From positions 893,378-957,377 of the forward strand of contig RHPI01002069.1 of assembly GCA_009103225.1 (NCBI GenBank): a stretch of 64,000 nucleotides of DNA, read 5' to 3'. Within the stretch, counting starts at the first letter, position 1, and every line of letters begins with the position of its first letter. This DNA comes from Chlorokybus atmophyticus (lineage: Eukaryota > Plantae > Mesostigma and Chlorokybus algae). Below, piece by piece: positions 1-64,000 of this stretch. The notes under the pieces were generated by a model. That model was not told the origin of the DNA and searched no databases. It worked only from the letters and a program-made list of their open reading frames with translations. Position numbers and translations under genes: made by a program.

Positions 1-2049
1 TTGGCCACCACCTAAGGATGTACATCAGTTACGTGCTTTCTTGGGGCTAGCCAATTATTTCCGCAAGTTCACGCGAGCATATTCTGGCATGGCAAACCCT
101 TTAACAACTTTACTAAGAAAAGATGTAAAATTTGTGTGGATGGAGGCACACGAGGTTGCTTTTACACGCATTAAAGATGCATTAACACAAGCCCCCGTGT
201 TAGCCTTCCCCGACCACATCAAGCCTTTTGTGGTGATCAGTGATGCTTCCACCATTGGGTGTGGGGCAGTCCTTCTACAGGATGACAGACCATGTGCATA
301 TGAAAGCGGAAAGTTCATTCCTGCTGAACGTTATTACACAACCACTGAGCAGGAATTGCTCGGGTTGGTGCACGCGCTGCGCACATGGCGTTGCTACTTG
401 AAAGGGGTGGAGTTTTCAGTGATTACTGATCACAACCCGCTCACATTCTTTCATACGCAACAAAATCTGTCGAGGCGGCAAGCTAGGTGGAATGAATTCA
501 TTTTTCGTTTCACTTTCACTTGGCAATACCGTCCGGGTCGCACCAATGTGGCGGATCCACTAAGTCGCAGCCCTGCTTATTTGGCACTTACGCGCTCTCG
601 AAGTACGCGTAATGTACAACAGCCTGAAGATCCTTTCTTAAAAGAAGTGTCCACAGGTTATAACTCAGATGATTGGTTTAGCAGTCAAACCAACTTGCAA
701 CAGCTTACTGCTGTTAGCAATCTGTGGTATAAAGGGGAGCAGTTGGCAATTCCCAACTCGGGCGACTTGCGTAAGCAATGCTTACATTCAGTGCATGACC
801 TGCCGTATGCTGGGCATTTGGAAAAACACAAAACACTCAAATCTGCGCAACAGTTATACTGGTGGCCGTCAATGTCAGCTGACGTGGATCAATATGTTTG
901 CACATGTGACGTGTGTCAACGTAGTAAGCCACTACGCCAAAAACAAGCGGGATTGCTTAAACCATTGGCAATTCCAGAACAAAAGTGGGATAGTGTCAGT
1001 GTGGATTTGATTACTGACCTACCTGAAACAGCAGCTAAATACACTGCTATTGTGGTTTTTATCGACCGTTTGACTAAAATGGTGCATTTTGCCCCGTGTT
1101 GCACAACTGTAAGTGCACGGGACTTGGCACACTTATTTGTGTCCACGGTCTTTCGCGTTCACGGTGTACCGCGTGAACTCGTCACAGATCGTGATCCTCG
1201 GTTTGTCTCCAAGTTCTGGCGAGAAGTCTGTGAATTGTTGGGGGTAAAACAAAGCATGTTGACTGCTTTCCACCCTCAAACGGACGGTCAAACTGAGCGA
1301 GCAAATCAAATATTGGAAGAAATGCTTCGCCACTATGTGGTTCCTAATCATGCTGATTGGGACAGGTACTTGCCAATGGCAGAATTCGCTGTGAACAACG
1401 CGTGGCAGGAAAGTGTAAAGGAAACCCCATTTTTCTTGAATTATGGGATTCGTCCGAACACACCAGCGTCATTGCGTGTACCTCGCAATGCTCTGACTGT
1501 ACCAGCGGCAAAGGAATTTGCCACTAATATTCAAGAAAAATTGGCTTGAGCCAAGCTATGTCTGTCAGAAGCACAGGACAGGCAAAAAGCTTATGCTGAT
1601 ACACATCGAAAATGGCCACTTTCGATGTCGGCGATAAAGTTTTGCTTAATGCAGAAAACATAACCATCAAAGATACGGGTGCTCGCAAGTTGCTGCCCCG
1701 ATGGTTAGGTCCTTTCTCTATCACTGATAGAGTTGGTACGCACGCTTATCGACTGCAATTGCCCCCAAGTGTGCGTATACACAATGTGTTCCATGTAAAC
1801 TTGTTGAAACCTTACCGCTCAGACGGTAGAACACAGCCTCCACCACCGCCAGTTGAGGTGGACAGCGAGCTCGAATATGAGGTGGAAGCTATATTGAACC
1901 ATAAGCTAAATAGTCGAGGACGCGCAACTCGCTATTTGGTAAAATGGAAAGGGTATGGCCTGGAGCATAACAGTTGGGAGCCCGACAGGCATCTTACGCA
2001 CTGCCGCGAGTTGCTTCGAGCTTATTGGGATTCATGTCCTGTCCCATAA
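1..2049 (+). pseudogene. gypsy pol (RT-RNaseH-integrase-chromodomain) broken by a stop at 1547-1549 and a frameshift near 1610
   Basis: ORF 41..1549 and ORF 1612..2049 are consecutive parts of one pol in different frames; the conserved GHLG motif reads GHLE. Confidence 0.92.
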
Positions 2050-2196
2050 ACTGTGGGCTTGGTTTTATGACAGACTGGCAGTGCAGTTTCATTACCACCC
2101 TGTCATTTCCTGCTATCTCACTGGTTACAATTACTCGAAATCAAGCCTGATCAACTTGAGTTCAACGAGGACGTTGAAAACCTAAGTGGGGGGGAA

Positions 2197-2723
2197 TGTA
2201 ACGGGAGCAATAATAATAGGGGTATTATTGCTACCTAAAATAACACATTTTGTATGAATAATTATTTAAATATGCTTATTGATACCTCTTTTCTACGGTT
2301 CCTCGCTTATTAAAGGCTATGATGCTTCATCATAGCTTAAATAAGTCCTAATGGGTGTAGAACCGCTTATTCAAGCTTATTTAGTGTCACATTTGATATA
2401 ATGTGATCACTATCTCGTTAGGTACCTTACGATAGGTATCTTTGGATAAGTACCTTATCGATATGTACCTTATCTGAGCTGTGATTGGCTCACGCTAGGT
2501 TTCCTAACTACCCTATCTGTAGGGTCGATGTCTAGTTGCGAGTTAATTATCGAGAGGTATATAGTTGATATCCTCTTAATAAGAAAGGTCGCATCAATCT
2601 GATGTGGGGACTTTCAGTTCTCTACTCAGTGGCGGCCACGCCGTTGAAAGGCTTGTCATAGGCGGTGTGGGTGTTGGGGTAGAGGATTGAAGGGGCATCA
2701 CCGGCGATGGTGGTGCTGTTACA
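2197..2723 (+). repeat. 3' LTR (~527 bp, TGTAAC...GTTACA)
   Basis: Begins right after the PPT (AAGTGGGGGGGAA); has terminal inverted ends and four 14-16 bp internal repeats at 2419-2477; second copy at 27994-28519. Confidence 0.95.
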
Positions 2724-2839
2724 GCATTGGTTTGCTGGCTGAATCCATTGCACCGTTGTATGCTCCTTGCCTATACCACGGAGTTTGCTTTACGCAACTC
2801 TTGTGTGCACATCATCGTGTGTTAAAGCTTATGATTGTA

Positions 2840-3459
2840 AGTATTGGATGGCAGATTGTCATCGCAACAGACCTTGTGCATAAGAACATTATGTTTTTAG
2901 TGAATTGTGAGGCCGTTGTGGTAAGTAAAGAATTACATAAGGCGGGGGGCTACCATTACCATGTGGGGGTTTTAAATAATATTGCAACTTATCATACCTG
3001 CACTTTGAAATTGCGCTCAGCATTGTTTGAGTTTAAAGGCCATCAACTCAAAGTTTCCTTCCACAAGTTCATTTTGCGCTTATTTTCTGACGCAAGATAA
3101 AAACTCCTCTTCGGGGCACCGTGAAAGAGGAGTGCATAGCTCGGTCGTCACGTGCAGCAGGCAGGAAGAGTGTAAATTTAGTCTACTTTCTTAAAGTATG
3201 CAAGACATGGGGTGAGGTATCAGAAAACAAAGTGCTCCATAAAGCAGCAATTCGTTCTTACTTTTTATCAAAATAAGTGACAAGCGCATCTTCTCTTTAG
3301 TATGCCTTTATTCAAGGCTCATCTTGGTCAATTCACCCCTACAATGCGGCCAAATCCATCATCACTTGCAGTTTCTGCAAGAAGACAGGTCATGGGGAGG
3401 CTAAGTGCTATGCAAAACAGAATGCACAGAAGGCCAAGCAGCAGAGAGACAAGAAATAG
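2840..3459 (+). pseudogene. degenerate HUH endonuclease (Rep, Y1 type) with a downstream in-frame CCHC zinc knuckle; Replitron/CRESS-like relic
   Basis: VVVSKELHKAGGYHYHVGV (HUH motif II, HYH at 2954-2962); CAYFLTQDK (degenerate motif III, Tyr at 3081-3083); CSFCKKTGHGEAKC at 3367-3408; two frameshifts and two stops. Confidence 0.7.
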
Positions 3460-4295
3460 GAATTGTCCATGGTTGGTAGCTTANNNNNNNNNNNNNNNNN
3501 NNNNNNNNNNNNNNNNNNNNNNNNNNNNNNNCCCCCCCCCCCCCCCCCCCCCCCCCTTCACACACTACCAATGTGGCCCCAACACCATGTTGGCAATACC
3601 TACCAATACTGATTACGAGGCCATGATAATAGGCCATCATGACCCTTCAATGCAAAACAGCCTGCCTTGCTCACGTGGCGTTCCACGGGCAAGCAAGATC
3701 CCGCCATCATGAGCCCTCGCAGCGTTGCGGACGCTGGGGGTACGCAGTGGCAGCGGCGCGCTCACCTGTGCCCCTGTCTGTCGGAATGGCCGACAAGCTG
3801 CTTGGCATGCAGTGTGTACGCACAGTGTGCGCTACAAGAATAGACTGCCTCCGCATGCATAATAGCAAGCTTGCAGTCCAGCACAAGGCCGAACTTGGCT
3901 CATCACCTACCTTGCTGGTACAGCTGCATACCATGAGTAGTACCGGTAAACAAGGTGTGCATGCAATAGGCCTAGCCAGACCAATGCATGAGATAGTCGT
4001 CAGCTGGCCGACCCAGCTGACGATTACCTCTTATGCTTATATCCATGCGGCCCGTGGCGGATAGCCTTCTGCAGCGCAGCCCCGCCACGTCAGCTGGGGG
4101 CTGCCTTTCCACCACACGCAGTAGCATAGCCTGCTGGCTAGACTGCTCAGTGACAGTGTGGCTTTGGCCTAGTTCGTTGACCATTTTTGTGCTGCAGTTG
4201 TGCTAAGCTGTAAGCAGAGGTTGGCCTCAGCTGCACGCAGTGTGAAGGCTTTTGTTTAGAGCTGTTCCCTGGACGACAGTAGACGCCACTGCGCA

Positions 4296-6821
4296 ATGGA
4301 CGCCGTCAGGCATGCTGCAGAGACCGCCTACCAGGCCGCTGGTGCCGTCAAGGACGCCATCAAGAGCCCAACAGTAAGTGATCTTAGTGCTGATTGATTC
4401 TTCATGCTTGTTAGCGTATATACCATCGCGTCTATTAGCAGAAACAGCATGTCGCACACTGTCCAGTTGTTGCATATGCACTGACGCTTGTTGAGCTTCT
4501 GTAACAGCTGCCTCTCCAACAGCAGAAACATCTTGCAGTCGCACACTATCCAGTTGCTATGTGCATACGCACTGACGCAGCAACTTGTCGGAAGGCACAG
4601 ACAGTTGTGGAGGGTTTCACTGCATTGCATGCAGCCGCAAACACTGCATGAGGCCATACAATCTGCAGTTGGCAGTTGGCATGCTGCTGGTGCTGTGCAT
4701 CAGGCTGAGGTCTATGAGCTTCAGCATCGCCTTTCGCCCATGCTTGTAACTGTCCTCAACTTGTCAATGACTGCATCTCACCTGCGCAGGAGCACCCGAT
4801 GTCCAAGAACATCATATATGTGAGCAAGGACGAGGCGGACGCCGCAGGTTTTGGGATTGAGCTGCCCATGACGCCGCTGAAAGAAATCCTCTTTAAGCAC
4901 CCGCCGCTCGGTGATGGCGACCTCCGCATCGACATCACACACTCTGGCATCTGCCACACCGACATCCACTTCGCCAAGCAGGACTGGCCCGTCCCGCACA
5001 TGTGGCCCATTGTCCCCGGGCACGAGGTGTAATTTTCATGCAATGACCAGCTGGTACTTTGTCAGTAGGCAGGAAAGGGTGGTGAGTCAGCTTGTTGTGG
5101 CAGATTATTGGTGTTGTGAGGGCAAAGGGCAGTAAGGTGGGCAATGAGTTCCAGATTGGTGAGCGCGTGGGCTTCGGGCCGCACCGCAACTGCTGTGGGG
5201 AGTGTGAGTACTGCCAGGCTGGTGACGACCATCTCTGCTTGAAGGTGACTTCAGTGCACATACATCTTGCGCACATAGTTTGGTCAGTCTTCTGTACGCC
5301 TGCCTTGCTGCAGTGCTGGTATAGCTGACTCACTGCTGTTACTATGTAGGTGGAGATAGAGCAGGGCAACCCTGGCATGAAGCTCATGTGAGTGTGGTCA
5401 AATAAGTTAGGCTACATGTAAAAATCCATGGAGGGGTGGAATTCTCAAGTTTGCTACTGTTGCATGCAGCTATGATCCGGCGTTCGGTGGGTATGCCACA
5501 CAAATGCAGGCACCAGCTTATTACGCGTTTAAGATCCCTGACAAGATCCCCAGCTCACAGGTCCGAACAAGCACGCGTCACAGTAGCATGCACAAACAGG
5601 GAGAGGGGCAGGCTGCGCATGTGAGGAAGGGGAACAGGAAGATGCGTCAGGAGAGAGGCTGTTGTGGAAATAGAGGCAGAGGCAGAGGGAGCTTGATGTA
5701 GGGGGCAGAGTGTGTGAAAAGTGTACGAGAGCGAGAGTAGGGTGTGTTGACTAGTGGCTCGTAACCGCTTCTATACTGGGCTTGTGTCTCTTGCATTCAA
5801 CCATTGCGCTCAACATTTCTTGACCAGGCGTCGGTGTTGTTGTGTGCTGGAGTCACCACATACAATGCGGTCTCGCGATTTGCCAGCAAGGGTGGAATGA
5901 AGGTGAGAACAGACAGCGATGCTGTTACCAACCATGAAGTAATGATGTTCCTTGGGGTGTCAAAGTTGTTGTTAACATCCAGGTTGCTGTGGCGAGCATT
6001 GGAGGCCTGGGACACTTGGCAGTGCAATTTGCAAAGGCTTTCGGCAACGAGGTAAGGAAGCAGTCTGCCCAAACTGATTGTAGGTTAAGCCGTGCGTGCT
6101 ATGTTGACTGACCTGCACCCCCCTGCCAGGTCACAGCCATCACGGGTCACCCTGAGGAGAAAGGAGAAGAGATCCAGAACGTAGGTGCAGATCACGTCAT
6201 CGATGCCAATGACAAGAACGCTGTCAAGCAGCACTCGTGGGCATTCGATGTGATCGTGAACTGCAACCCACGCTGGCGCGACTACGACCAGCTGCTCTGG
6301 ATGCTGAAGCCCCGCGGCAAGCTCTGCCAGGTGTGCTGGTGCACCTGTGCGTGCACAGATTAGAATGTGCACAGCATGTGGTTGTTGCTACTATTGTTGG
6401 CAAGTGCATGACTGTCATGTTGTACGCCAGATTGGCATCTCCAAGCAGCAGCAGGCGCTCAACATTACCGAGTTCAACTTGTGCTACTATGAGCGCCAGA
6501 TCATCGGCATCTGGGTCGGTTCCCGCAAGCAGGTATGGAGTCGGTAACAGATAACTCGTTATTCTCAGTTGTGCCACAAGTGCACGAGACATGCTTACAC
6601 TCATCGCGTACAATCTGCAGACACGCGACATGCTGGAGTTCTCTGCACAGCACAATGTTGTACCGCTGATTGATGAAGAGATGCCGCTGGACCGCGTGAA
6701 TGATGGCATCGCCAAAGTGTCCAACAGCCAGGCCAAGTTCCGCATCGTTCTGCGCCCTGACCAGTACGCCAGGGCCCGTGGCCTGCCAACTGTCAATGAG
6801 TCCCCCGCTGGTGCGGTGTAA
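4296..6821 (+). CDS. Zn-binding NAD(P)-dependent alcohol dehydrogenase, CAD/ADH6-like (multi-exon)
   Basis: GICHTD, GHE, CGECEYC..GDDHLC zinc sites, LLCAGVTTY, IGGLGHLAVQFAKAFG, final exon RDMLEFSAQHNV..KFRIVL; exons joined by GT-AG introns. Confidence 0.92.
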
Positions 6822-7070
6822 AGTATTCTCAACAATTGGGTTTTGTGTACAGAGCATAGTTTGGTTGTGGTGTACACATCAAATGGGTGGTGCTATGTAA
6901 CATATGTTGTGTAGTGGTGGACGAAGCTGCTTTGTCTTGCAGTGCAAGCATGTGTACACATTTCAGCAAGAAACTGGTATGGTTTTCAAGTACACGTGGG
7001 TGTGGCCTGTGTAAACGCGTGCACTTCTCTCTGAACTGCAAAGACTGTTTAACGCATGCGCGCGCGCATG

Positions 7071-7550
<480 letters not shown>

Positions 7551-7698
7551 TTTAAAAACTTGTTGGATAGTACAATTTGAGAATTGAACATGCTTTAAAG
7601 ATGTAATATTGAAGCCATTGAGTGGGCATGTATTGCAACGTTGATAATTATTTATTACCCATAGTCCACAAGCAATTGAATTGTACATTACCTCATCA

Positions 7699-7807
7699 TT
7701 GTTCCACAAACTGTAATTAAGAATGCTTCACGGCGAATAAGATGTACCCCCTTGTTCCACAAACTGTAGTTTAGAATGCTTCACGGCGAATAAGATGTAC
7801 CCCCTTG
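7699..7807. repeat. 53-bp tandem duplication
   Basis: TTGTTCCACAAACTGTA..GAATGCTTCACGGCGAATAAGATGTACCCCC starts at 7699 and again at 7752. Confidence 0.9.
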
Positions 7808-9258
7808 CAACAAACTAATACACCTTCTCACTTTAAATATGGCTAATAAACAGCAAGGGCCGATTATTGAGGCACGGCAACTTGCAATTGAAGCATGCAA
7901 AAGTGCATACAATTTAAGCTGTCTGATACATGATGTAAGCACATACTCGCAGCACACGCAATGCAATAGCGCCGTAACGTCGTCGCCAACCATCCAGGGT
8001 ACGCAAGCCACTCTCTACTACAATGATCAAGCCGTCAACCAATGGCTCACACCATGCTCAACATACAGTAGCTATGTAGCTCGCTATAGCAACCCACACA
8101 GAGGGTGAGCAAGCCACTCTTCATTATAATGATCACACCGTCTACTGGTGGCTCACATCATACACAAACAAGCCGCTCTGAGACTAAATATCAACTCATA
8201 CAGTTGCGAGCCAACCACGTGCCAACAACACACTGGGATAAGGACGTCCCTCATAATGTGGTGAGCTGACTCACCTCAGGAGGAATACTCAACTTTGACG
8301 CTCTAGTCATTCGTGAAGGCGGCACATGCTACACATGCTGTTGGTTATTTATATCAACTTTAAAAGCGAGTTGGGTGTTGCATTAACACCGTTGATGATC
8401 GTGAGTGAGTCACTCGCAAAACGCGCATAAACCTTGAAGTACAAGGCAGGCGTGGGCCACAGTGTCGGTTGGCCCAGAGGTTAAGTGCTCACTGTGGCGC
8501 TTCTGTATAGATGACTCACCTCGCCGGGTGTAGGCTTAGCTATTGTGTGTAGCTGCTTTGCTACCAGTTGCTGTGGGCCTCAGCACCAGCACACCACCTT
8601 TGTTGCTTTGCCATGGTATGTGCTTTACCGTCTAACTTTAACGTTGCACTGCTTGTGACGCCCACACTCTCAACGCCTTGCCCCATACACCGTCAGCCCT
8701 ACCCCTGTTGTGTACATGCTATCTGCTTATGCTGTGTGTTGGTGATGTGCTTTGGTCAACCAGTAAGTCTTGCATACACTAAAACTGTGTGCGCTATTCA
8801 GAACGGAGGGAGGAGGGGGGCAGCGAGCAGGCAAGGCAGCTGCAATGGTGAAGGATCACCTGCCATCACCGCACAAGGAATGTACAAACTTGTCATTGAC
8901 ATTGTGTACAGCAACGAATGCACCTACTGGTGGTCTTGTCATCCTTCACCTAGATCCCCCATTTGAAATAGGCCCTTCCAATGTGCCATCACTGGCAACA
9001 CTCTCTGCACCGTCCGCTGAGAATCTGCTCGCTCAGAACCTGCGAGTCACAACTCGAGCAACAAGTGGTGATTCCCCCTCACAACCCGCCACGTCGGACT
9101 GCTGACCGCCGATGACAAAACTCACTCACACGCAGTCCGTCGACCCGACGGCGCCGCGTCGTGCAGATCAATGACTTGACTCTTCGCGGGTCGTTAAGCA
9201 GCAGCGGCCAGCATCCACGGCAACAGCAATAGCGGCAACGACAGTGCTGTCGTGCAGC

Positions 9259-12209
9259 ATGGCGGGGGCGGCGCTGCGAGGGGCGGCGGGGTGCTTGCGC
9301 CAGCTGCTTCTTGCGCGGGCTGGGAGCGGCTTCGGTGGTGGTGGCGCACTTGCGGCGAGCTTCGCGCGCTTGCAGTCCACGGTGAGCACACGCGCATTCA
9401 CTGCATGCTACTGCGCTTTTCTGGGGCGGTCCGCCCGCGCGTTTGTTCCTCTCGCACTGCTTTGGTCGGTTTTGCCCTTCCGTTTCCTTGCGTGCGATCC
9501 GGTGGCAAGGCATGTTTTGGGCACGCTCTCTGCCGTGGCCTGGTACTGCCAGCCATTCAGCATGGCTGGCTGCCAGTCCAACCATCTTCAATTTTCTTCT
9601 GTTGTCGCATGTTCACGCTATCCGTCAGCTGTAACACGCACCTAGCAAGCAACACCTATGTTACAACGATAGCGACATAAGCTTGGGTAGCCACATTGAG
9701 AGACATGGCCTGCGCTGCGGTGCTTTGCATGAGAGAAGCGGTTGGGGTACTGTGCGTCGGCAGTTCTGGCGAGGTAATCAACTGTTGGTAATTGAATACA
9801 CCTGCATTGTTTGTGGACATGTGGACACCTGCATCCAACGTCTGTTCAGCAAAAGTTAAACACGCTTTTCACAAGTGACCGGCTGTTCACTATGTGGTTG
9901 ATTGTCTGCAAAAGAACATCGTTCAGTGCAGCGTTGTGACTGTGGTCAGTTCTTTCAGGTTACAAGCACTTCCTCTGAGCCTGCGACACTGCACGATCCC
10001 GGCAATGACGCTGTGCATTTGCGCGACAACTGGTGCTTTGTTGCGTCTGAGCAAAGGTCCACCTCACCTGTGCAGTACCAGGTAAAAGTTTTCTGTAGTT
10101 TTGCAAGCTTAGATGATTTGCGCTAACCTGTGCCAACAGGTTGCTGTTGCCTCCATGCGTGCAGGGCCGGAATGAGGTATCGAGCTTTGAGAACGTGCCT
10201 AAGCTCGCCATATTGAGAGATATCTTCACGCCTAGCGGAGAAGACGGGTTGAGGTCTGCCTATGAGGTAAGCCGTGCTTGCTTGCACGCGCACGTTCGTT
10301 TGCTCAATTTGCTTATCAATGCTAATCGTGTTGTAGGTGCTACGCAAGCTTGATGAGAATACTGTAGCTGTTCTAGCGTCCGCCACAAGCCCAGCCCGCA
10401 GGTAGGCTTCATTGTCATCAGGTTAAACAGAGGGTAATAATAGAAAGCCAGTATGTGGAGCATCACAAGCATTGGCTTGAAGGTTGCTAGTGGACGAGTA
10501 CATCCGCCATGGCAAGGAGCAGTACACCCTTCAACAGCAAGGAGTGGATCTCATCCGCTACCTGCGCAAGAATGGTGGGCATGCATGCCAAGCTTCCCTG
10601 TTGCATTAGTGCAAGCTCAGTTCTCTCACATGTTGGACATGCAGGGTTCAAAGTCATCATGGAGCCCGACGAGGATGCATTGGGTGCACGTGCCGAGAAC
10701 CGCGCGCCTGTCTTCGAAGCCAGGCAGTCCACGAATCAGGTGCTGATGGTCGCTCCCACCGCTTTCCAGTCCAACGAGCAGGCGGCGCAGGACAACTACT
10801 ACATGGACACCTCTGTGGGCTTCTCGCGCATTGAGCTGCGGCGCCGCGTGCTTGCAGAGTACGCGCAACTGCATCACGTGCTGACCGAGGATGCTGGCGT
10901 ACAGGTGATCATCAGACACTCTTGTTACATGCATGTAAGCAGCACATAATCTTGCCTTGGCTGATCCGGTGTGGCTGGCAGGTGAACTTGTTCGCTCATG
11001 AAGAGTACCACAACGCTCCAGACTCGGTGTTTCCCAACAACTGGTTCAGCACACACATTGGTGAAGGCAATCTTGGAAGTGGTCAAGGCAGGCTTGTGCT
11101 ATACCCGTTCAAGGTGAGTGCTGGATCTTGTCAACAATTTTCATTATGGTCAAGGCGTTGAGTGGTGCATTGGATTGTTGTACCTGGTGAAGCTCGTGCC
11201 ATTGTGGCTTGTAGGTTCCTAACCGCCGCAATGAGCGACGAGCAGACATGATTGATTACTTGAAGAGCTTTGGTAGATATTCAGAAGTGTTGGACTTGAC
11301 TGGCGCTGAGCAGCAATCCACACCGCAATTCTTGGAAGGAACAGGTACAGAACCACAACTGCTCAAGCATTCAAGGAAGGGTTGACACAATGGTACTGAA
11401 GCACACCTGGCAATGTTGTCTACTGACTGATGCGGTTTTCAGGTTCGCTTGTGCTGGACAGGCAAAGGGGCATTGCTTACGTTGCGGTGTCAGAGCGATC
11501 AGATGCGCAAGCTGCTGAGCAGTGGGCGGAGAAGATGGGATACAGTGAAGTGGTTAGTTTCATGGCCACAGACAGCAAAGGGCTGCCGATCTACCACACG
11601 AATGTCATGATGGCCATCGGCACCAGCGTCGCTGTTGTGTGCCTGGAATCCGTAGAGGACCCGGTTGAGCGACAACATCTGCTCTCGCGCCTGCAAGCTT
11701 CCCATGAGGTACGCCTTGTGAGTTGCACGGGTCTCATGAGAGTTGCGTGCAAGGCTGTAAGGCTATAGTCGTTGGCTCGAGCAAAGCGCCTGTACGCGTG
11801 CCTCATGTATCAACAAGTTGCAGTGGAGTGTTGACTGCGATTGTATTCGCACACATCAGCTCCGGACTTTGTCAAACAGCAACCTTCAGCACTACTTTCC
11901 TGCAATGCTTCCTTGCAGCTTGTTCACTTGCACACACACATGCATCATTGCCTGATGTGCGTATGCTTGGCGCAGGTTGTGAACATTACCCGGCAACAGG
12001 CGACCCACTTTTGCGGCAACGTGATTGAGCTGCGGGACGGGAGGGACTTGCCCATTCTTGCGTTGTCCACCGCAGCATACAACGCGTTTACTGCTGATCA
12101 AAAGAAAACCTTGAGAAAACACTTGGCCGCTCTGCATCACGCACCCATTGATACTCTCGAGAGGGTTGGTGGTGGCGGAGTGCGCTGCGCAATAGCAGAG
12201 GTGTTCTGA
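9259..12209 (+). CDS. amidinotransferase-superfamily (pentein) hydrolase, CtlX/arginine-deiminase-like, with a probable organellar targeting peptide (multi-exon)
   Basis: STNQVLMVAPTAF, PDSVFPNNWFSTH, FLEGTGSLVLDR, IYHTNVMMAIG, FCGNVIEL, ERVGGGGVRCAIAEVF (catalytic Cys); first exon MAGAALRGAAGCLRQLLLAR is Arg/Ala-rich with no acidic residues; joining of the 5' exons is inferred. Confidence 0.85.
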
Positions 12210-12634
12210 AGATTCTGAGCGTCGTTGCTGCGGTACTAAATTGTGGCTTCAGCGCCAGCGCTGCACGTGCAAGCTTAACCAAGCAACCATGCGCATGCAC
12301 CTCAACGGTGTAGTCTGCGCATGGCTGCTTGGTAAAGCTGGATACAGTTGAGGGTGCTGGTGCACGAGTTTTGTGGTAGAGGACGTAGTTTTCGTACATG
12401 GTTACTGTAGATGTGAGTGAGTGTACTACAAACATTGTATACTACAAACATTGGAGTGATTACTGTGACTGTTTGTACGATCTGCATGACTCCTTCAGTA
12501 CTACAATGTCGTATAAAGTCCAGTCCTAGAAGTTCTAGTCCTAGAAGCAAGTGAAGTTCGTCCACTCTTCTGACACTGGTCGCAGAAAACAGTGCCCAGT
12601 TGCTCGTATTATGCGGCATGCTTGGTTGTTGTTG

Positions 12635-12836
12635 GTTCAATGGGCGTGTACAAAAGATGCACAGGGGAACTCACACATATCCAAACTGCGTGAATATGCA
12701 CTGCCACAACCACTTACCAGCTCGACCACCAGGTTCGTTCAATGGGCGTGTACAAAAGTTGTAAAGGGGAACTCGCATGCTCAAATCTGCGTGAATATGC
12801 AATGCCACAACCACTCACCAACTCGATCACCAGGTC
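12635..12836. repeat. 102-bp tandem duplication (diverged)
   Basis: GTTCAATGGGCGTGTACAAAAG...CTCGA(C/T)CACCAGGT starts at 12635 and again at 12737. Confidence 0.9.
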
Positions 12837-13178
12837 AAGGCTTGCGCCTGCGTGCTATGTATCATGTATCGTGGCTATGGATCAAGATGGTGGAGTTTGC
12901 AGTGCCATTGCAATGTATTGCAACATGTGAAATGATCACACTACCAAACTTGAAGCAGCAATGTTTGTGGAGTTTTCATAAGCTGAATGTTGGCACAGCA
13001 TTGCCGACCGTACCAACCGTGCAAATGCTTGTGCATATACTCAACAGCTGTGTTATCAGCAACCAATCACTCTGTTGTGATTACTTCTGGTATGCTACAC
13101 TCTGACTACATTCAACGCGTCACAAACATGTACACAACATTTACACGTTACAAGACATACAAGCCATAGACCAGGCAG

Positions 13179-15674
13179 TTACTCCACCAGAGCGAGCGTG
13201 TGGTCCGACCCGCATGCCAAGTACTGCAGCTTGTGGTCAATGAGGGCCTCTACAGGAGTGGGTTCTGGAGCGTCCAGGGATGTGCCGAGCCCGAGGCGAC
13301 CATTTGCACCTGAGCCCCAGGTGTAGAGACGCCCGTCCTCTGTTATGGCGGCAGAGTGCACGCGTCCGGCTGACACAGCAAACACACCAAGGTCGCGCAA
13401 GGCCTTGACCTCCAACACAGAACCGCTAGCATCCTTCTGCTTGCAGTCACATCAAATAACTATTAGGATAGGATATGTGAAGCGTTGGTGTTTGGTGCTT
13501 GATTTGGCTACGATGGCAGCTGCATTAGTACCTTGCCAAGCTGACCAGCGAGGTTCCAGCCCCACGAGTACACACGCGGAGCCCTGGTCAGGACGAGCGT
13601 GTGGCCGAGTCCAGCCGATATCCAGTCAACTGCTGAACCACCGAAAGAGTCTGGAATACGCTCTGGAAGGTTGCCTCCGGGCCTGCCGAGCTGCCCCAGC
13701 TCGTTGTTGCCGAACGTGCTGCAACTGCCATCCTCTGCAAAAACCGCACATTCCATGTCTGAACTTATAAGTCCATGCCAGTGGTTTGCGAGCACGAGGA
13801 CTTATTCAAATAGGAGCCTGCGGCAACATTGGAGAACAACATGCATGTTGGAATCTTGGCGCTACCTGCGGCAACAACAGAGTGGTCCATCCCGCACGTA
13901 ATATCTATCGCACGGCATTGCAGCTCTGCAAAAGCGGGCACAATGTGCGCCTCCCATGCGATGGGCATTTGCTCAGCTTCCATCTCCGGCTTTGGTGCGG
14001 AACTGTCTTTGGACACGTTGGTCATTGGCACGTTTGATGGGTCGACATCTAACCCCAGCCTCCCGTCCTTCCCAAAACCCCAGGCAAACACTGCACATGA
14101 AAATAACAACCTGATCAGTACAAGTAGCTCCAAGCTCAGAGATGTGCATTCTGTGCAAGCTGCTGTGTTTGGTGTATGCATGTTGCATATGCTGTGTGTA
14201 GCAACATCACCATGCAACAGAGCAAGTCTTGCAAGAAAGTGCATCATCTCAAGCATGTCTCTTAAGTTAGTGCACGAACCTTCTCCAACAGTGGAACGAG
14301 CAAGTACGTGGCCCCACCCGCAGGACACGTCTTCAATTTGGGTTCCTTCAAGGGCTCTGACCCGATCCGGCAGTTCGGCTTCAACAATGCCGTTGCCCAG
14401 TCCGAGCTGCCCGCGCTTGGACCTGCCCCAAGTCCAGACGGACCCATCCGCGCCTATGGCCACGGACATGACGCCGGACGCAGCCGCGGCAACCACCTTC
14501 ACATCATCAAGGCCTTTGACGCGCTCCGGCACGCACCACGATGGATCAAACTGGCCAAAACCCGTTCCTCGCCCCAGCTGGCCCTCAAAGTTGCGGCCCC
14601 ATGCCCACAAACTGCCTGAAGGTGTACAAATTTAGCTAGCAACAAACAGCACAACACAGATTATGGGCTTGTGTGCTATGACGCAGGGACATGTACGTTC
14701 AGTGCTGTACCTGTGGCTGAGACTGCAAGACTGTGGTACAATCCAGCAGCCACGAACCTAATGTCATCAGGAAGGCCTGGCACCTGACACACACGTCAGA
14801 AACTGGTAACACGACTGCATGTGTAATTGTTCAGCTTGCTCTCAAGTTGTCTACTGTCCCCTTGCCAATCCTGCTGTTGGGAAGCTTATGACAGCAGCGT
14901 GGACATGGCGAATGCCATTGTGCAATGTGTACAGCATGTTGGGTTGAGCAGCCTCACCTCTTCTGGCTCGTAAGAGTCCCTTAGCTCCCCGACGCCTAGG
15001 CCAAGAGCACCGCTGCTGCCATCACCAAAGGAAAAGACACGTGCATTCAGAGCGGCGCTGGTAGAGACGGATCGCGAACTGCTCCTTTCACTGGCTCTGC
15101 CAGCTACACGAGCAGAGTGACGAATTGCACAGGCAGTTCTCGCACACAACCTATGAGTATAACAACTTCATTTCCATGGCATTACGTGCGCTTGAGTTCA
15201 CAGCAACTCGGACACAGGTTGGGACGCACTGTGCACTTCCAAACCACCATCTCAACAGTCAAAGTGGACAACTAGGTGTGCAGGCTAGGAAATCTCACAA
15301 CTGTCATTGCAGCTGGCATGCTGTGTGCTTGCTCAAGCCCTGTCTTCCGGGACGACGTGCAGAGGTGCTCTAGCCCTTAATCAATACTCGGACAGCGTGC
15401 AAGACGGTTTCGTTTCGTAATAACCAGAGCAGCCACAGCGTTCTCAAACAGCAGCGGTCAGTGCAATGCAATGCTTGTCTGTCCGGCACATTTAGTAGTG
15501 TCTTGTGTTATGTGTTTAAGCACTGCCAAGTTTACGTCTCTGTGTCACGTTGCACAATGCTTGCCGGACTGCTCTGCATGCACCTGTGGGACCGCACCGG
15601 CAGTGCACAGCCTGGTACCACTGACCTGAGAGAAGGCGACGGGCGGCTGCCCTCGCCACCGCATTGGCCAACAT
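13179..15674 (-). CDS. RCC1-repeat protein with a probable mitochondrial presequence (RCC1L/RUG-like, multi-exon)
   Basis: Several RCC1 repeats (VFSFGDGSSGALGLG, WAWGRNFEGQLGRG, VWTWGRSKRGQLGLG, FAWGFGKDGRLGL, YSWGWNLAGQLG, YTWGSGANGRLGLG); putative first exon MLANAVARAAARRLLS, start uncertain. Confidence 0.85.
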
Positions 15675-16303
15675 GAGTAGTGGACGACAATTGCACACTA
15701 GGCAGGTCCTTGGAGGGGAGGCGGGAAGTGCAACGCTTCCAGCTGCTGGACTGCTGGCAATCACTGCTCGCTGTTGCTTGCAGCACGTCTGTCCAGCTGC
15801 CCGCCTATCAATTGACTGAAATAGCTTGATATCAGCCACACACACTCAACCACGACGATTTGCACGTCCACAGCGCCACCGCCGCTCCGCCAGAAGTGCA
15901 TGCAAATACGCAGCACTGCTCGAGCTAGCAAGCCCCTGCAATGGAAACAGCACTGAATCTCTCATCTCAACAAAATCCAGACCTAGCCTGTGGAGCCCAT
16001 GTAGCCTAAGAGATCAAGCTGTACAGTCCATTGAGCAGCACCTTTCATCACCTCGTTTACTGTTACTCTTCAGTCAAAGTTTGACTGTAAAAGTGACCGT
16101 AGAACTCGCCGCTCTGGGCGGCCACGTGGCAGCCCTCGTCGCGGCATTGGGCTGCATTGCATTGTTACAAGAAAGAAAATTATCAATCTGACGGACCATC
16201 TAACCTGGACGGTTAGAAGTTCCTTAAGATTCGTTAACGTCTCCCGTTATCAACATCCGCGCACCCCGCCCAGCAGCGGCGGCGTTGAGCCCCAGGGACT
16301 AGC

Positions 16304-16954
16304 ATGGCGCTGACGCTGGCGGGGCGAGGCATATTGCTGGACATCGTTGACGATGAATGGATGGCCGACACACTGCCTGATGACGGTGCGGGAAGGTAGA
16401 AGGCAGCGGACATTAGGCTTTTTTGTTTGCATGCTTGTGTTAGTCAACTGTTGCTGGAGGAGAGAAAGCAGGGGTCATAGATTTTAAGGCAGAGACATTG
16501 AAAGATAGACATGCTGGAGGATGCGATCATTGTGCTGCAGCGTGGTCGTCTCAACATTCTATGCTTGTCTGCTGAGTTGACAGCACTGCCAAACGGCTGT
16601 TCTGCAAAAGGTCCCGTCCTTGCTCATTGCGTAAGGCGTTTTCTTAGTCAGTTCACTTACACGCTGAAGCTAATCATGCATGTGTGGCCAGATATCCAGC
16701 TTCCTGCTGGCACTGCCCCGTCAACCGAGGAACATGAAGAAAGCAGTAAGCATCAACGCGGTCAATTGATTGTGTGTCTACGCGTGGTTAACCTGTGCGC
16801 CCATTCATGCACATACCAAGCATGCTATGGATGCTGCAATCAATGATGCTTGCATGACCACAGTGCAGTAACGCATGCATAATTGGCAGCAGGAGAGGCC
16901 AGGGTGAAGGAGGAAGACAAGTGGACAGAGACCGGCCTGCAAACCGTGACATAA
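16304..16954 (+). CDS. APC13: anaphase-promoting complex subunit 13 (3 exons)
   Basis: MALTLAGRGILLDIVDDEWMADTLPDD|DIQLP...|EEDKWTETGL resembles the plant APC13 pattern (GILIDIVDEEWMRDTLPDD...W). Confidence 0.88.
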
Positions 16955-18444
16955 TCCTTGCGTGATTCACAGCTGCTGTGTGTTTGCATGCTCCAGAAGT
17001 CTTGCTGCGGTGGGTGACGAAGCGTGTACTTCATTCAATATTGTCAGCACCGGGCACACCATGCTCCACTGGAAGCTCCAACCCAGCAGCAGCACCAGAA
17101 GCTCCCTTCAACAAGACAACAGCTTTCTGGCACAGCCGGCAGGCGTGCAGTTGTAATTGCAGTTGGCAAGTTGCCCTACAGGCTCGAGTCTCGCATAAAG
17201 GTCAAAGGCAGCCTGTTAGCAAAATGTGTACCTGCTGCATTGGCACAAAAATAATGTACAGTCACCTATTTTCGGCAAACGCAACTGTAACTCTAGCACA
17301 GCGATGAGAAGTATTAATGTAGGTACCACTGATGCTCATCGTGATGAAGTCGTTATACATACATCGAAACAACCCCGTTTTTACAAATTCTCGTCCAGCC
17401 TACTCCCAGGCATGAGCAGTAGGGGTAGCATTACAGTGAGGAGTAGTGAATTGGGTACCTTGTACAAACAATGCGCAACAGAATGGCACATGCATAGTGG
17501 CATGCATATCAATGTATAGACTGTCTGTGAATCCTGAATGTGTACATGTATATGTACAAGGCTGGCAGACCAGTGCATGCACTACGAGCTTTGCACGCAT
17601 GTGCCTAGCCCGGTGGTTATGATTGAAGTGAGCATGTTGGCACACTTGATGTCTTCTGAATGCATAATGCTTGCATGTTGTCACTATCAGATTGCATTCT
17701 TTGTACACAAATTAGATTGCGCGAAACGATGCTAGCACACGTAGCTGCCTACCAAGTCACACAAACACCAATGGCAAAACCCAGTACACAGTCACATGCG
17801 TTCACTCTTGGAGGTTGCTTGATAGCAATTCTTGTGTACAGGATATGCTGCCAGTAGTGTGTTATGCGCACCCGAAAGACTTACAGCGGCATTAGGGCTT
17901 TGCATACTATACTGCCTATTGCAAAGGGCATGCGTGCACCTGCAGGCATAGGTGCTTGCCACTGCTTTACTAGTCAGTGGTACCTGTGCAATCCTCTGTA
18001 ACACCTGTGCAAGTACGAATCCATGGCCCTGGTGTCAGTTCTCGGTGTGGCACCGGCCGAGACCTGACACTACGCAACAGTTGCATGTGATGCATGCGCT
18101 GTTGCTGAGTGACACCCCATGCATTGTGATGAATGCCTTGTGACATGCATGCTAACTCTCAGCTTGTCGCAAGTTAAGGTGGTATGCTGGGTTGTGACTG
18201 CCTATCAGACAATGCATTTTGCAGACGTTGAAGGGCATACATGATGCACAACGAGTCATTGCACAGTGCATCACACAAGCAATCAGTGCCGTTTTTGCGA
18301 CTTAGCCCTTTCCTCTGCTTCTTTCCGTTTTTGCAACCTGCGCACAGGAGTAAGCAGTCAGCAACCGAACACTGGCAAGGGCCCAACCATTGTCCAGACA
18401 CTAGGGTACCCACTCAACTGCAAACCCATGAATTACTCAAATAC

Positions 18445-20915
18445 TTACGCGTAGCTAGCATAGTTGCTGGCTGCCGGAGCGCTCGCAGGAAGTGGAGGCC
18501 TTGAGCTGTCAACCTTGCGTGACAATCGACGTGTCTTTACTTTTACAATTATAGTTACTGCCCTGGTTGAGCACAGACAAGTGCCCCATGCAACCGATCT
18601 TGGGCGTACCTTGTCCCACTTGCTCTTCTTGCTGGCAGCAACTGCTGCCTTCGCGCCAGCTGCAACTGTGTCACCTGCCGCGGACCCTCCAGAAGCTGCC
18701 GTGTGACAGCAAGAACATGTCAACCGCAGGAAAAATCAATAAGGCCATGTGCGCGCGGCCACCTGAACACACCTGTCTGTGCTGACAGTCGGGGCATGCC
18801 AACAGCGGGCCGGGTCTCCGTGCCAGAGAGCGTCGCGGGCACGCCCACAGCCGTGCGCTGGATACCACCCTGAACAAACTCAACTCGTGTCGCCGGCTTG
18901 CGCTGCGCTTCCTTACGCTCAGCCTCTCTTCGCTGCTCGGCAGCTGCACCGAGCAACCACAGTAAGAAAGTCAAAGCAAGCACTATGCCATTGCACACAA
19001 CTGGATACAATACTGCGTAATCGGGGAACAGCCCAAAGGCAATCAACAGCCATGTGCATGCACACAATATTGGGGCGCACCAAGTGTGTCGTAGAAGTCT
19101 GCGGGATCCATGCCACGCGGGTCAAATTTGTCTTTGGGCAGCTGAGTTCCAAGCTCGTCAATCTCAAAAGTCTCCACGGCATGGCTCAGGAAGTCGGGAT
19201 TCCGGTATGCTTTGGACCTTCGCAGCTCGGTGTTTATCAAAATATGTTTCCGTTCCTTGATGTCCAAGAACTTGACAATCAAGCCCTGCGCACATACTGC
19301 TGCAGTCAGCGGGCTTCACATCAATGACAACAAATGCCTGCATGAGACTTTACCAAACACGCACTTGCAGTTTCGGGTCACATTTGCCGGGAGGTGGGGG
19401 TAGTAGCCAGTTGTTGGTTGGTGATGCGGGTGTCGAGCTCTCGCCTTGCCTTAGAGGTGTACCATCCATTGGCGGAGGAGTTAGTCCCACCTGGGTAAAA
19501 TGCGTCTGATGGCGAGCACGGCAATTGGCAAGATCAACTGTAAAAAGCGTGCTACAAAGCATCCAACAGCAGTCACTTGCTGGTATAACTTAATGACAGA
19601 AAATATAGGATGGAACACAACTGCAAACGAGCACACTCTCAAGAAAACTGCTGCGATCAGCTGCTGCACGCTGCTGCGATGGCAAAGGATGCGCAGTGCC
19701 TCAATACCTCCATACCTTAGGGGCAGCATCTACAGGGTGGTTCGCAAACACCTGTGGCGTAGAAGGGGGCTCATCTTCTGCTAGTATTGCTCGCCCAAAA
19801 CCTGGACGCAGGGTGGCTCTGACTTATACAGGATTTATATCTTCACAACATCCCAACCGAACATCAGATTCTCTCTATTGCACTGTGCTTACAACGGCTA
19901 ATGTTGCATGCACAGAGTTTCCAAAGGTCAGGGGGCAACTATCACAGTGTTGCTGCGCATATGACACAGCGTGCATGGGACATTGCAGTAAATGACTCAA
20001 AAGGTGTGTGGACTTGATGGACATGCCTTGTGCGTGTGCATGCCCATCAAGTCCACACACCTTCATTGTCTCCCTCTGCATCGGGAGACAGACCCTCGCC
20101 CTCGTAATCAGCGATACCGAGAATGCCCCCCGACCGTATGGAGGCGGGTGTCGTGGCCAAAGGTGTCGGCAGCGCCGCTGCGCTGACCTCTTGCACCTCG
20201 TCTCGATGAGGTTCAACAACGCCTTCACCAGCTCTGTGCTCGACTTCAGTATCTTCTGGCTGTTGTGCTGCCTCTCTCTCCTGACCTTCCTCTCCTGCAC
20301 AAGGAACCAAGTTGCGGGCGTGTTTGTAGTATGCGTGTATGCATTCTTGTACACGCGCACCCCAACTCCAGATCAGCGCACGCATACTTATTTGGTCGGT
20401 CACTTCCCCGCTAAACCAGTAGTTGCGCACGTAAAGTAACATGCGCCACTGATGCAATACAAAAGCTGTCACTACTGATTAATAACGAATACTTGCAGAA
20501 CATTGTTAAAATTGCACTGTCAATTTTATTAGCGAGTAAGTGCAGCGCAAGTAGTGAGTGAATAGCACGTACTATACGATGAAGTTATTGCGTGACTTAT
20601 TGTGGCACACAGGACGCGCTTGCATTACAAATGCGTGACGGTATTCAGATCCTGCGTACACTGGACGACTTCAATGAAGGGAAAGTTGCATGCTGTTTAT
20701 TACCTATCACGCTAATTGCTGTCGTAATACATTGTGTAGGCCAGAGACAGAAAACCCCAGACTTGATACAGTTCCTTACAACCCTTCATTTGGGCTACAG
20801 CGTACAGTGTTCATTGTTTACATTTGACTATCGGGTTGCAAAATCATTTACCTTCGCTGTCGTCGTCATAAGCCGCAAGAAGAGCAATGCTCTCGGGTTT
20901 TTTGCGCTTGGACAT
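18445..20915 (-). CDS. SAP30BP: SAP30-binding protein (HCNGP family, multi-exon; 3' end approximate)
   Basis: MSKRKKPESIALLAAYDDDSE start; LPPPPGKCDPKLQ; INTELRRSKAYRNPDFLSHAVETFEIDELGTQLPKDKFDP; FYDTL; KKSKWDK. Confidence 0.88.
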
Positions 20916-22948
20916 TGCTGGCTTTTCCGCGGCACTACCTCCTCAACCAACGCCTGTTACTCAACCATTCGCTGCTGCTGCTAACACTTCTAACCCTAAT
21001 GCTATCGCCTGACAGTAGCAGCTAAGCTACTGATGAGTACTCGACTGCCGACTAGTTTCGCAATCCCTCATGTCAGCTCGACAACAACGGACGAAAGACC
21101 GCAAAACGTACACAAAACTACACAAAACGGCTGGCTGGTTTCTTAACGCAGCACACTAGCAGTGCTTGCTTGAGCGCCGAGACAAGGTTTGGCATGCCCG
21201 GCACCAAAGTCGGTTGTGTGGTAACATGACAATAAGCTGCCTTCAAGCTCGCCTCAAATTGATACAGTAGCATGCGCGATGATCATGTTCTAAACGCGCA
21301 AACTGTGTGTGTATGTGGCGTGGACGGCTGAGCAGTGTCCTCCACGGCCGCGGCCTCCGCCGCCGCCGCCCCTTGGGCCGCCGCCTTACCGCCGACAGAC
21401 CTGTCGGCGGAGTCACTACGGTGCTTGCAAGAGTGACTGCATCGACTAGTGTACCCTGTGTTGGTGACAACGGAAATTTATGGAGGCTGCATGTCCTTCA
21501 TGATGCAGGCTGCACTATGCAGCCTGAGGCAAGGACAAAACGTGGCTATGTACCTCTACTTGGCAAAATCCTGCACAAATGTACTTTGAAGCTGAACGTG
21601 CAAGCGAGCAAAGAAATACCATGTGTAATGATACTTATATAATGTCCAGAGACAATTGTAATAAAAATGCATGATGATGCAATCTCGGTTGAACCTAACA
21701 TCTAATCGAAGTATAAGTTTATATACACTTAATCTTTCTTTTAACCTGACATCCCGTTGGGTATTGCCTATCGATTGTCTAGTTGCAAAAATACTTTATT
21801 AACATATGCGGCTGACTTGCGCTATTGTCAATTTAATATCAACGCAACGCGTTAGCACCTTACAATCATGATTACAACAAGTTGTAGTCTTTACTTGCAG
21901 TTAAGAATGATTTGTTTGAAATGGTCGTTTTCGAAGACGACTGAATCACTGGTTACGATATGAGTATAGGTAATTTTTGAGCGATATTAATTGATGATGA
22001 CATAAATATGTTAAATTATGTCAGTATTGCAGAGTTTCATGCCTTGGAAAAATGATCAAAACTTGGTGTGTGTATAGAGCTAGGGGGCTCAGAGGTAATA
22101 CATAAGAATAGAAAAAGCCATAGTTACCACCATGGTCTTCTATAGTTTGAATGGCCGGACCCCCGTCGTAACACATTGTTACTACGCTGCGCACAGTGTT
22201 GTGAATACGACAACGTAAATTGCCCACAATAGCCTGGATCTTCGCATGTTAAAGACTTTTATTAAAAGTCAACGATTGTACCCTACAATTACAATTTGCC
22301 AACTTAGTAGCGGTGCACAGTGTGTACATAATAGTGCACACACAGCTCACATGTAAGCTGTGTGTGCACTATAATGGGAGCTTGTGCAGTGTATATGTGT
22401 TGTAATCGTCAATCAATGCGCATATGCATTGAGGTTTGTGTGTGCAGGGTGATCATTGACTTGGCATGTTATTCACAGATCACAGTGTACACGTTTTTCT
22501 TTGATGACGTGATCACTACTTTATCCAAGAAACAATGCAATGCACAATGCAATAATGCATTAACAATGCAAACAATGAACAATGCATTCAGAAGTGCACT
22601 CATACATGGTCAGTGGTAGTGGGGTATTTTGCATGATACATATCACACATCAAATTACTATTTGTGGTAGACAACATGTTCAGCACGGTAGCTCCCGGAA
22701 CATATAAACATGTAGCACATAATGTACATATGTGTAAATGTATGATTGTAAGGGCTTCTTTTGCTCTGCATGAAGCTTGCTGTTGCACATCTGCGTAAGG
22801 TGAGGGTGAAGGTTGGAGTGCATGTTACCAAGCCGGGCTGAGGCCCAACCAACTATGCAAGTTATTTTGAGAATGACTAGCAGCTAGTTATCCTTGTGCT
22901 CGAGAAGGATGGACCCTCAGACACGCACAATGACATCAATCAGTAGCT

Positions 22949-23144
<196 letters not shown>

Positions 23145-23299
23145 NACGTGCATCTCAGCGGCCGTAGCGTGTATTGCATTGGTAACATACAAAAGCGCAG
23201 ACGTGGTTTGTACAAACAATGCGAAACGGAAATGCACATGCATTTGTATATAAGGGTCCTGCTTTTGGGCATTCACAATTTCAAGGCAACAAGTATCGT

Positions 23300-24192
23300 G
23301 TGTCATTTTAAGTGCATGCCACCATGCATGACTACGCATTGGGTAACAACTATGGTGGCCACCATTGAATGCAGACTCAGCGAAAAGCTGAAGTTGAAAG
23401 GAATAGACAGAAGTATTTTGGGGCAATGCCAGGGACTGCGCAGTCCCTGCATGGCATGCTAAGCTAAACGCAAGGGTTGTGCAGTTGCACCCGCCAGTTT
23501 GTCAAGCATTGTGACCTCTATACTGCGATCGAAAGGTCTACTGGTATTGAGGCCTCGAAGAACCGCGTCTGTCAATTGCTTCGTGTAATCATAAACAGAG
23601 AACTGCAACTGTGCGCTGCTCAATTGCACAAACTCTGTGCGTGTATCCTTCCTGCCATGTATAAGTACAGAAATTGTCAACGTATGTATCCATCTGTGCG
23701 AGTGTTTGTATACAGTCTACCCCCGTTAAAAGACCTCGCTTTAAGAGAATAACCCCGTTGAGATCATCATTTTGCAAAAGACCGATCGTTTTACGGGCAA
23801 TATCTTCGGTTAGTGGAATAGTCTTGTACGTAATAAGACTAAAGAGAAGGCTTAATATTCCAAGTGGGTCACTCTTATAATGGGGGAATACCTTGTTAAC
23901 AGCATAACTATTTCGCTGGTATTAGAATAAACATCACCTTTAACAATAGAAGCCATGTATGATATTGTATAATATATACAAGAAATATAAATGTTATTTT
24001 TGCCACGTCAGCATATGATGACGTGGCTTAAGGTTATCAATCAATACCCCCATTAACCGAATATATATTCTTTAAACGGTAAAAGAATATATATTCTTAT
24101 ATGCGCCAAGAGAATAACCCCATTAGTGGAATGAAAAGCTGATAAATAAACGTGATTCTTGTAACGGGGGTAGACTGTACACGCGCACGTGT

Positions 24193-24250
<58 letters not shown>

Positions 24251-24536
24251 GTGTGTGTGTGTGCGTGTGTGTGTGTATGTGTGTGTGTTGCTCACGCTCG
24301 GTGCATGCATGCGTATGTGAGCCCGTGTGTGTGCACATGTGTGTACACGTGTCAGAAATACATGGTGCCTGTGTGTGCGCGCGTTGTTGTCCACTTTGTG
24401 CAGCGAACAAATCTTGTTGGAGATAAAAGACAGTAGACATTGTGTACAAGTCGGCTTACCTCTCCGTCAATCAATGGCGCTGTATAGTTGTGGAAGGTAT
24501 TGCCTGATGCTGTGATGGCGAAGCCACACACGTACG
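23300..24536 (-). CDS. putative exons of an unannotated multi-exon gene (possibly glycosyltransferase family 61-like); full extent unknown, perhaps ~21900-26500
   Basis: Phase-compatible AG/GT-bounded exons 24536-24460 (xYVCGFAITASGNTFHNYTAPLIDGE), 23602-23516 (FSVYDYTKQLTDAVLRGLNTSRPFDRSIE) and from 23446 (GLRSPWHCPKILLSIP); family assignment is weak. Confidence 0.3.
23713..24177. mobile_element. Tc1/mariner-type (Stowaway/pogo-like) MITE, 465 bp
   Basis: Perfect 16-bp TIR CAGTCTACCCCCGTTA / TAACGGGGGTAGACTG; TA duplication at 23711-12 and 24178-79; AT-rich noncoding interior. Confidence 0.9.
24180..24290. repeat. (TG)n/(CA)n microsatellite abutting the MITE
   Basis: Direct reading. Confidence 0.95.
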
Positions 24537-27500
24537 CTGCTGCATGCGCTCGGTCAGGGGATCATGTGAAGATGACCGTGGTAGCGTCGCAAAGCTCTTG
24601 CACTTAATACGTTGCCGCTTGCACACCCAGCAGCCGTGCGATCCCGACTGCAATTGCCTAGTCGCTGCTACTAAGGTGTTTGCCTATCTCATTGTTACAT
24701 GGTGCAACAAACAGTACGGCTTGGTCCCGCCTCCTCGACTCTGCATGCATGTTGGTATGCAGTTCTGCGTCCAACATGTCTTTCACATGCAGAGCGTAGC
24801 GTACAACGCTGCTGGCCTGCTCTTCGCTGCCAGCTGGCACGCAGTTGCAAGCCCGCTGAATTAGGTCAATGTTGAAGTCGGGCTTCGAGCTCGCATGGGA
24901 CCAGCATGGCCGAACTAAAAGTGCCGGTTGGAAGCTGCCACAAGCGCTCAGGCGCACTCCGGTAAGGCGCAAAATCCTGAGGGGAGCCGTGGAGTACATA
25001 GCAATGGTTGGTTTGTGTTGTGCATCAAGCAAGAAGAGGTAGCGATTACACTCTTTATGCTGTTTGGCTTGCCTGGTTCTGATTGGAGTTTTGATCTTGC
25101 TGGCTGCCGGGTCCATCGTGCTGGTGTTTTGTGCTGGCTTCACTGCTGTCATGCGAGTCATTGTTTACATAGAACACTAGTCAGCCAGCGCACACGTGCA
25201 CGCACACCCGCGCACACATGCACGCATGTACATGTGCATGTTACGTGCACGTTTGACAAAGATAGCACGCGTAACACTCATAGTTGCTAATTAGCATGCT
25301 GTTCACGAGCGAAAGGCAAGCAACGATATTTCCACAATCTGCGTTGCGTTCAGAACATTGCTGCGTACTTGGTGGTGTGTGGAGAGGCTGCAGATGTCGC
25401 AGACGAGTCTCAAGTCGGGTCCCGAGCAAAATAGCTGTGAGCTTTCCATAAACATGGACGCTGTGACACAAACCCGTATTGTTAATGTTATACTAGTAAG
25501 CTGACAAAAATTGTATTGCGTTGTACAATCCAATGTCTGACTTGACACACTATATACACACGCGCACGCGCCCACAAACATGCTTCTTCGCTTGCTGCCG
25601 GTTTAAGCGGCTGCTTGCAACAGTGCAACTGCTTGGTTGCATTGCGTCCTGGCTGTGGTGTGCGGACAGTCACCTGCGCGTTGCAGCTTTGCTTTAGCCA
25701 AGACAGCTTCACTGGCTTGCTCCCATTGATTGTGCGCTTGTTCAGCTCACTTCAGTCCACATGCTGCTGTCGCCTTAGCTAGAAAAGAGTCCATGAATTG
25801 AGCCACACAGCGAAAGAAAATCCTGCTGAGAAACAGCAGTATTGCACAGAAGATAGTGTCTTGACCACAAATGCCGTAAGCCAAAGGCGAAGGCGCATAT
25901 GCGCGCGTCGCAAACAGCTGCCAGCATGAAGTTTTTACCGACAAACTTTTCTGCTTGCCAACGAAGCAGGGTAAAGCTATCCTAGCACGGCACTACACAT
26001 GCAGACCGGCGTTTGACAAGGTCACTTATTTGCTAATAACCATCATCACGCAGTGCCTTTGGTATTGTACGCAATGACCATTTACACACCGAGAGAGCCA
26101 GCAGCTTTGGCGGCCGTTCCTGAATGCATGCATGTTTTACAGAGAGTGCAGCAAAGCTTTCATACACATTGTTCCAGCTGAGTTGCATGCTCATACCGAA
26201 GTAGAAGCAACGTTATTCGTGCTGCTGGTAGCCAGCTTCAGCTAGCCACCTCCTTACCCGCCAGGCCGCAGGTCCCGTTTGAGCAGCGCCTGCCACCTTA
26301 GCTCTCCCAGTCAAGCTTGATAGCGAGGGTGCAGAGAATGCAACCTCCCTCTCAGCCTTGACCCACTCCTGCCCGCCGACGCCGCCAGCGACAAGCGCAC
26401 CGACCGAAGCAGCAGCGCCCGATTACCGACAGACACAAAGCTCAGACAGAAGGCAGAAGAAGAAGCATGCATAACTGCTATCGACGTAGTTTGCAAACTG
26501 TGGCCGATTAAAACGGGGAAAAGTGATTGATATCACGATGCCAACGACATCTCCAAGGTCACACCGGCGAGGTCACATCAGCAGCGCCGCTTGCTTCGCA
26601 TGCAGCAAAGTACTCGAGGAGACGGCGGTCCTGGCTTGCCGGCCCACGGCCATCCGCCTCACCGGGAGACGCCAGGACGACGCGGTCCCCGCGACGGCTC
26701 TGGCTGATGTCGCTGCTCTGACTCATGATGATGTTGTTGTGTGTAGTGGTTATACGCGTGCGTAGCAGTGATGTTTATGGTGAGGTTTAGGTATGAAACC
26801 GCTAGCCCACGAACTCATGCGTTACCACGTTATAAATTCGTTTGAGGGACAACATGCACGCCAGCATACAAGTACACTGTGCCACAATATGTAACGTGCT
26901 AAGGACACCGCAGGTTGTGGATGCAGCCGCCCATAGATGCGGGACCACACGCAAACCTAGTGCGGGCCAAGTAGACCAACCTTGCCACCAGCAAGGAACA
27001 GGTGTCGCCTGCACTGGCAAGTGAAATCGCAAGGCCCTCACAATCGAGGCGTTTATGGGCGTCATTGTAAAGTCCCGGGTGCAGGTGCGGCTCGAGGAAT
27101 GAACCCCCAATCTACACAATTCAAGATTTCTAAAGCGCATCATGCGTGGCACTGCATTCCCCAAGGTGTCGCCGCTTCCGATGTGGTTTGCAACCCCGGG
27201 GGGGAGGCGGGGAGGGGGGGAGGGGGATGTTGTGTAACATAGTAATTGTTCGGTGGCAACTGTGTCAAGCTGAAGGTTGTAATGAAGCAGCGAGTGCCAG
27301 GCTTGGTTACATTGCATGCGAGCTGCATGCTGTTCAACTTGGTTCAATCGTGCGTGCGTGTGTGTCAAATTTGAGCACGTGCCTTAGGGCAATTGCTCAC
27401 AAAAGGCAGCAGACTACACTGTGCTAAGTTTACCACAGTGTAGTCTGCTGCCTGCGGTTTTGTGCCACAGTGTGCTTGACCAGATGTACACCTTGTATAT

Positions 27501-27993
27501 ATACACTGCACTGTACATGACACTGCACACAAGTTGCCACTCATTATAAGGCATGCCAATGGCTAACTTGTATAGCAAGCTACCATGTCCTGCGGCATGA
27601 TAGGTAGGATATATACCTGCATGCATACAACTGTACATGTACATACAATGTGGCGTGCATGTATTTTACATGCAAGGAGTATGATTAGCACACGGCATGT
27701 CGGCCGACATCATCATTAGCATGTTTACTACCGGGCTCATTTACTCTACTTCAACTACCTTTACCACCACCACCCCGGTAGTCATGCAAAGCATAGCGTA
27801 TAGCACATGGGCCCACAAGCAACGCAACGCAAGCATGCATACCTTTCGCATCACCTGCACCACACACGAGTAGCAGCGTCAGCAAGGGCAGTCACGGGCT
27901 GTAGCGGAGGAGCAGCAGCAGCATGCAGCGTGTGAAATTGTCCCTCCTCCTTTCACCCCCTCCTCCCTTGTCTCCGTCCCTCCCCTCGCCTCT

Positions 27994-28519
27994 TGTAACA
28001 GCACCACCGTCGCCGGTGATGCCCCTTCAATCCTCTACCCCAACACCCACACCGCCTATGACAAGCCTTTCAACGGCGTGGCCGCCACTGAGCAGAGAAC
28101 TGAAAGTCCCCACATCAGATTGATGTGACCTTTTATATCAAGAGTATATCAACCATATACCTCTCGATAATTAACTCACAACTAGACATCGACCCTACAG
28201 ATAGGGTAGTTAGGAAATCTAGCGTGAGCCAATCACAGCTCAGATAAGGTACATATCGATAAGGTACCTATCCAAAGATACCTATCGTAAGGTACCTAAC
28301 GAGATAGTGATCACATTATATCAAATGTGACACTAAATAGGCTTGAATAAGCGGTTCTACACCCATTGGGACTTATTTAAGCTATGATAAAGCATCATAG
28401 CCTTTAATAAGCGAGGAACCGTAGAAAAGAGGTATAAATAAGCATATTTAAATACTTATTCATACAAAATGTGTTATTCAGGTAGCAATAATACCCCTAT
28501 TATTATTGCTCCCGTTACA
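27994..28519 (-). mobile_element. solo LTR of the gypsy family at 1-2723
   Basis: Reverse complement of 2197-2723 (~19 differences by manual count, about 96% identical); 5-bp TSD CCTCT at 27989-27993 and 28520-28524; no PBS, PPT or internal region adjacent. Confidence 0.96.
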
Positions 28520-29957
28520 CCTCTTGTGTGAGGTCAGCATGTACATACAATGCGAAACGGCAATGCACATGCATACTGGCATGCACAGCCAGCAGCATGC
28601 AAAGTGACATAGCGCATACCAAAAACACCATTGTTAGGTTGACCACCGGGTTCATTCACTACCTCATACGCTGCACTATCCCTACCATCCCGTTAGCCAT
28701 GTAATCATGCACATGCATATGCGTTCACCTGCACAACGGCCGTCGGTTAGCGGCCCAGTCTTAGCCGAGGCAGCAGCAGCAGACCCAAGGGACTCCCCCT
28801 CCGCTTCCGCCCACATCACCACCTCCACCCACAACTGCGTCATACACCCTGCTGTGGCTGCGTCGTTAGGTTTTGCGCCTATTGGCGCGCAGCATGCATA
28901 CGCACAGCACGTCGCACTCCCTTTTCGCAGTGCTGTGTACTCCACCGTGATGTGGTAGGTGGGATATGTAGTTCATTCGACTGTTTACCATGTTTGATGA
29001 CGCAATAACTATAGCGCGTAATTAATTAGCGTTACATGGTAGAGTGGATTGATTTGAACGAGGGTGAGTAGTGGCGGCATGTCTTTGGATATGGGGCCTG
29101 CCCCGACCTCATACCGCCAAAAATGCGGCAATTTTAACCACTAACTGTGCTGCAATTGCACCGAATCCCTAGGTCGCCGTTGGTCAGCAGTTGCCGCTGT
29201 ACCGTGGCGTAAACGTTACGTTGAATAGTTAGTTTTGAAACACTTAACTGCAGGTTGCTAACCATACTGCACCATATTGCAGCATATGTATTCATATTGC
29301 AACACATCAGAGATATTGTTTTGCCACCTTGGATAAGTGTGTTACATCTCAAATCATATGGGCCATATGCAACAATATGCCGGCATGTGCATCGTGCACG
29401 TTGTGCTCATTATTGATATTTATTCGCATATGTTTTGAGCAGTTGCATGAAGTGGGGATGTGCTTTGGACGGTCGAGATCTATATTTTACAGATCAAACG
29501 GCTGATAGTTGATAAACGCCGCCTAGCCAATGAGCGGCATGCGGGCCGCGCAGCCCAGCAGTCGCGGGTGCCGCATGTGATGCCCTCGAGGTGAGGTTTG
29601 CGTGTGCCCCACCGGCCGCCCCGCCCAATCAGCCGCCCCGCTCGTTGGACATGCATAGTAAGTGATAAGCGCCTTGGTGTTGCGCGTTTGGTGCTAGTCG
29701 GGGCACCAAACATTCACTTCAAAAATGACTGCAATGCATGCTCGATGCCCAACTAGGATGGCCACATAGCCCGGTGGTGACTATAAACCCTTGTTGTTGT
29801 AGTGTGTGTTCGGGAGTCATGCATATGTTATGTTTGTTGCAAACACGTTGCATTCTTTGCACACTCCATTCTTATTGATATTGTTAGTGTTGCACAACTT
29901 TCCATGTGGTCAACTGTCCAAAACACAAAGCAGGAATACATGTCTGGTGCTGCATCG

Positions 29958-32296
29958 CTACGTGTTCTCTGACATTCGCTTGAGCACGACTTCTAGCACA
30001 GCAGAAAAGTCTGCATCGCTGAATCCAGCAGCGCGTGCCTGGACACCAAACAATGCGGTTAGACGACAGCAAGGCATCAGCAGTGTGACTGGCCAAACGG
30101 GCATGTGAAACACAATCAAACAGGAAGCATGCGCGGCAGGACTGCTGACGGCTCCATAGCCACATGGCACGTACCTGCTTGTAGAGTTCATTAGCTGCAG
30201 CAGCCACAGGCAATGGCTGAGCTACTTCATCTCCAAGTGCGATTGCTAGTCGCAGATCCTACAGTTGCAACAGTGTTCAAGTAGCTCAGAGCGTAGTAAT
30301 GCGGGTTGCTGACATGCTATAACTGTAGCAGGCCGCATTGCATGTAACTGAATGCACTGCTTTGTGCAATGCATCCGTCGGGTTCAACAAGATGTTCTCA
30401 TTCAAGGTTGCACTTGCATGCGAGCCGCACAGCAGCCCACATGGCTCCCACCCGCATGCCCCCAATGCTACGGTGGTAGCCTAGCTGCTGCAGTGCTGTG
30501 TCTGCTGATCAGGTGGAAGGAAAGTTCATACCTTCTGCTGATGTTTCAAAGGAAAGGCCGTGGGGTACTGCCTTGACAACATGGCAGGACCCTTGAGGTC
30601 AAACATGGGTGACCTGATGGCAGTGCCGCTGGCAATGACCTGCCCACACGTGCAACGTGAAACGCAAGACATGAAGACAGGCTTGAGCTATGTCAATCGT
30701 AACCAACAACAACTAAGCTCTGCAGAATGCTGATGACAACACAATGTGCTACCTCTAGAATAGCCTTCTGGTCTAAGCCAACAGCTTCACCCAAAGCCAA
30801 GCCTTCTGCAAAGGCTGCCATCATGCTGCCATGTATACAGCGTCAACGACGCACTGAGCCAATGCTAACACGTGCCATGCTCCCTGGATTGCAAGAACTA
30901 GTTACACGTTGTACATTATGGATTGCGTGTTACCTGCCCATGATCATGTTGAGAACAAGCTTCATCTGAGCCCCGGCACCTACGTCCCCCAAGTAGAAGC
31001 AAGCCTGTAAAGCATTCCAGTTTGCGCCAAGTTGTGTACCACACGAAAATGCTGACAAATTGTCGCGTTTGCTTGTTCAACTGTCAAGCGTTCAGAGGGA
31101 CAGCGCACTCTACCTTGCCCATCACATCAAAACAGCGTAAGCAGTCTTGGTGCAAAGACTGATCGCCTGCTGTGAGAAATATCAATGCACCATCCTCCGC
31201 AGGCTTCTTTGAGCCGGACACAGGAGCCTCCAGATACCTTGCAGAGTTGGGCAGCAAGAAAGTAAGTCGGAGTCATGGTACACTTAACAAGCGCTCTAGT
31301 GAGTGCTGCGTCGTCATCATCACAGCTGGCTGCTAAGCTCTTATGCAATGGTAGCGCACCTGCCGCCAGCAGCAGCAACCGTTGCGGCAATAGCCTTGGC
31401 TGTTGCCACGTCCACCGTTGAAGCATCCACGTAACCCCTTCCATCTGCAAGCCCTGCTACTGCACCATCCTGCTTGCTTATGTAACCACACGCCTGCATC
31501 GCTGCTCGCTCAACTTACATACCACACAGACTTACTTTTGCGGTCGCTACTGCGAGTGCTGCTGCAGGATCTGCCAGCATTGCAAATGTGATATCGCACG
31601 AGCTAGTGATCTCCTTCGGGGTTCCAGCAACCTGGTCAACGGTACAACAGTCAGCATGGAAGACCACATACAAGCAATGCTTTGCATACGTACCTGTGCG
31701 CCGGCTTTGTGAAGGTCTTCGCAGTTGGCAGCGTTGCGGCTCCACACAGCAACGTCATACCCATCCTTAAGCAAGTTCTTTGCCATCCTCGTTCCCATGA
31801 TCCCCATGCCCAGAAAACCCAGCTTCACATCTATGCCATTGAGAAAGGGTCATGCAAAATCACACATGGGCAGCTGTGAAAGGTCGATAGCCTGCAAACG
31901 ACATGCATTACAACAGAACAGTCTACTGGAAAGGTTGAGCCTTGCGAGCAACACTGCATGCAGCATTGCATGCAGTCCTGCTCAGTTTCCCGCAGTGCGA
32001 CAGTCAGATTGGCAATCTGAGAACGACTCATGCAGAGACTAAGGTCAAGACGCTGTTGCATTGCAAAGCTGCAGCTTCAAGCATGGCTTACCGCCCGGTT
32101 CCTTTGTTGCTGCGGCCATGACGGTCTGCCTGCCCGACTTGGCCCCAGCAGCGGCAGCAGCATGCCGGCGACCTCGCAACGCCGCGGTTCTCCTGCTCAG
32201 CGAAGCAGCCAGACACACATCTACCCTCCTCCAGCTGGACCCGGCACCGCACGCCGGCCACATCCGCCGCAACGCCACTGCCGCCGCCGCCTCCAT
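29958..32296 (-). CDS. GLYR2: glyoxylate/succinic semialdehyde reductase with a predicted plastid transit peptide (multi-exon)
   Basis: KLGFLGMGIMG Rossmann motif, CDITFAMLADPAAA, YLEAPVSGSKKPAEDGALIFLTAGD, GAGAQMKLVLNMIMG (catalytic Lys), MPVAAAANELYK, DADFSAV; N-terminal MEAAAAVALRRMW... extension. Confidence 0.9.
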
Positions 32297-32496
32297 CGCA
32301 GCTGATGGCACACACAATGCGATGTGCAAGCGCCAGGTCGTTGCAAGCAAGGGACATGCTGGAGGATGTGAGGCGGGCGGCGGCGTCGAAGGAGCGGGGC
32401 GGGGACGGGGGTGGAATGTTCGAGATCCTGGTTGTCTGGGGGAGCGTGTAGGGCAGAACAATTTGTGGCTAGCTGGCGCTCTCACAGACGGATAGA

Positions 32497-35400
32497 ATGG
32501 GGCAGCGGACGCAGGTGATGAGGCTGCTGGTCGGCTTGTGCTGCCTGGTGGTGGCTGTGGTGGTCGGCCGGCCGCTGTACTACCTCATGCTCGACAGGCT
32601 GGGATCCGTGCGCTACACGCTGCCAATCTGGCAGCAACCGCTTCCAGGTGCGCTTGATTGCGCCCCATTGACAGTGACAGACCGTCAGCAGGGCCTGCAT
32701 TTCCAGAGACTGGGACGTGGCCTAGCCGTCTTCTGATTGCCTTGCGCTTGCACGAATTGAACAAGTACTGCTGATTAGGCTAGAAGCATGCGCAAATGCT
32801 GATGCACGCAAGCGCAAAATTGGGCATGGTTGACGATTGGTCGTTGTCGCTGAGTAGCAGCACTTGAGCGAACAGCAGATTTCTGACAGGAGCATGCTCG
32901 TGAGTGTTCCTGACGATCGCATATAGCTTCTTGCGTTGACTGTAGTAATGGCACCAGAGGCTGACTGCTAGTACAGATGGAGCAACATATCACTCATCAC
33001 CCTTACGACAATTGATTGTTATTGTTAACAAGTTCACACACTCAATAGCAATTGAACCGCTCGCGTCATGCCGTGTACTGCTGCGCAGTTGCAGTCGTAC
33101 AACCTGCTGCTGCTAATGGCACAGCAGCTGCGCCGAGCCCCGCCACAAAGCCAACGCCACAGCCAAAGATGAAAATTATTGTGCCTGGGTCAGAAGCAGT
33201 GCAGTTGGCGGTGGGCAAGAGCAAGGTTGAAGATGCCGAAGACCTGTTTGCCAAGGGCTACGTTCTCCCGCGTCCCAAGAACACTCCTCTTCCTCCCATG
33301 CAGGAGTTCTCGCTCTCGCGGGAGCTCATTGCAAAGCATGCAAATGAGCGTAAAGACATCCTCGTCACATTTGCCAACCTTGCTTACAAGGACTTTGTTC
33401 TTAATTGGGTTTCCCAACTGAAGCAGCTACATGTCCACAACTTTATTGTAGGTCAGTGTTTTGCCTATACTGCTTTCGGCTTGCTGAGCAAGTGGTCCCT
33501 GTTGCAATCGCTGGCAAGCACTTGTGAATACGTTCAACCTCGAGCAGGTGCGCTCCATGATGAGTTGCTCGAGGACCTGTATAAACTGGACATTCCATGT
33601 TTTGCGATGCATAGCAAGCTGTCCACCCAGGACTTTGGTTGGGGAACCCTGGAGTTTCACAAGTCCCAGCGACAGAAGGCAAGTGTCTTGCGTTGTAAGA
33701 CCTTGGTGATGTATGCAAGCGGCCTGTTGTGCGCGTGCAAGGCAGGTTGCTGTTGGTCATGCTTGCTACCCGGGTTGGGTTCAACACCTTGCGCATGTAA
33801 GCAGGGGTTGTCTAGCGCTTATTTACAGTCCACCTATCTGCTTGCAGGTCGATCTCGTGCGTGCATTTGTGGAAATGGGCTTCAACATATTTTTCTCAGA
33901 TGTTGATGTGGTGTGGTACCAAGACCCTCTGCAGTATGTCACTCGATATCCAACAGCAGATGTGCTCATATCAAGTGACCACCTTTCATCAACCTCCAAG
34001 AATGGTTCACTTGAGGAATATCAGGCAGGTATGGGTTGTGCGTGTTGTCAGACACCAGTTAGTTGAGATAGGCCCACTGTTACTGACTGCTAACATGCAG
34101 CTTATGCGGCTGCAGCCTACTCAACCATGAACGTCGGCATCATGTATGTGCGCGCCGTGGATCCCTGCAAGAATTTACTGAAGCAATGGAGTCAAACTGT
34201 AAACACAGACCCCAACTACTGGGACCAGGCCGCGTTCAATGACATCATCAAGCAAGGCATGGCACCGTTGCCAGCAACAGAGCAAGGCACAGAGCAAAAT
34301 GTGTTCATGGCGTACAAGCAGCAGTTAAAGATGGGGATCCTTCCTGTCGGCACGTTCTGCAATGGCCATACATACTTTGTACAGGTACGTATATGCTACA
34401 TGGATGAGACTGTATCAGTGGCGTTGATTGACGTGTTGATTGGTCAGTTGATGGTTGCACTGATGTGTGTCACAGGGCATGCCTGGCAAGCTGGGCTTGC
34501 AACCATATGCTGCACATGCTACATTTCAGGTATGTGGCAACAAGCTCAACCACGTTACCGACAGTAATTGCTAAGTTTTAACCTCTTAAGCGAAGGTAAG
34601 CAACTGATCAACAGCATGCGCTTCCAGTTTGGTGGCACTGAGGGCAAGCGGCATCGCATCAGGGAGGACAAACATTGGATAGATGACCAGGCATACCACA
34701 ACCCTACAGGTATGTTGTCAGCGTGTTTAGCGATAACCTACAACTACCATTACTACATCATTGCGCGCAAATGTTCGGACTCACTGTACGGTGTTCATCA
34801 GGTGGGCTGTTGGTATACAACCCAGATATACCCGGTGAACTCTTGCATGAAGGCCCCCACACATTTGAGACACATTTCAAACTAGTGAATTACCAGGTAA
34901 GTCAAGGGTTTACAGTGAACGACCAGTACAGCACCATTCAGTCGTTGCCATCTTTGCAAACCTGACATCGACATCGTCTCTCTCTTACTTTGGTTGTTGG
35001 TTATGCGAACTGCTTGCAGTTGACGCAGATACGAACGGCTTTTGCCTTCGCCACAGCGTTGGGGCGCACGATGGTAAGCATTCAGCCACTGGCGCGGACG
35101 CTCATGTTTCCTTCCTGGTTGTTGCTCAGCCATTGGGCAGTAAGCAAGCTTACGCACAGCTCCTCAGGTTATGCCCGAGCTATGGTGTAGAGTTGATCGT
35201 TACTGGGCACCACATGATGGAATGATTCCTGGGTCAAGAATTGATCAGCCATTCCGTTGTCCATTGGACCATGTGTTTGAAATCCCCAATTTGCTAAGGC
35301 CATTGCCAGAAAGCGAGTACGGCCCTAACATCCCCTTTAGGGAGTATTCGTTCTTCTCAAACCCTCGCACGCCTCTGAAGGTACCGGGCTTGCCGACTTC

Positions 35401-36099
35401 AGTGTGACTGCCTGCATGCCAGCTGCACAAATGGTTTCTTGGGGTTGCTGACACTGCTTGCTATCGCTGTGCTGAGTAAGTGGTCCTTTCTGATGCAGGT
35501 CAAGTCGTCCCGTGTGGAGGTGCTGGTGTGTGATGATGATTCCGACTGTAAGCAGTTGGCAGCTGCTGCCAAAGGTGCTGGCCGCGCACAAGCCAGGGTG
35601 GTACCTCATAACATGACAGATGTTCAGGTGCACAACATAGACGCTTACTCGTCGCAAGAGCTTTTTGCTTGCTTGCAAATGCAGACAACGCACGCACCAT
35701 GCGTCATCTCTGGGCGTTTGCTGCAGGCTAAGGAAGCGTTCGGACACTTGACGGACATCGCAGTTTTGCAGTTCATGTCCATGAAGCCTTCCCATTTTGC
35801 TGGTTTCGTTGACCAGGTAACTCGGACATGCAGCACTGTGTTATTACGCACAAGCTATGCATGCACGTGCTGTGCATCATGGCCGCCAACAGAGCATGGA
35901 TGCTGACCAAGGTGGTTCTGAGCAGGATGCAGCCAGCAAATTCAGGAGGCGAATGAAAGAGTACACGTCAATTTGGTGTTGCGTTCAGCCCAAGCCCAAT
36001 CTGCCAGGCCACATTTGGTACGACATATACCATGATCAGAAGCCAGGCTGGAAACCGCTCCCGCCACAAGATAGAAACTCTGACAGGCGACCGGATTGA
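32497..36099 (+). CDS. XEG113: GT77 nucleotide-diphospho-sugar transferase, extensin arabinosyltransferase XEG113-like (type II membrane protein, multi-exon)
   Basis: N-terminal TM helix; VTFANLAYKDFVLNWV; DFGWGT; FSDVDVVW (DxD); FQFGGTEGKRHRIRE; MPELWCRVDRYW; FRCPLDHVFE; FREYSFF; YTSIWCC; PGHIWYD. Confidence 0.88.
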
Positions 36100-37666
36100 C
36101 TGGCACAGTGACTTGTGCGTAGTAAAGTGTTCATGTACTATATCATTATTCGTAGAGTACAAGGGTGCAGATAGCACGTATTTGACCTTAATGCCAACTG
36201 CTGATAATGAGTCAGCATGTTCGCCACCAGGTCCTGGTCCGTTGTGCTGTGTTGTGCTTAGAGCATCATGCCATTGTCTGCAGTATAAGGCATATCATAT
36301 GTCAAACAGCAAAACCCTATGCATGTTTTTCCTGACAGCCTAACTCCAACGTGCTGCCCACCCCAACACACTCAATCACATGAGGTGATCAACTCCTGCT
36401 CCTGATTGCCTACTTGTGCTGTTGATATTGCTATTGCACTTGCAGTTGGTCTACCCTGTTAATGTGAGCTGATCAGTTTCGCGCATATGTGGATACCACT
36501 GGATACCGTACACTACATGCACTGCAAGGCGTATAGGCTGACCATCTATCGCTGATACAATTGCACACCACAAGCATGCACAGTCGCACAGCAGCGCAAG
36601 GACAGGCAGCACAGCAGAGGCAAGCGCAATGGGTTGACCACGGTAGGGGCAGCTAGACTAGATGCATGCACCTACCTCAGTGCATGCAAGGCGGAGGGCA
36701 AGGGAACAGGCAAGAGCAAGTGGCGGACCTGACGCAAAGCAGGCGCTGGGTCAGTCCTTGGCCGCAACCTCCACAGCAGCAACAGCAAGGAGAGAGGCAG
36801 GGCGGTGAGGGCGGGATGCTGTGCTGCGTGCTGCGCACATGGCCAGCTGCTGCGCCGCCAGCTGCTTGTAAGGGCTTTAGGGCAAACATATGTGTGTGTG
36901 CATGGTGCAAACGTTAAACACTCGCATGTGACTCAGCACTTGCGCAAGAAATCTACCAAGTAGTTAACAATATCTGCAAATTTAACAACTCTAGCGTTAA
37001 GGGGGTAAGCAGAGACTAGCTATTTGCAATGCACTCAGGAGCAGGCAGGCAGGCGTGGGTGAGGCGAAATGACAGCCCTTGTCCCTGACAGCCCTGTGCC
37101 ATTGCGACACTGGTGTCTGTACATTTACCACTGGATCTGCACGTGCGCGGTCCACGCTGCATTTACACAGCTGGAAGTGTTGGTGTACACCAAATGGGGC
37201 CAATTGTTCGCACGCTTCTCCCATCAGTAGTGGTGGTTGTTGAGCTATGAGTACGTTGTGAACACTACATAGACATTCTAGGCTGCCTGTGTTTGCACTT
37301 GGTTTGCTGCGGTGCTGTGTGTTGCTTCAGTCAAATAATGAGCCTTTGTACAAAAATACACAACATAAGGTGTAGTAGTGTTCGTGTCAGCCCATGTCGT
37401 CGACGACAGCACAGACAGCAATTGAACACGCACGCACCACAGCAGCTGTGTAGGTGACTACCACTGCCGTTGATGCATGCAAGCATGACTGACACGGGGC
37501 GGTAGGAGTAGGGGTGGAGTAGAGGGTAGAGTTAGCCCGGTGGTCGTGTACGGCGGCATTGAGGTGCGTGTGGTTTGCTGTATGTCGTGCACGGCGTTGT
37601 AATGCATGCTGTTAACAGCCTTGCGGTTATCCTGTACGCCCTCGCACACACACGCGCGCACACATA

Positions 37667-37704
37667 CGCACGGACACGGACACGGACACGGACACGGACA
37701 CGCA
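37667..37704. repeat. (ACACGG)n hexamer microsatellite
   Basis: Direct reading. Confidence 0.85.
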
Positions 37705-38544
37705 CACGCAGGCACACGCTTGGGTTAGTCCAATGCTTAAGCATTCAGTGCAAGCGAGCGAGTAGGGTGCTGTGCTGGTAACAGTGCTGACAGTGCTGCT
37801 ACCATCGCAGATTGTGAGCGATGGTGGAAGCAGTGCACCGGGGGACGGCAGTGGCCGGAGGAGAGGGAGGATAAAGGAGCGGAGGAAGGGAGGAGAATTG
37901 GTCGGCTGTCCAATGCTGCCACGGTTGTGCTGTAAACATTGAGGAAAAAGACGTACCGTGTGCAGGTCATTCAACAGGATTATGGGCAGTGAGAAAGTAG
38001 GTAGATAGCTGTATACATAGCCCGGTGGTGGGGCTGTAAACATTGGTCCTGTACAAAACGTGTATGCTGTCGTGTGATGTGACTGCTAGTCATGCATGTT
38101 TCAGGCTTGTGACAATCATGCCATTGCAATTTTTGTACACAAAGCACTGCGTTGGCACTACCTTGTAATTTACACATTTACACATATACATTACAGTCCC
38201 GGTAGGTGCAGTCATTGGAATGCTGAATAGCTTTAATGGCACTGCTGTAGTGGTGTTGTTGATGAAAAGACCCCTCGTTTGTGGTCGACTCCCTTGCGTT
38301 AGCAACGAGTGAAGAGGTGTCATGGTTCAGGGTATAACAAGCCCTCACCCGCTATCGCAGCAGCACGCTCCCAAGCAGAGCATAGATGCGGGAAAGCAGC
38401 ATGCAAGTCGTTGGGCCAAATCTGATTTCCCAAATCCAATTTCCCACCAAGAATCCGTCACTAATATCCCCTCACACAACCGGTTTACACCAGCCACTAT
38501 ACACACACACATTCAACAGCGTTCAGCGAGCATAGTTCAGACAC

Positions 38545-41170
38545 TCAGCTTGCATACAACATCTTGTGTGCAATTGGCCTGTCGACAAGCTCCAACACTT
38601 CGTTGTAAACATCCAACGTCAGGAAATCGTCGAGGCGGGGGCTTGTGCACTGCTTGTAAAACATGTCAGCTGCTTTCTTGTACGGCATGCTCGTAAAGCG
38701 CTTGGCGCCAACCTCACGCTCAATGGTCTGCATCTCCTCCGCAAAGATGCGGCCCAACAACTGTGTGGTTACCTGCCAGCGCATGCACGTCAGGTGCAAA
38801 CCGACCACAACCAGCTAAAGTATTAAATCAGCTCATTTAAAAAGCAGAAACTCTGCAGCGTCTTCTAAATCAAGCACGCGTACCTTGTGTTCTCCGTCAA
38901 GCATGGCACCATACCGCAGCCATTGCCATATCTGAACACGGCTGATTTCGGCGGTTGCAGCATCCTCCATGAGGTTGTAAAGTGGCACTGATCCAGTGCC
39001 AGTCAACCACGCTGCAATATACTGAATGCCGACACGCACGTTCGACCGCAGGCCGTCCATAGTTCGAGTACCCTGTGGCATCTCCAAAAGGTCCTTTTCT
39101 GTCGCCTGCAGGATGTTCATGTTAAGCAAATGAGATAAGCAGTGATGAGCAGCTAACGAGAGAATCTTTTATACCTTGACATCTTCACGCTTCACTTGCA
39201 GCTGGTTTGGGCCACGCATATGCTGGTTGAACACCTCCGTGACCATTGGAACCAACCCTGGATGAGCTGCCCATGTGCCGTCATGTCCCGCCTTGACTTC
39301 GCGCAGTTTGTCGGCACGCACCTGAGAACATTGCAAATGCCACATTGATTATGCTATGATTGTTTGCAGTTTGACAAGTGCAAATTAATTTGCCCATGTG
39401 AGAACTGGATGCGCCACAGCAGTTAGAACACCTTGGCAGCTGCAGCCTCATTGGCAGCCGAATCATCCTTGATGGGAATCTGCGCAGCCATCCCTCCCAT
39501 AGCATGGACTCCACGCCGATGACATGTCTGGATGAGAAGCTCAGTGTAGCTCTTGAGGAAATGCTGTGTCATGCCAACCTGTCCTCGGTCTGGCAGCACA
39601 CGGTCTGCATGACCCTTAAATGTTTTTATAAAACTGAAGATGTAATCCCATCGTCCACAATTCAGGCCAGCTGAATGCTCGCGCAGCTCGTACAAGAATT
39701 CATGCATCTGCGGACACAGCAAAGCACATGGACACCTGAGGTACAGCAACAAAACGTGCCAATCCAAGCACTCAGCGCTATAGAACAGCATGACCCCGAA
39801 CGCATGGATGCCAGCGTACCTGGAACACAGCTGGCAGAGTTTCTATGAGACAAGTTGCCTTGATGCTGCCCCTGGGAACTCCAAGCCTGTCTTGAGCATA
39901 GTTGAACACGGCATTCCACAGCGCAGCCTCACGATGGTGTTGCATTTTGGGAAGATAGAAAAAGGGACCAGCTCCACCATGTTGAGATCGAAATGCTGCC
40001 TGATTGTGGAAGAAGTACAGCCCGAAATCCACCAAGCAACCAACAGCAGGGGCTGCATCAACTTCAAAGTGGTCCTCTGGCAGATGCCAACCACGGGGTC
40101 GCACAAAGAGGACTGCGGTCTTTTGGTTTAGGGTGTATGTCTGCAGGTCGTAACATGTACAAGTGGTTGAGTAAGCTCTCTTACGACTGATGGGGGTCTG
40201 TTGTATCATGCAATCCTGTATGCATATGCAACATGACTTCTCATGCAGACAATGTACCTTGCCCCGAGCCTTGTCCTCCAAGCTGATGGTGCGATTAATA
40301 GCATCGCGAAGGTTGATCTGCCCCTCAATTACATTTGCCCAGGTAGGACAAAGGGAGTCCTCAAAGTCGGCCTTTTTGAAACACTACGGTAAGAATTCAC
40401 CCAAGTACCGACAGGAGATTTGCAGCAACAACATGATTTCCTACCCACCATGAACACTTTCGCGCCGCTGTTCAGTGCATTGATGACCATTTTGCGATCT
40501 ACCGGGCCCGTAATCTCAACTCTACGATCTGCAATGACGTCTGGTGTCGGAGAACAGCTCCATGCTTCTTCACGAATGGGTCGTGTGTTGGGGTCAAAAC
40601 CCGGGAGCCGACCAGCATCATACCGAAGCTGCAACTCGCATGAGCACCGTCAAAAGCAGGACAGAAACACAGCACCAACCAACCGCATGTGCAAATCGGT
40701 GTACGTTGTGCGACTAGGTGCCAAGCATGATCCCAACCAAACCACACTGTCAGGCAGCATTCTCAAGCGCATGGCTGCAGCAACGTGAGCTTTGCCTGTA
40801 TAATTAGCAGCAGCACCACAGAGCCATGAGAGCCCGGCATGCTCAACAGCAAGCACGTGGTGAACAGATCATGTACTATACTGCAAGCTAAAATCACCAT
40901 GCTGCATGACCAAGACGATTATTGGATTGTCGACAGCTTGCCAGCAATCACTGCGTAACGCTTGCATTCACAGAGCAGTACAACGCAGCAACTCACCTGA
41001 GCTTCCTGTCTCCTCTCCAAGGCAGCCTGCACTCGGGGACGGAAGGTTCGGACGAGCTCAGTGACAAAAGAGATGGCCTCGCTGGTAAGTATGGTGTCGT
41101 AACCCGGACGCATGGGGCCCCTGATCCTCACTCCCAGCGGGGGAGGAGGCGCATTGGTAGGAATCGCCAT
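38545..41170 (-). CDS. MAS1: malate synthase A (glyoxylate cycle, multi-exon)
   Basis: [10 protein letters not shown]; [23 protein letters not shown]; [10 protein letters not shown]; [11 protein letters not shown]; GPFFYLPKM; [14 protein letters not shown]; [15 protein letters not shown]; [11 protein letters not shown]; [20 protein letters not shown]; DFLTLDVY. Confidence 0.97.
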
Positions 41171-42575
41171 GTCGTGAACCCCTCCAACTGCTCTCCCGTA
41201 CGCAACACCAACCCAAATATCCCGCTGCACCCAACGAGGCGATCTATCTTTCGGGAAGTATAGCAGCAATGCTGCGGCCCCCGACAGCAACCAGCACAGC
41301 AAAACCTCCGCCCCTCAGTGACTCAGCACTACCGACCTGCGCGTCGCTCATGAAGATATCTCGTTTAGCGTTGACATCCTAATGTTAAGCACATCAGCAG
41401 TCAGATATCGCTGTGCTCAGCGGATCAGCACGACTGCTGGGGGTGAGGCCGCGGAGTCAACCTGCCACATCACCGCTGCGCACGCACTTTCGTGCTTACC
41501 CGCACTAGGCCGGTTATGCTGATGTCACAATGACAAGACGATGACGCCCATCCGGACGCTTTCCTCTACGATGATGATCGTCATGTCGGCTTGTGCGCTC
41601 GTGGCTTCAATCCATAAGTTTGGTAAGAGGATGAGCAACGCACAAGGTGGCCTCCTTGTGCGTCCAAACGGATGGGCTCGAAAGCCACGTTGGAAGCCGC
41701 ATTTGGCGGCAAGGTGCGTGCGTCGGGGTATCGCGGTTTGAAACCGAGGGCCTTGATTGGGCAAAGACAACCGTGCATTGCGTCATTGAGCGTATTGTGC
41801 CAAGGATAGAGATTCTGACAACGACGGATGCAGATTCCGCCTAGCACGAGCCGGGCAAAACATCGTTTGCCAAAAGCTGGTAGCTGTGTTGATATCTGCT
41901 GCGCAAGAGCGTGGCTGCAACTTGTTGGGTGAGAGCAGAAGTCATGAGACTACTTTCTCAAACTCATGCCAAAGTACTGATGGCAATGTGCACTATGGGT
42001 ACCATCGCCTAGTACATGATGAGGCGATACTCACATGAAGTTTCTGCATAATGAAAGTCAACGGAAAGGGCCTTGCTGATATCGACGGGAGGGATGTCGT
42101 GGCGCCACGATGGCTCGCGGCTACGGCTAAGCTCGAAGGCTGCTGTCGCTTTTCGACACGCGCGCTTGATGATGGAGATGGCGGGGGGGGTTGCGTGCCA
42201 CCGTGGCGGGGCGTAGCTGACACGTCGTTTGAGTTTATCCCCATGCCACCCCCGCTTGGGCACGGACCCAGCCGCCGGCCGGTAACGACTACCACTCCCG
42301 GCCACAGGCGGATAACCACGACGCTGACGCTGACGGCAACCACGCGGCAACCGACGCAGCGACAACGTAGCTGCTAGCAGTAGTAGTGTTGAGCTTAGCA
42401 CGAGTTTAGCAGCAGCGGTTGTATATATTCAAGCCTAGTGCACAATAGTTGACAGGCAAAGCACACGGTGCGTTTTGTGCGGCAAGTGTGTGAGGCTTTT
42501 GTGTGAAGCTTGTAGTTGCTTGCAAGCAGAGTGTGCTTTGGCTTTGGGAGCGAGCAGCAGGTGTGTGAGGTCAAG
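41171..42575. promoter_or_regulatory. divergent intergenic region between malate synthase and isocitrate lyase (includes both 5' UTRs)
   Basis: ATG-to-ATG distance about 1.4 kb; TATATA at 42422-42427 upstream of ICL; no recognisable intervening gene; shared-promoter function is inferred. Confidence 0.6.
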
Positions 42576-44301
42576 ATGTCGCAGACAACCACCATTTCCA
42601 GGACGGCCGTCAGCAACGGCAGCGCCATGGCCAACGGCAATGGCAATGGCAAGATGGCCCACGGCCTCCCTTCTCGCTTTGAGGGCATCAAGCGGGACTA
42701 CACCGAGAGCGATGTGGAGCGCCTGCGCGGCTCTGAGCGCGGCCGTGTCGAGCACAGCCTTGCTCGCCGTGGCGCTGAGAAGCTGTGGCGCCTGCTGCAC
42801 AGCGAGCCCTACGTCCCTGCCCTTGGCGCCCTCTCCGGCAACCAGGCCATGCAGATGGTGAAGGCCGGTCTCAAGGCCATCTACCTGTCCGGCTGGCAAG
42901 TGGCTGCCGACGCCAACACTGCTGGCCAGATGTACCCTGGTGAGCACCTTATCTCTGCATTGCACCTGTTTTCTTTGTGGTTGCAGTCGCATTCTTGATG
43001 GTCTTGTTTCAGCTTGCACAGATCTTGTTGACAGCAGTATGGCATTGTTTGCACTTCTGGGGGACGTTTGGGCTCAGGCACAATGCTTCATTGTGAATGC
43101 CGCTTCTTGCGTGGCTGACTATGCTGTTGTGATTATGCAGACCAGTCGCTCTACCCTGCGAACAGTGCACCTGAGCTAGCCCGCAAGATCAACAGGACCT
43201 TCCAGCGCGCTGACCAGATCCAGCACTACGAACGCTCCTCGGGCATCAGCGACCTCGACGTTGACTACTTCGCACCCATCGTGGCTGATGCTGAGGCTGG
43301 CTTTGGCGGTCCACTGAACGCCTATGAAATCATGAAGAACTTCATCGAGGCTGGCGCTTCTGGTGTGCACTTTGAGGTGAGGTCGTCTGCTTAGGCTTGT
43401 CTTCAGCTTAGCTGAGTTTTTGTTTTCTCTCTTTCTTGTTACCTTGGCTATGGAGTAGTTCCTTGCAAGGCCCTTGCTAATACTAATACTCGTGTGCTCT
43501 CAGGACCAACTGGCTTCCGAGAAGAAGTGTGGCCACCTTGGTGGCAAGGTCCTGATCCCCATCCAGCAGTTCCTCCGGACGCTGAATGCTGCACGCCTCG
43601 CTGCTGATGTTGAAGGCGTCCCTACCATCATTGTTGCCCGCACAGACGCTCACTCAGCAAAGCTGCTGACGTCCGACATTGACGAGCGCGACCATCCCTT
43701 CATCACCGGCGAGCGCACCGCTGAGGGGTACTACCGCATCAAGGAGAGCTGCGGCGTTGACTACTGCATTGCACGTTGCCTAGAGTATGCCCCCTATGCT
43801 GACCTGCTGTGGTGGGAGACCTCTGAGCCCAACATGGAGGAGGCCGAGAAGTTTGCGCGCGCCATCCATGAGAAGTACCCCGGCAAGCTGCTGGCCTACA
43901 ACTGCTCACCGTCCTTCAACTGGAAGGCCAAGCTCAGTGACCGTGACATCGCCGACTTCCAGGAGAAGCTTGGCGCCATGGGTTACAAGTTCCAGTTCAT
44001 CACCCTGGCTGGCTTCCACTGCTTGAACTACCACATGTTCGACCTCGCTCAGAACTACCGCGACTATGGTATGTCTGCATACTCTGAGCTGCAGCAGAAA
44101 GAGTTTGGTGCTGCTCCTCGCGGCTACACGGCATCCAAGCACCAGCGCGAGGTGGGCACCGGGTACTTTGACGCTGTGTCGATGGCCATCACTGCGGGCA
44201 AGTCCTCAACCACTGCCATGAAGGAGTCGACAGAGGCTGCCCAGTTCCAGAAGGCGCACTACCAGGCGACAGTGTCAGTGCCCGCTGCGTACGCTCTATA
44301 G
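42576..44301 (+). CDS. ICL1: isocitrate lyase, short bacterial-like type (exons 42576-42939, 43141-43376, 43504-44301; 465 aa)
   Basis: [16 protein letters not shown]; [14 protein letters not shown]; MYPDQSLYP; [12 protein letters not shown]; [20 protein letters not shown] (catalytic KKCGH); [10 protein letters not shown]; [12 protein letters not shown]. Confidence 0.98.
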
Positions 44302-46689
44302 TGACCCGTTGTTGTTGTTGCAGTTGACGCCAGATTGTGCTGCACACCTCAGTGCTTGCAGTCCAATCACCTCCCCTGCACAGCATTCTGCGTCGCTGTG
44401 CCATTTGTTTGCCCGGTCTAGTGGCGGTTGTAGTTATAGGCTGTAGTCGTAGTGTATATGTGCCTTTTGGGTGTAATTTTGGAAACATTCTTCAATCCCA
44501 CACCATGTTTTCGTATATTTGTGGAGTTCTGCTGCATTGCACGTCCGTTTGTGTAACCAGGAGATACTGTGTGTAGCTGCCTGATTGACTGACTGGCTGT
44601 GCATGCATGTTTGTGGCTGGTTGGCTGTGCGTGTCTTCGTGAGTTTCACTTATATCTATGTGTGCTGTGGCTACAGCTTGCTATCACCCGCATGCATGTA
44701 GACAAGCAGCGTGTGCTAGCGCATTGGTGGTGTGGTAACATGCTCACATGGTTGTGCTACTGTTTGGGCCACGCATGCTTACAATCGCACTGTATACCTC
44801 CATCTCGTTGCAGCGCACCCAACATCCACAGACAGCACACTGCAGACTCACACCACACAGCTGCAGCACATTGTTTGTTCTCTGTTGTTAATCTTATTGT
44901 ACGCCATGCTGTCTCCCTTTGCGCATTCCTTTTACACTGACTGCAACAGTAAGTGCCAACAGCAGTACCCGCAATTACACATGCTGACGGCGGTGATGTG
45001 AGCCGCTGGGTGAAGGTTTTGGTGTGGTGGGCGAGGGGTTAACCATGGGTAGTGCCGTGACTGCATGGTCGCATGATGTGTGCCGTGTGCGGCTTATCAT
45101 GCTCTGCGTGTGGGTATGCATTGATGCCAGGCTATGGCGTGCGTAAGTAGAGCTGGCGTGCGAAGTGCTAATACGACCCATGTACATTGGTATAAATGAG
45201 AGTTTCTAAAAGATGTGGAGTAGGATTGCAATCACATAGCGCCCACTGCCGGGTTGTTGCCACAGCACTGCTCAGCTTGTTTTACGACCTTGGACCTTGG
45301 GCACATGATGAACGACGGTGATACTTTGTGATATTCTTGTTAACAAAGCTGATCTCGTGGTGTGTACTTGCCATGCGTAGCGGAATACGTTTCTGCACTA
45401 GGCGCACTGCGTCATGCAGAGTATATGGAGCACTGCACAAGGCTGTGTCTGGTTGCATTCCCTATTGCGTAATACACAAATGCCATGGCAATATGCGAGA
45501 GGAACGGGTAATTTTACCATCATGATTTGAGTTGAGTAGTTGCGGAATGCAGCAAGTCAGCACATGCAAACCGCAAGTAACCGCACATCCCGGTGACTAA
45601 CGCCCACTGCCAGTTGCTTGCACTTGTGTCCTCCCCCTTGCTGGGTATCGCTTGATGGAAGGCCGACACGCATGCGCAATAGTGGTCATGAAAATGGAGT
45701 GCGTGTATGTAGTGTGGGCAGCTTCGTCAGTCAAGTTATACGTTGTAACATCCAGTGCCGTGCATGCAATCTCTCTTGGTGCCTGTGTGCGTGCGGGCGT
45801 GTGCGGGGGCGTGTGCGTGAGTGGGTGAGCGACTCTGTGTGTGAATAGGGTTGCCTTTGAGTCTCAGACTGTGACAAACACGATGAATTGGAGCAAACTG
45901 ACTGTCACACAAGTTGTACAGTTGTCTGTTTTGAACGTGCGCACTACAATGCTTCAGCACAAAGCCGGCGCAAGATTGCCAACAATCGACTACTGGTGCC
46001 AGCAGTGGTGGCGGCGGCGGCAGCGGCGGTGTCTAGAAAGAGCGCTGCACTGGCCGGTTCCAAGCAGTGCTGTCACAACAGTATCGTCATAACACCAGCG
46101 TGCTGAGGGTGCCCCCGGCGCTGAGAGTGGCTTGCGCAAGCTTGTGCCGTCTGCAAGGGGAGGAGGCGGTTAGGTATGCTGTTCACATGGTGTTCTGTCG
46201 GTCCATACCAGAGCTCAGTGGTTGCTACCTCTGGCTAGGGTAGAGCTGCTGCTCACCACCGGCTTTGTTGCTTCGGGTGTAGCTCTGCACTGGCCTATGA
46301 AGCCAGTTGCTGATGAGGAACGTTTGGCTAGGTCAGTGTGTTACAGCACCTGCCGATTGTCGAAGCGTCTACGTGTCCTCAATAAAGCGTAGGTCTTTCC
46401 ATGCCTTTTCTCTAGAGCACGATGTTTGCACTCCAACATTGGCGTGGAGTCGCACCGCCGACTTCAGCATTCAGCGCCCAATCAGGCTCAGCATCACATG
46501 TCTTCTGCCTGTCCTTATGCTACAGACGCATTCTGCCCTTGTGGTGTTGCTGTTGGATGCTTCAAATCGACGCATAAGCCCAAGGGTTGTCTTTGTTCTC
46601 GTGCATGCACGGTGTCATTGGGTCAATTAGTTAGTCGGTTGTAGACTCCTGCACTCACCACTTTCCCTTGGCAGGGCTCATCCATCCTG

Positions 46690-48204
46690 CTTGGCGGCAG
46701 CATGTATGCCTCAAGTCTCTGCACTCTGCAGCTGCCGCTGCGGCTCGCTCTGGTGCACAGCGGTCGTTGCAAGCGTTCGCGCGCAAGGGTAGGCTCACTG
46801 TGCCCAGCCGCAGCACAGCATACAACGACAGCGACAAGCGTAGGTGAGTGAGGAGTCTAGTCGTAAGGATGCGACAGACTGTATAGTCTCGCACGCACGC
46901 ATGCACGCACACATGCACATGCAGTGCGCCATGCAACAGCTTGTGTTCCACAGTGGGTTCTGTGAAGTTGGGGGAAGACAGCAGGCACTTAGAGCAGCTG
47001 GTGTTGGAGGGAGCAAGGGTGACGCACCTTGCGCACTGGTGCGTGTGGCAACGCGGGCCTTCTTGTACATGCATAAAGCTGCCGTACCTTGCGCATGCGC
47101 ATGGAGAAGCAACTTGCTCACGGCATTTTGTGTTCTCGTAATGCAGCATTTGGCAAAGGGTTCTTCGACCAGGGGACATGGTGATTGATGCTACTGCCGG
47201 CAACGGCCACGACACGCTTAAGCTTGCACGGACCGTTTTGCACTCGTCCTTGGTGTGGTACTTTGGTGAAGAGATGCTAAGCAAGTTTGACATTCTTGTC
47301 GCTTCTACCATGCCATTCTCAGTCAACTGAGACTGTGTTGACAGGATGGTAGTGAGGAGCTTTGCGGAATGGTGCATGCGCTTGACATCCAAGAGGACGC
47401 CATAAGCACAACAAAGTGGCGACTGCAAGAAAATCTTACATCCGCTCAGGTTATCCGCTTGTACACGGCATAGCATGCGTGTTACTATTGCGAAGGTGCT
47501 GTGCTGGAGCCAGCCAAGACCTAGCTTTTCTTTTTTGTGAGCAGATGGAACGAGTGCATTTCACACGTTGCTGTCATTCGCAACTCGACAACATGTTTCA
47601 GGCCAATACTGCCAGGTGGGCATGCGATGTTGTATGGAGTTGGTCAAGTAAGCACTCGCGTGTGTTAACTTACGGTTTCCTTTACCGTCATGCTGCAGGC
47701 TAGTCTGTTTCAATCTGGGGTACTTGCCAGGCCTACCAAACCAGCGCGAGGTCCGCACGAGCGCAGACACAACCGCGCAAGCGGTTCAGGGCGCATGCCG
47801 CGTGCTTGCGCCAGGAGGCTTGCTGAGCGTCATTGCGTACATTGGACACCCTGGTGGGAGGTACGCATGCTTTGGTCATACTGATGCCATGCGTGGTTTG
47901 ACATTGTCAACATGCACTGCATCGGTATCACATTCACTGTTTGTGCCTGTATACACGGGTAAGGTGATAGCTCGCGCAGTTTACTATCACACCGCTTAAG
48001 AATGGCACATGCAGGGAGGAGTATGAGCAGGTTTGCGAGACACTTGCTGCTCTGCCAATGAACGAATGGGTCACCAGCCACCACTGCTATCTGAACAAGG
48101 CACTCAGTCCGAGGCTGCTACTTGCGCAGAAGAAGGCTGATTCCGGGGGGGCAATTGCTGAGGTAACAGCTGACGTTTCGGCTGAATGGTTGCTCAAACA
48201 CTGA
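46690..48204 (+). CDS. SAM-dependent methyltransferase, MnmM/YtqB (putative rRNA methylase family)-like; start uncertain, may extend 5'
   Basis: RVTHLAH|..VLRPGDMVIDATAGNGHDTLKLA; ALDIQEDAI; LVCFNLGYLPG; LAPGGLLSVIAYIGHPGG|EEYEQV. Confidence 0.85.
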
Positions 48205-49187
48205 TCCGCAATGCTGTCTGGCAAGCTGGCATGCATTGCTACTGTTCAAACTCATGCACTATTTCTGCCACCTATAATTGATGCTATGCGAGGGCGATGA
48301 CATGCTGACAGCATCTTATAGGATTGGCACTTTGTAGCATGATGGTACATGCAACGCTGCTTGCCATCCACATGTGGTACGTCATAATAGTAGACAGAAG
48401 GTCTACCTGTTGTATGAGAGGCAACTTAACTAGCAACATGACCACGCACTTGATAGCTCCAACAGCGGAATCCATCGATGATGTCTTGTTGCATCCGTTT
48501 CTAACTCTACTGTACTTTTGCATAATGTATAAGGGGTATGGTACGGTGGCAGCATGTGTGTTGTTCATGGTAGGATTGTCTCCTATTGTCTCCTCTAGAT
48601 GCTACACTCATCTGGCTCCTGATCTTTGAAGAAAACCCTTCTAGATTTGTCAATACTATCTGCCACCACAATTTACAGGGAACCTGTACTAAGCTCCAGA
48701 GTGTTGGCAATATGTACACGGAGTGCAGTTGCTTACCCAGTACACATGCAAGTCCTGCATTGATGTACATAGAATCACAAGGTCGTGCAGAAATGTCGTC
48801 CTATGCCATGTGTGGGTGCGTGGCATGATTGTGCTCGCGGAAGCATTAGGGCTGGCCCAAGCACACATACCGTGCTTGCAGCCACCTGCACATGCATGAA
48901 GTGGCGCGGCATAACCCGTCACCAACAGGCAGTCAGCACACTCTCGCAAAGTGAACAGGCAGTGCTAGCTGTGGTGCGCGTACACTCAAGAGGAAAGACA
49001 CCCAGTACACCGCACTGCTAGACTGAGTGCAAAGAAGTGATGAGCGCAGCAGGGCGCTGGACAGGAGAACAGGCATCTTGAGCCCAGTCTATCATCATTT
49101 AAAATGCTATCAGCCGGACTGAGAACAATCCATACACGCCCTACAGCTCTCTACAGCTCACTGCAAATGGTGCTCACACGAAGCAAT

Positions 49188-52100
49188 CTAATCATCTAGG
49201 TAGTAATAGGTGCCAGCAAGCTTCTGTTCCCTGTCTTTTGTTGAGTCCATCTTGTTGATGCGCGGCCTGTAGTTGGTGGGATCTCTCCTGAAGGTAATCT
49301 CCAGGTTCTGCACACCAGGAAGGACAGTAGTGAGTACGAGACCCTACCTCATAACAGAGTCAAGCTTGAGTGAGGGATGCATACCGATAAGAAGAGGTTC
49401 ATGCCGGTGATCAATGACTGTGGTGTGTGCGCTGTGCAGTCAATGGAAGGCGTGCCATCATAAACAATCACTCTGTCAGCCAGGTAGGTGGCCATGATGA
49501 AGTCGTGCTCCACAATAAAGGCTGTCTTCTTGGCGTGCAGGATGAAGCGCTTGATGACCTTGGCAGCAACAATGCGCTGCTCTGAATCCAGGTACGCACT
49601 TGGTTCATCGATCAGGTAGATGTCTGCGGGCTGCGCGCATGCACAAGTGTCAGCTGCCTTTTTCTTGAAAGGGCCAACACCACTGATGATCACGTGCTGA
49701 CATGCTAATACCACAACTGACCTGACCAAGGCAGAGTGCAAGAGCAACGCGCTGAAGCTCTCCACCAGAAAGGTGGATGACCTCCTGATCCATCAAGGGG
49801 TCGATCTGCAACCAAATGGAAGTTGTTGCAGTGAACAGCAATCCCTAAACCTGCTGGCAACAATGCGGCTAAAGTTAACCTTGCACGATATGAGCTGGCT
49901 TACCTGCAAGGGCTTCATGACATCGGTGTTGAACTGAGGGTGGAGGTACGATTCCCTAATCTTCTTATGTAGTAACAACCGCACCTGCATTGCCATAACC
50001 AAGGGTAGGCGTAAGTGCTCAAAACTGTACGACCGTAGATTGGGCTTGCAAGCAACTCTTGTGACACGTCTGGTGCGCAATAAATGCCGTTGATAACAAC
50101 TGTCATACCGTTCCCGCAAACTTCGGACTGATCTTCTGGGGTTTGTAGCTAACATTGAACTCCGGCACTTCAGCGCGATCGTCATCATCAGGCTTCAGCA
50201 AGCCGGCAAGCATGCGAATGAACGTTGTCTTTCCAGTACCATTCTCTCCAAGCATAACCACAATCTGGGAATCAGTAAAGTCCCCCTCCTCAACATGTAA
50301 GTGGAAATCGCCCTGCGTTTTATCCATCTCCGGGTAGTGGTAGCGAGCGTACGACTTGATCTCTTCCTCCTTCTCATTTACAACCTCAGCCACTTTGAAA
50401 GTGAGTGACTCGTCTCGGAAACGCAGGTTCTCCGTAGGCACAAAGCCCGCCAAAAAAATGTTGATGCCCTCACGCACAGAGAACGGCAACGTGACAACAC
50501 CATATGCTCCAGGCTTGCCATACAGACAGCAGATAAAGTCCGAGAGGTAGTCCAACACGCTCAAATCGTGCTCGACCACAATAACATAGCTGCCAAACAC
50601 GAGAATTGTCCCATGAACCTGCCAAGACAAAGGACAATAGGAAAGATATGTAGTTGCAAGACTGCACCTGGTTGGGTGTAGGAGGCTGCGAATCACACGC
50701 GCTGCTTTCAACCTCTGCTTCACATCCAGATAACTTGAAGGCTCGTCAAACCTGAAACAGTGAAGCAATCTGCATCTGTACAAGTACCTCCAGCACTTAT
50801 TTGAGGACTTACATGTACACGTCCCCCTGTTGCGCAGCAACAACAGCAATTGCAAAGCGCTGTAGTTCTCCTCCTGAAAGGTTTTCGACAGCCCGATCGA
50901 GCACTTGTTCAAGATCTGCAAACCAGACATTGTTACACTGACTCGAGACCAACAGCGGCGACAGCAAACAGCGCGCTGCCTGCAAACCGGGGTCGGCTGT
51001 TGCAAAAAAGTATTGTGACTACTGCAACTTACCCAAGTCCTCAAGCAACGTCTGCTTGACATCCCGTTCATTCTTCTGTTCAAGTACCTGCACAACAAGC
51101 GCGTCAGCTGTGCCTGCGTAATTAACATACTGCTCTACTAAGCTTGATACCCATTGCTTATTTTCTCCCAGTCGACATACCTCCCCAACATTGCCTTTGA
51201 CTGCCTTGGGGATGTGATCAACATACTGCGGCTTGATAATGGCCTTGAGATTGTCCTCAAGTATGCGCGTGAAGTAGTTTTGCAATTCTGACCCTCGGAA
51301 GTTGGTCAAAATTTCCTGCCAATCTGGAGGGTTCTGCGCAACACCGCATCGCTCAGCATGTGACCACACTGGACATCGCAAGCCGCCGATTGTGCAAGCT
51401 AGCCTTTGCATGGCGCGTGCACTGAACTTACGTCAAATCGTCCAAGATTGGGCTTGGTCTTGCCAGCCAAAATCTTCAGTGCGGTGGATTTGCCTATGCC
51501 GTTGGTGCCCACAAGTCCTAAAACCTGACCAGGTCTTGGAACTGGCAACCTGCGGAGCCAGAAAGTCAAAAGCCTCCCAATAAGTAAATCATGTGACCAT
51601 CAAATCAGCAGGAAAGTGCTCTACACGCATGTAGTGCCACAAGACAGACACAACAGCATCGCAGATGCTAAGTACCTGTGCAACTTGAATGTGTTTGGAC
51701 CATAGCGATGTGTTGTGTCTTTAGCCAAGTCCTTGGGCAAGTTGATAATCTGGATTGCTTCAAACGGGCATTTCTGTAAGCGCAAGCTTGTTCAGTTTCA
51801 CATGCAAATATGTATATGCACCATATGTGCGTTCAATGGCGATGCGGAACATGGCACTGACCAACGAGAACGGAGAGCTGGACTCACCTTGACGCATATA
51901 CCGCAACCTATACAAAGATCTTCAGATACCCAAGCGATCTTCGAGAGAGATGTGACCTCTATGCACAACTTGCCTGCAGCCAATATCCAGCTATAATCAG
52001 CGTGCATGCGACTATATCTCCTAAGGGAACAGTGTAGAAATGTTTGCCCAAGCGCAGCAATCCATGCCACAGGCATGACGATGCAATGCAGTGGCTTTGC

Positions 52101-52674
52101 TTCCCCTCTTATGCTCGACTGGACTCAGCTGCATAGCAATCTGTTTGTTGCAAGTAAATTTTGTATGCTGCTTCTGCAACCACCGTTATCCGAGCAAACT
52201 GTTCCATGCAAAGAGACGCTTTGTCGTTAACACAGGAGAGCTTTTCTTGTGACTACAGTAATTGGAAAACGTTCTTGCAGGCTAAAACCGTCATGGGTAG
52301 CACTAGCATTTCTCTTACGCACATAACATGCATGCACGTACGTAGCTACCTAAGTAGATGTGAGTGCAAGACACCTCAGCGCACATACTGACGAAGGACG
52401 AGCACATACAACGAGATGCATGCACTGCGCTGTTAGTGTTTGACCACAACACCACGACACAAACCAGAGCAGCACAGACGTACACCACACATGCTGTGGA
52501 GGAAGCATGAATAGTTTCCGACGTGTGATGGCATGAGTTATCCCACAAAGTGTAATAGGCACACTGCTTACCAATCTTCACGACAGGACAGCTCTTCTTG
52601 CACTCCTGTCTGCATTTTTTGGGCTTGCAGCGGTCCGCACTGACTATGGCAATACGTGTCAACTTCTCATCCAT
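49188..52674 (-). CDS. ABCE1: ABC ATPase ABCE1/RLI1 (Fe-S ribosome recycling factor, multi-exon)
   Basis: [25 protein letters not shown]; [13 protein letters not shown]; GTNGIGKST; LSGGELQR twice; [12 protein letters not shown]; GENGTGKTT; [12 protein letters not shown]; [16 protein letters not shown]. Confidence 0.98.
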
Positions 52675-53148
52675 CGCTGCTGCCTGGGTGGGGAGGGCAC
52701 CCCCAACAACCCTCCCAGCAGCAACCTCCCACGCTCAACCACCAGCAGCCTATAAGCCCAAACACTTTGTAGACTGGAAGCAATCAGCCCAGCTTATGAA
52801 ACGTACAAGTATCCCCTAAACCCTTTGCCACCACCGCTGCTCCTTACAAGACCAACCTCCCCACTCCTGCTGCTAACGCCGGCGGCGGCGGCAGCACCAA
52901 CACCGCTGTAGTGTTGGCAGAGTTAGGGTTTCTGTTCCAGGTCGACAGAAGTGAAACAGACGATCCAGAAGCTCCGACCCTGGATGTATAACCCCGATCA
53001 GTCACAAAGGCGATCTATCGACCCGGAAATCAAGCCCGAGCGCCCCTGGCTTGCGTTGGCGCCATCCATCGCGGTCTTGTCGTTGGTGTCGGTGTTGGTG
53101 TTGGCGGCGGAGGAGCCGGCGTAGGGTTCGGAGGGGATCGGTGGAGTT

Positions 53149-56100
53149 ATGGAAAGCCGTGAGACTTCCGAGTTGAAAGCTCTGAGCACGTTCGTGTCGG
53201 TGACCAACGCCGATCCGGACGTCGCCAGACGCATCCTGCAGGTCAGTGTGTTATGCCACTGCTGCCTGTCTGCCCCTTCTGTCAAAAAGGGCGTCGTGCC
53301 TTTGCTGGCTTCTGCAACTTAGATTGAGACAGGATTGACACCTCTCAGTGATTCCTCACAACGAGTGACGATTGTCTTGTAGATCTGGATTGTACTTGGT
53401 GCATGGAAAGCTGCCTGGTATTCGCTGATGGCTGTTGCTTGAGTGCCTCGTCATTTGCTTGTGGCAGTTGGACTAGTGCATGCCAAGTGTTACAACAGCA
53501 GTAGCATGGACAGCTCACATGAACACGGAAGGTTGTGTTGTGCACTAGTGCACTTGTGCAATGTTGTGTTAGCATGCAGATTTGTTTCTAACCGTGCGCA
53601 TGTTGCATACTTGACACGGTGTATTTCAGCTCTTTCGGCCGCCCTCGTGCGCGCTTTACTGTTTTATCTGTGCATATGGACGATGGCCTGTTACGTACCT
53701 CCGTGCACAGCCATCTCTTGAGACTGCTTGCGCACACACCAACAGCATCTTATGCCCATGGATGTTGCCCTCATGGAACTTGCACACCAAGTCTTTTTGC
53801 CTTGCAGGGCCATAACTGGGACCTGGACACGGCAATCAATCTGTACCTGGAGAATGACGGCAACATAGATACCATCCCACCAAGGTGCAAATCAGTCAAT
53901 CGTTTTTTACAGCAGCCTCTGCTTCTGCCGAGCAGCAGGTGTCTGATGTTGTAACATCGCTGCCATGCAGGGTGGTCGATTTGGAGGCTGAACAAGAGGA
54001 GGCTGGTTTTGGACCTGCGCCTAGTTTCGGCCCCGCGGCTCAGCCTCGAACAGTTCCGGCGTCTTCAACCCCACCCTACCACGTTGAAGTGCCGCATCCG
54101 GACACCGCAGCTAGCATGGATGCTGAACCCTCTGTACCCAGCAATACCAACATCGTGGATCTCACCGAGGAGGACAATGCGATAGAAGAAGAAATGCTGC
54201 AAGCTGCACTAAATGCGTCACGTGAAACAGAAGGTACCTGCATGTCTTCTTCCTTGATGCATGCATGTAGCAGCTGCATGCAGTGAACGGTAATGGGTAA
54301 CCTGCTGCTACAGCTCGCATGCATGTACTCTTTCAGTGTGCCATGTACATTCTTGTTTCAATATCAACTACTAAGCAGGCACAGTGCCCCAAGAAGGCCT
54401 GGCAGGACATGCGGATGACGAACTTGCCCAAGCCATTCAGCAGTCTTTGCAGGTTAGCCTCATACCTGTGTCGAATGCTGGGTATGCATGTGACTTGCTG
54501 TGTGCATGCTATACAAGGTTACTGCATGCGGCATTGATTTGTAAGCCTCTTTGGGTCATCTGCCTATCAATTGTGCTGGTACATGGTTGGCGTATCTATA
54601 CCACACAGTAGGTTTGAGTGTTGATAGGGTGGTTTACACATCTGCCAGCAGTACCAATGCTTTATGGACCGTGCAGCAGGAGCAGTTGGGTGCCGGTGAT
54701 AGTGCAGAGGACCTGATCGCAGAGCCCGCTGCTGCCGCCGAACTATCAGCACCGGCCACTCAAAGCGGCGGACAACGACAGATGAGTAGCGTGCGCTGGC
54801 GGCCACTACCAGTCGCGCATCTGGGTCCAGTGGAGCAGCGTTCACGGGCGACAGGTGGCCTTTGGGGTGATCATCAGGACGTTGCCGAAAATGGTGCAGT
54901 TAGGCCACTCCCTTCACGCCGTCCAGACCCGAGCAGACCTCTGTTTACGCAAGAGCACGACGCAGCAGCGCGCAGAGGCCGCGCGCGCCGCAACATGGAT
55001 ATTGAGCGCGCCCTCCCAAGCAGTCTGCCTGAACGTTCAAGCTTTCAGGACATGAGTGATGATGATAATGACGATCACGATGATGAAGCCGTGCCCAGTT
55101 ACGCGCATCATGGGCGCGGACGAAGACCAGCATGGCAAAGGCTTCCCCAGTTTGCGAATGGCGCGGCGCAGTCTGATGAAGATGGGGATGCCCCGGGACC
55201 AGCGCCCAACCCGGTAAGCTCCTTTGCAGCCAACCGTATTCCAGTGTTGTGCATGTACAGATGAACTGACCTCGCTTCCACATGTGCAATAGTTGGAGTT
55301 TCCATCGCTCTCATCTGCTGAGCAAGAAGAGGCTGCCATGCTGGAAGCTGCGCTGTTTGGCACCGCGTACCGGCCACCAGCTGGTCATCCATACTGGAGG
55401 CTAGGAGCGGCAGCGGGCGCCAACTCCCATTCTCCGCCTTCCTCCAGTTTGCTGGCTGAGCGAGAGATTCGACAAGAACAGGTGAGTTAAAGAGGGAGGA
55501 TGGCTTTCAGTGTTTGTTGCACTGTGTCATGACCACTTGTCTGCACATCTTGGATGCACTCAGCAGCGGATTATTTGAACGGTTGTTGTTTCCAGGATGA
55601 TGCATACCAGCAGTCGCTTGCAGCGGACCGTGCCAAAGCAAGGGCAGCAGAACAAGCGCAACAAGAAGTACGCAGGGCAGAAGAACAAGCGCGGGCAGAG
55701 TCAGAGGCTGAAGCACAGCGCCTGCAACAAGAGGAAGAGGTATGCCACCAAAAACGCATCGAGGTGGTGTCCAAAGAAATCCAAGGCACCTGTGTTGTAG
55801 TACTTCCACCATAATAGCGTCGCTGTCCGTATGCCTTGTGTCGGCTGCTTGAAGCTTGTTTTGCCTATTCAGGAGTTGAGACAGCAGATGCTTACCAAAT
55901 CCCAACGGTTGTCCAAGCACGGAGAGCCAGATGCATCTGCTCTGGGTGCTGTAAGGCTGTTGGTTCGCATGCCAGATGGAAGTAGGTTGGAAAGGCGCTT
56001 TTTGCGCGACGAGCCTTTGCAGGTAGATCGCTACTTGCACGTGCTTCTGTACTGGGATTGAGCCCGCCATGGTGTGGGATGCGGCTGGTGATTAAGCCCA

Positions 56101-56385
56101 TTTGTTTGGCAGCTTCTCTTCGACTTCATTGATGTTGCGGGAAGTGTCAAGCCAGGAACATATCAATTGGTAAGCGCTTGTGTGAATTCGCTTCACATCT
56201 TGTCGCACTATTTGTATGCAGTCATGCACCACGCATTGCCACATACCTTTGGTAATCCTAACGGCTGCAGTCGCCAGGTGACCAGATTCCCACGCAAAGT
56301 CTTTGCTGACGGTGCGACTGCCCAAAGCTTCCAAGATGCTGGTCTCTCTGGCAAGCAGGAGGCGCTGTTTCTAGAGTTGTTGTAG
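53149..56385 (+). CDS. UBX-domain p97/CDC48 adaptor (UBA-UIM-coiled coil-UBX; plant PUX8/9/13-like, multi-exon)
   Basis: TFVSVTNADPDVARRILQGHNWDLDTAINLY (UBA); EEEMLQAALNAS and DDELAQAIQQSL (UIM); REIRQEQDDAYQQSLAADRAK; VRLLVRMPDGSRLERRF; QFPRKVF; EALFLE. Confidence 0.9.
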
Positions 56386-59193
56386 GTAATGCACGTGCTG
56401 TCTCTTGTTGAAAGGCAGTCCACCCGCGTCAGAAGTGTTGCAAGGATGTCACATGTTTATGGAGTGTAGCTTTGCTTGCCGGTTGATGGCACCAAATGTG
56501 GGGGAGGCTGCACATGTAGAGATTCTGATTGTGGCAGGCAGGGGAAGGAAGCTGTTGAAATAATCCTCTAGCTTAGTGGTGAATGTGCAATCGCGGACAA
56601 GCATGCGCACGCACATGCACTGCGAGCGCACGCCCGCACACCCATGCAGGCATGCGCCCCAGTGGCAGTTGTTAAAGATGCTGGTCTGGTGTGGGCGGCT
56701 GGTGCAGGTGCGATTGCTGTCAACAATGTTCGCGCTTTGCACACAAGCACTAGCACTCTCTTGTACAATGCGGCGTGCGTATACTCGTGCATTTGACATG
56801 CAAGAGGGTGACCAACATTCAATGAGATGTGTTCTTGTGAGTACTGTGCGAGCATGTTTGCCTGGTGGTTTGTTCACAGTAATAGTATAGCGTAGCTAAG
56901 TAGCCATAGAATTAGCCCGGTGATGAATTTTATGAATTGTGATTGCTGGTGATGATGCATGCCATCCACATCCACATTCTTCGCACCCCGTGCACAAGGT
57001 ACGAGTCCTAAAGCAAAGAAGCAGTCCAAGTGCACACAACAAGTAGCACCACAAACAAACTAGCCACAAAGATCAAGACAGCCAATAACAACTGTTCAAT
57101 TATGACAGGGGCTTTACAACTATGTGCACTACATGCGCTATGTGCTCCAGGCGGGGCGGTAGGATGCAATGGCGGTAGGATGCAAGCAGCAAGGCAGAAG
57201 CAACCATCCAAGTAACCTGGGCACATAGGCACAGGCGCAAGGTAAGATTCTCAGGAGAGCGGTGTAGCAGCAACAGCAAGGTGAGGGAGCAGGGCGTGGA
57301 GGCGGGAGTGCTGTGCGTTGAAGTGCCTGCATGCATGTTGGCACACTAACATACCCCTTATATACACCCGCTCGCATGCATGCATGTGCATGCATTGCCG
57401 TAGTCCTTGCTTTTACACACCCTTGGGCGCAGACCCCGCAATGCTAGGTGGTGCAGCATGAAGGTGCTTGAGTGTGGCGGCAAGTTGTGCAGGTGTGAGG
57501 AAGTTTTTAAATAATGTGTGCGTTTGTTACACGCACACGCTGGGTGTGCACGTTTGCTTGTTTGCTTGCTGGCTTGCTGGCTGACACTATCAAACGCATG
57601 CATGCATTGACCCTTGTCACACGCATGTGCGATTGCCTTCCGCATTATCTGTACATGTGCACATGCATCGCGTGTGCAATATTTGTTTGTTGGTTAATTA
57701 AAGTGCGCGTGCACCCACTTGGGTGGACACGCGCGTGCACACATGCATGCAAACCATGTGAGCACGCAATTCACCACTTAAAAGGCATGCCGAGCAGTTA
57801 CATATTTCAGTAACACTTGTACACAAGGGGCGCTGCTTGACAGGTGGGGAGGCGCCGCTCTCTGTAACATTGCCTTGCACAGCCCAGCGTGCTGCTGAAG
57901 GGCTTAGCACACTGGTATCTACTATACAATGTGACAAAAACTTGTTGCCTTGCCACGACAGCCACCCCTCTAACCTCACCCTAGCCTCACCTTGCTAATC
58001 TGTTTGCCGCACTGCTTGAAGGTTGGGTCATGCCGCGAATGTTGCCCTTGAGTATCTGTAGGGTGTGGGGTGTACAATGTGTATAGCGTAAATGCGCAGC
58101 GTACCCTAGCATTCATTAAATTCTCAACAAACATGCACGCTGGTAGTAGAGAGAGCAGGCATGCAGAGTCAGCTTGAACTACACCCAGGGCCCTTTGCCT
58201 CTGAGCCCCCCAAGTCATGGAATTCGAAGGGCCCTTGCTATAGTTGCATGTGGGCATTCCAGATTGACCTACGTCTTTGCCATTGACATTCAGTGTGTGC
58301 TGACGCCTGTTCAGGCGCTCATGCCCGACCTCTCAACCTCTTCGAGAACGAGATTATCGACATGGTGTGACTATACGGAGTTGCTATATATATGTGCGGG
58401 GGTTCAGGTCTGCATCGCGTAGGCAAACAACCTAAAGATGACGCGGAGGGGTTGGAAGTGGTTATACTAGGGCGAAGGCGAAGTAGGAGGCGGAGGCAAA
58501 GCTGTGTTGCTAACCTTATACTTCTCGTTGCCTGTCCCGCCGTACTTGCTATGTTAATGTGCTTATAGCTAGCGTGCGTACGCATGCAAGCAAGGTGATT
58601 TGCAAGGAACAAACACAAACAACTATACATTTTTGCGCATGATATCTGACACGATTCCGCATCAAACTTGATGAAAACAGTACGGTGTTCAACGGTGTTC
58701 AAGTTGCTTACAACCTTAGATACAAAGCGTATACACATTACTGCAAAAACTAAGCCTACAACAGATTAGCAGGTTAAAACCCCGACGTATTTAAAAAATA
58801 AGAGACCCTACATGCAAGCATGCATGCTGTCACGAATTGGGATAAATTGTGACAGACCTCACTCATGGTAGTGTCTTTTACTACCATAGCCTAGTGGTCG
58901 GGCCCCATTGTTACACATGCATGTAGGTTGCTAAGTCATGTACAACTTGCACGTGACATGCACTTTACGAAGCGCTAATATTTGTATAATTTGTATAATA
59001 TTGTAGGCGCTTCACTTGGTGCTTGATTATGTGATAGCGGGAAATTGCATGTTGCTACATCAGCGATGTGATATTTTACAATACACAGAAATCATTTAAC
59101 ATCAACTTTTATGCGTCTATAGCAATTAAAAATGCCATCCCTCTATCGAGTTTTGGGCTGCAATTGAACTGCTTTTATTTCATGATCCGTATA

Positions 59194-59381
59194 CCGTAGT
59201 GTCGCAAAATCTTTGTTGAGGAAATAACTCTAGTAGTGCACTTTATCTACCAAATAAGCGGCCGCCGATTTTATGTACGGTATTCCACTGATTAATCACT
59301 ATAGTACTTGCGCAGGGTTATGACGAAAATTATACTAACTTTCGAGCTGCCGCAAAATACGAAGATTTTGCAAACCTAAGG
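59194..59381. mobile_element. possible degenerate TA-flanked MITE (~190 bp)
   Basis: Imperfect TIR CCGTAGTGTCGCAAAATCTT vs CCTTAGGTTTGCAAAATCTT (reverse complement of the right end), TA on both sides, AT-rich interior. Confidence 0.35.
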
Positions 59382-60028
59382 TATTACAAACTGTAATACT
59401 GTAATTTATTGTACACTTCATGCGTATCATTGTAAACATGAGCAAAGCATAAAAGGAGCAGCAAAGAACATCACAATTTCACTGATAGCAGCCCGTTGGT
59501 GCCACGGGTCCCTACACTATCGGCATACAAGTAAACGACAACAAGTGGGTTTTAAGCTTGGGTTTTAAGCTTTTTAGCTTTTACTCAGAGGCCAATCACC
59601 TGCGACAAGGCCTACAGCCCCCCCGCCTGTCATAAATCATCGCACATCATGACCACCACTCATTTCCGTTTTCCTGAAGTGCCGGTTCAAATGCAATTCG
59701 ATTTTTCAAAAAGAGGCGCCACACAGCGGGTTTGCAAAAAGTCCCCAGCTACTGAACCGGCATGCATGATGCAAGGGGCGTGGCTGCGAGTTTTAGGCGA
59801 GGCCTTGTCGTGAACAAGGCCAAAAGGCTTCTAGTTTAATAACATTGCCACGGGAGTTATTGGCAGGTGGTGGCGGTGGCGGTGGCGGCAACTTGTGTGC
59901 ATGTGTGAGATAGAGGGAGTGTGTGGGTGCGCTAGTGTGTGAGTCTGTGTGCACAGACGAAGGTGGTAGAGAGAGTTTGACACCATACGAGGACCACTGG
60001 TTCCTGTCTCTCAGCGCTGTTGTTGACG

Positions 60029-62596
60029 ATGATGAGAGGCACGCACACTTCAGCATGGCGCACCTGTGCCCTGGGAACTTCAATTCTCCTCCTCCTTGCT
60101 GCTTCCACCGCCGCTGAACCCAACCCCCTCTCCCCTTCCCCTCCTTCCCCTCCTTCCCTCGACCAGCCCGCTCCTTCCCACGTGGTCCAGGCGGCGGTGG
60201 ACCTCCTTCTCCAGGACGAGCAGGTGCAGTCTGTCCGCGAGGCTTGCTACGCCGTGGAGGAGGCCAAGAAGGAGTCCACTTCATCAGCTTGGCCTTGGGG
60301 TTTGGCGATGCAGTGCGAGAGGGCGCCGCCGTGCGTGCCCATGGAGTTTTTGCACAGCGGGGAGCTGGCGCATGACTATGTGGAGTGCGCGGCGAGACCG
60401 ACACTCGCTGATTGGTGAGAGAGGGAGAGGATGCATGGCACGTGTCGACGCAGTGCGCCCATGCATTCAGTGCATGCATGCGTGGTTGAGACAGCTTGAG
60501 TTGAGGATGGGGTTGTGGTTTGATACTAGCATGCCCGTGGTTGCGTGCGAATGCTTGCTGACTAATGACTACGATTCTCTCTTCTGTAGCGAATGTATGT
60601 GTCTCTATGGTTCTTTCCTGTTGCATGCACGAGCAATGTGCACGCATGCAATACCACTCGCATGCATGCGAAGCAGGTAATGGGTTTGCTCCTGCATCGC
60701 TGATGCGATGATCGATCATCATCATGCGCAGGCCGACATGGGACCCTTACCAGGACTGGCTGGCCGAGGGCATGCACACGACGATGGCGCGTGTGGCCGA
60801 GGCCATCGGCAACAAGACGGTGCTGTTTGTCGGCGACTCCATAATGTACCAGGTACTATGCACATCATAAAGTGCTGCAGGTGGGGCGTTGAGAGCAGAG
60901 TGAGATATTGACTATTGACGGGTTTTATGTATTTATTTATCTTGTGGGCAGGCATACAGTGCGCTGATGTGCGGGCTGGCACGCGCGGGCGAGCTGGGCT
61001 TCGACCCGCGGGCTGAACCTTTGCACTTGTTGGTGCCAAAGCTTGGCGCCTCATTTGGCCAGGTAAGGGGAGGAGTTAGTAGGGATTGGTCACACTATGG
61101 CATTGCTGCCGTTTATGTTATTATATGTCTCTCGTGGCTGCGCGCAATGTATTGATGTGTTGTCCATGTGTTGCGATGATGGAGCAGGCGCAGGCGGCTC
61201 CCAAGTACGGGACGCTGTTCGTGTTTGCGCGGATGAGCGTGTACTCCGAGGCCACGCTTGGGTGGCTGCTGGAACTAGCCGACGTCGCCGTCATCAACTA
61301 CGGCCTCCACTACAATGTCCGTATACGCAAGCCCGTGTCCAGTTCTACCGCAGTGTGTTGTAACGCAATGCCGTGTTGTATCTCTCAGATGAACAACAAG
61401 GACGAGTATGTCGCGGACATGGCGACTCTTGGCCAGCAGATGCAAGCGTTCGTGGATCAGCCGGGCAAAGCCGCCATCATCCGGGGACTCAGGTAGAACC
61501 ATGGTGATGACAACGGTGATGGTGGTGGTACTCATGATAGTGTGGTGTGGTTTGGATTCAGCGCTCAGCACTTCCCGCATTCTGGCGCGTGGAACGCCTC
61601 CGACCCGTCGCACAAGACCAACTGCACGTGCAACCGCATGGAGCCGGCCTCGGTAATTGGCAACCACGTGGCCTGGCAGGATGGGCTGCTGAGAGAGGTA
61701 ACATAACCGCAGCTCTCAGCAAGTGTGCAAGCATACACATACTCATCATCACACGCGCGCACACCCACATTTACAAATGTGGGTGTGCGCACGCACGTGC
61801 ATGTCCACGCACAAGTGTGCCCACACGCAGGTCCTCTCCCGCTCGCGCTCCCGCACGCACGCACACATGGACACATACGCATCACTCCTCTTTCCTCGTG
61901 CGCAGGTTGTGTCCAACCATTCGGGTCTCCTTTTCCTGCCGCTGTACGACCTGACGGCGGTGCGCTTCGACATGCACCTGCAGGCGTGCTCAAGCGCGTT
62001 CGTGCCTGACCCCGCAACACCCGGCTGCTGCGACTGTGAGTGCGCTTGCATTGCTTTTCAACTTGCTGTTGTGCTAGCTCTCATAAACGCTGGCTGAGAC
62101 TTGTTGTGTTGCTGGCGCAGGCACGCATTACTGCTACACTCCAGGTCAGTTGCCCCAGTTTGCGGTTGTGTGTGAGAACTCCATAAATGTAGTAAATGCA
62201 GTACGCAAATCAGCCATGACAGAGACAAACTTGATGTTGCGATGTCAAAAATGATGACGTATTGTTGTTCTCACGTACGCACATCATTCCACTGACCTTT
62301 GCATTCGTGCATCAGCTCTATGGGACCTGTTTGCCGGAAGGTTGCTGCAAGCGGTTTCCAGGTGCGTGCGTGCGTATTGCATTGAGTCTTTATTCGTAAT
62401 GTCACAACTTGTTGCAGCATGAGGCTTTGCCCTGACTCTGCCCTGATGCTTGTTGCGGTGGGCGCGCAGCACCTTGGCGTGCACGTCGCGACAGTGCGCG
62501 GACACGAACGTGTTGACAAAGGCGCCCACGGACGTGGTCGACCACTTCAGAGAGCGGCGCTTCATGGCGCGCCTCAGCTACATCCACAACCCGTGA
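60029..62596 (+). CDS. trichome-birefringence-like / PC-esterase (SGNH) polysaccharide O-acetyltransferase-like protein (multi-exon)
   Basis: Hydrophobic N-terminal segment and Pro/Ser linker; NKTVLFVGDSIMYQ (GDS); INYGLHYN; SAQHFPHSGAW; DCTHYCYTP (DxxH) across an intron; last exon inferred from splice phase. Confidence 0.8.
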
Positions 62597-63532
62597 TGGA
62601 TGCAAAACCAGACCCACCCAACCTGTCTTGCACCTGTTGAACCTCATAACGCACCTGTCGACTAGCTAGGAGTTGCGATAAGGCGCATATGCGTAAGTGC
62701 ACGAGCGCACATACTACCACATAGTATTATACTAACCCGAGGTAAACGCTGAAGCAATGCCATGGCATACTCTGCAAGTGCTCATGCATTTGGACTGGCT
62801 CAAAGTCGTGGTATGTTGTGGTACCGTGCTCTCCACCCCAACCACAGCCATAGCCATCCCCAAAAAGCCCACACACCCAACCCTGATCACCTGAGGTAGA
62901 AGTAGCGCCACAGTCAACAAGTTACCGTGTGTCCGCCTGCCCTTTGCACCACCTACATGTGCATAGTTCTTCATTGTTATATCAAAGTCAAGTGCTCTGT
63001 GACCTATGGTACCACCAAACCGTAGCAATTAAGCTCCAGGAGGAAGCCGCAAATGAGAACGAAACTCGCGCAGACTGGATGGGAATGACTGCGTCATTGT
63101 CCTTCGTGTAATGTGATGCAATAGTGTTGAACACATCGCAAAATCGCGCGATTGAAACCCAATGTACTTGCCGGATTTTGCGCAGTGCGGCAATGTGATA
63201 ACTTTGAGTCACATACGACTTCTAGTGCGTACTGTTGGTCCTGGCATACGCAGCGCCTCTGGATGCACGCGAGTCAGCCTCAGCGCAAGTGACTGACAAT
63301 GAATGTCCACAATCGCATTTTGTATATGCAATATCGAGCAAAATATTGTATGTTGACAAACCATTGTGTCTTGTCATATTGTGCAAGAAGCAAAACAGCA
63401 GCGTGCACCACACAAGAGCAGAGACATCCCACACACGTCTGTTCACGGCTGATGATGGCACTGACAATCACAATGAAGCATCCATACCGATGCCAAGCAC
63501 ACAGGAGCCCACACTATTCGCTCCAACACACG

Positions 63533-64000
63533 TCACGTTCCTTCGCACTGCCCGTCACGGTCATACTGCAGCTCCCATATCTTGATCACGCCGTCATCAC
63601 CCGCAGACGCGAGCACCCGCGGGTCTTTCGGATGCCAACGCACGCAGTTCACGTCACCCTCGTGGGCAGACACCCGTGTTGCCACAAGCGCACAACACGA
63701 TGAAGAAGAAGAAGAAGGAGGAGAAGAAGAGGGTGAGGAGGTGGTCACTTCTTCTTCTTGTTGTCGCTCACGGAACACGCGGACGGTGTTGTCCCCGGCA
63801 GCGGATGCGATGAGGTTGTCCCGCGACCAGTCGACGGAGAAGATGGTGCGCGTGTGTTCATCCACCACAACGCCACGCTTGCGCCATCGCGCTTGTTGCT
63901 GGTCGGAGAAGTCGTTGTTGTTGCTGTTGTTGGGGTCGCGGGACCAGATGATGACGGACTTGTCGTCACTGCACGAGACGAAGCGCTGCGCGTCCGGCGC
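63533..64000 (-). CDS. CIA1: 3' end of cytosolic Fe-S assembly WD40 protein CIA1/CIAO1 (truncated by the window edge)
   Basis: FVSCSDDKSVIIW; HTRTIFSVDWS; IASAAGDNTVRVFRE; AHEGDVNCVRWHP; LASAGDDGVIKIW. Confidence 0.9.
   Translation of the reverse strand, partial: APDAQRFVSCSDDKSVIIWSRDPNNSNNNDFSDQQQARWRKRGVVVDEHTRTIFSVDWSRDNLIASAAGDNTVRVFRERQQEEEVTTSSPSSSPPSSSSSSCCALVATRVSAHEGDVNCVRWHPKDPRVLASAGDDGVIKIWELQYDRDGQCEGT

Follow-up and report, generated by a model that had tools for sequence, protein, structure and literature searches.

A head-to-head malate synthase and isocitrate lyase gene pair in the nuclear genome of Chlorokybus atmophyticus

[quoted passage not shown] They were found in a window of 64,000 nucleotides, which is the whole stretch of DNA that was analyzed. 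MS is read from the minus strand and ICL from the plus strand. The ATG codons of the two genes are separated by 1,405 bp (41171–42575) and no gene lies between them, in agreement with a first-pass annotation which had described adjacent, divergent genes with starts about 1.4 kb apart. Genes of primary metabolism are, as a rule, described as unclustered in eukaryotes. The Chlorokybus pair is an algal instance of a known, recurrent but patchy arrangement, and we lean towards the view that this recurrent head-to-head pair is kept most likely for joint control of both genes through their common spacer.

Gene models, transcripts and neighbors

The features of the locus are compiled in Table 1. All seven MS introns are in phase 0, the two ICL introns are in phase 1 and phase 0, respectively, and GT-AG was found at every border. 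Each of these intron joints (7/7 for MS and 2/2 for ICL) was present in spliced contigs of the runs X1 and X2, so that the earlier description of ICL as a gene with two introns and of MS as intron-rich was borne out.

Table 1: Features of the MS/ICL locus; position 1 is the first letter of the window.
Feature	Position	Strand	Details
MS coding part	38545..41170	-	8 exons, 7 introns, 553 codons + stop, ATG at 41170
MS exons 1–4	41170–40997, 40628–40449, 40371–40258, 40140–39820	-	exon model
MS exons 5–8	39707–39432, 39321–39175, 39105–38884, 38772–38548	-	exon model
MS stop codon	38547–38545	-	exon model
MS transcript, contig extent	38400..41343	-	minimum extent, from contigs of X1 and X2
Spacer core	41344..42372		no RNA contig in X1 or X2; ~1.03 kb
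26-bp near-perfect palindrome	41638..41663		repeat search: 13+13, 92% complementary, near spacer middle
ICL coding part	42576..44301	+	3 exons, 2 introns, 465 codons + stop, ATG at 42576
ICL exons 1–3	42576–42939, 43141–43376, 43504–44298	+	exon model
ICL stop codon	44299–44301	+	exon model
ICL transcript, contig extent	42454..44399	+	deep X1 contig; thin X2 contig from 42373

The identities that the first-pass annotation had given to both genes were confirmed. The Pfam domains MS_N, MS_TIM-barrel and MS_C followed each other in this order within 38548–41302 of the minus strand, all of them above their gathering scores. In successive exons PF20656 scored 51.9 bits, PF01274 138, 151 and 58 bits, and PF20659 100.8 and 33.7 bits. 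MS exon 4, compared with known structures, scored 129 bits against the malate synthase structure 3cux and 111 bits against that of malate synthase A, 3cuz. By its domain content the gene is assigned as a predicted malate synthase A.

The ICL model is 100% identical to the Chlorokybus protein P0001 (jgi/Chlat1, 465 aa), which carries PF00463. On the plus strand (42576–44298) this domain reached 33.3 bits in exon 1 and 228.3 bits in exon 3 at a cut-off of 26. Exon 3 opens with the catalytic loop motif KKCGH, which was invariant in our ICL alignment A1. Bacterial ICL structures of 430 aa were matched in a single stretch with 657 bits, fungal structures of 540–560 aa in two stretches with about 270 bits. 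The Chlorokybus protein lacks the insertion of about 100 residues found in plant and fungal ICL. As judged from these comparisons, it is an ICL of the short bacterial type. The ICL known in land plants and fungi is of the long type.

The mRNAs of both genes were present in two independent runs (X1 and X2). The MS:ICL contig depths, which are crude ratios and not expression levels, differed between the two runs, with 538:997 in X1 and 43.8:11.7 in X2, and do not speak for co-regulation. The 5′ end of the MS transcript lies at least at 41343 in X2 and at 41307 in X1; its 3′ untranslated region runs past 38400, by about 270 nt more in an X1 contig. The ICL transcript extends about 160 nt past 44399 in the contigs. 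Between the contig ends of the two genes lie 1,029 bp (from 41343 to 42373), or 1,110 bp when the deep ICL contig is taken (to 42454), with the true starts lying beyond the resolution of the contigs. Measured to 42453, just before that deep contig, the spacer amounts to 1.11 kb. Within the spacer core coverage came only from the DNA-like run X7, which covers parts of it.

The flanking genes encode a glycosyltransferase (nucleotide-sugar transferase) and ABCE1/RLI, both unrelated to the pathway. The larger open reading frames within about 10 kb included none for citrate synthase, aconitase, malate dehydrogenase, acetyl-CoA synthetase or a carrier. Since the neighbors are unrelated, the locus comprises only the pair, and a larger glyoxylate or acetate cluster of at least three non-homologous genes of the pathway was rejected for these surroundings. 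The neighboring ABC protein was also considered as a peroxisomal importer of the ABCD type and rejected as such, being ABCE1/RLI.

Recurrence in other eukaryotes

Two other eukaryotic contigs, both from metagenomes, were reached through MS similarity, and both (2/2) carry ICL and MS head-to-head. On the metagenome contig L084 the ATG of ICL (minus strand) is located at 2251 and that of MS (plus strand) at 3305, 1,053 bp apart. This contig was judged eukaryotic from its split genes and a DAD1 neighbor. A PRMT gene among its neighbors gave a weak hint of Viridiplantae; the MS query fell into bacterial clusters. The full scaffold of L084/L083 measures 61.9 kb. On the 100-kb contig L087, which has a CFAP300 neighbor, ICL occupies 7183–5078 on the minus strand and MS starts at 8001 on the plus strand. 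The contigs L085 and L086 and that of protein P0252 were discarded as eukaryotic comparisons, as they are bacterial (glycolate-oxidase neighborhood or aceBA operon).

The ICL of Chlorokybus clusters with that of Mesostigma, the ICL of L084 is of the short type but closer to other bacterial ICLs, and the ICL of L087 is of the long eukaryote type. Judging from these sequence types, the predicted ICLs of Chlorokybus, L084 and L087 are not orthologous. Because three non-orthologous ICLs occur in the same layout, the comparison points to a repeated origin of the head-to-head arrangement or to its long retention under selection.

The layout has also been described in animals. [quoted passage not shown] The anthozoan pair thus resembles that of Chlorokybus in consisting of adjacent nuclear genes in head-to-head orientation with an ICL of bacterial type, kept between genera (PMC4083563). 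It differs in belonging to an animal lineage and in that the Chlorokybus MS appears plant-like rather than bacterial.

In Chlamydomonas reinhardtii the genes are unlinked, as the first-pass annotation had stated (ICL1, Cre06.g282800; MAS1, Cre03.g144807), and linkage was likewise absent in Nannochloropsis, Ectocarpus and Pythium. Fused ICL-MS proteins were found in Balamuthia (P0488) and in two Logan assemblies (P0486 and P0502); such fusions are known from nematodes and Euglena (PMC1630690). The fusion is an extreme answer to the same need, an equal joint supply of both enzymes. It yields one polypeptide from one promoter, whereas Chlorokybus makes two proteins from opposite strands.

Literature searches retrieved no publication on linked ICL and MS genes in algae. 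The novelty suggested by the first-pass annotation was overstated, as the head-to-head linkage is documented in anthozoans and recurs in L084 and L087, and a divergent aceA/aceB pair is known in Corynebacterium. The annotation had named a widespread, already documented linkage as an outcome that would speak against it. This applies in part, since the linkage proved to be documented and recurrent, with a patchy distribution.

One such case of neighboring pathway partners per genome has no significance by itself; the recurrence of the layout in 2/2 contigs does. We tentatively put forward, as a possible reading, that the head-to-head pair of ICL and MS constitutes a eukaryotic two-gene regulon which either evolved several times or was retained from very early on. 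It would be represented in a streptophyte alga, two protists and anthozoans, with ICLs that are not orthologous, and would be an intermediate between the unlinked state and the fused ICL-MS proteins of nematodes, Euglena and Balamuthia. If true, few examples of convergent selection for linking a two-enzyme pathway in eukaryotic nuclei would be as clear. Being unlinked, head-to-head or fused according to lineage, ICL and MS offer a compact natural series on when selection favors linkage, to which Chlorokybus adds a photosynthetic, early-branching streptophyte.

The spacer and a proposed joint control

The proposed mechanism starts from the spacer of about 1.0–1.1 kb, for which no transcript was seen and from which MS is read leftward and ICL rightward. 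A common upstream region would let both enzymes be switched on together, and this is the most likely reason why such a pair arises or persists. Joint switching would be favored because ICL alone releases glyoxylate without a consumer. The spacer may act as one bidirectional regulatory unit, and this unit may respond to acetate or lipid. A shared regulation of ICL and MS is plausible.

Several known systems resemble the proposed one. In Corynebacterium glutamicum aceB (cg2559) adjoins aceA (cg2560). The two genes are divergent and share an intergenic region with sites for acetate-responsive regulators, RamA and RamB. This mechanism is the one that we propose for Chlorokybus. The bacterial pair differs in being prokaryotic and free of introns, with an intergenic region of about 0.6 kb and with known regulators. 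The aceBA(K) operon of the E. coli type likewise links the same two enzymes physically for joint control. It is co-directional and polycistronic, whereas the Chlorokybus genes are divergent, monocistronic and spliced; with opposite strands and separate spliced mRNAs the locus does not belong to the aceBA-operon type. Fungal FAS1/FAS2, LAC4/LAC12 of K. lactis and histone H2A/H2B are head-to-head pairs whose members act in the same process and flank a single intergenic control region. Their shared control was proven experimentally, whereas that of the Chlorokybus genes is a proposal.

A bidirectional promoter is usually assumed where the two transcript starts lie within about 1 kb of each other. 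The MS and ICL contig ends, about 1.03–1.1 kb apart, are at or just above this cut-off, and two separate promoters fit as well. A scan of the spacer for tRNA and Rfam RNA found none. The palindrome near its middle is a candidate factor site. Comparison of the Chlorokybus, L084 and L087 spacers revealed no shared k-mer or motif beyond chance; one 13-mer was common to the Chlorokybus and L087 spacers only.

These observations bear on the possibility that MS and ICL are accidental neighbors, brought together by ordinary rearrangement, each with its own promoter and with no regulatory meaning. Two promoters would fit into a spacer of this length, and a motif common to the three spacers is missing. 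Compact algal genomes often contain divergent pairs; in Trebouxiophyceae these make up 15–29% of conserved genes (PMC6141220). By our estimate, a genome of roughly ten thousand genes should contain a few pairs of pathway partners that adjoin by chance. Moreover, several eukaryotes, for example Chlamydomonas, co-express ICL and MS without linkage, and the absence of linkage in the four unlinked eukaryotes named above indicates that co-expression does not need it. However, chance adjacency of one specified pair amounts to about 2 in 10,000 per genome, both other eukaryotic contigs were reached by MS similarity alone and nevertheless turned out head-to-head, and the same layout is reported in Anthozoa (PMC4083563). 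We consider an accident rather unlikely. Under the preferred reading of joint control, the spacer of about 1.1 kb is testable as a bidirectional promoter responsive to the carbon source and would be a possible tool for algal engineering.

Origin of the two genes and continuity of the locus

In the ICL tree the Chlorokybus protein (P0001) clustered with that of its closest relative, Mesostigma (P0008), both sequences being from EukProt. They were placed inside alphaproteobacteria-like sequences as sister to a protein from a MAG. A profile of this algal clade (A2), aimed at chlorophyte ICLs, retrieved among its best 120 matches the clade itself and then bacteria, and thus led to no annotated green-algal genome. 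The best bacterial matches of ICL were Alphaproteobacteria. For MS the best match overall was a land-plant protein with 69% on exon 4 and 65% over six exons. In the MS tree of single exons 4/5 exon rows stood beside land-plant MS, without support. The best bacterial MS matches came from Thermoanaerobaculia, Myxococcota and Chloroflexota with 65–66%. These matches showed that the two predicted proteins have different evolutionary affinities. The difference in gene style noted in the first-pass annotation was reproduced with GC3 values of 0.76 for ICL and 0.57 for MS.

These data speak to a further explanation, in which a bacterial aceA/aceB unit entered an ancestor as a whole and gained introns, so that the linkage would be historical and not selected. 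The short bacterial-type ICL with its position inside alphaproteobacteria-like sequences as sister to a MAG protein is in line with this, as is the bacterial-like ICL of anthozoans (PMC4083563). Among the 80 closest bacterial ICL loci 25 carry MS within 10 kb, one of them in divergent orientation. However, the other 24 of these 25 pairs are co-directional, and no MS is present on the contig that carries the closest bacterial ICL. MS and ICL have their best bacterial matches in different groups, and the MS exons are nearest to a land plant, albeit in an unsupported tree. Furthermore, GC3 and intron density differ strongly between the two genes, and in L087 an ICL of the eukaryote type occurs in the same layout. 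A joint acquisition is consequently improbable. The objection of the first-pass annotation to a recent joint bacterial transfer held up, with the closest bacterial ICL contig free of MS, ICL clustering with Mesostigma and the MS exons nearest to a land plant. The short bacterial-type ICL in Chlorokybus and Mesostigma bears on the ICL type of the green-plant ancestor.

Unspliced X7 contigs of at least 99% identity cover 41187–41644, which leads from exon 1 of MS into the spacer, and 41973–42131. None of the contigs of X1, X2 and X7 independently bridges 42132–42372, where the sequence is rich in G+C and includes a G run. This stretch would be the place at which MS and ICL might have been wrongly joined in the scaffold, an artefact that is very improbable since the DNA-like contigs extend from MS exon 1 to 41644 and continue at 41973–42131, an RNA contig carries the 5′ end of ICL up to 42373, and the same layout is found in the two unrelated assemblies L084 and L087.

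The malate synthase and isocitrate lyase genes

[quoted passage not shown] On the minus strand MS_N, MS_TIM-barrel (three pieces) and MS_C (two pieces) were detected in order, and on the plus strand an ICL domain. All exon borders of the MS gene are of the GT-AG type, as found by sequence reading and a script check. The ICL model equals in length the Chlorokybus ICL in the database (P0001, jgi/Chlat1/2199/Chrsp17S02759, 465 aa), and its long third exon is 100% identical to that protein. This places the window in the nuclear genome of Chlorokybus atmophyticus, a streptophyte alga. Assembled contigs of two public RNA runs (X1, 2013, and X2, 2021) were spliced at the exact model borders for all nine introns of both genes. 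Therefore, both genes are transcribed and the models are right.

Features of the gene pair, its surroundings and the compared eukaryotic contigs
Feature	Position	Strand	Remarks
Malate synthase	ATG 41170, stop 38545-38547	minus	8 exons, 553 codons
Isocitrate lyase	ATG 42576, stop 44299-44301	plus	3 exons, 465 codons
Nucleotide-sugar (nucleotide-diphospho-sugar) transferase	33-35 kb, piece ~34127-34564	plus	upstream; larger-ORF survey
ABCE1/RLI, intron-split	~48000-53300	minus	Fer4_RLI, 4Fe-4S, ABC_tran pieces; few kb downstream of ICL
Pair on L084 (eukaryotic metagenome contig)	ICL ATG 2251, MS ATG 3305	ICL minus, MS plus	1,053 bp apart
Pair on L087 (eukaryotic metagenome contig)	ICL 7183-5078, MS from 8001	ICL minus, MS plus	head-to-head

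The ICL is of the short bacterial type, with 657 bits to bacterial ICL structures versus approximately 270 bits to fungal structures, where the match falls into two stretches; it contains the KKCGH loop. All seven MS introns (38773-40996) are in phase 0, so that no codon is split between exons. Usually about half of introns are in phase 0; the MS pattern is unusual, at roughly 1 in 100. A canonical PTS1 tripeptide is absent from both C-termini (MS ...YAS, 38548-38580; ICL ...YAL, 44270-44298). In the L084-like organism, the MS C-terminus is ARL or ARM. On ICL exon 3 (43674-44182) two X2 contigs were less than 90% alike and continued into G+C-rich unlike sequence; they probably stem either from a bacterial ICL present in the X2 culture or from a second, diverged copy of the gene.

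The G+C content is about 50% and its profile around the pair is ordinary. Among the larger ORFs within ~10 kb no further glyoxylate-cycle, acetate or peroxisome gene was found. The locus is a gene pair and not a larger cluster. A (TG/CA)n microsatellite (~37600-37720), with ORF translations RVRVRV and HGHGHG, follows the MS 3' UTR on its downstream side.

The spacer between the two genes

The two start codons are 1,405 bp apart. MS contigs extend to 41343 and ICL contigs start at 42454 (deep, X1) or 42373 (thin, X2); these are contig ends and not true starts, as the read data consist of contigs only, and true transcript starts and levels are beyond their reach. No RNA contigs were observed between these ends, where the DNA-like run X7 covers parts. 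Thus, ~1.03-1.11 kb of DNA between the contig ends is left untranscribed. Independent DNA bridging 42132-42372 was not present among the run contigs. The spacer showed no tRNA or Rfam matches, and its repeats are all small; a 26-bp palindrome (41638-41663) is the most regular of them.

We propose that this one spacer would drive MS and ICL together in response to the carbon source. For one bidirectional promoter the distance is borderline, and the spacer may instead hold two promoters back to back. A comparison of the Chlorokybus, L084 and L087 spacers revealed no motif common to all three beyond chance. Chlorokybus and L087 have two 12-mers in common versus 0.07 expected. The 13-base word ATACGCTCAATGA (or its complement; 41786-41798) occurs in both of these spacers and is absent from L084.

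Comparison with bacterial genes

The bacterial sample comprised the 80 loci closest by ICL (66-74% identity), in which MS-A was sought within 10 kb. It was found in 25 of them, co-directional with ICL in either order in 24 and divergent, with a 1.7-kb gap, in one. No MS is present on the contig of P0006, which among bacterial ICLs is nearest to the algal clade. On contig L081 (1-1320) this closest bacterial ICL adjoins a divergent HTH_3 and Peptidase_M78/ScfRs (RamB/ScfR-like) regulator pair. Control of the RamB/ScfR type is known for alphaproteobacterial glyoxylate genes.

MS was compared exon by exon. The bacteria most similar in MS (65-66%; Thermoanaerobaculia, Myxococcota, Chloroflexota) differ from those most similar in ICL, and the best library-wide match came from a land plant, as a fragment of Acorus calamus MS (69% for exon 4, 65% across six exons). 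In a tree with one row per MS exon, exons 2, 4, 7 and 8 adjoined this plant sequence, with short rows and support absent. The genes also differ in GC3 (ICL 0.76 versus MS 0.57) and intron number (2 versus 7). Because of these affinities, GC3 values, intron counts and bacterial layouts taken together, a joint transfer finds no support, in agreement with the earlier argument against a recent joint bacterial transfer. Chlorokybus ICL groups with Mesostigma ICL and three unnamed transcripts (SH-aLRT 89), with one MAG protein as sister. This common clade shows that ICL is old in the Chlorokybus lineage.

Gene order in other eukaryotes

MS exon 4 alone was used to search the whole library. Of the readable contigs reached in this way, two (L084 and L087) are eukaryotic, both with head-to-head ICL and MS; the remaining ones are bacterial. 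In L084 (and L083, from the same organism) the genes are split by low-complexity introns and neighbored by DAD1 and PRMT. L087 belongs to a 100-kb contig that also encodes CFAP300 and an XPD-like helicase. The short-type L084 ICL shows, per exon, 66-73% identity to Chlorokybus ICL versus 75-79% to other bacterial ICLs. The L087 ICL is of the long eukaryote type, with 50-58% identity to stramenopile, rhizarian and chytrid ICLs. The ICLs of Chlorokybus, L084 and L087 belong to different lineages.

Among the named genomes from a search with L087 ICL, MS does not adjoin ICL in Nannochloropsis salina, Ectocarpus sp. or Pythium oligandrum. The N. salina ICL lies head-to-head with a mitochondrial-carrier-family gene (L088, 6192-7214 minus, 8001-10173 plus); this carrier could be of the succinate/fumarate type, another functional partner of the glyoxylate cycle. 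By their identifiers, Chlamydomonas ICL and MS are on chromosomes 6 and 3, and are indeed unlinked, as the first-pass annotation had stated. Nor are the two genes known to be linked in Arabidopsis (At3g21720, At5g03860) or yeast.

The search by MS similarity alone reached two other eukaryotic contigs, and each of them carried ICL and MS head-to-head; the arrangement is also reported for anthozoans (Acropora, with conserved synteny; PMC4083563). A chance event peculiar to the Chlorokybus genome is therefore an unlikely origin of the pairing. Because the ICL partners belong to different lineages, the best explanation is that the pairing has either arisen repeatedly or been kept for a long time by selection for joint control. 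The head-to-head arrangement as such is already on record for animals; we found no description of an algal pair and no literature linking Chlorokybus with isocitrate lyase. ICL and MS domains were also found within one protein in Balamuthia mandrillaris (P0488, 1196 aa) and in two Logan assemblies (P0486, P0502). Such fusions exist in nematodes and Euglena, and thus extend beyond these to an amoebozoan and the two assemblies.
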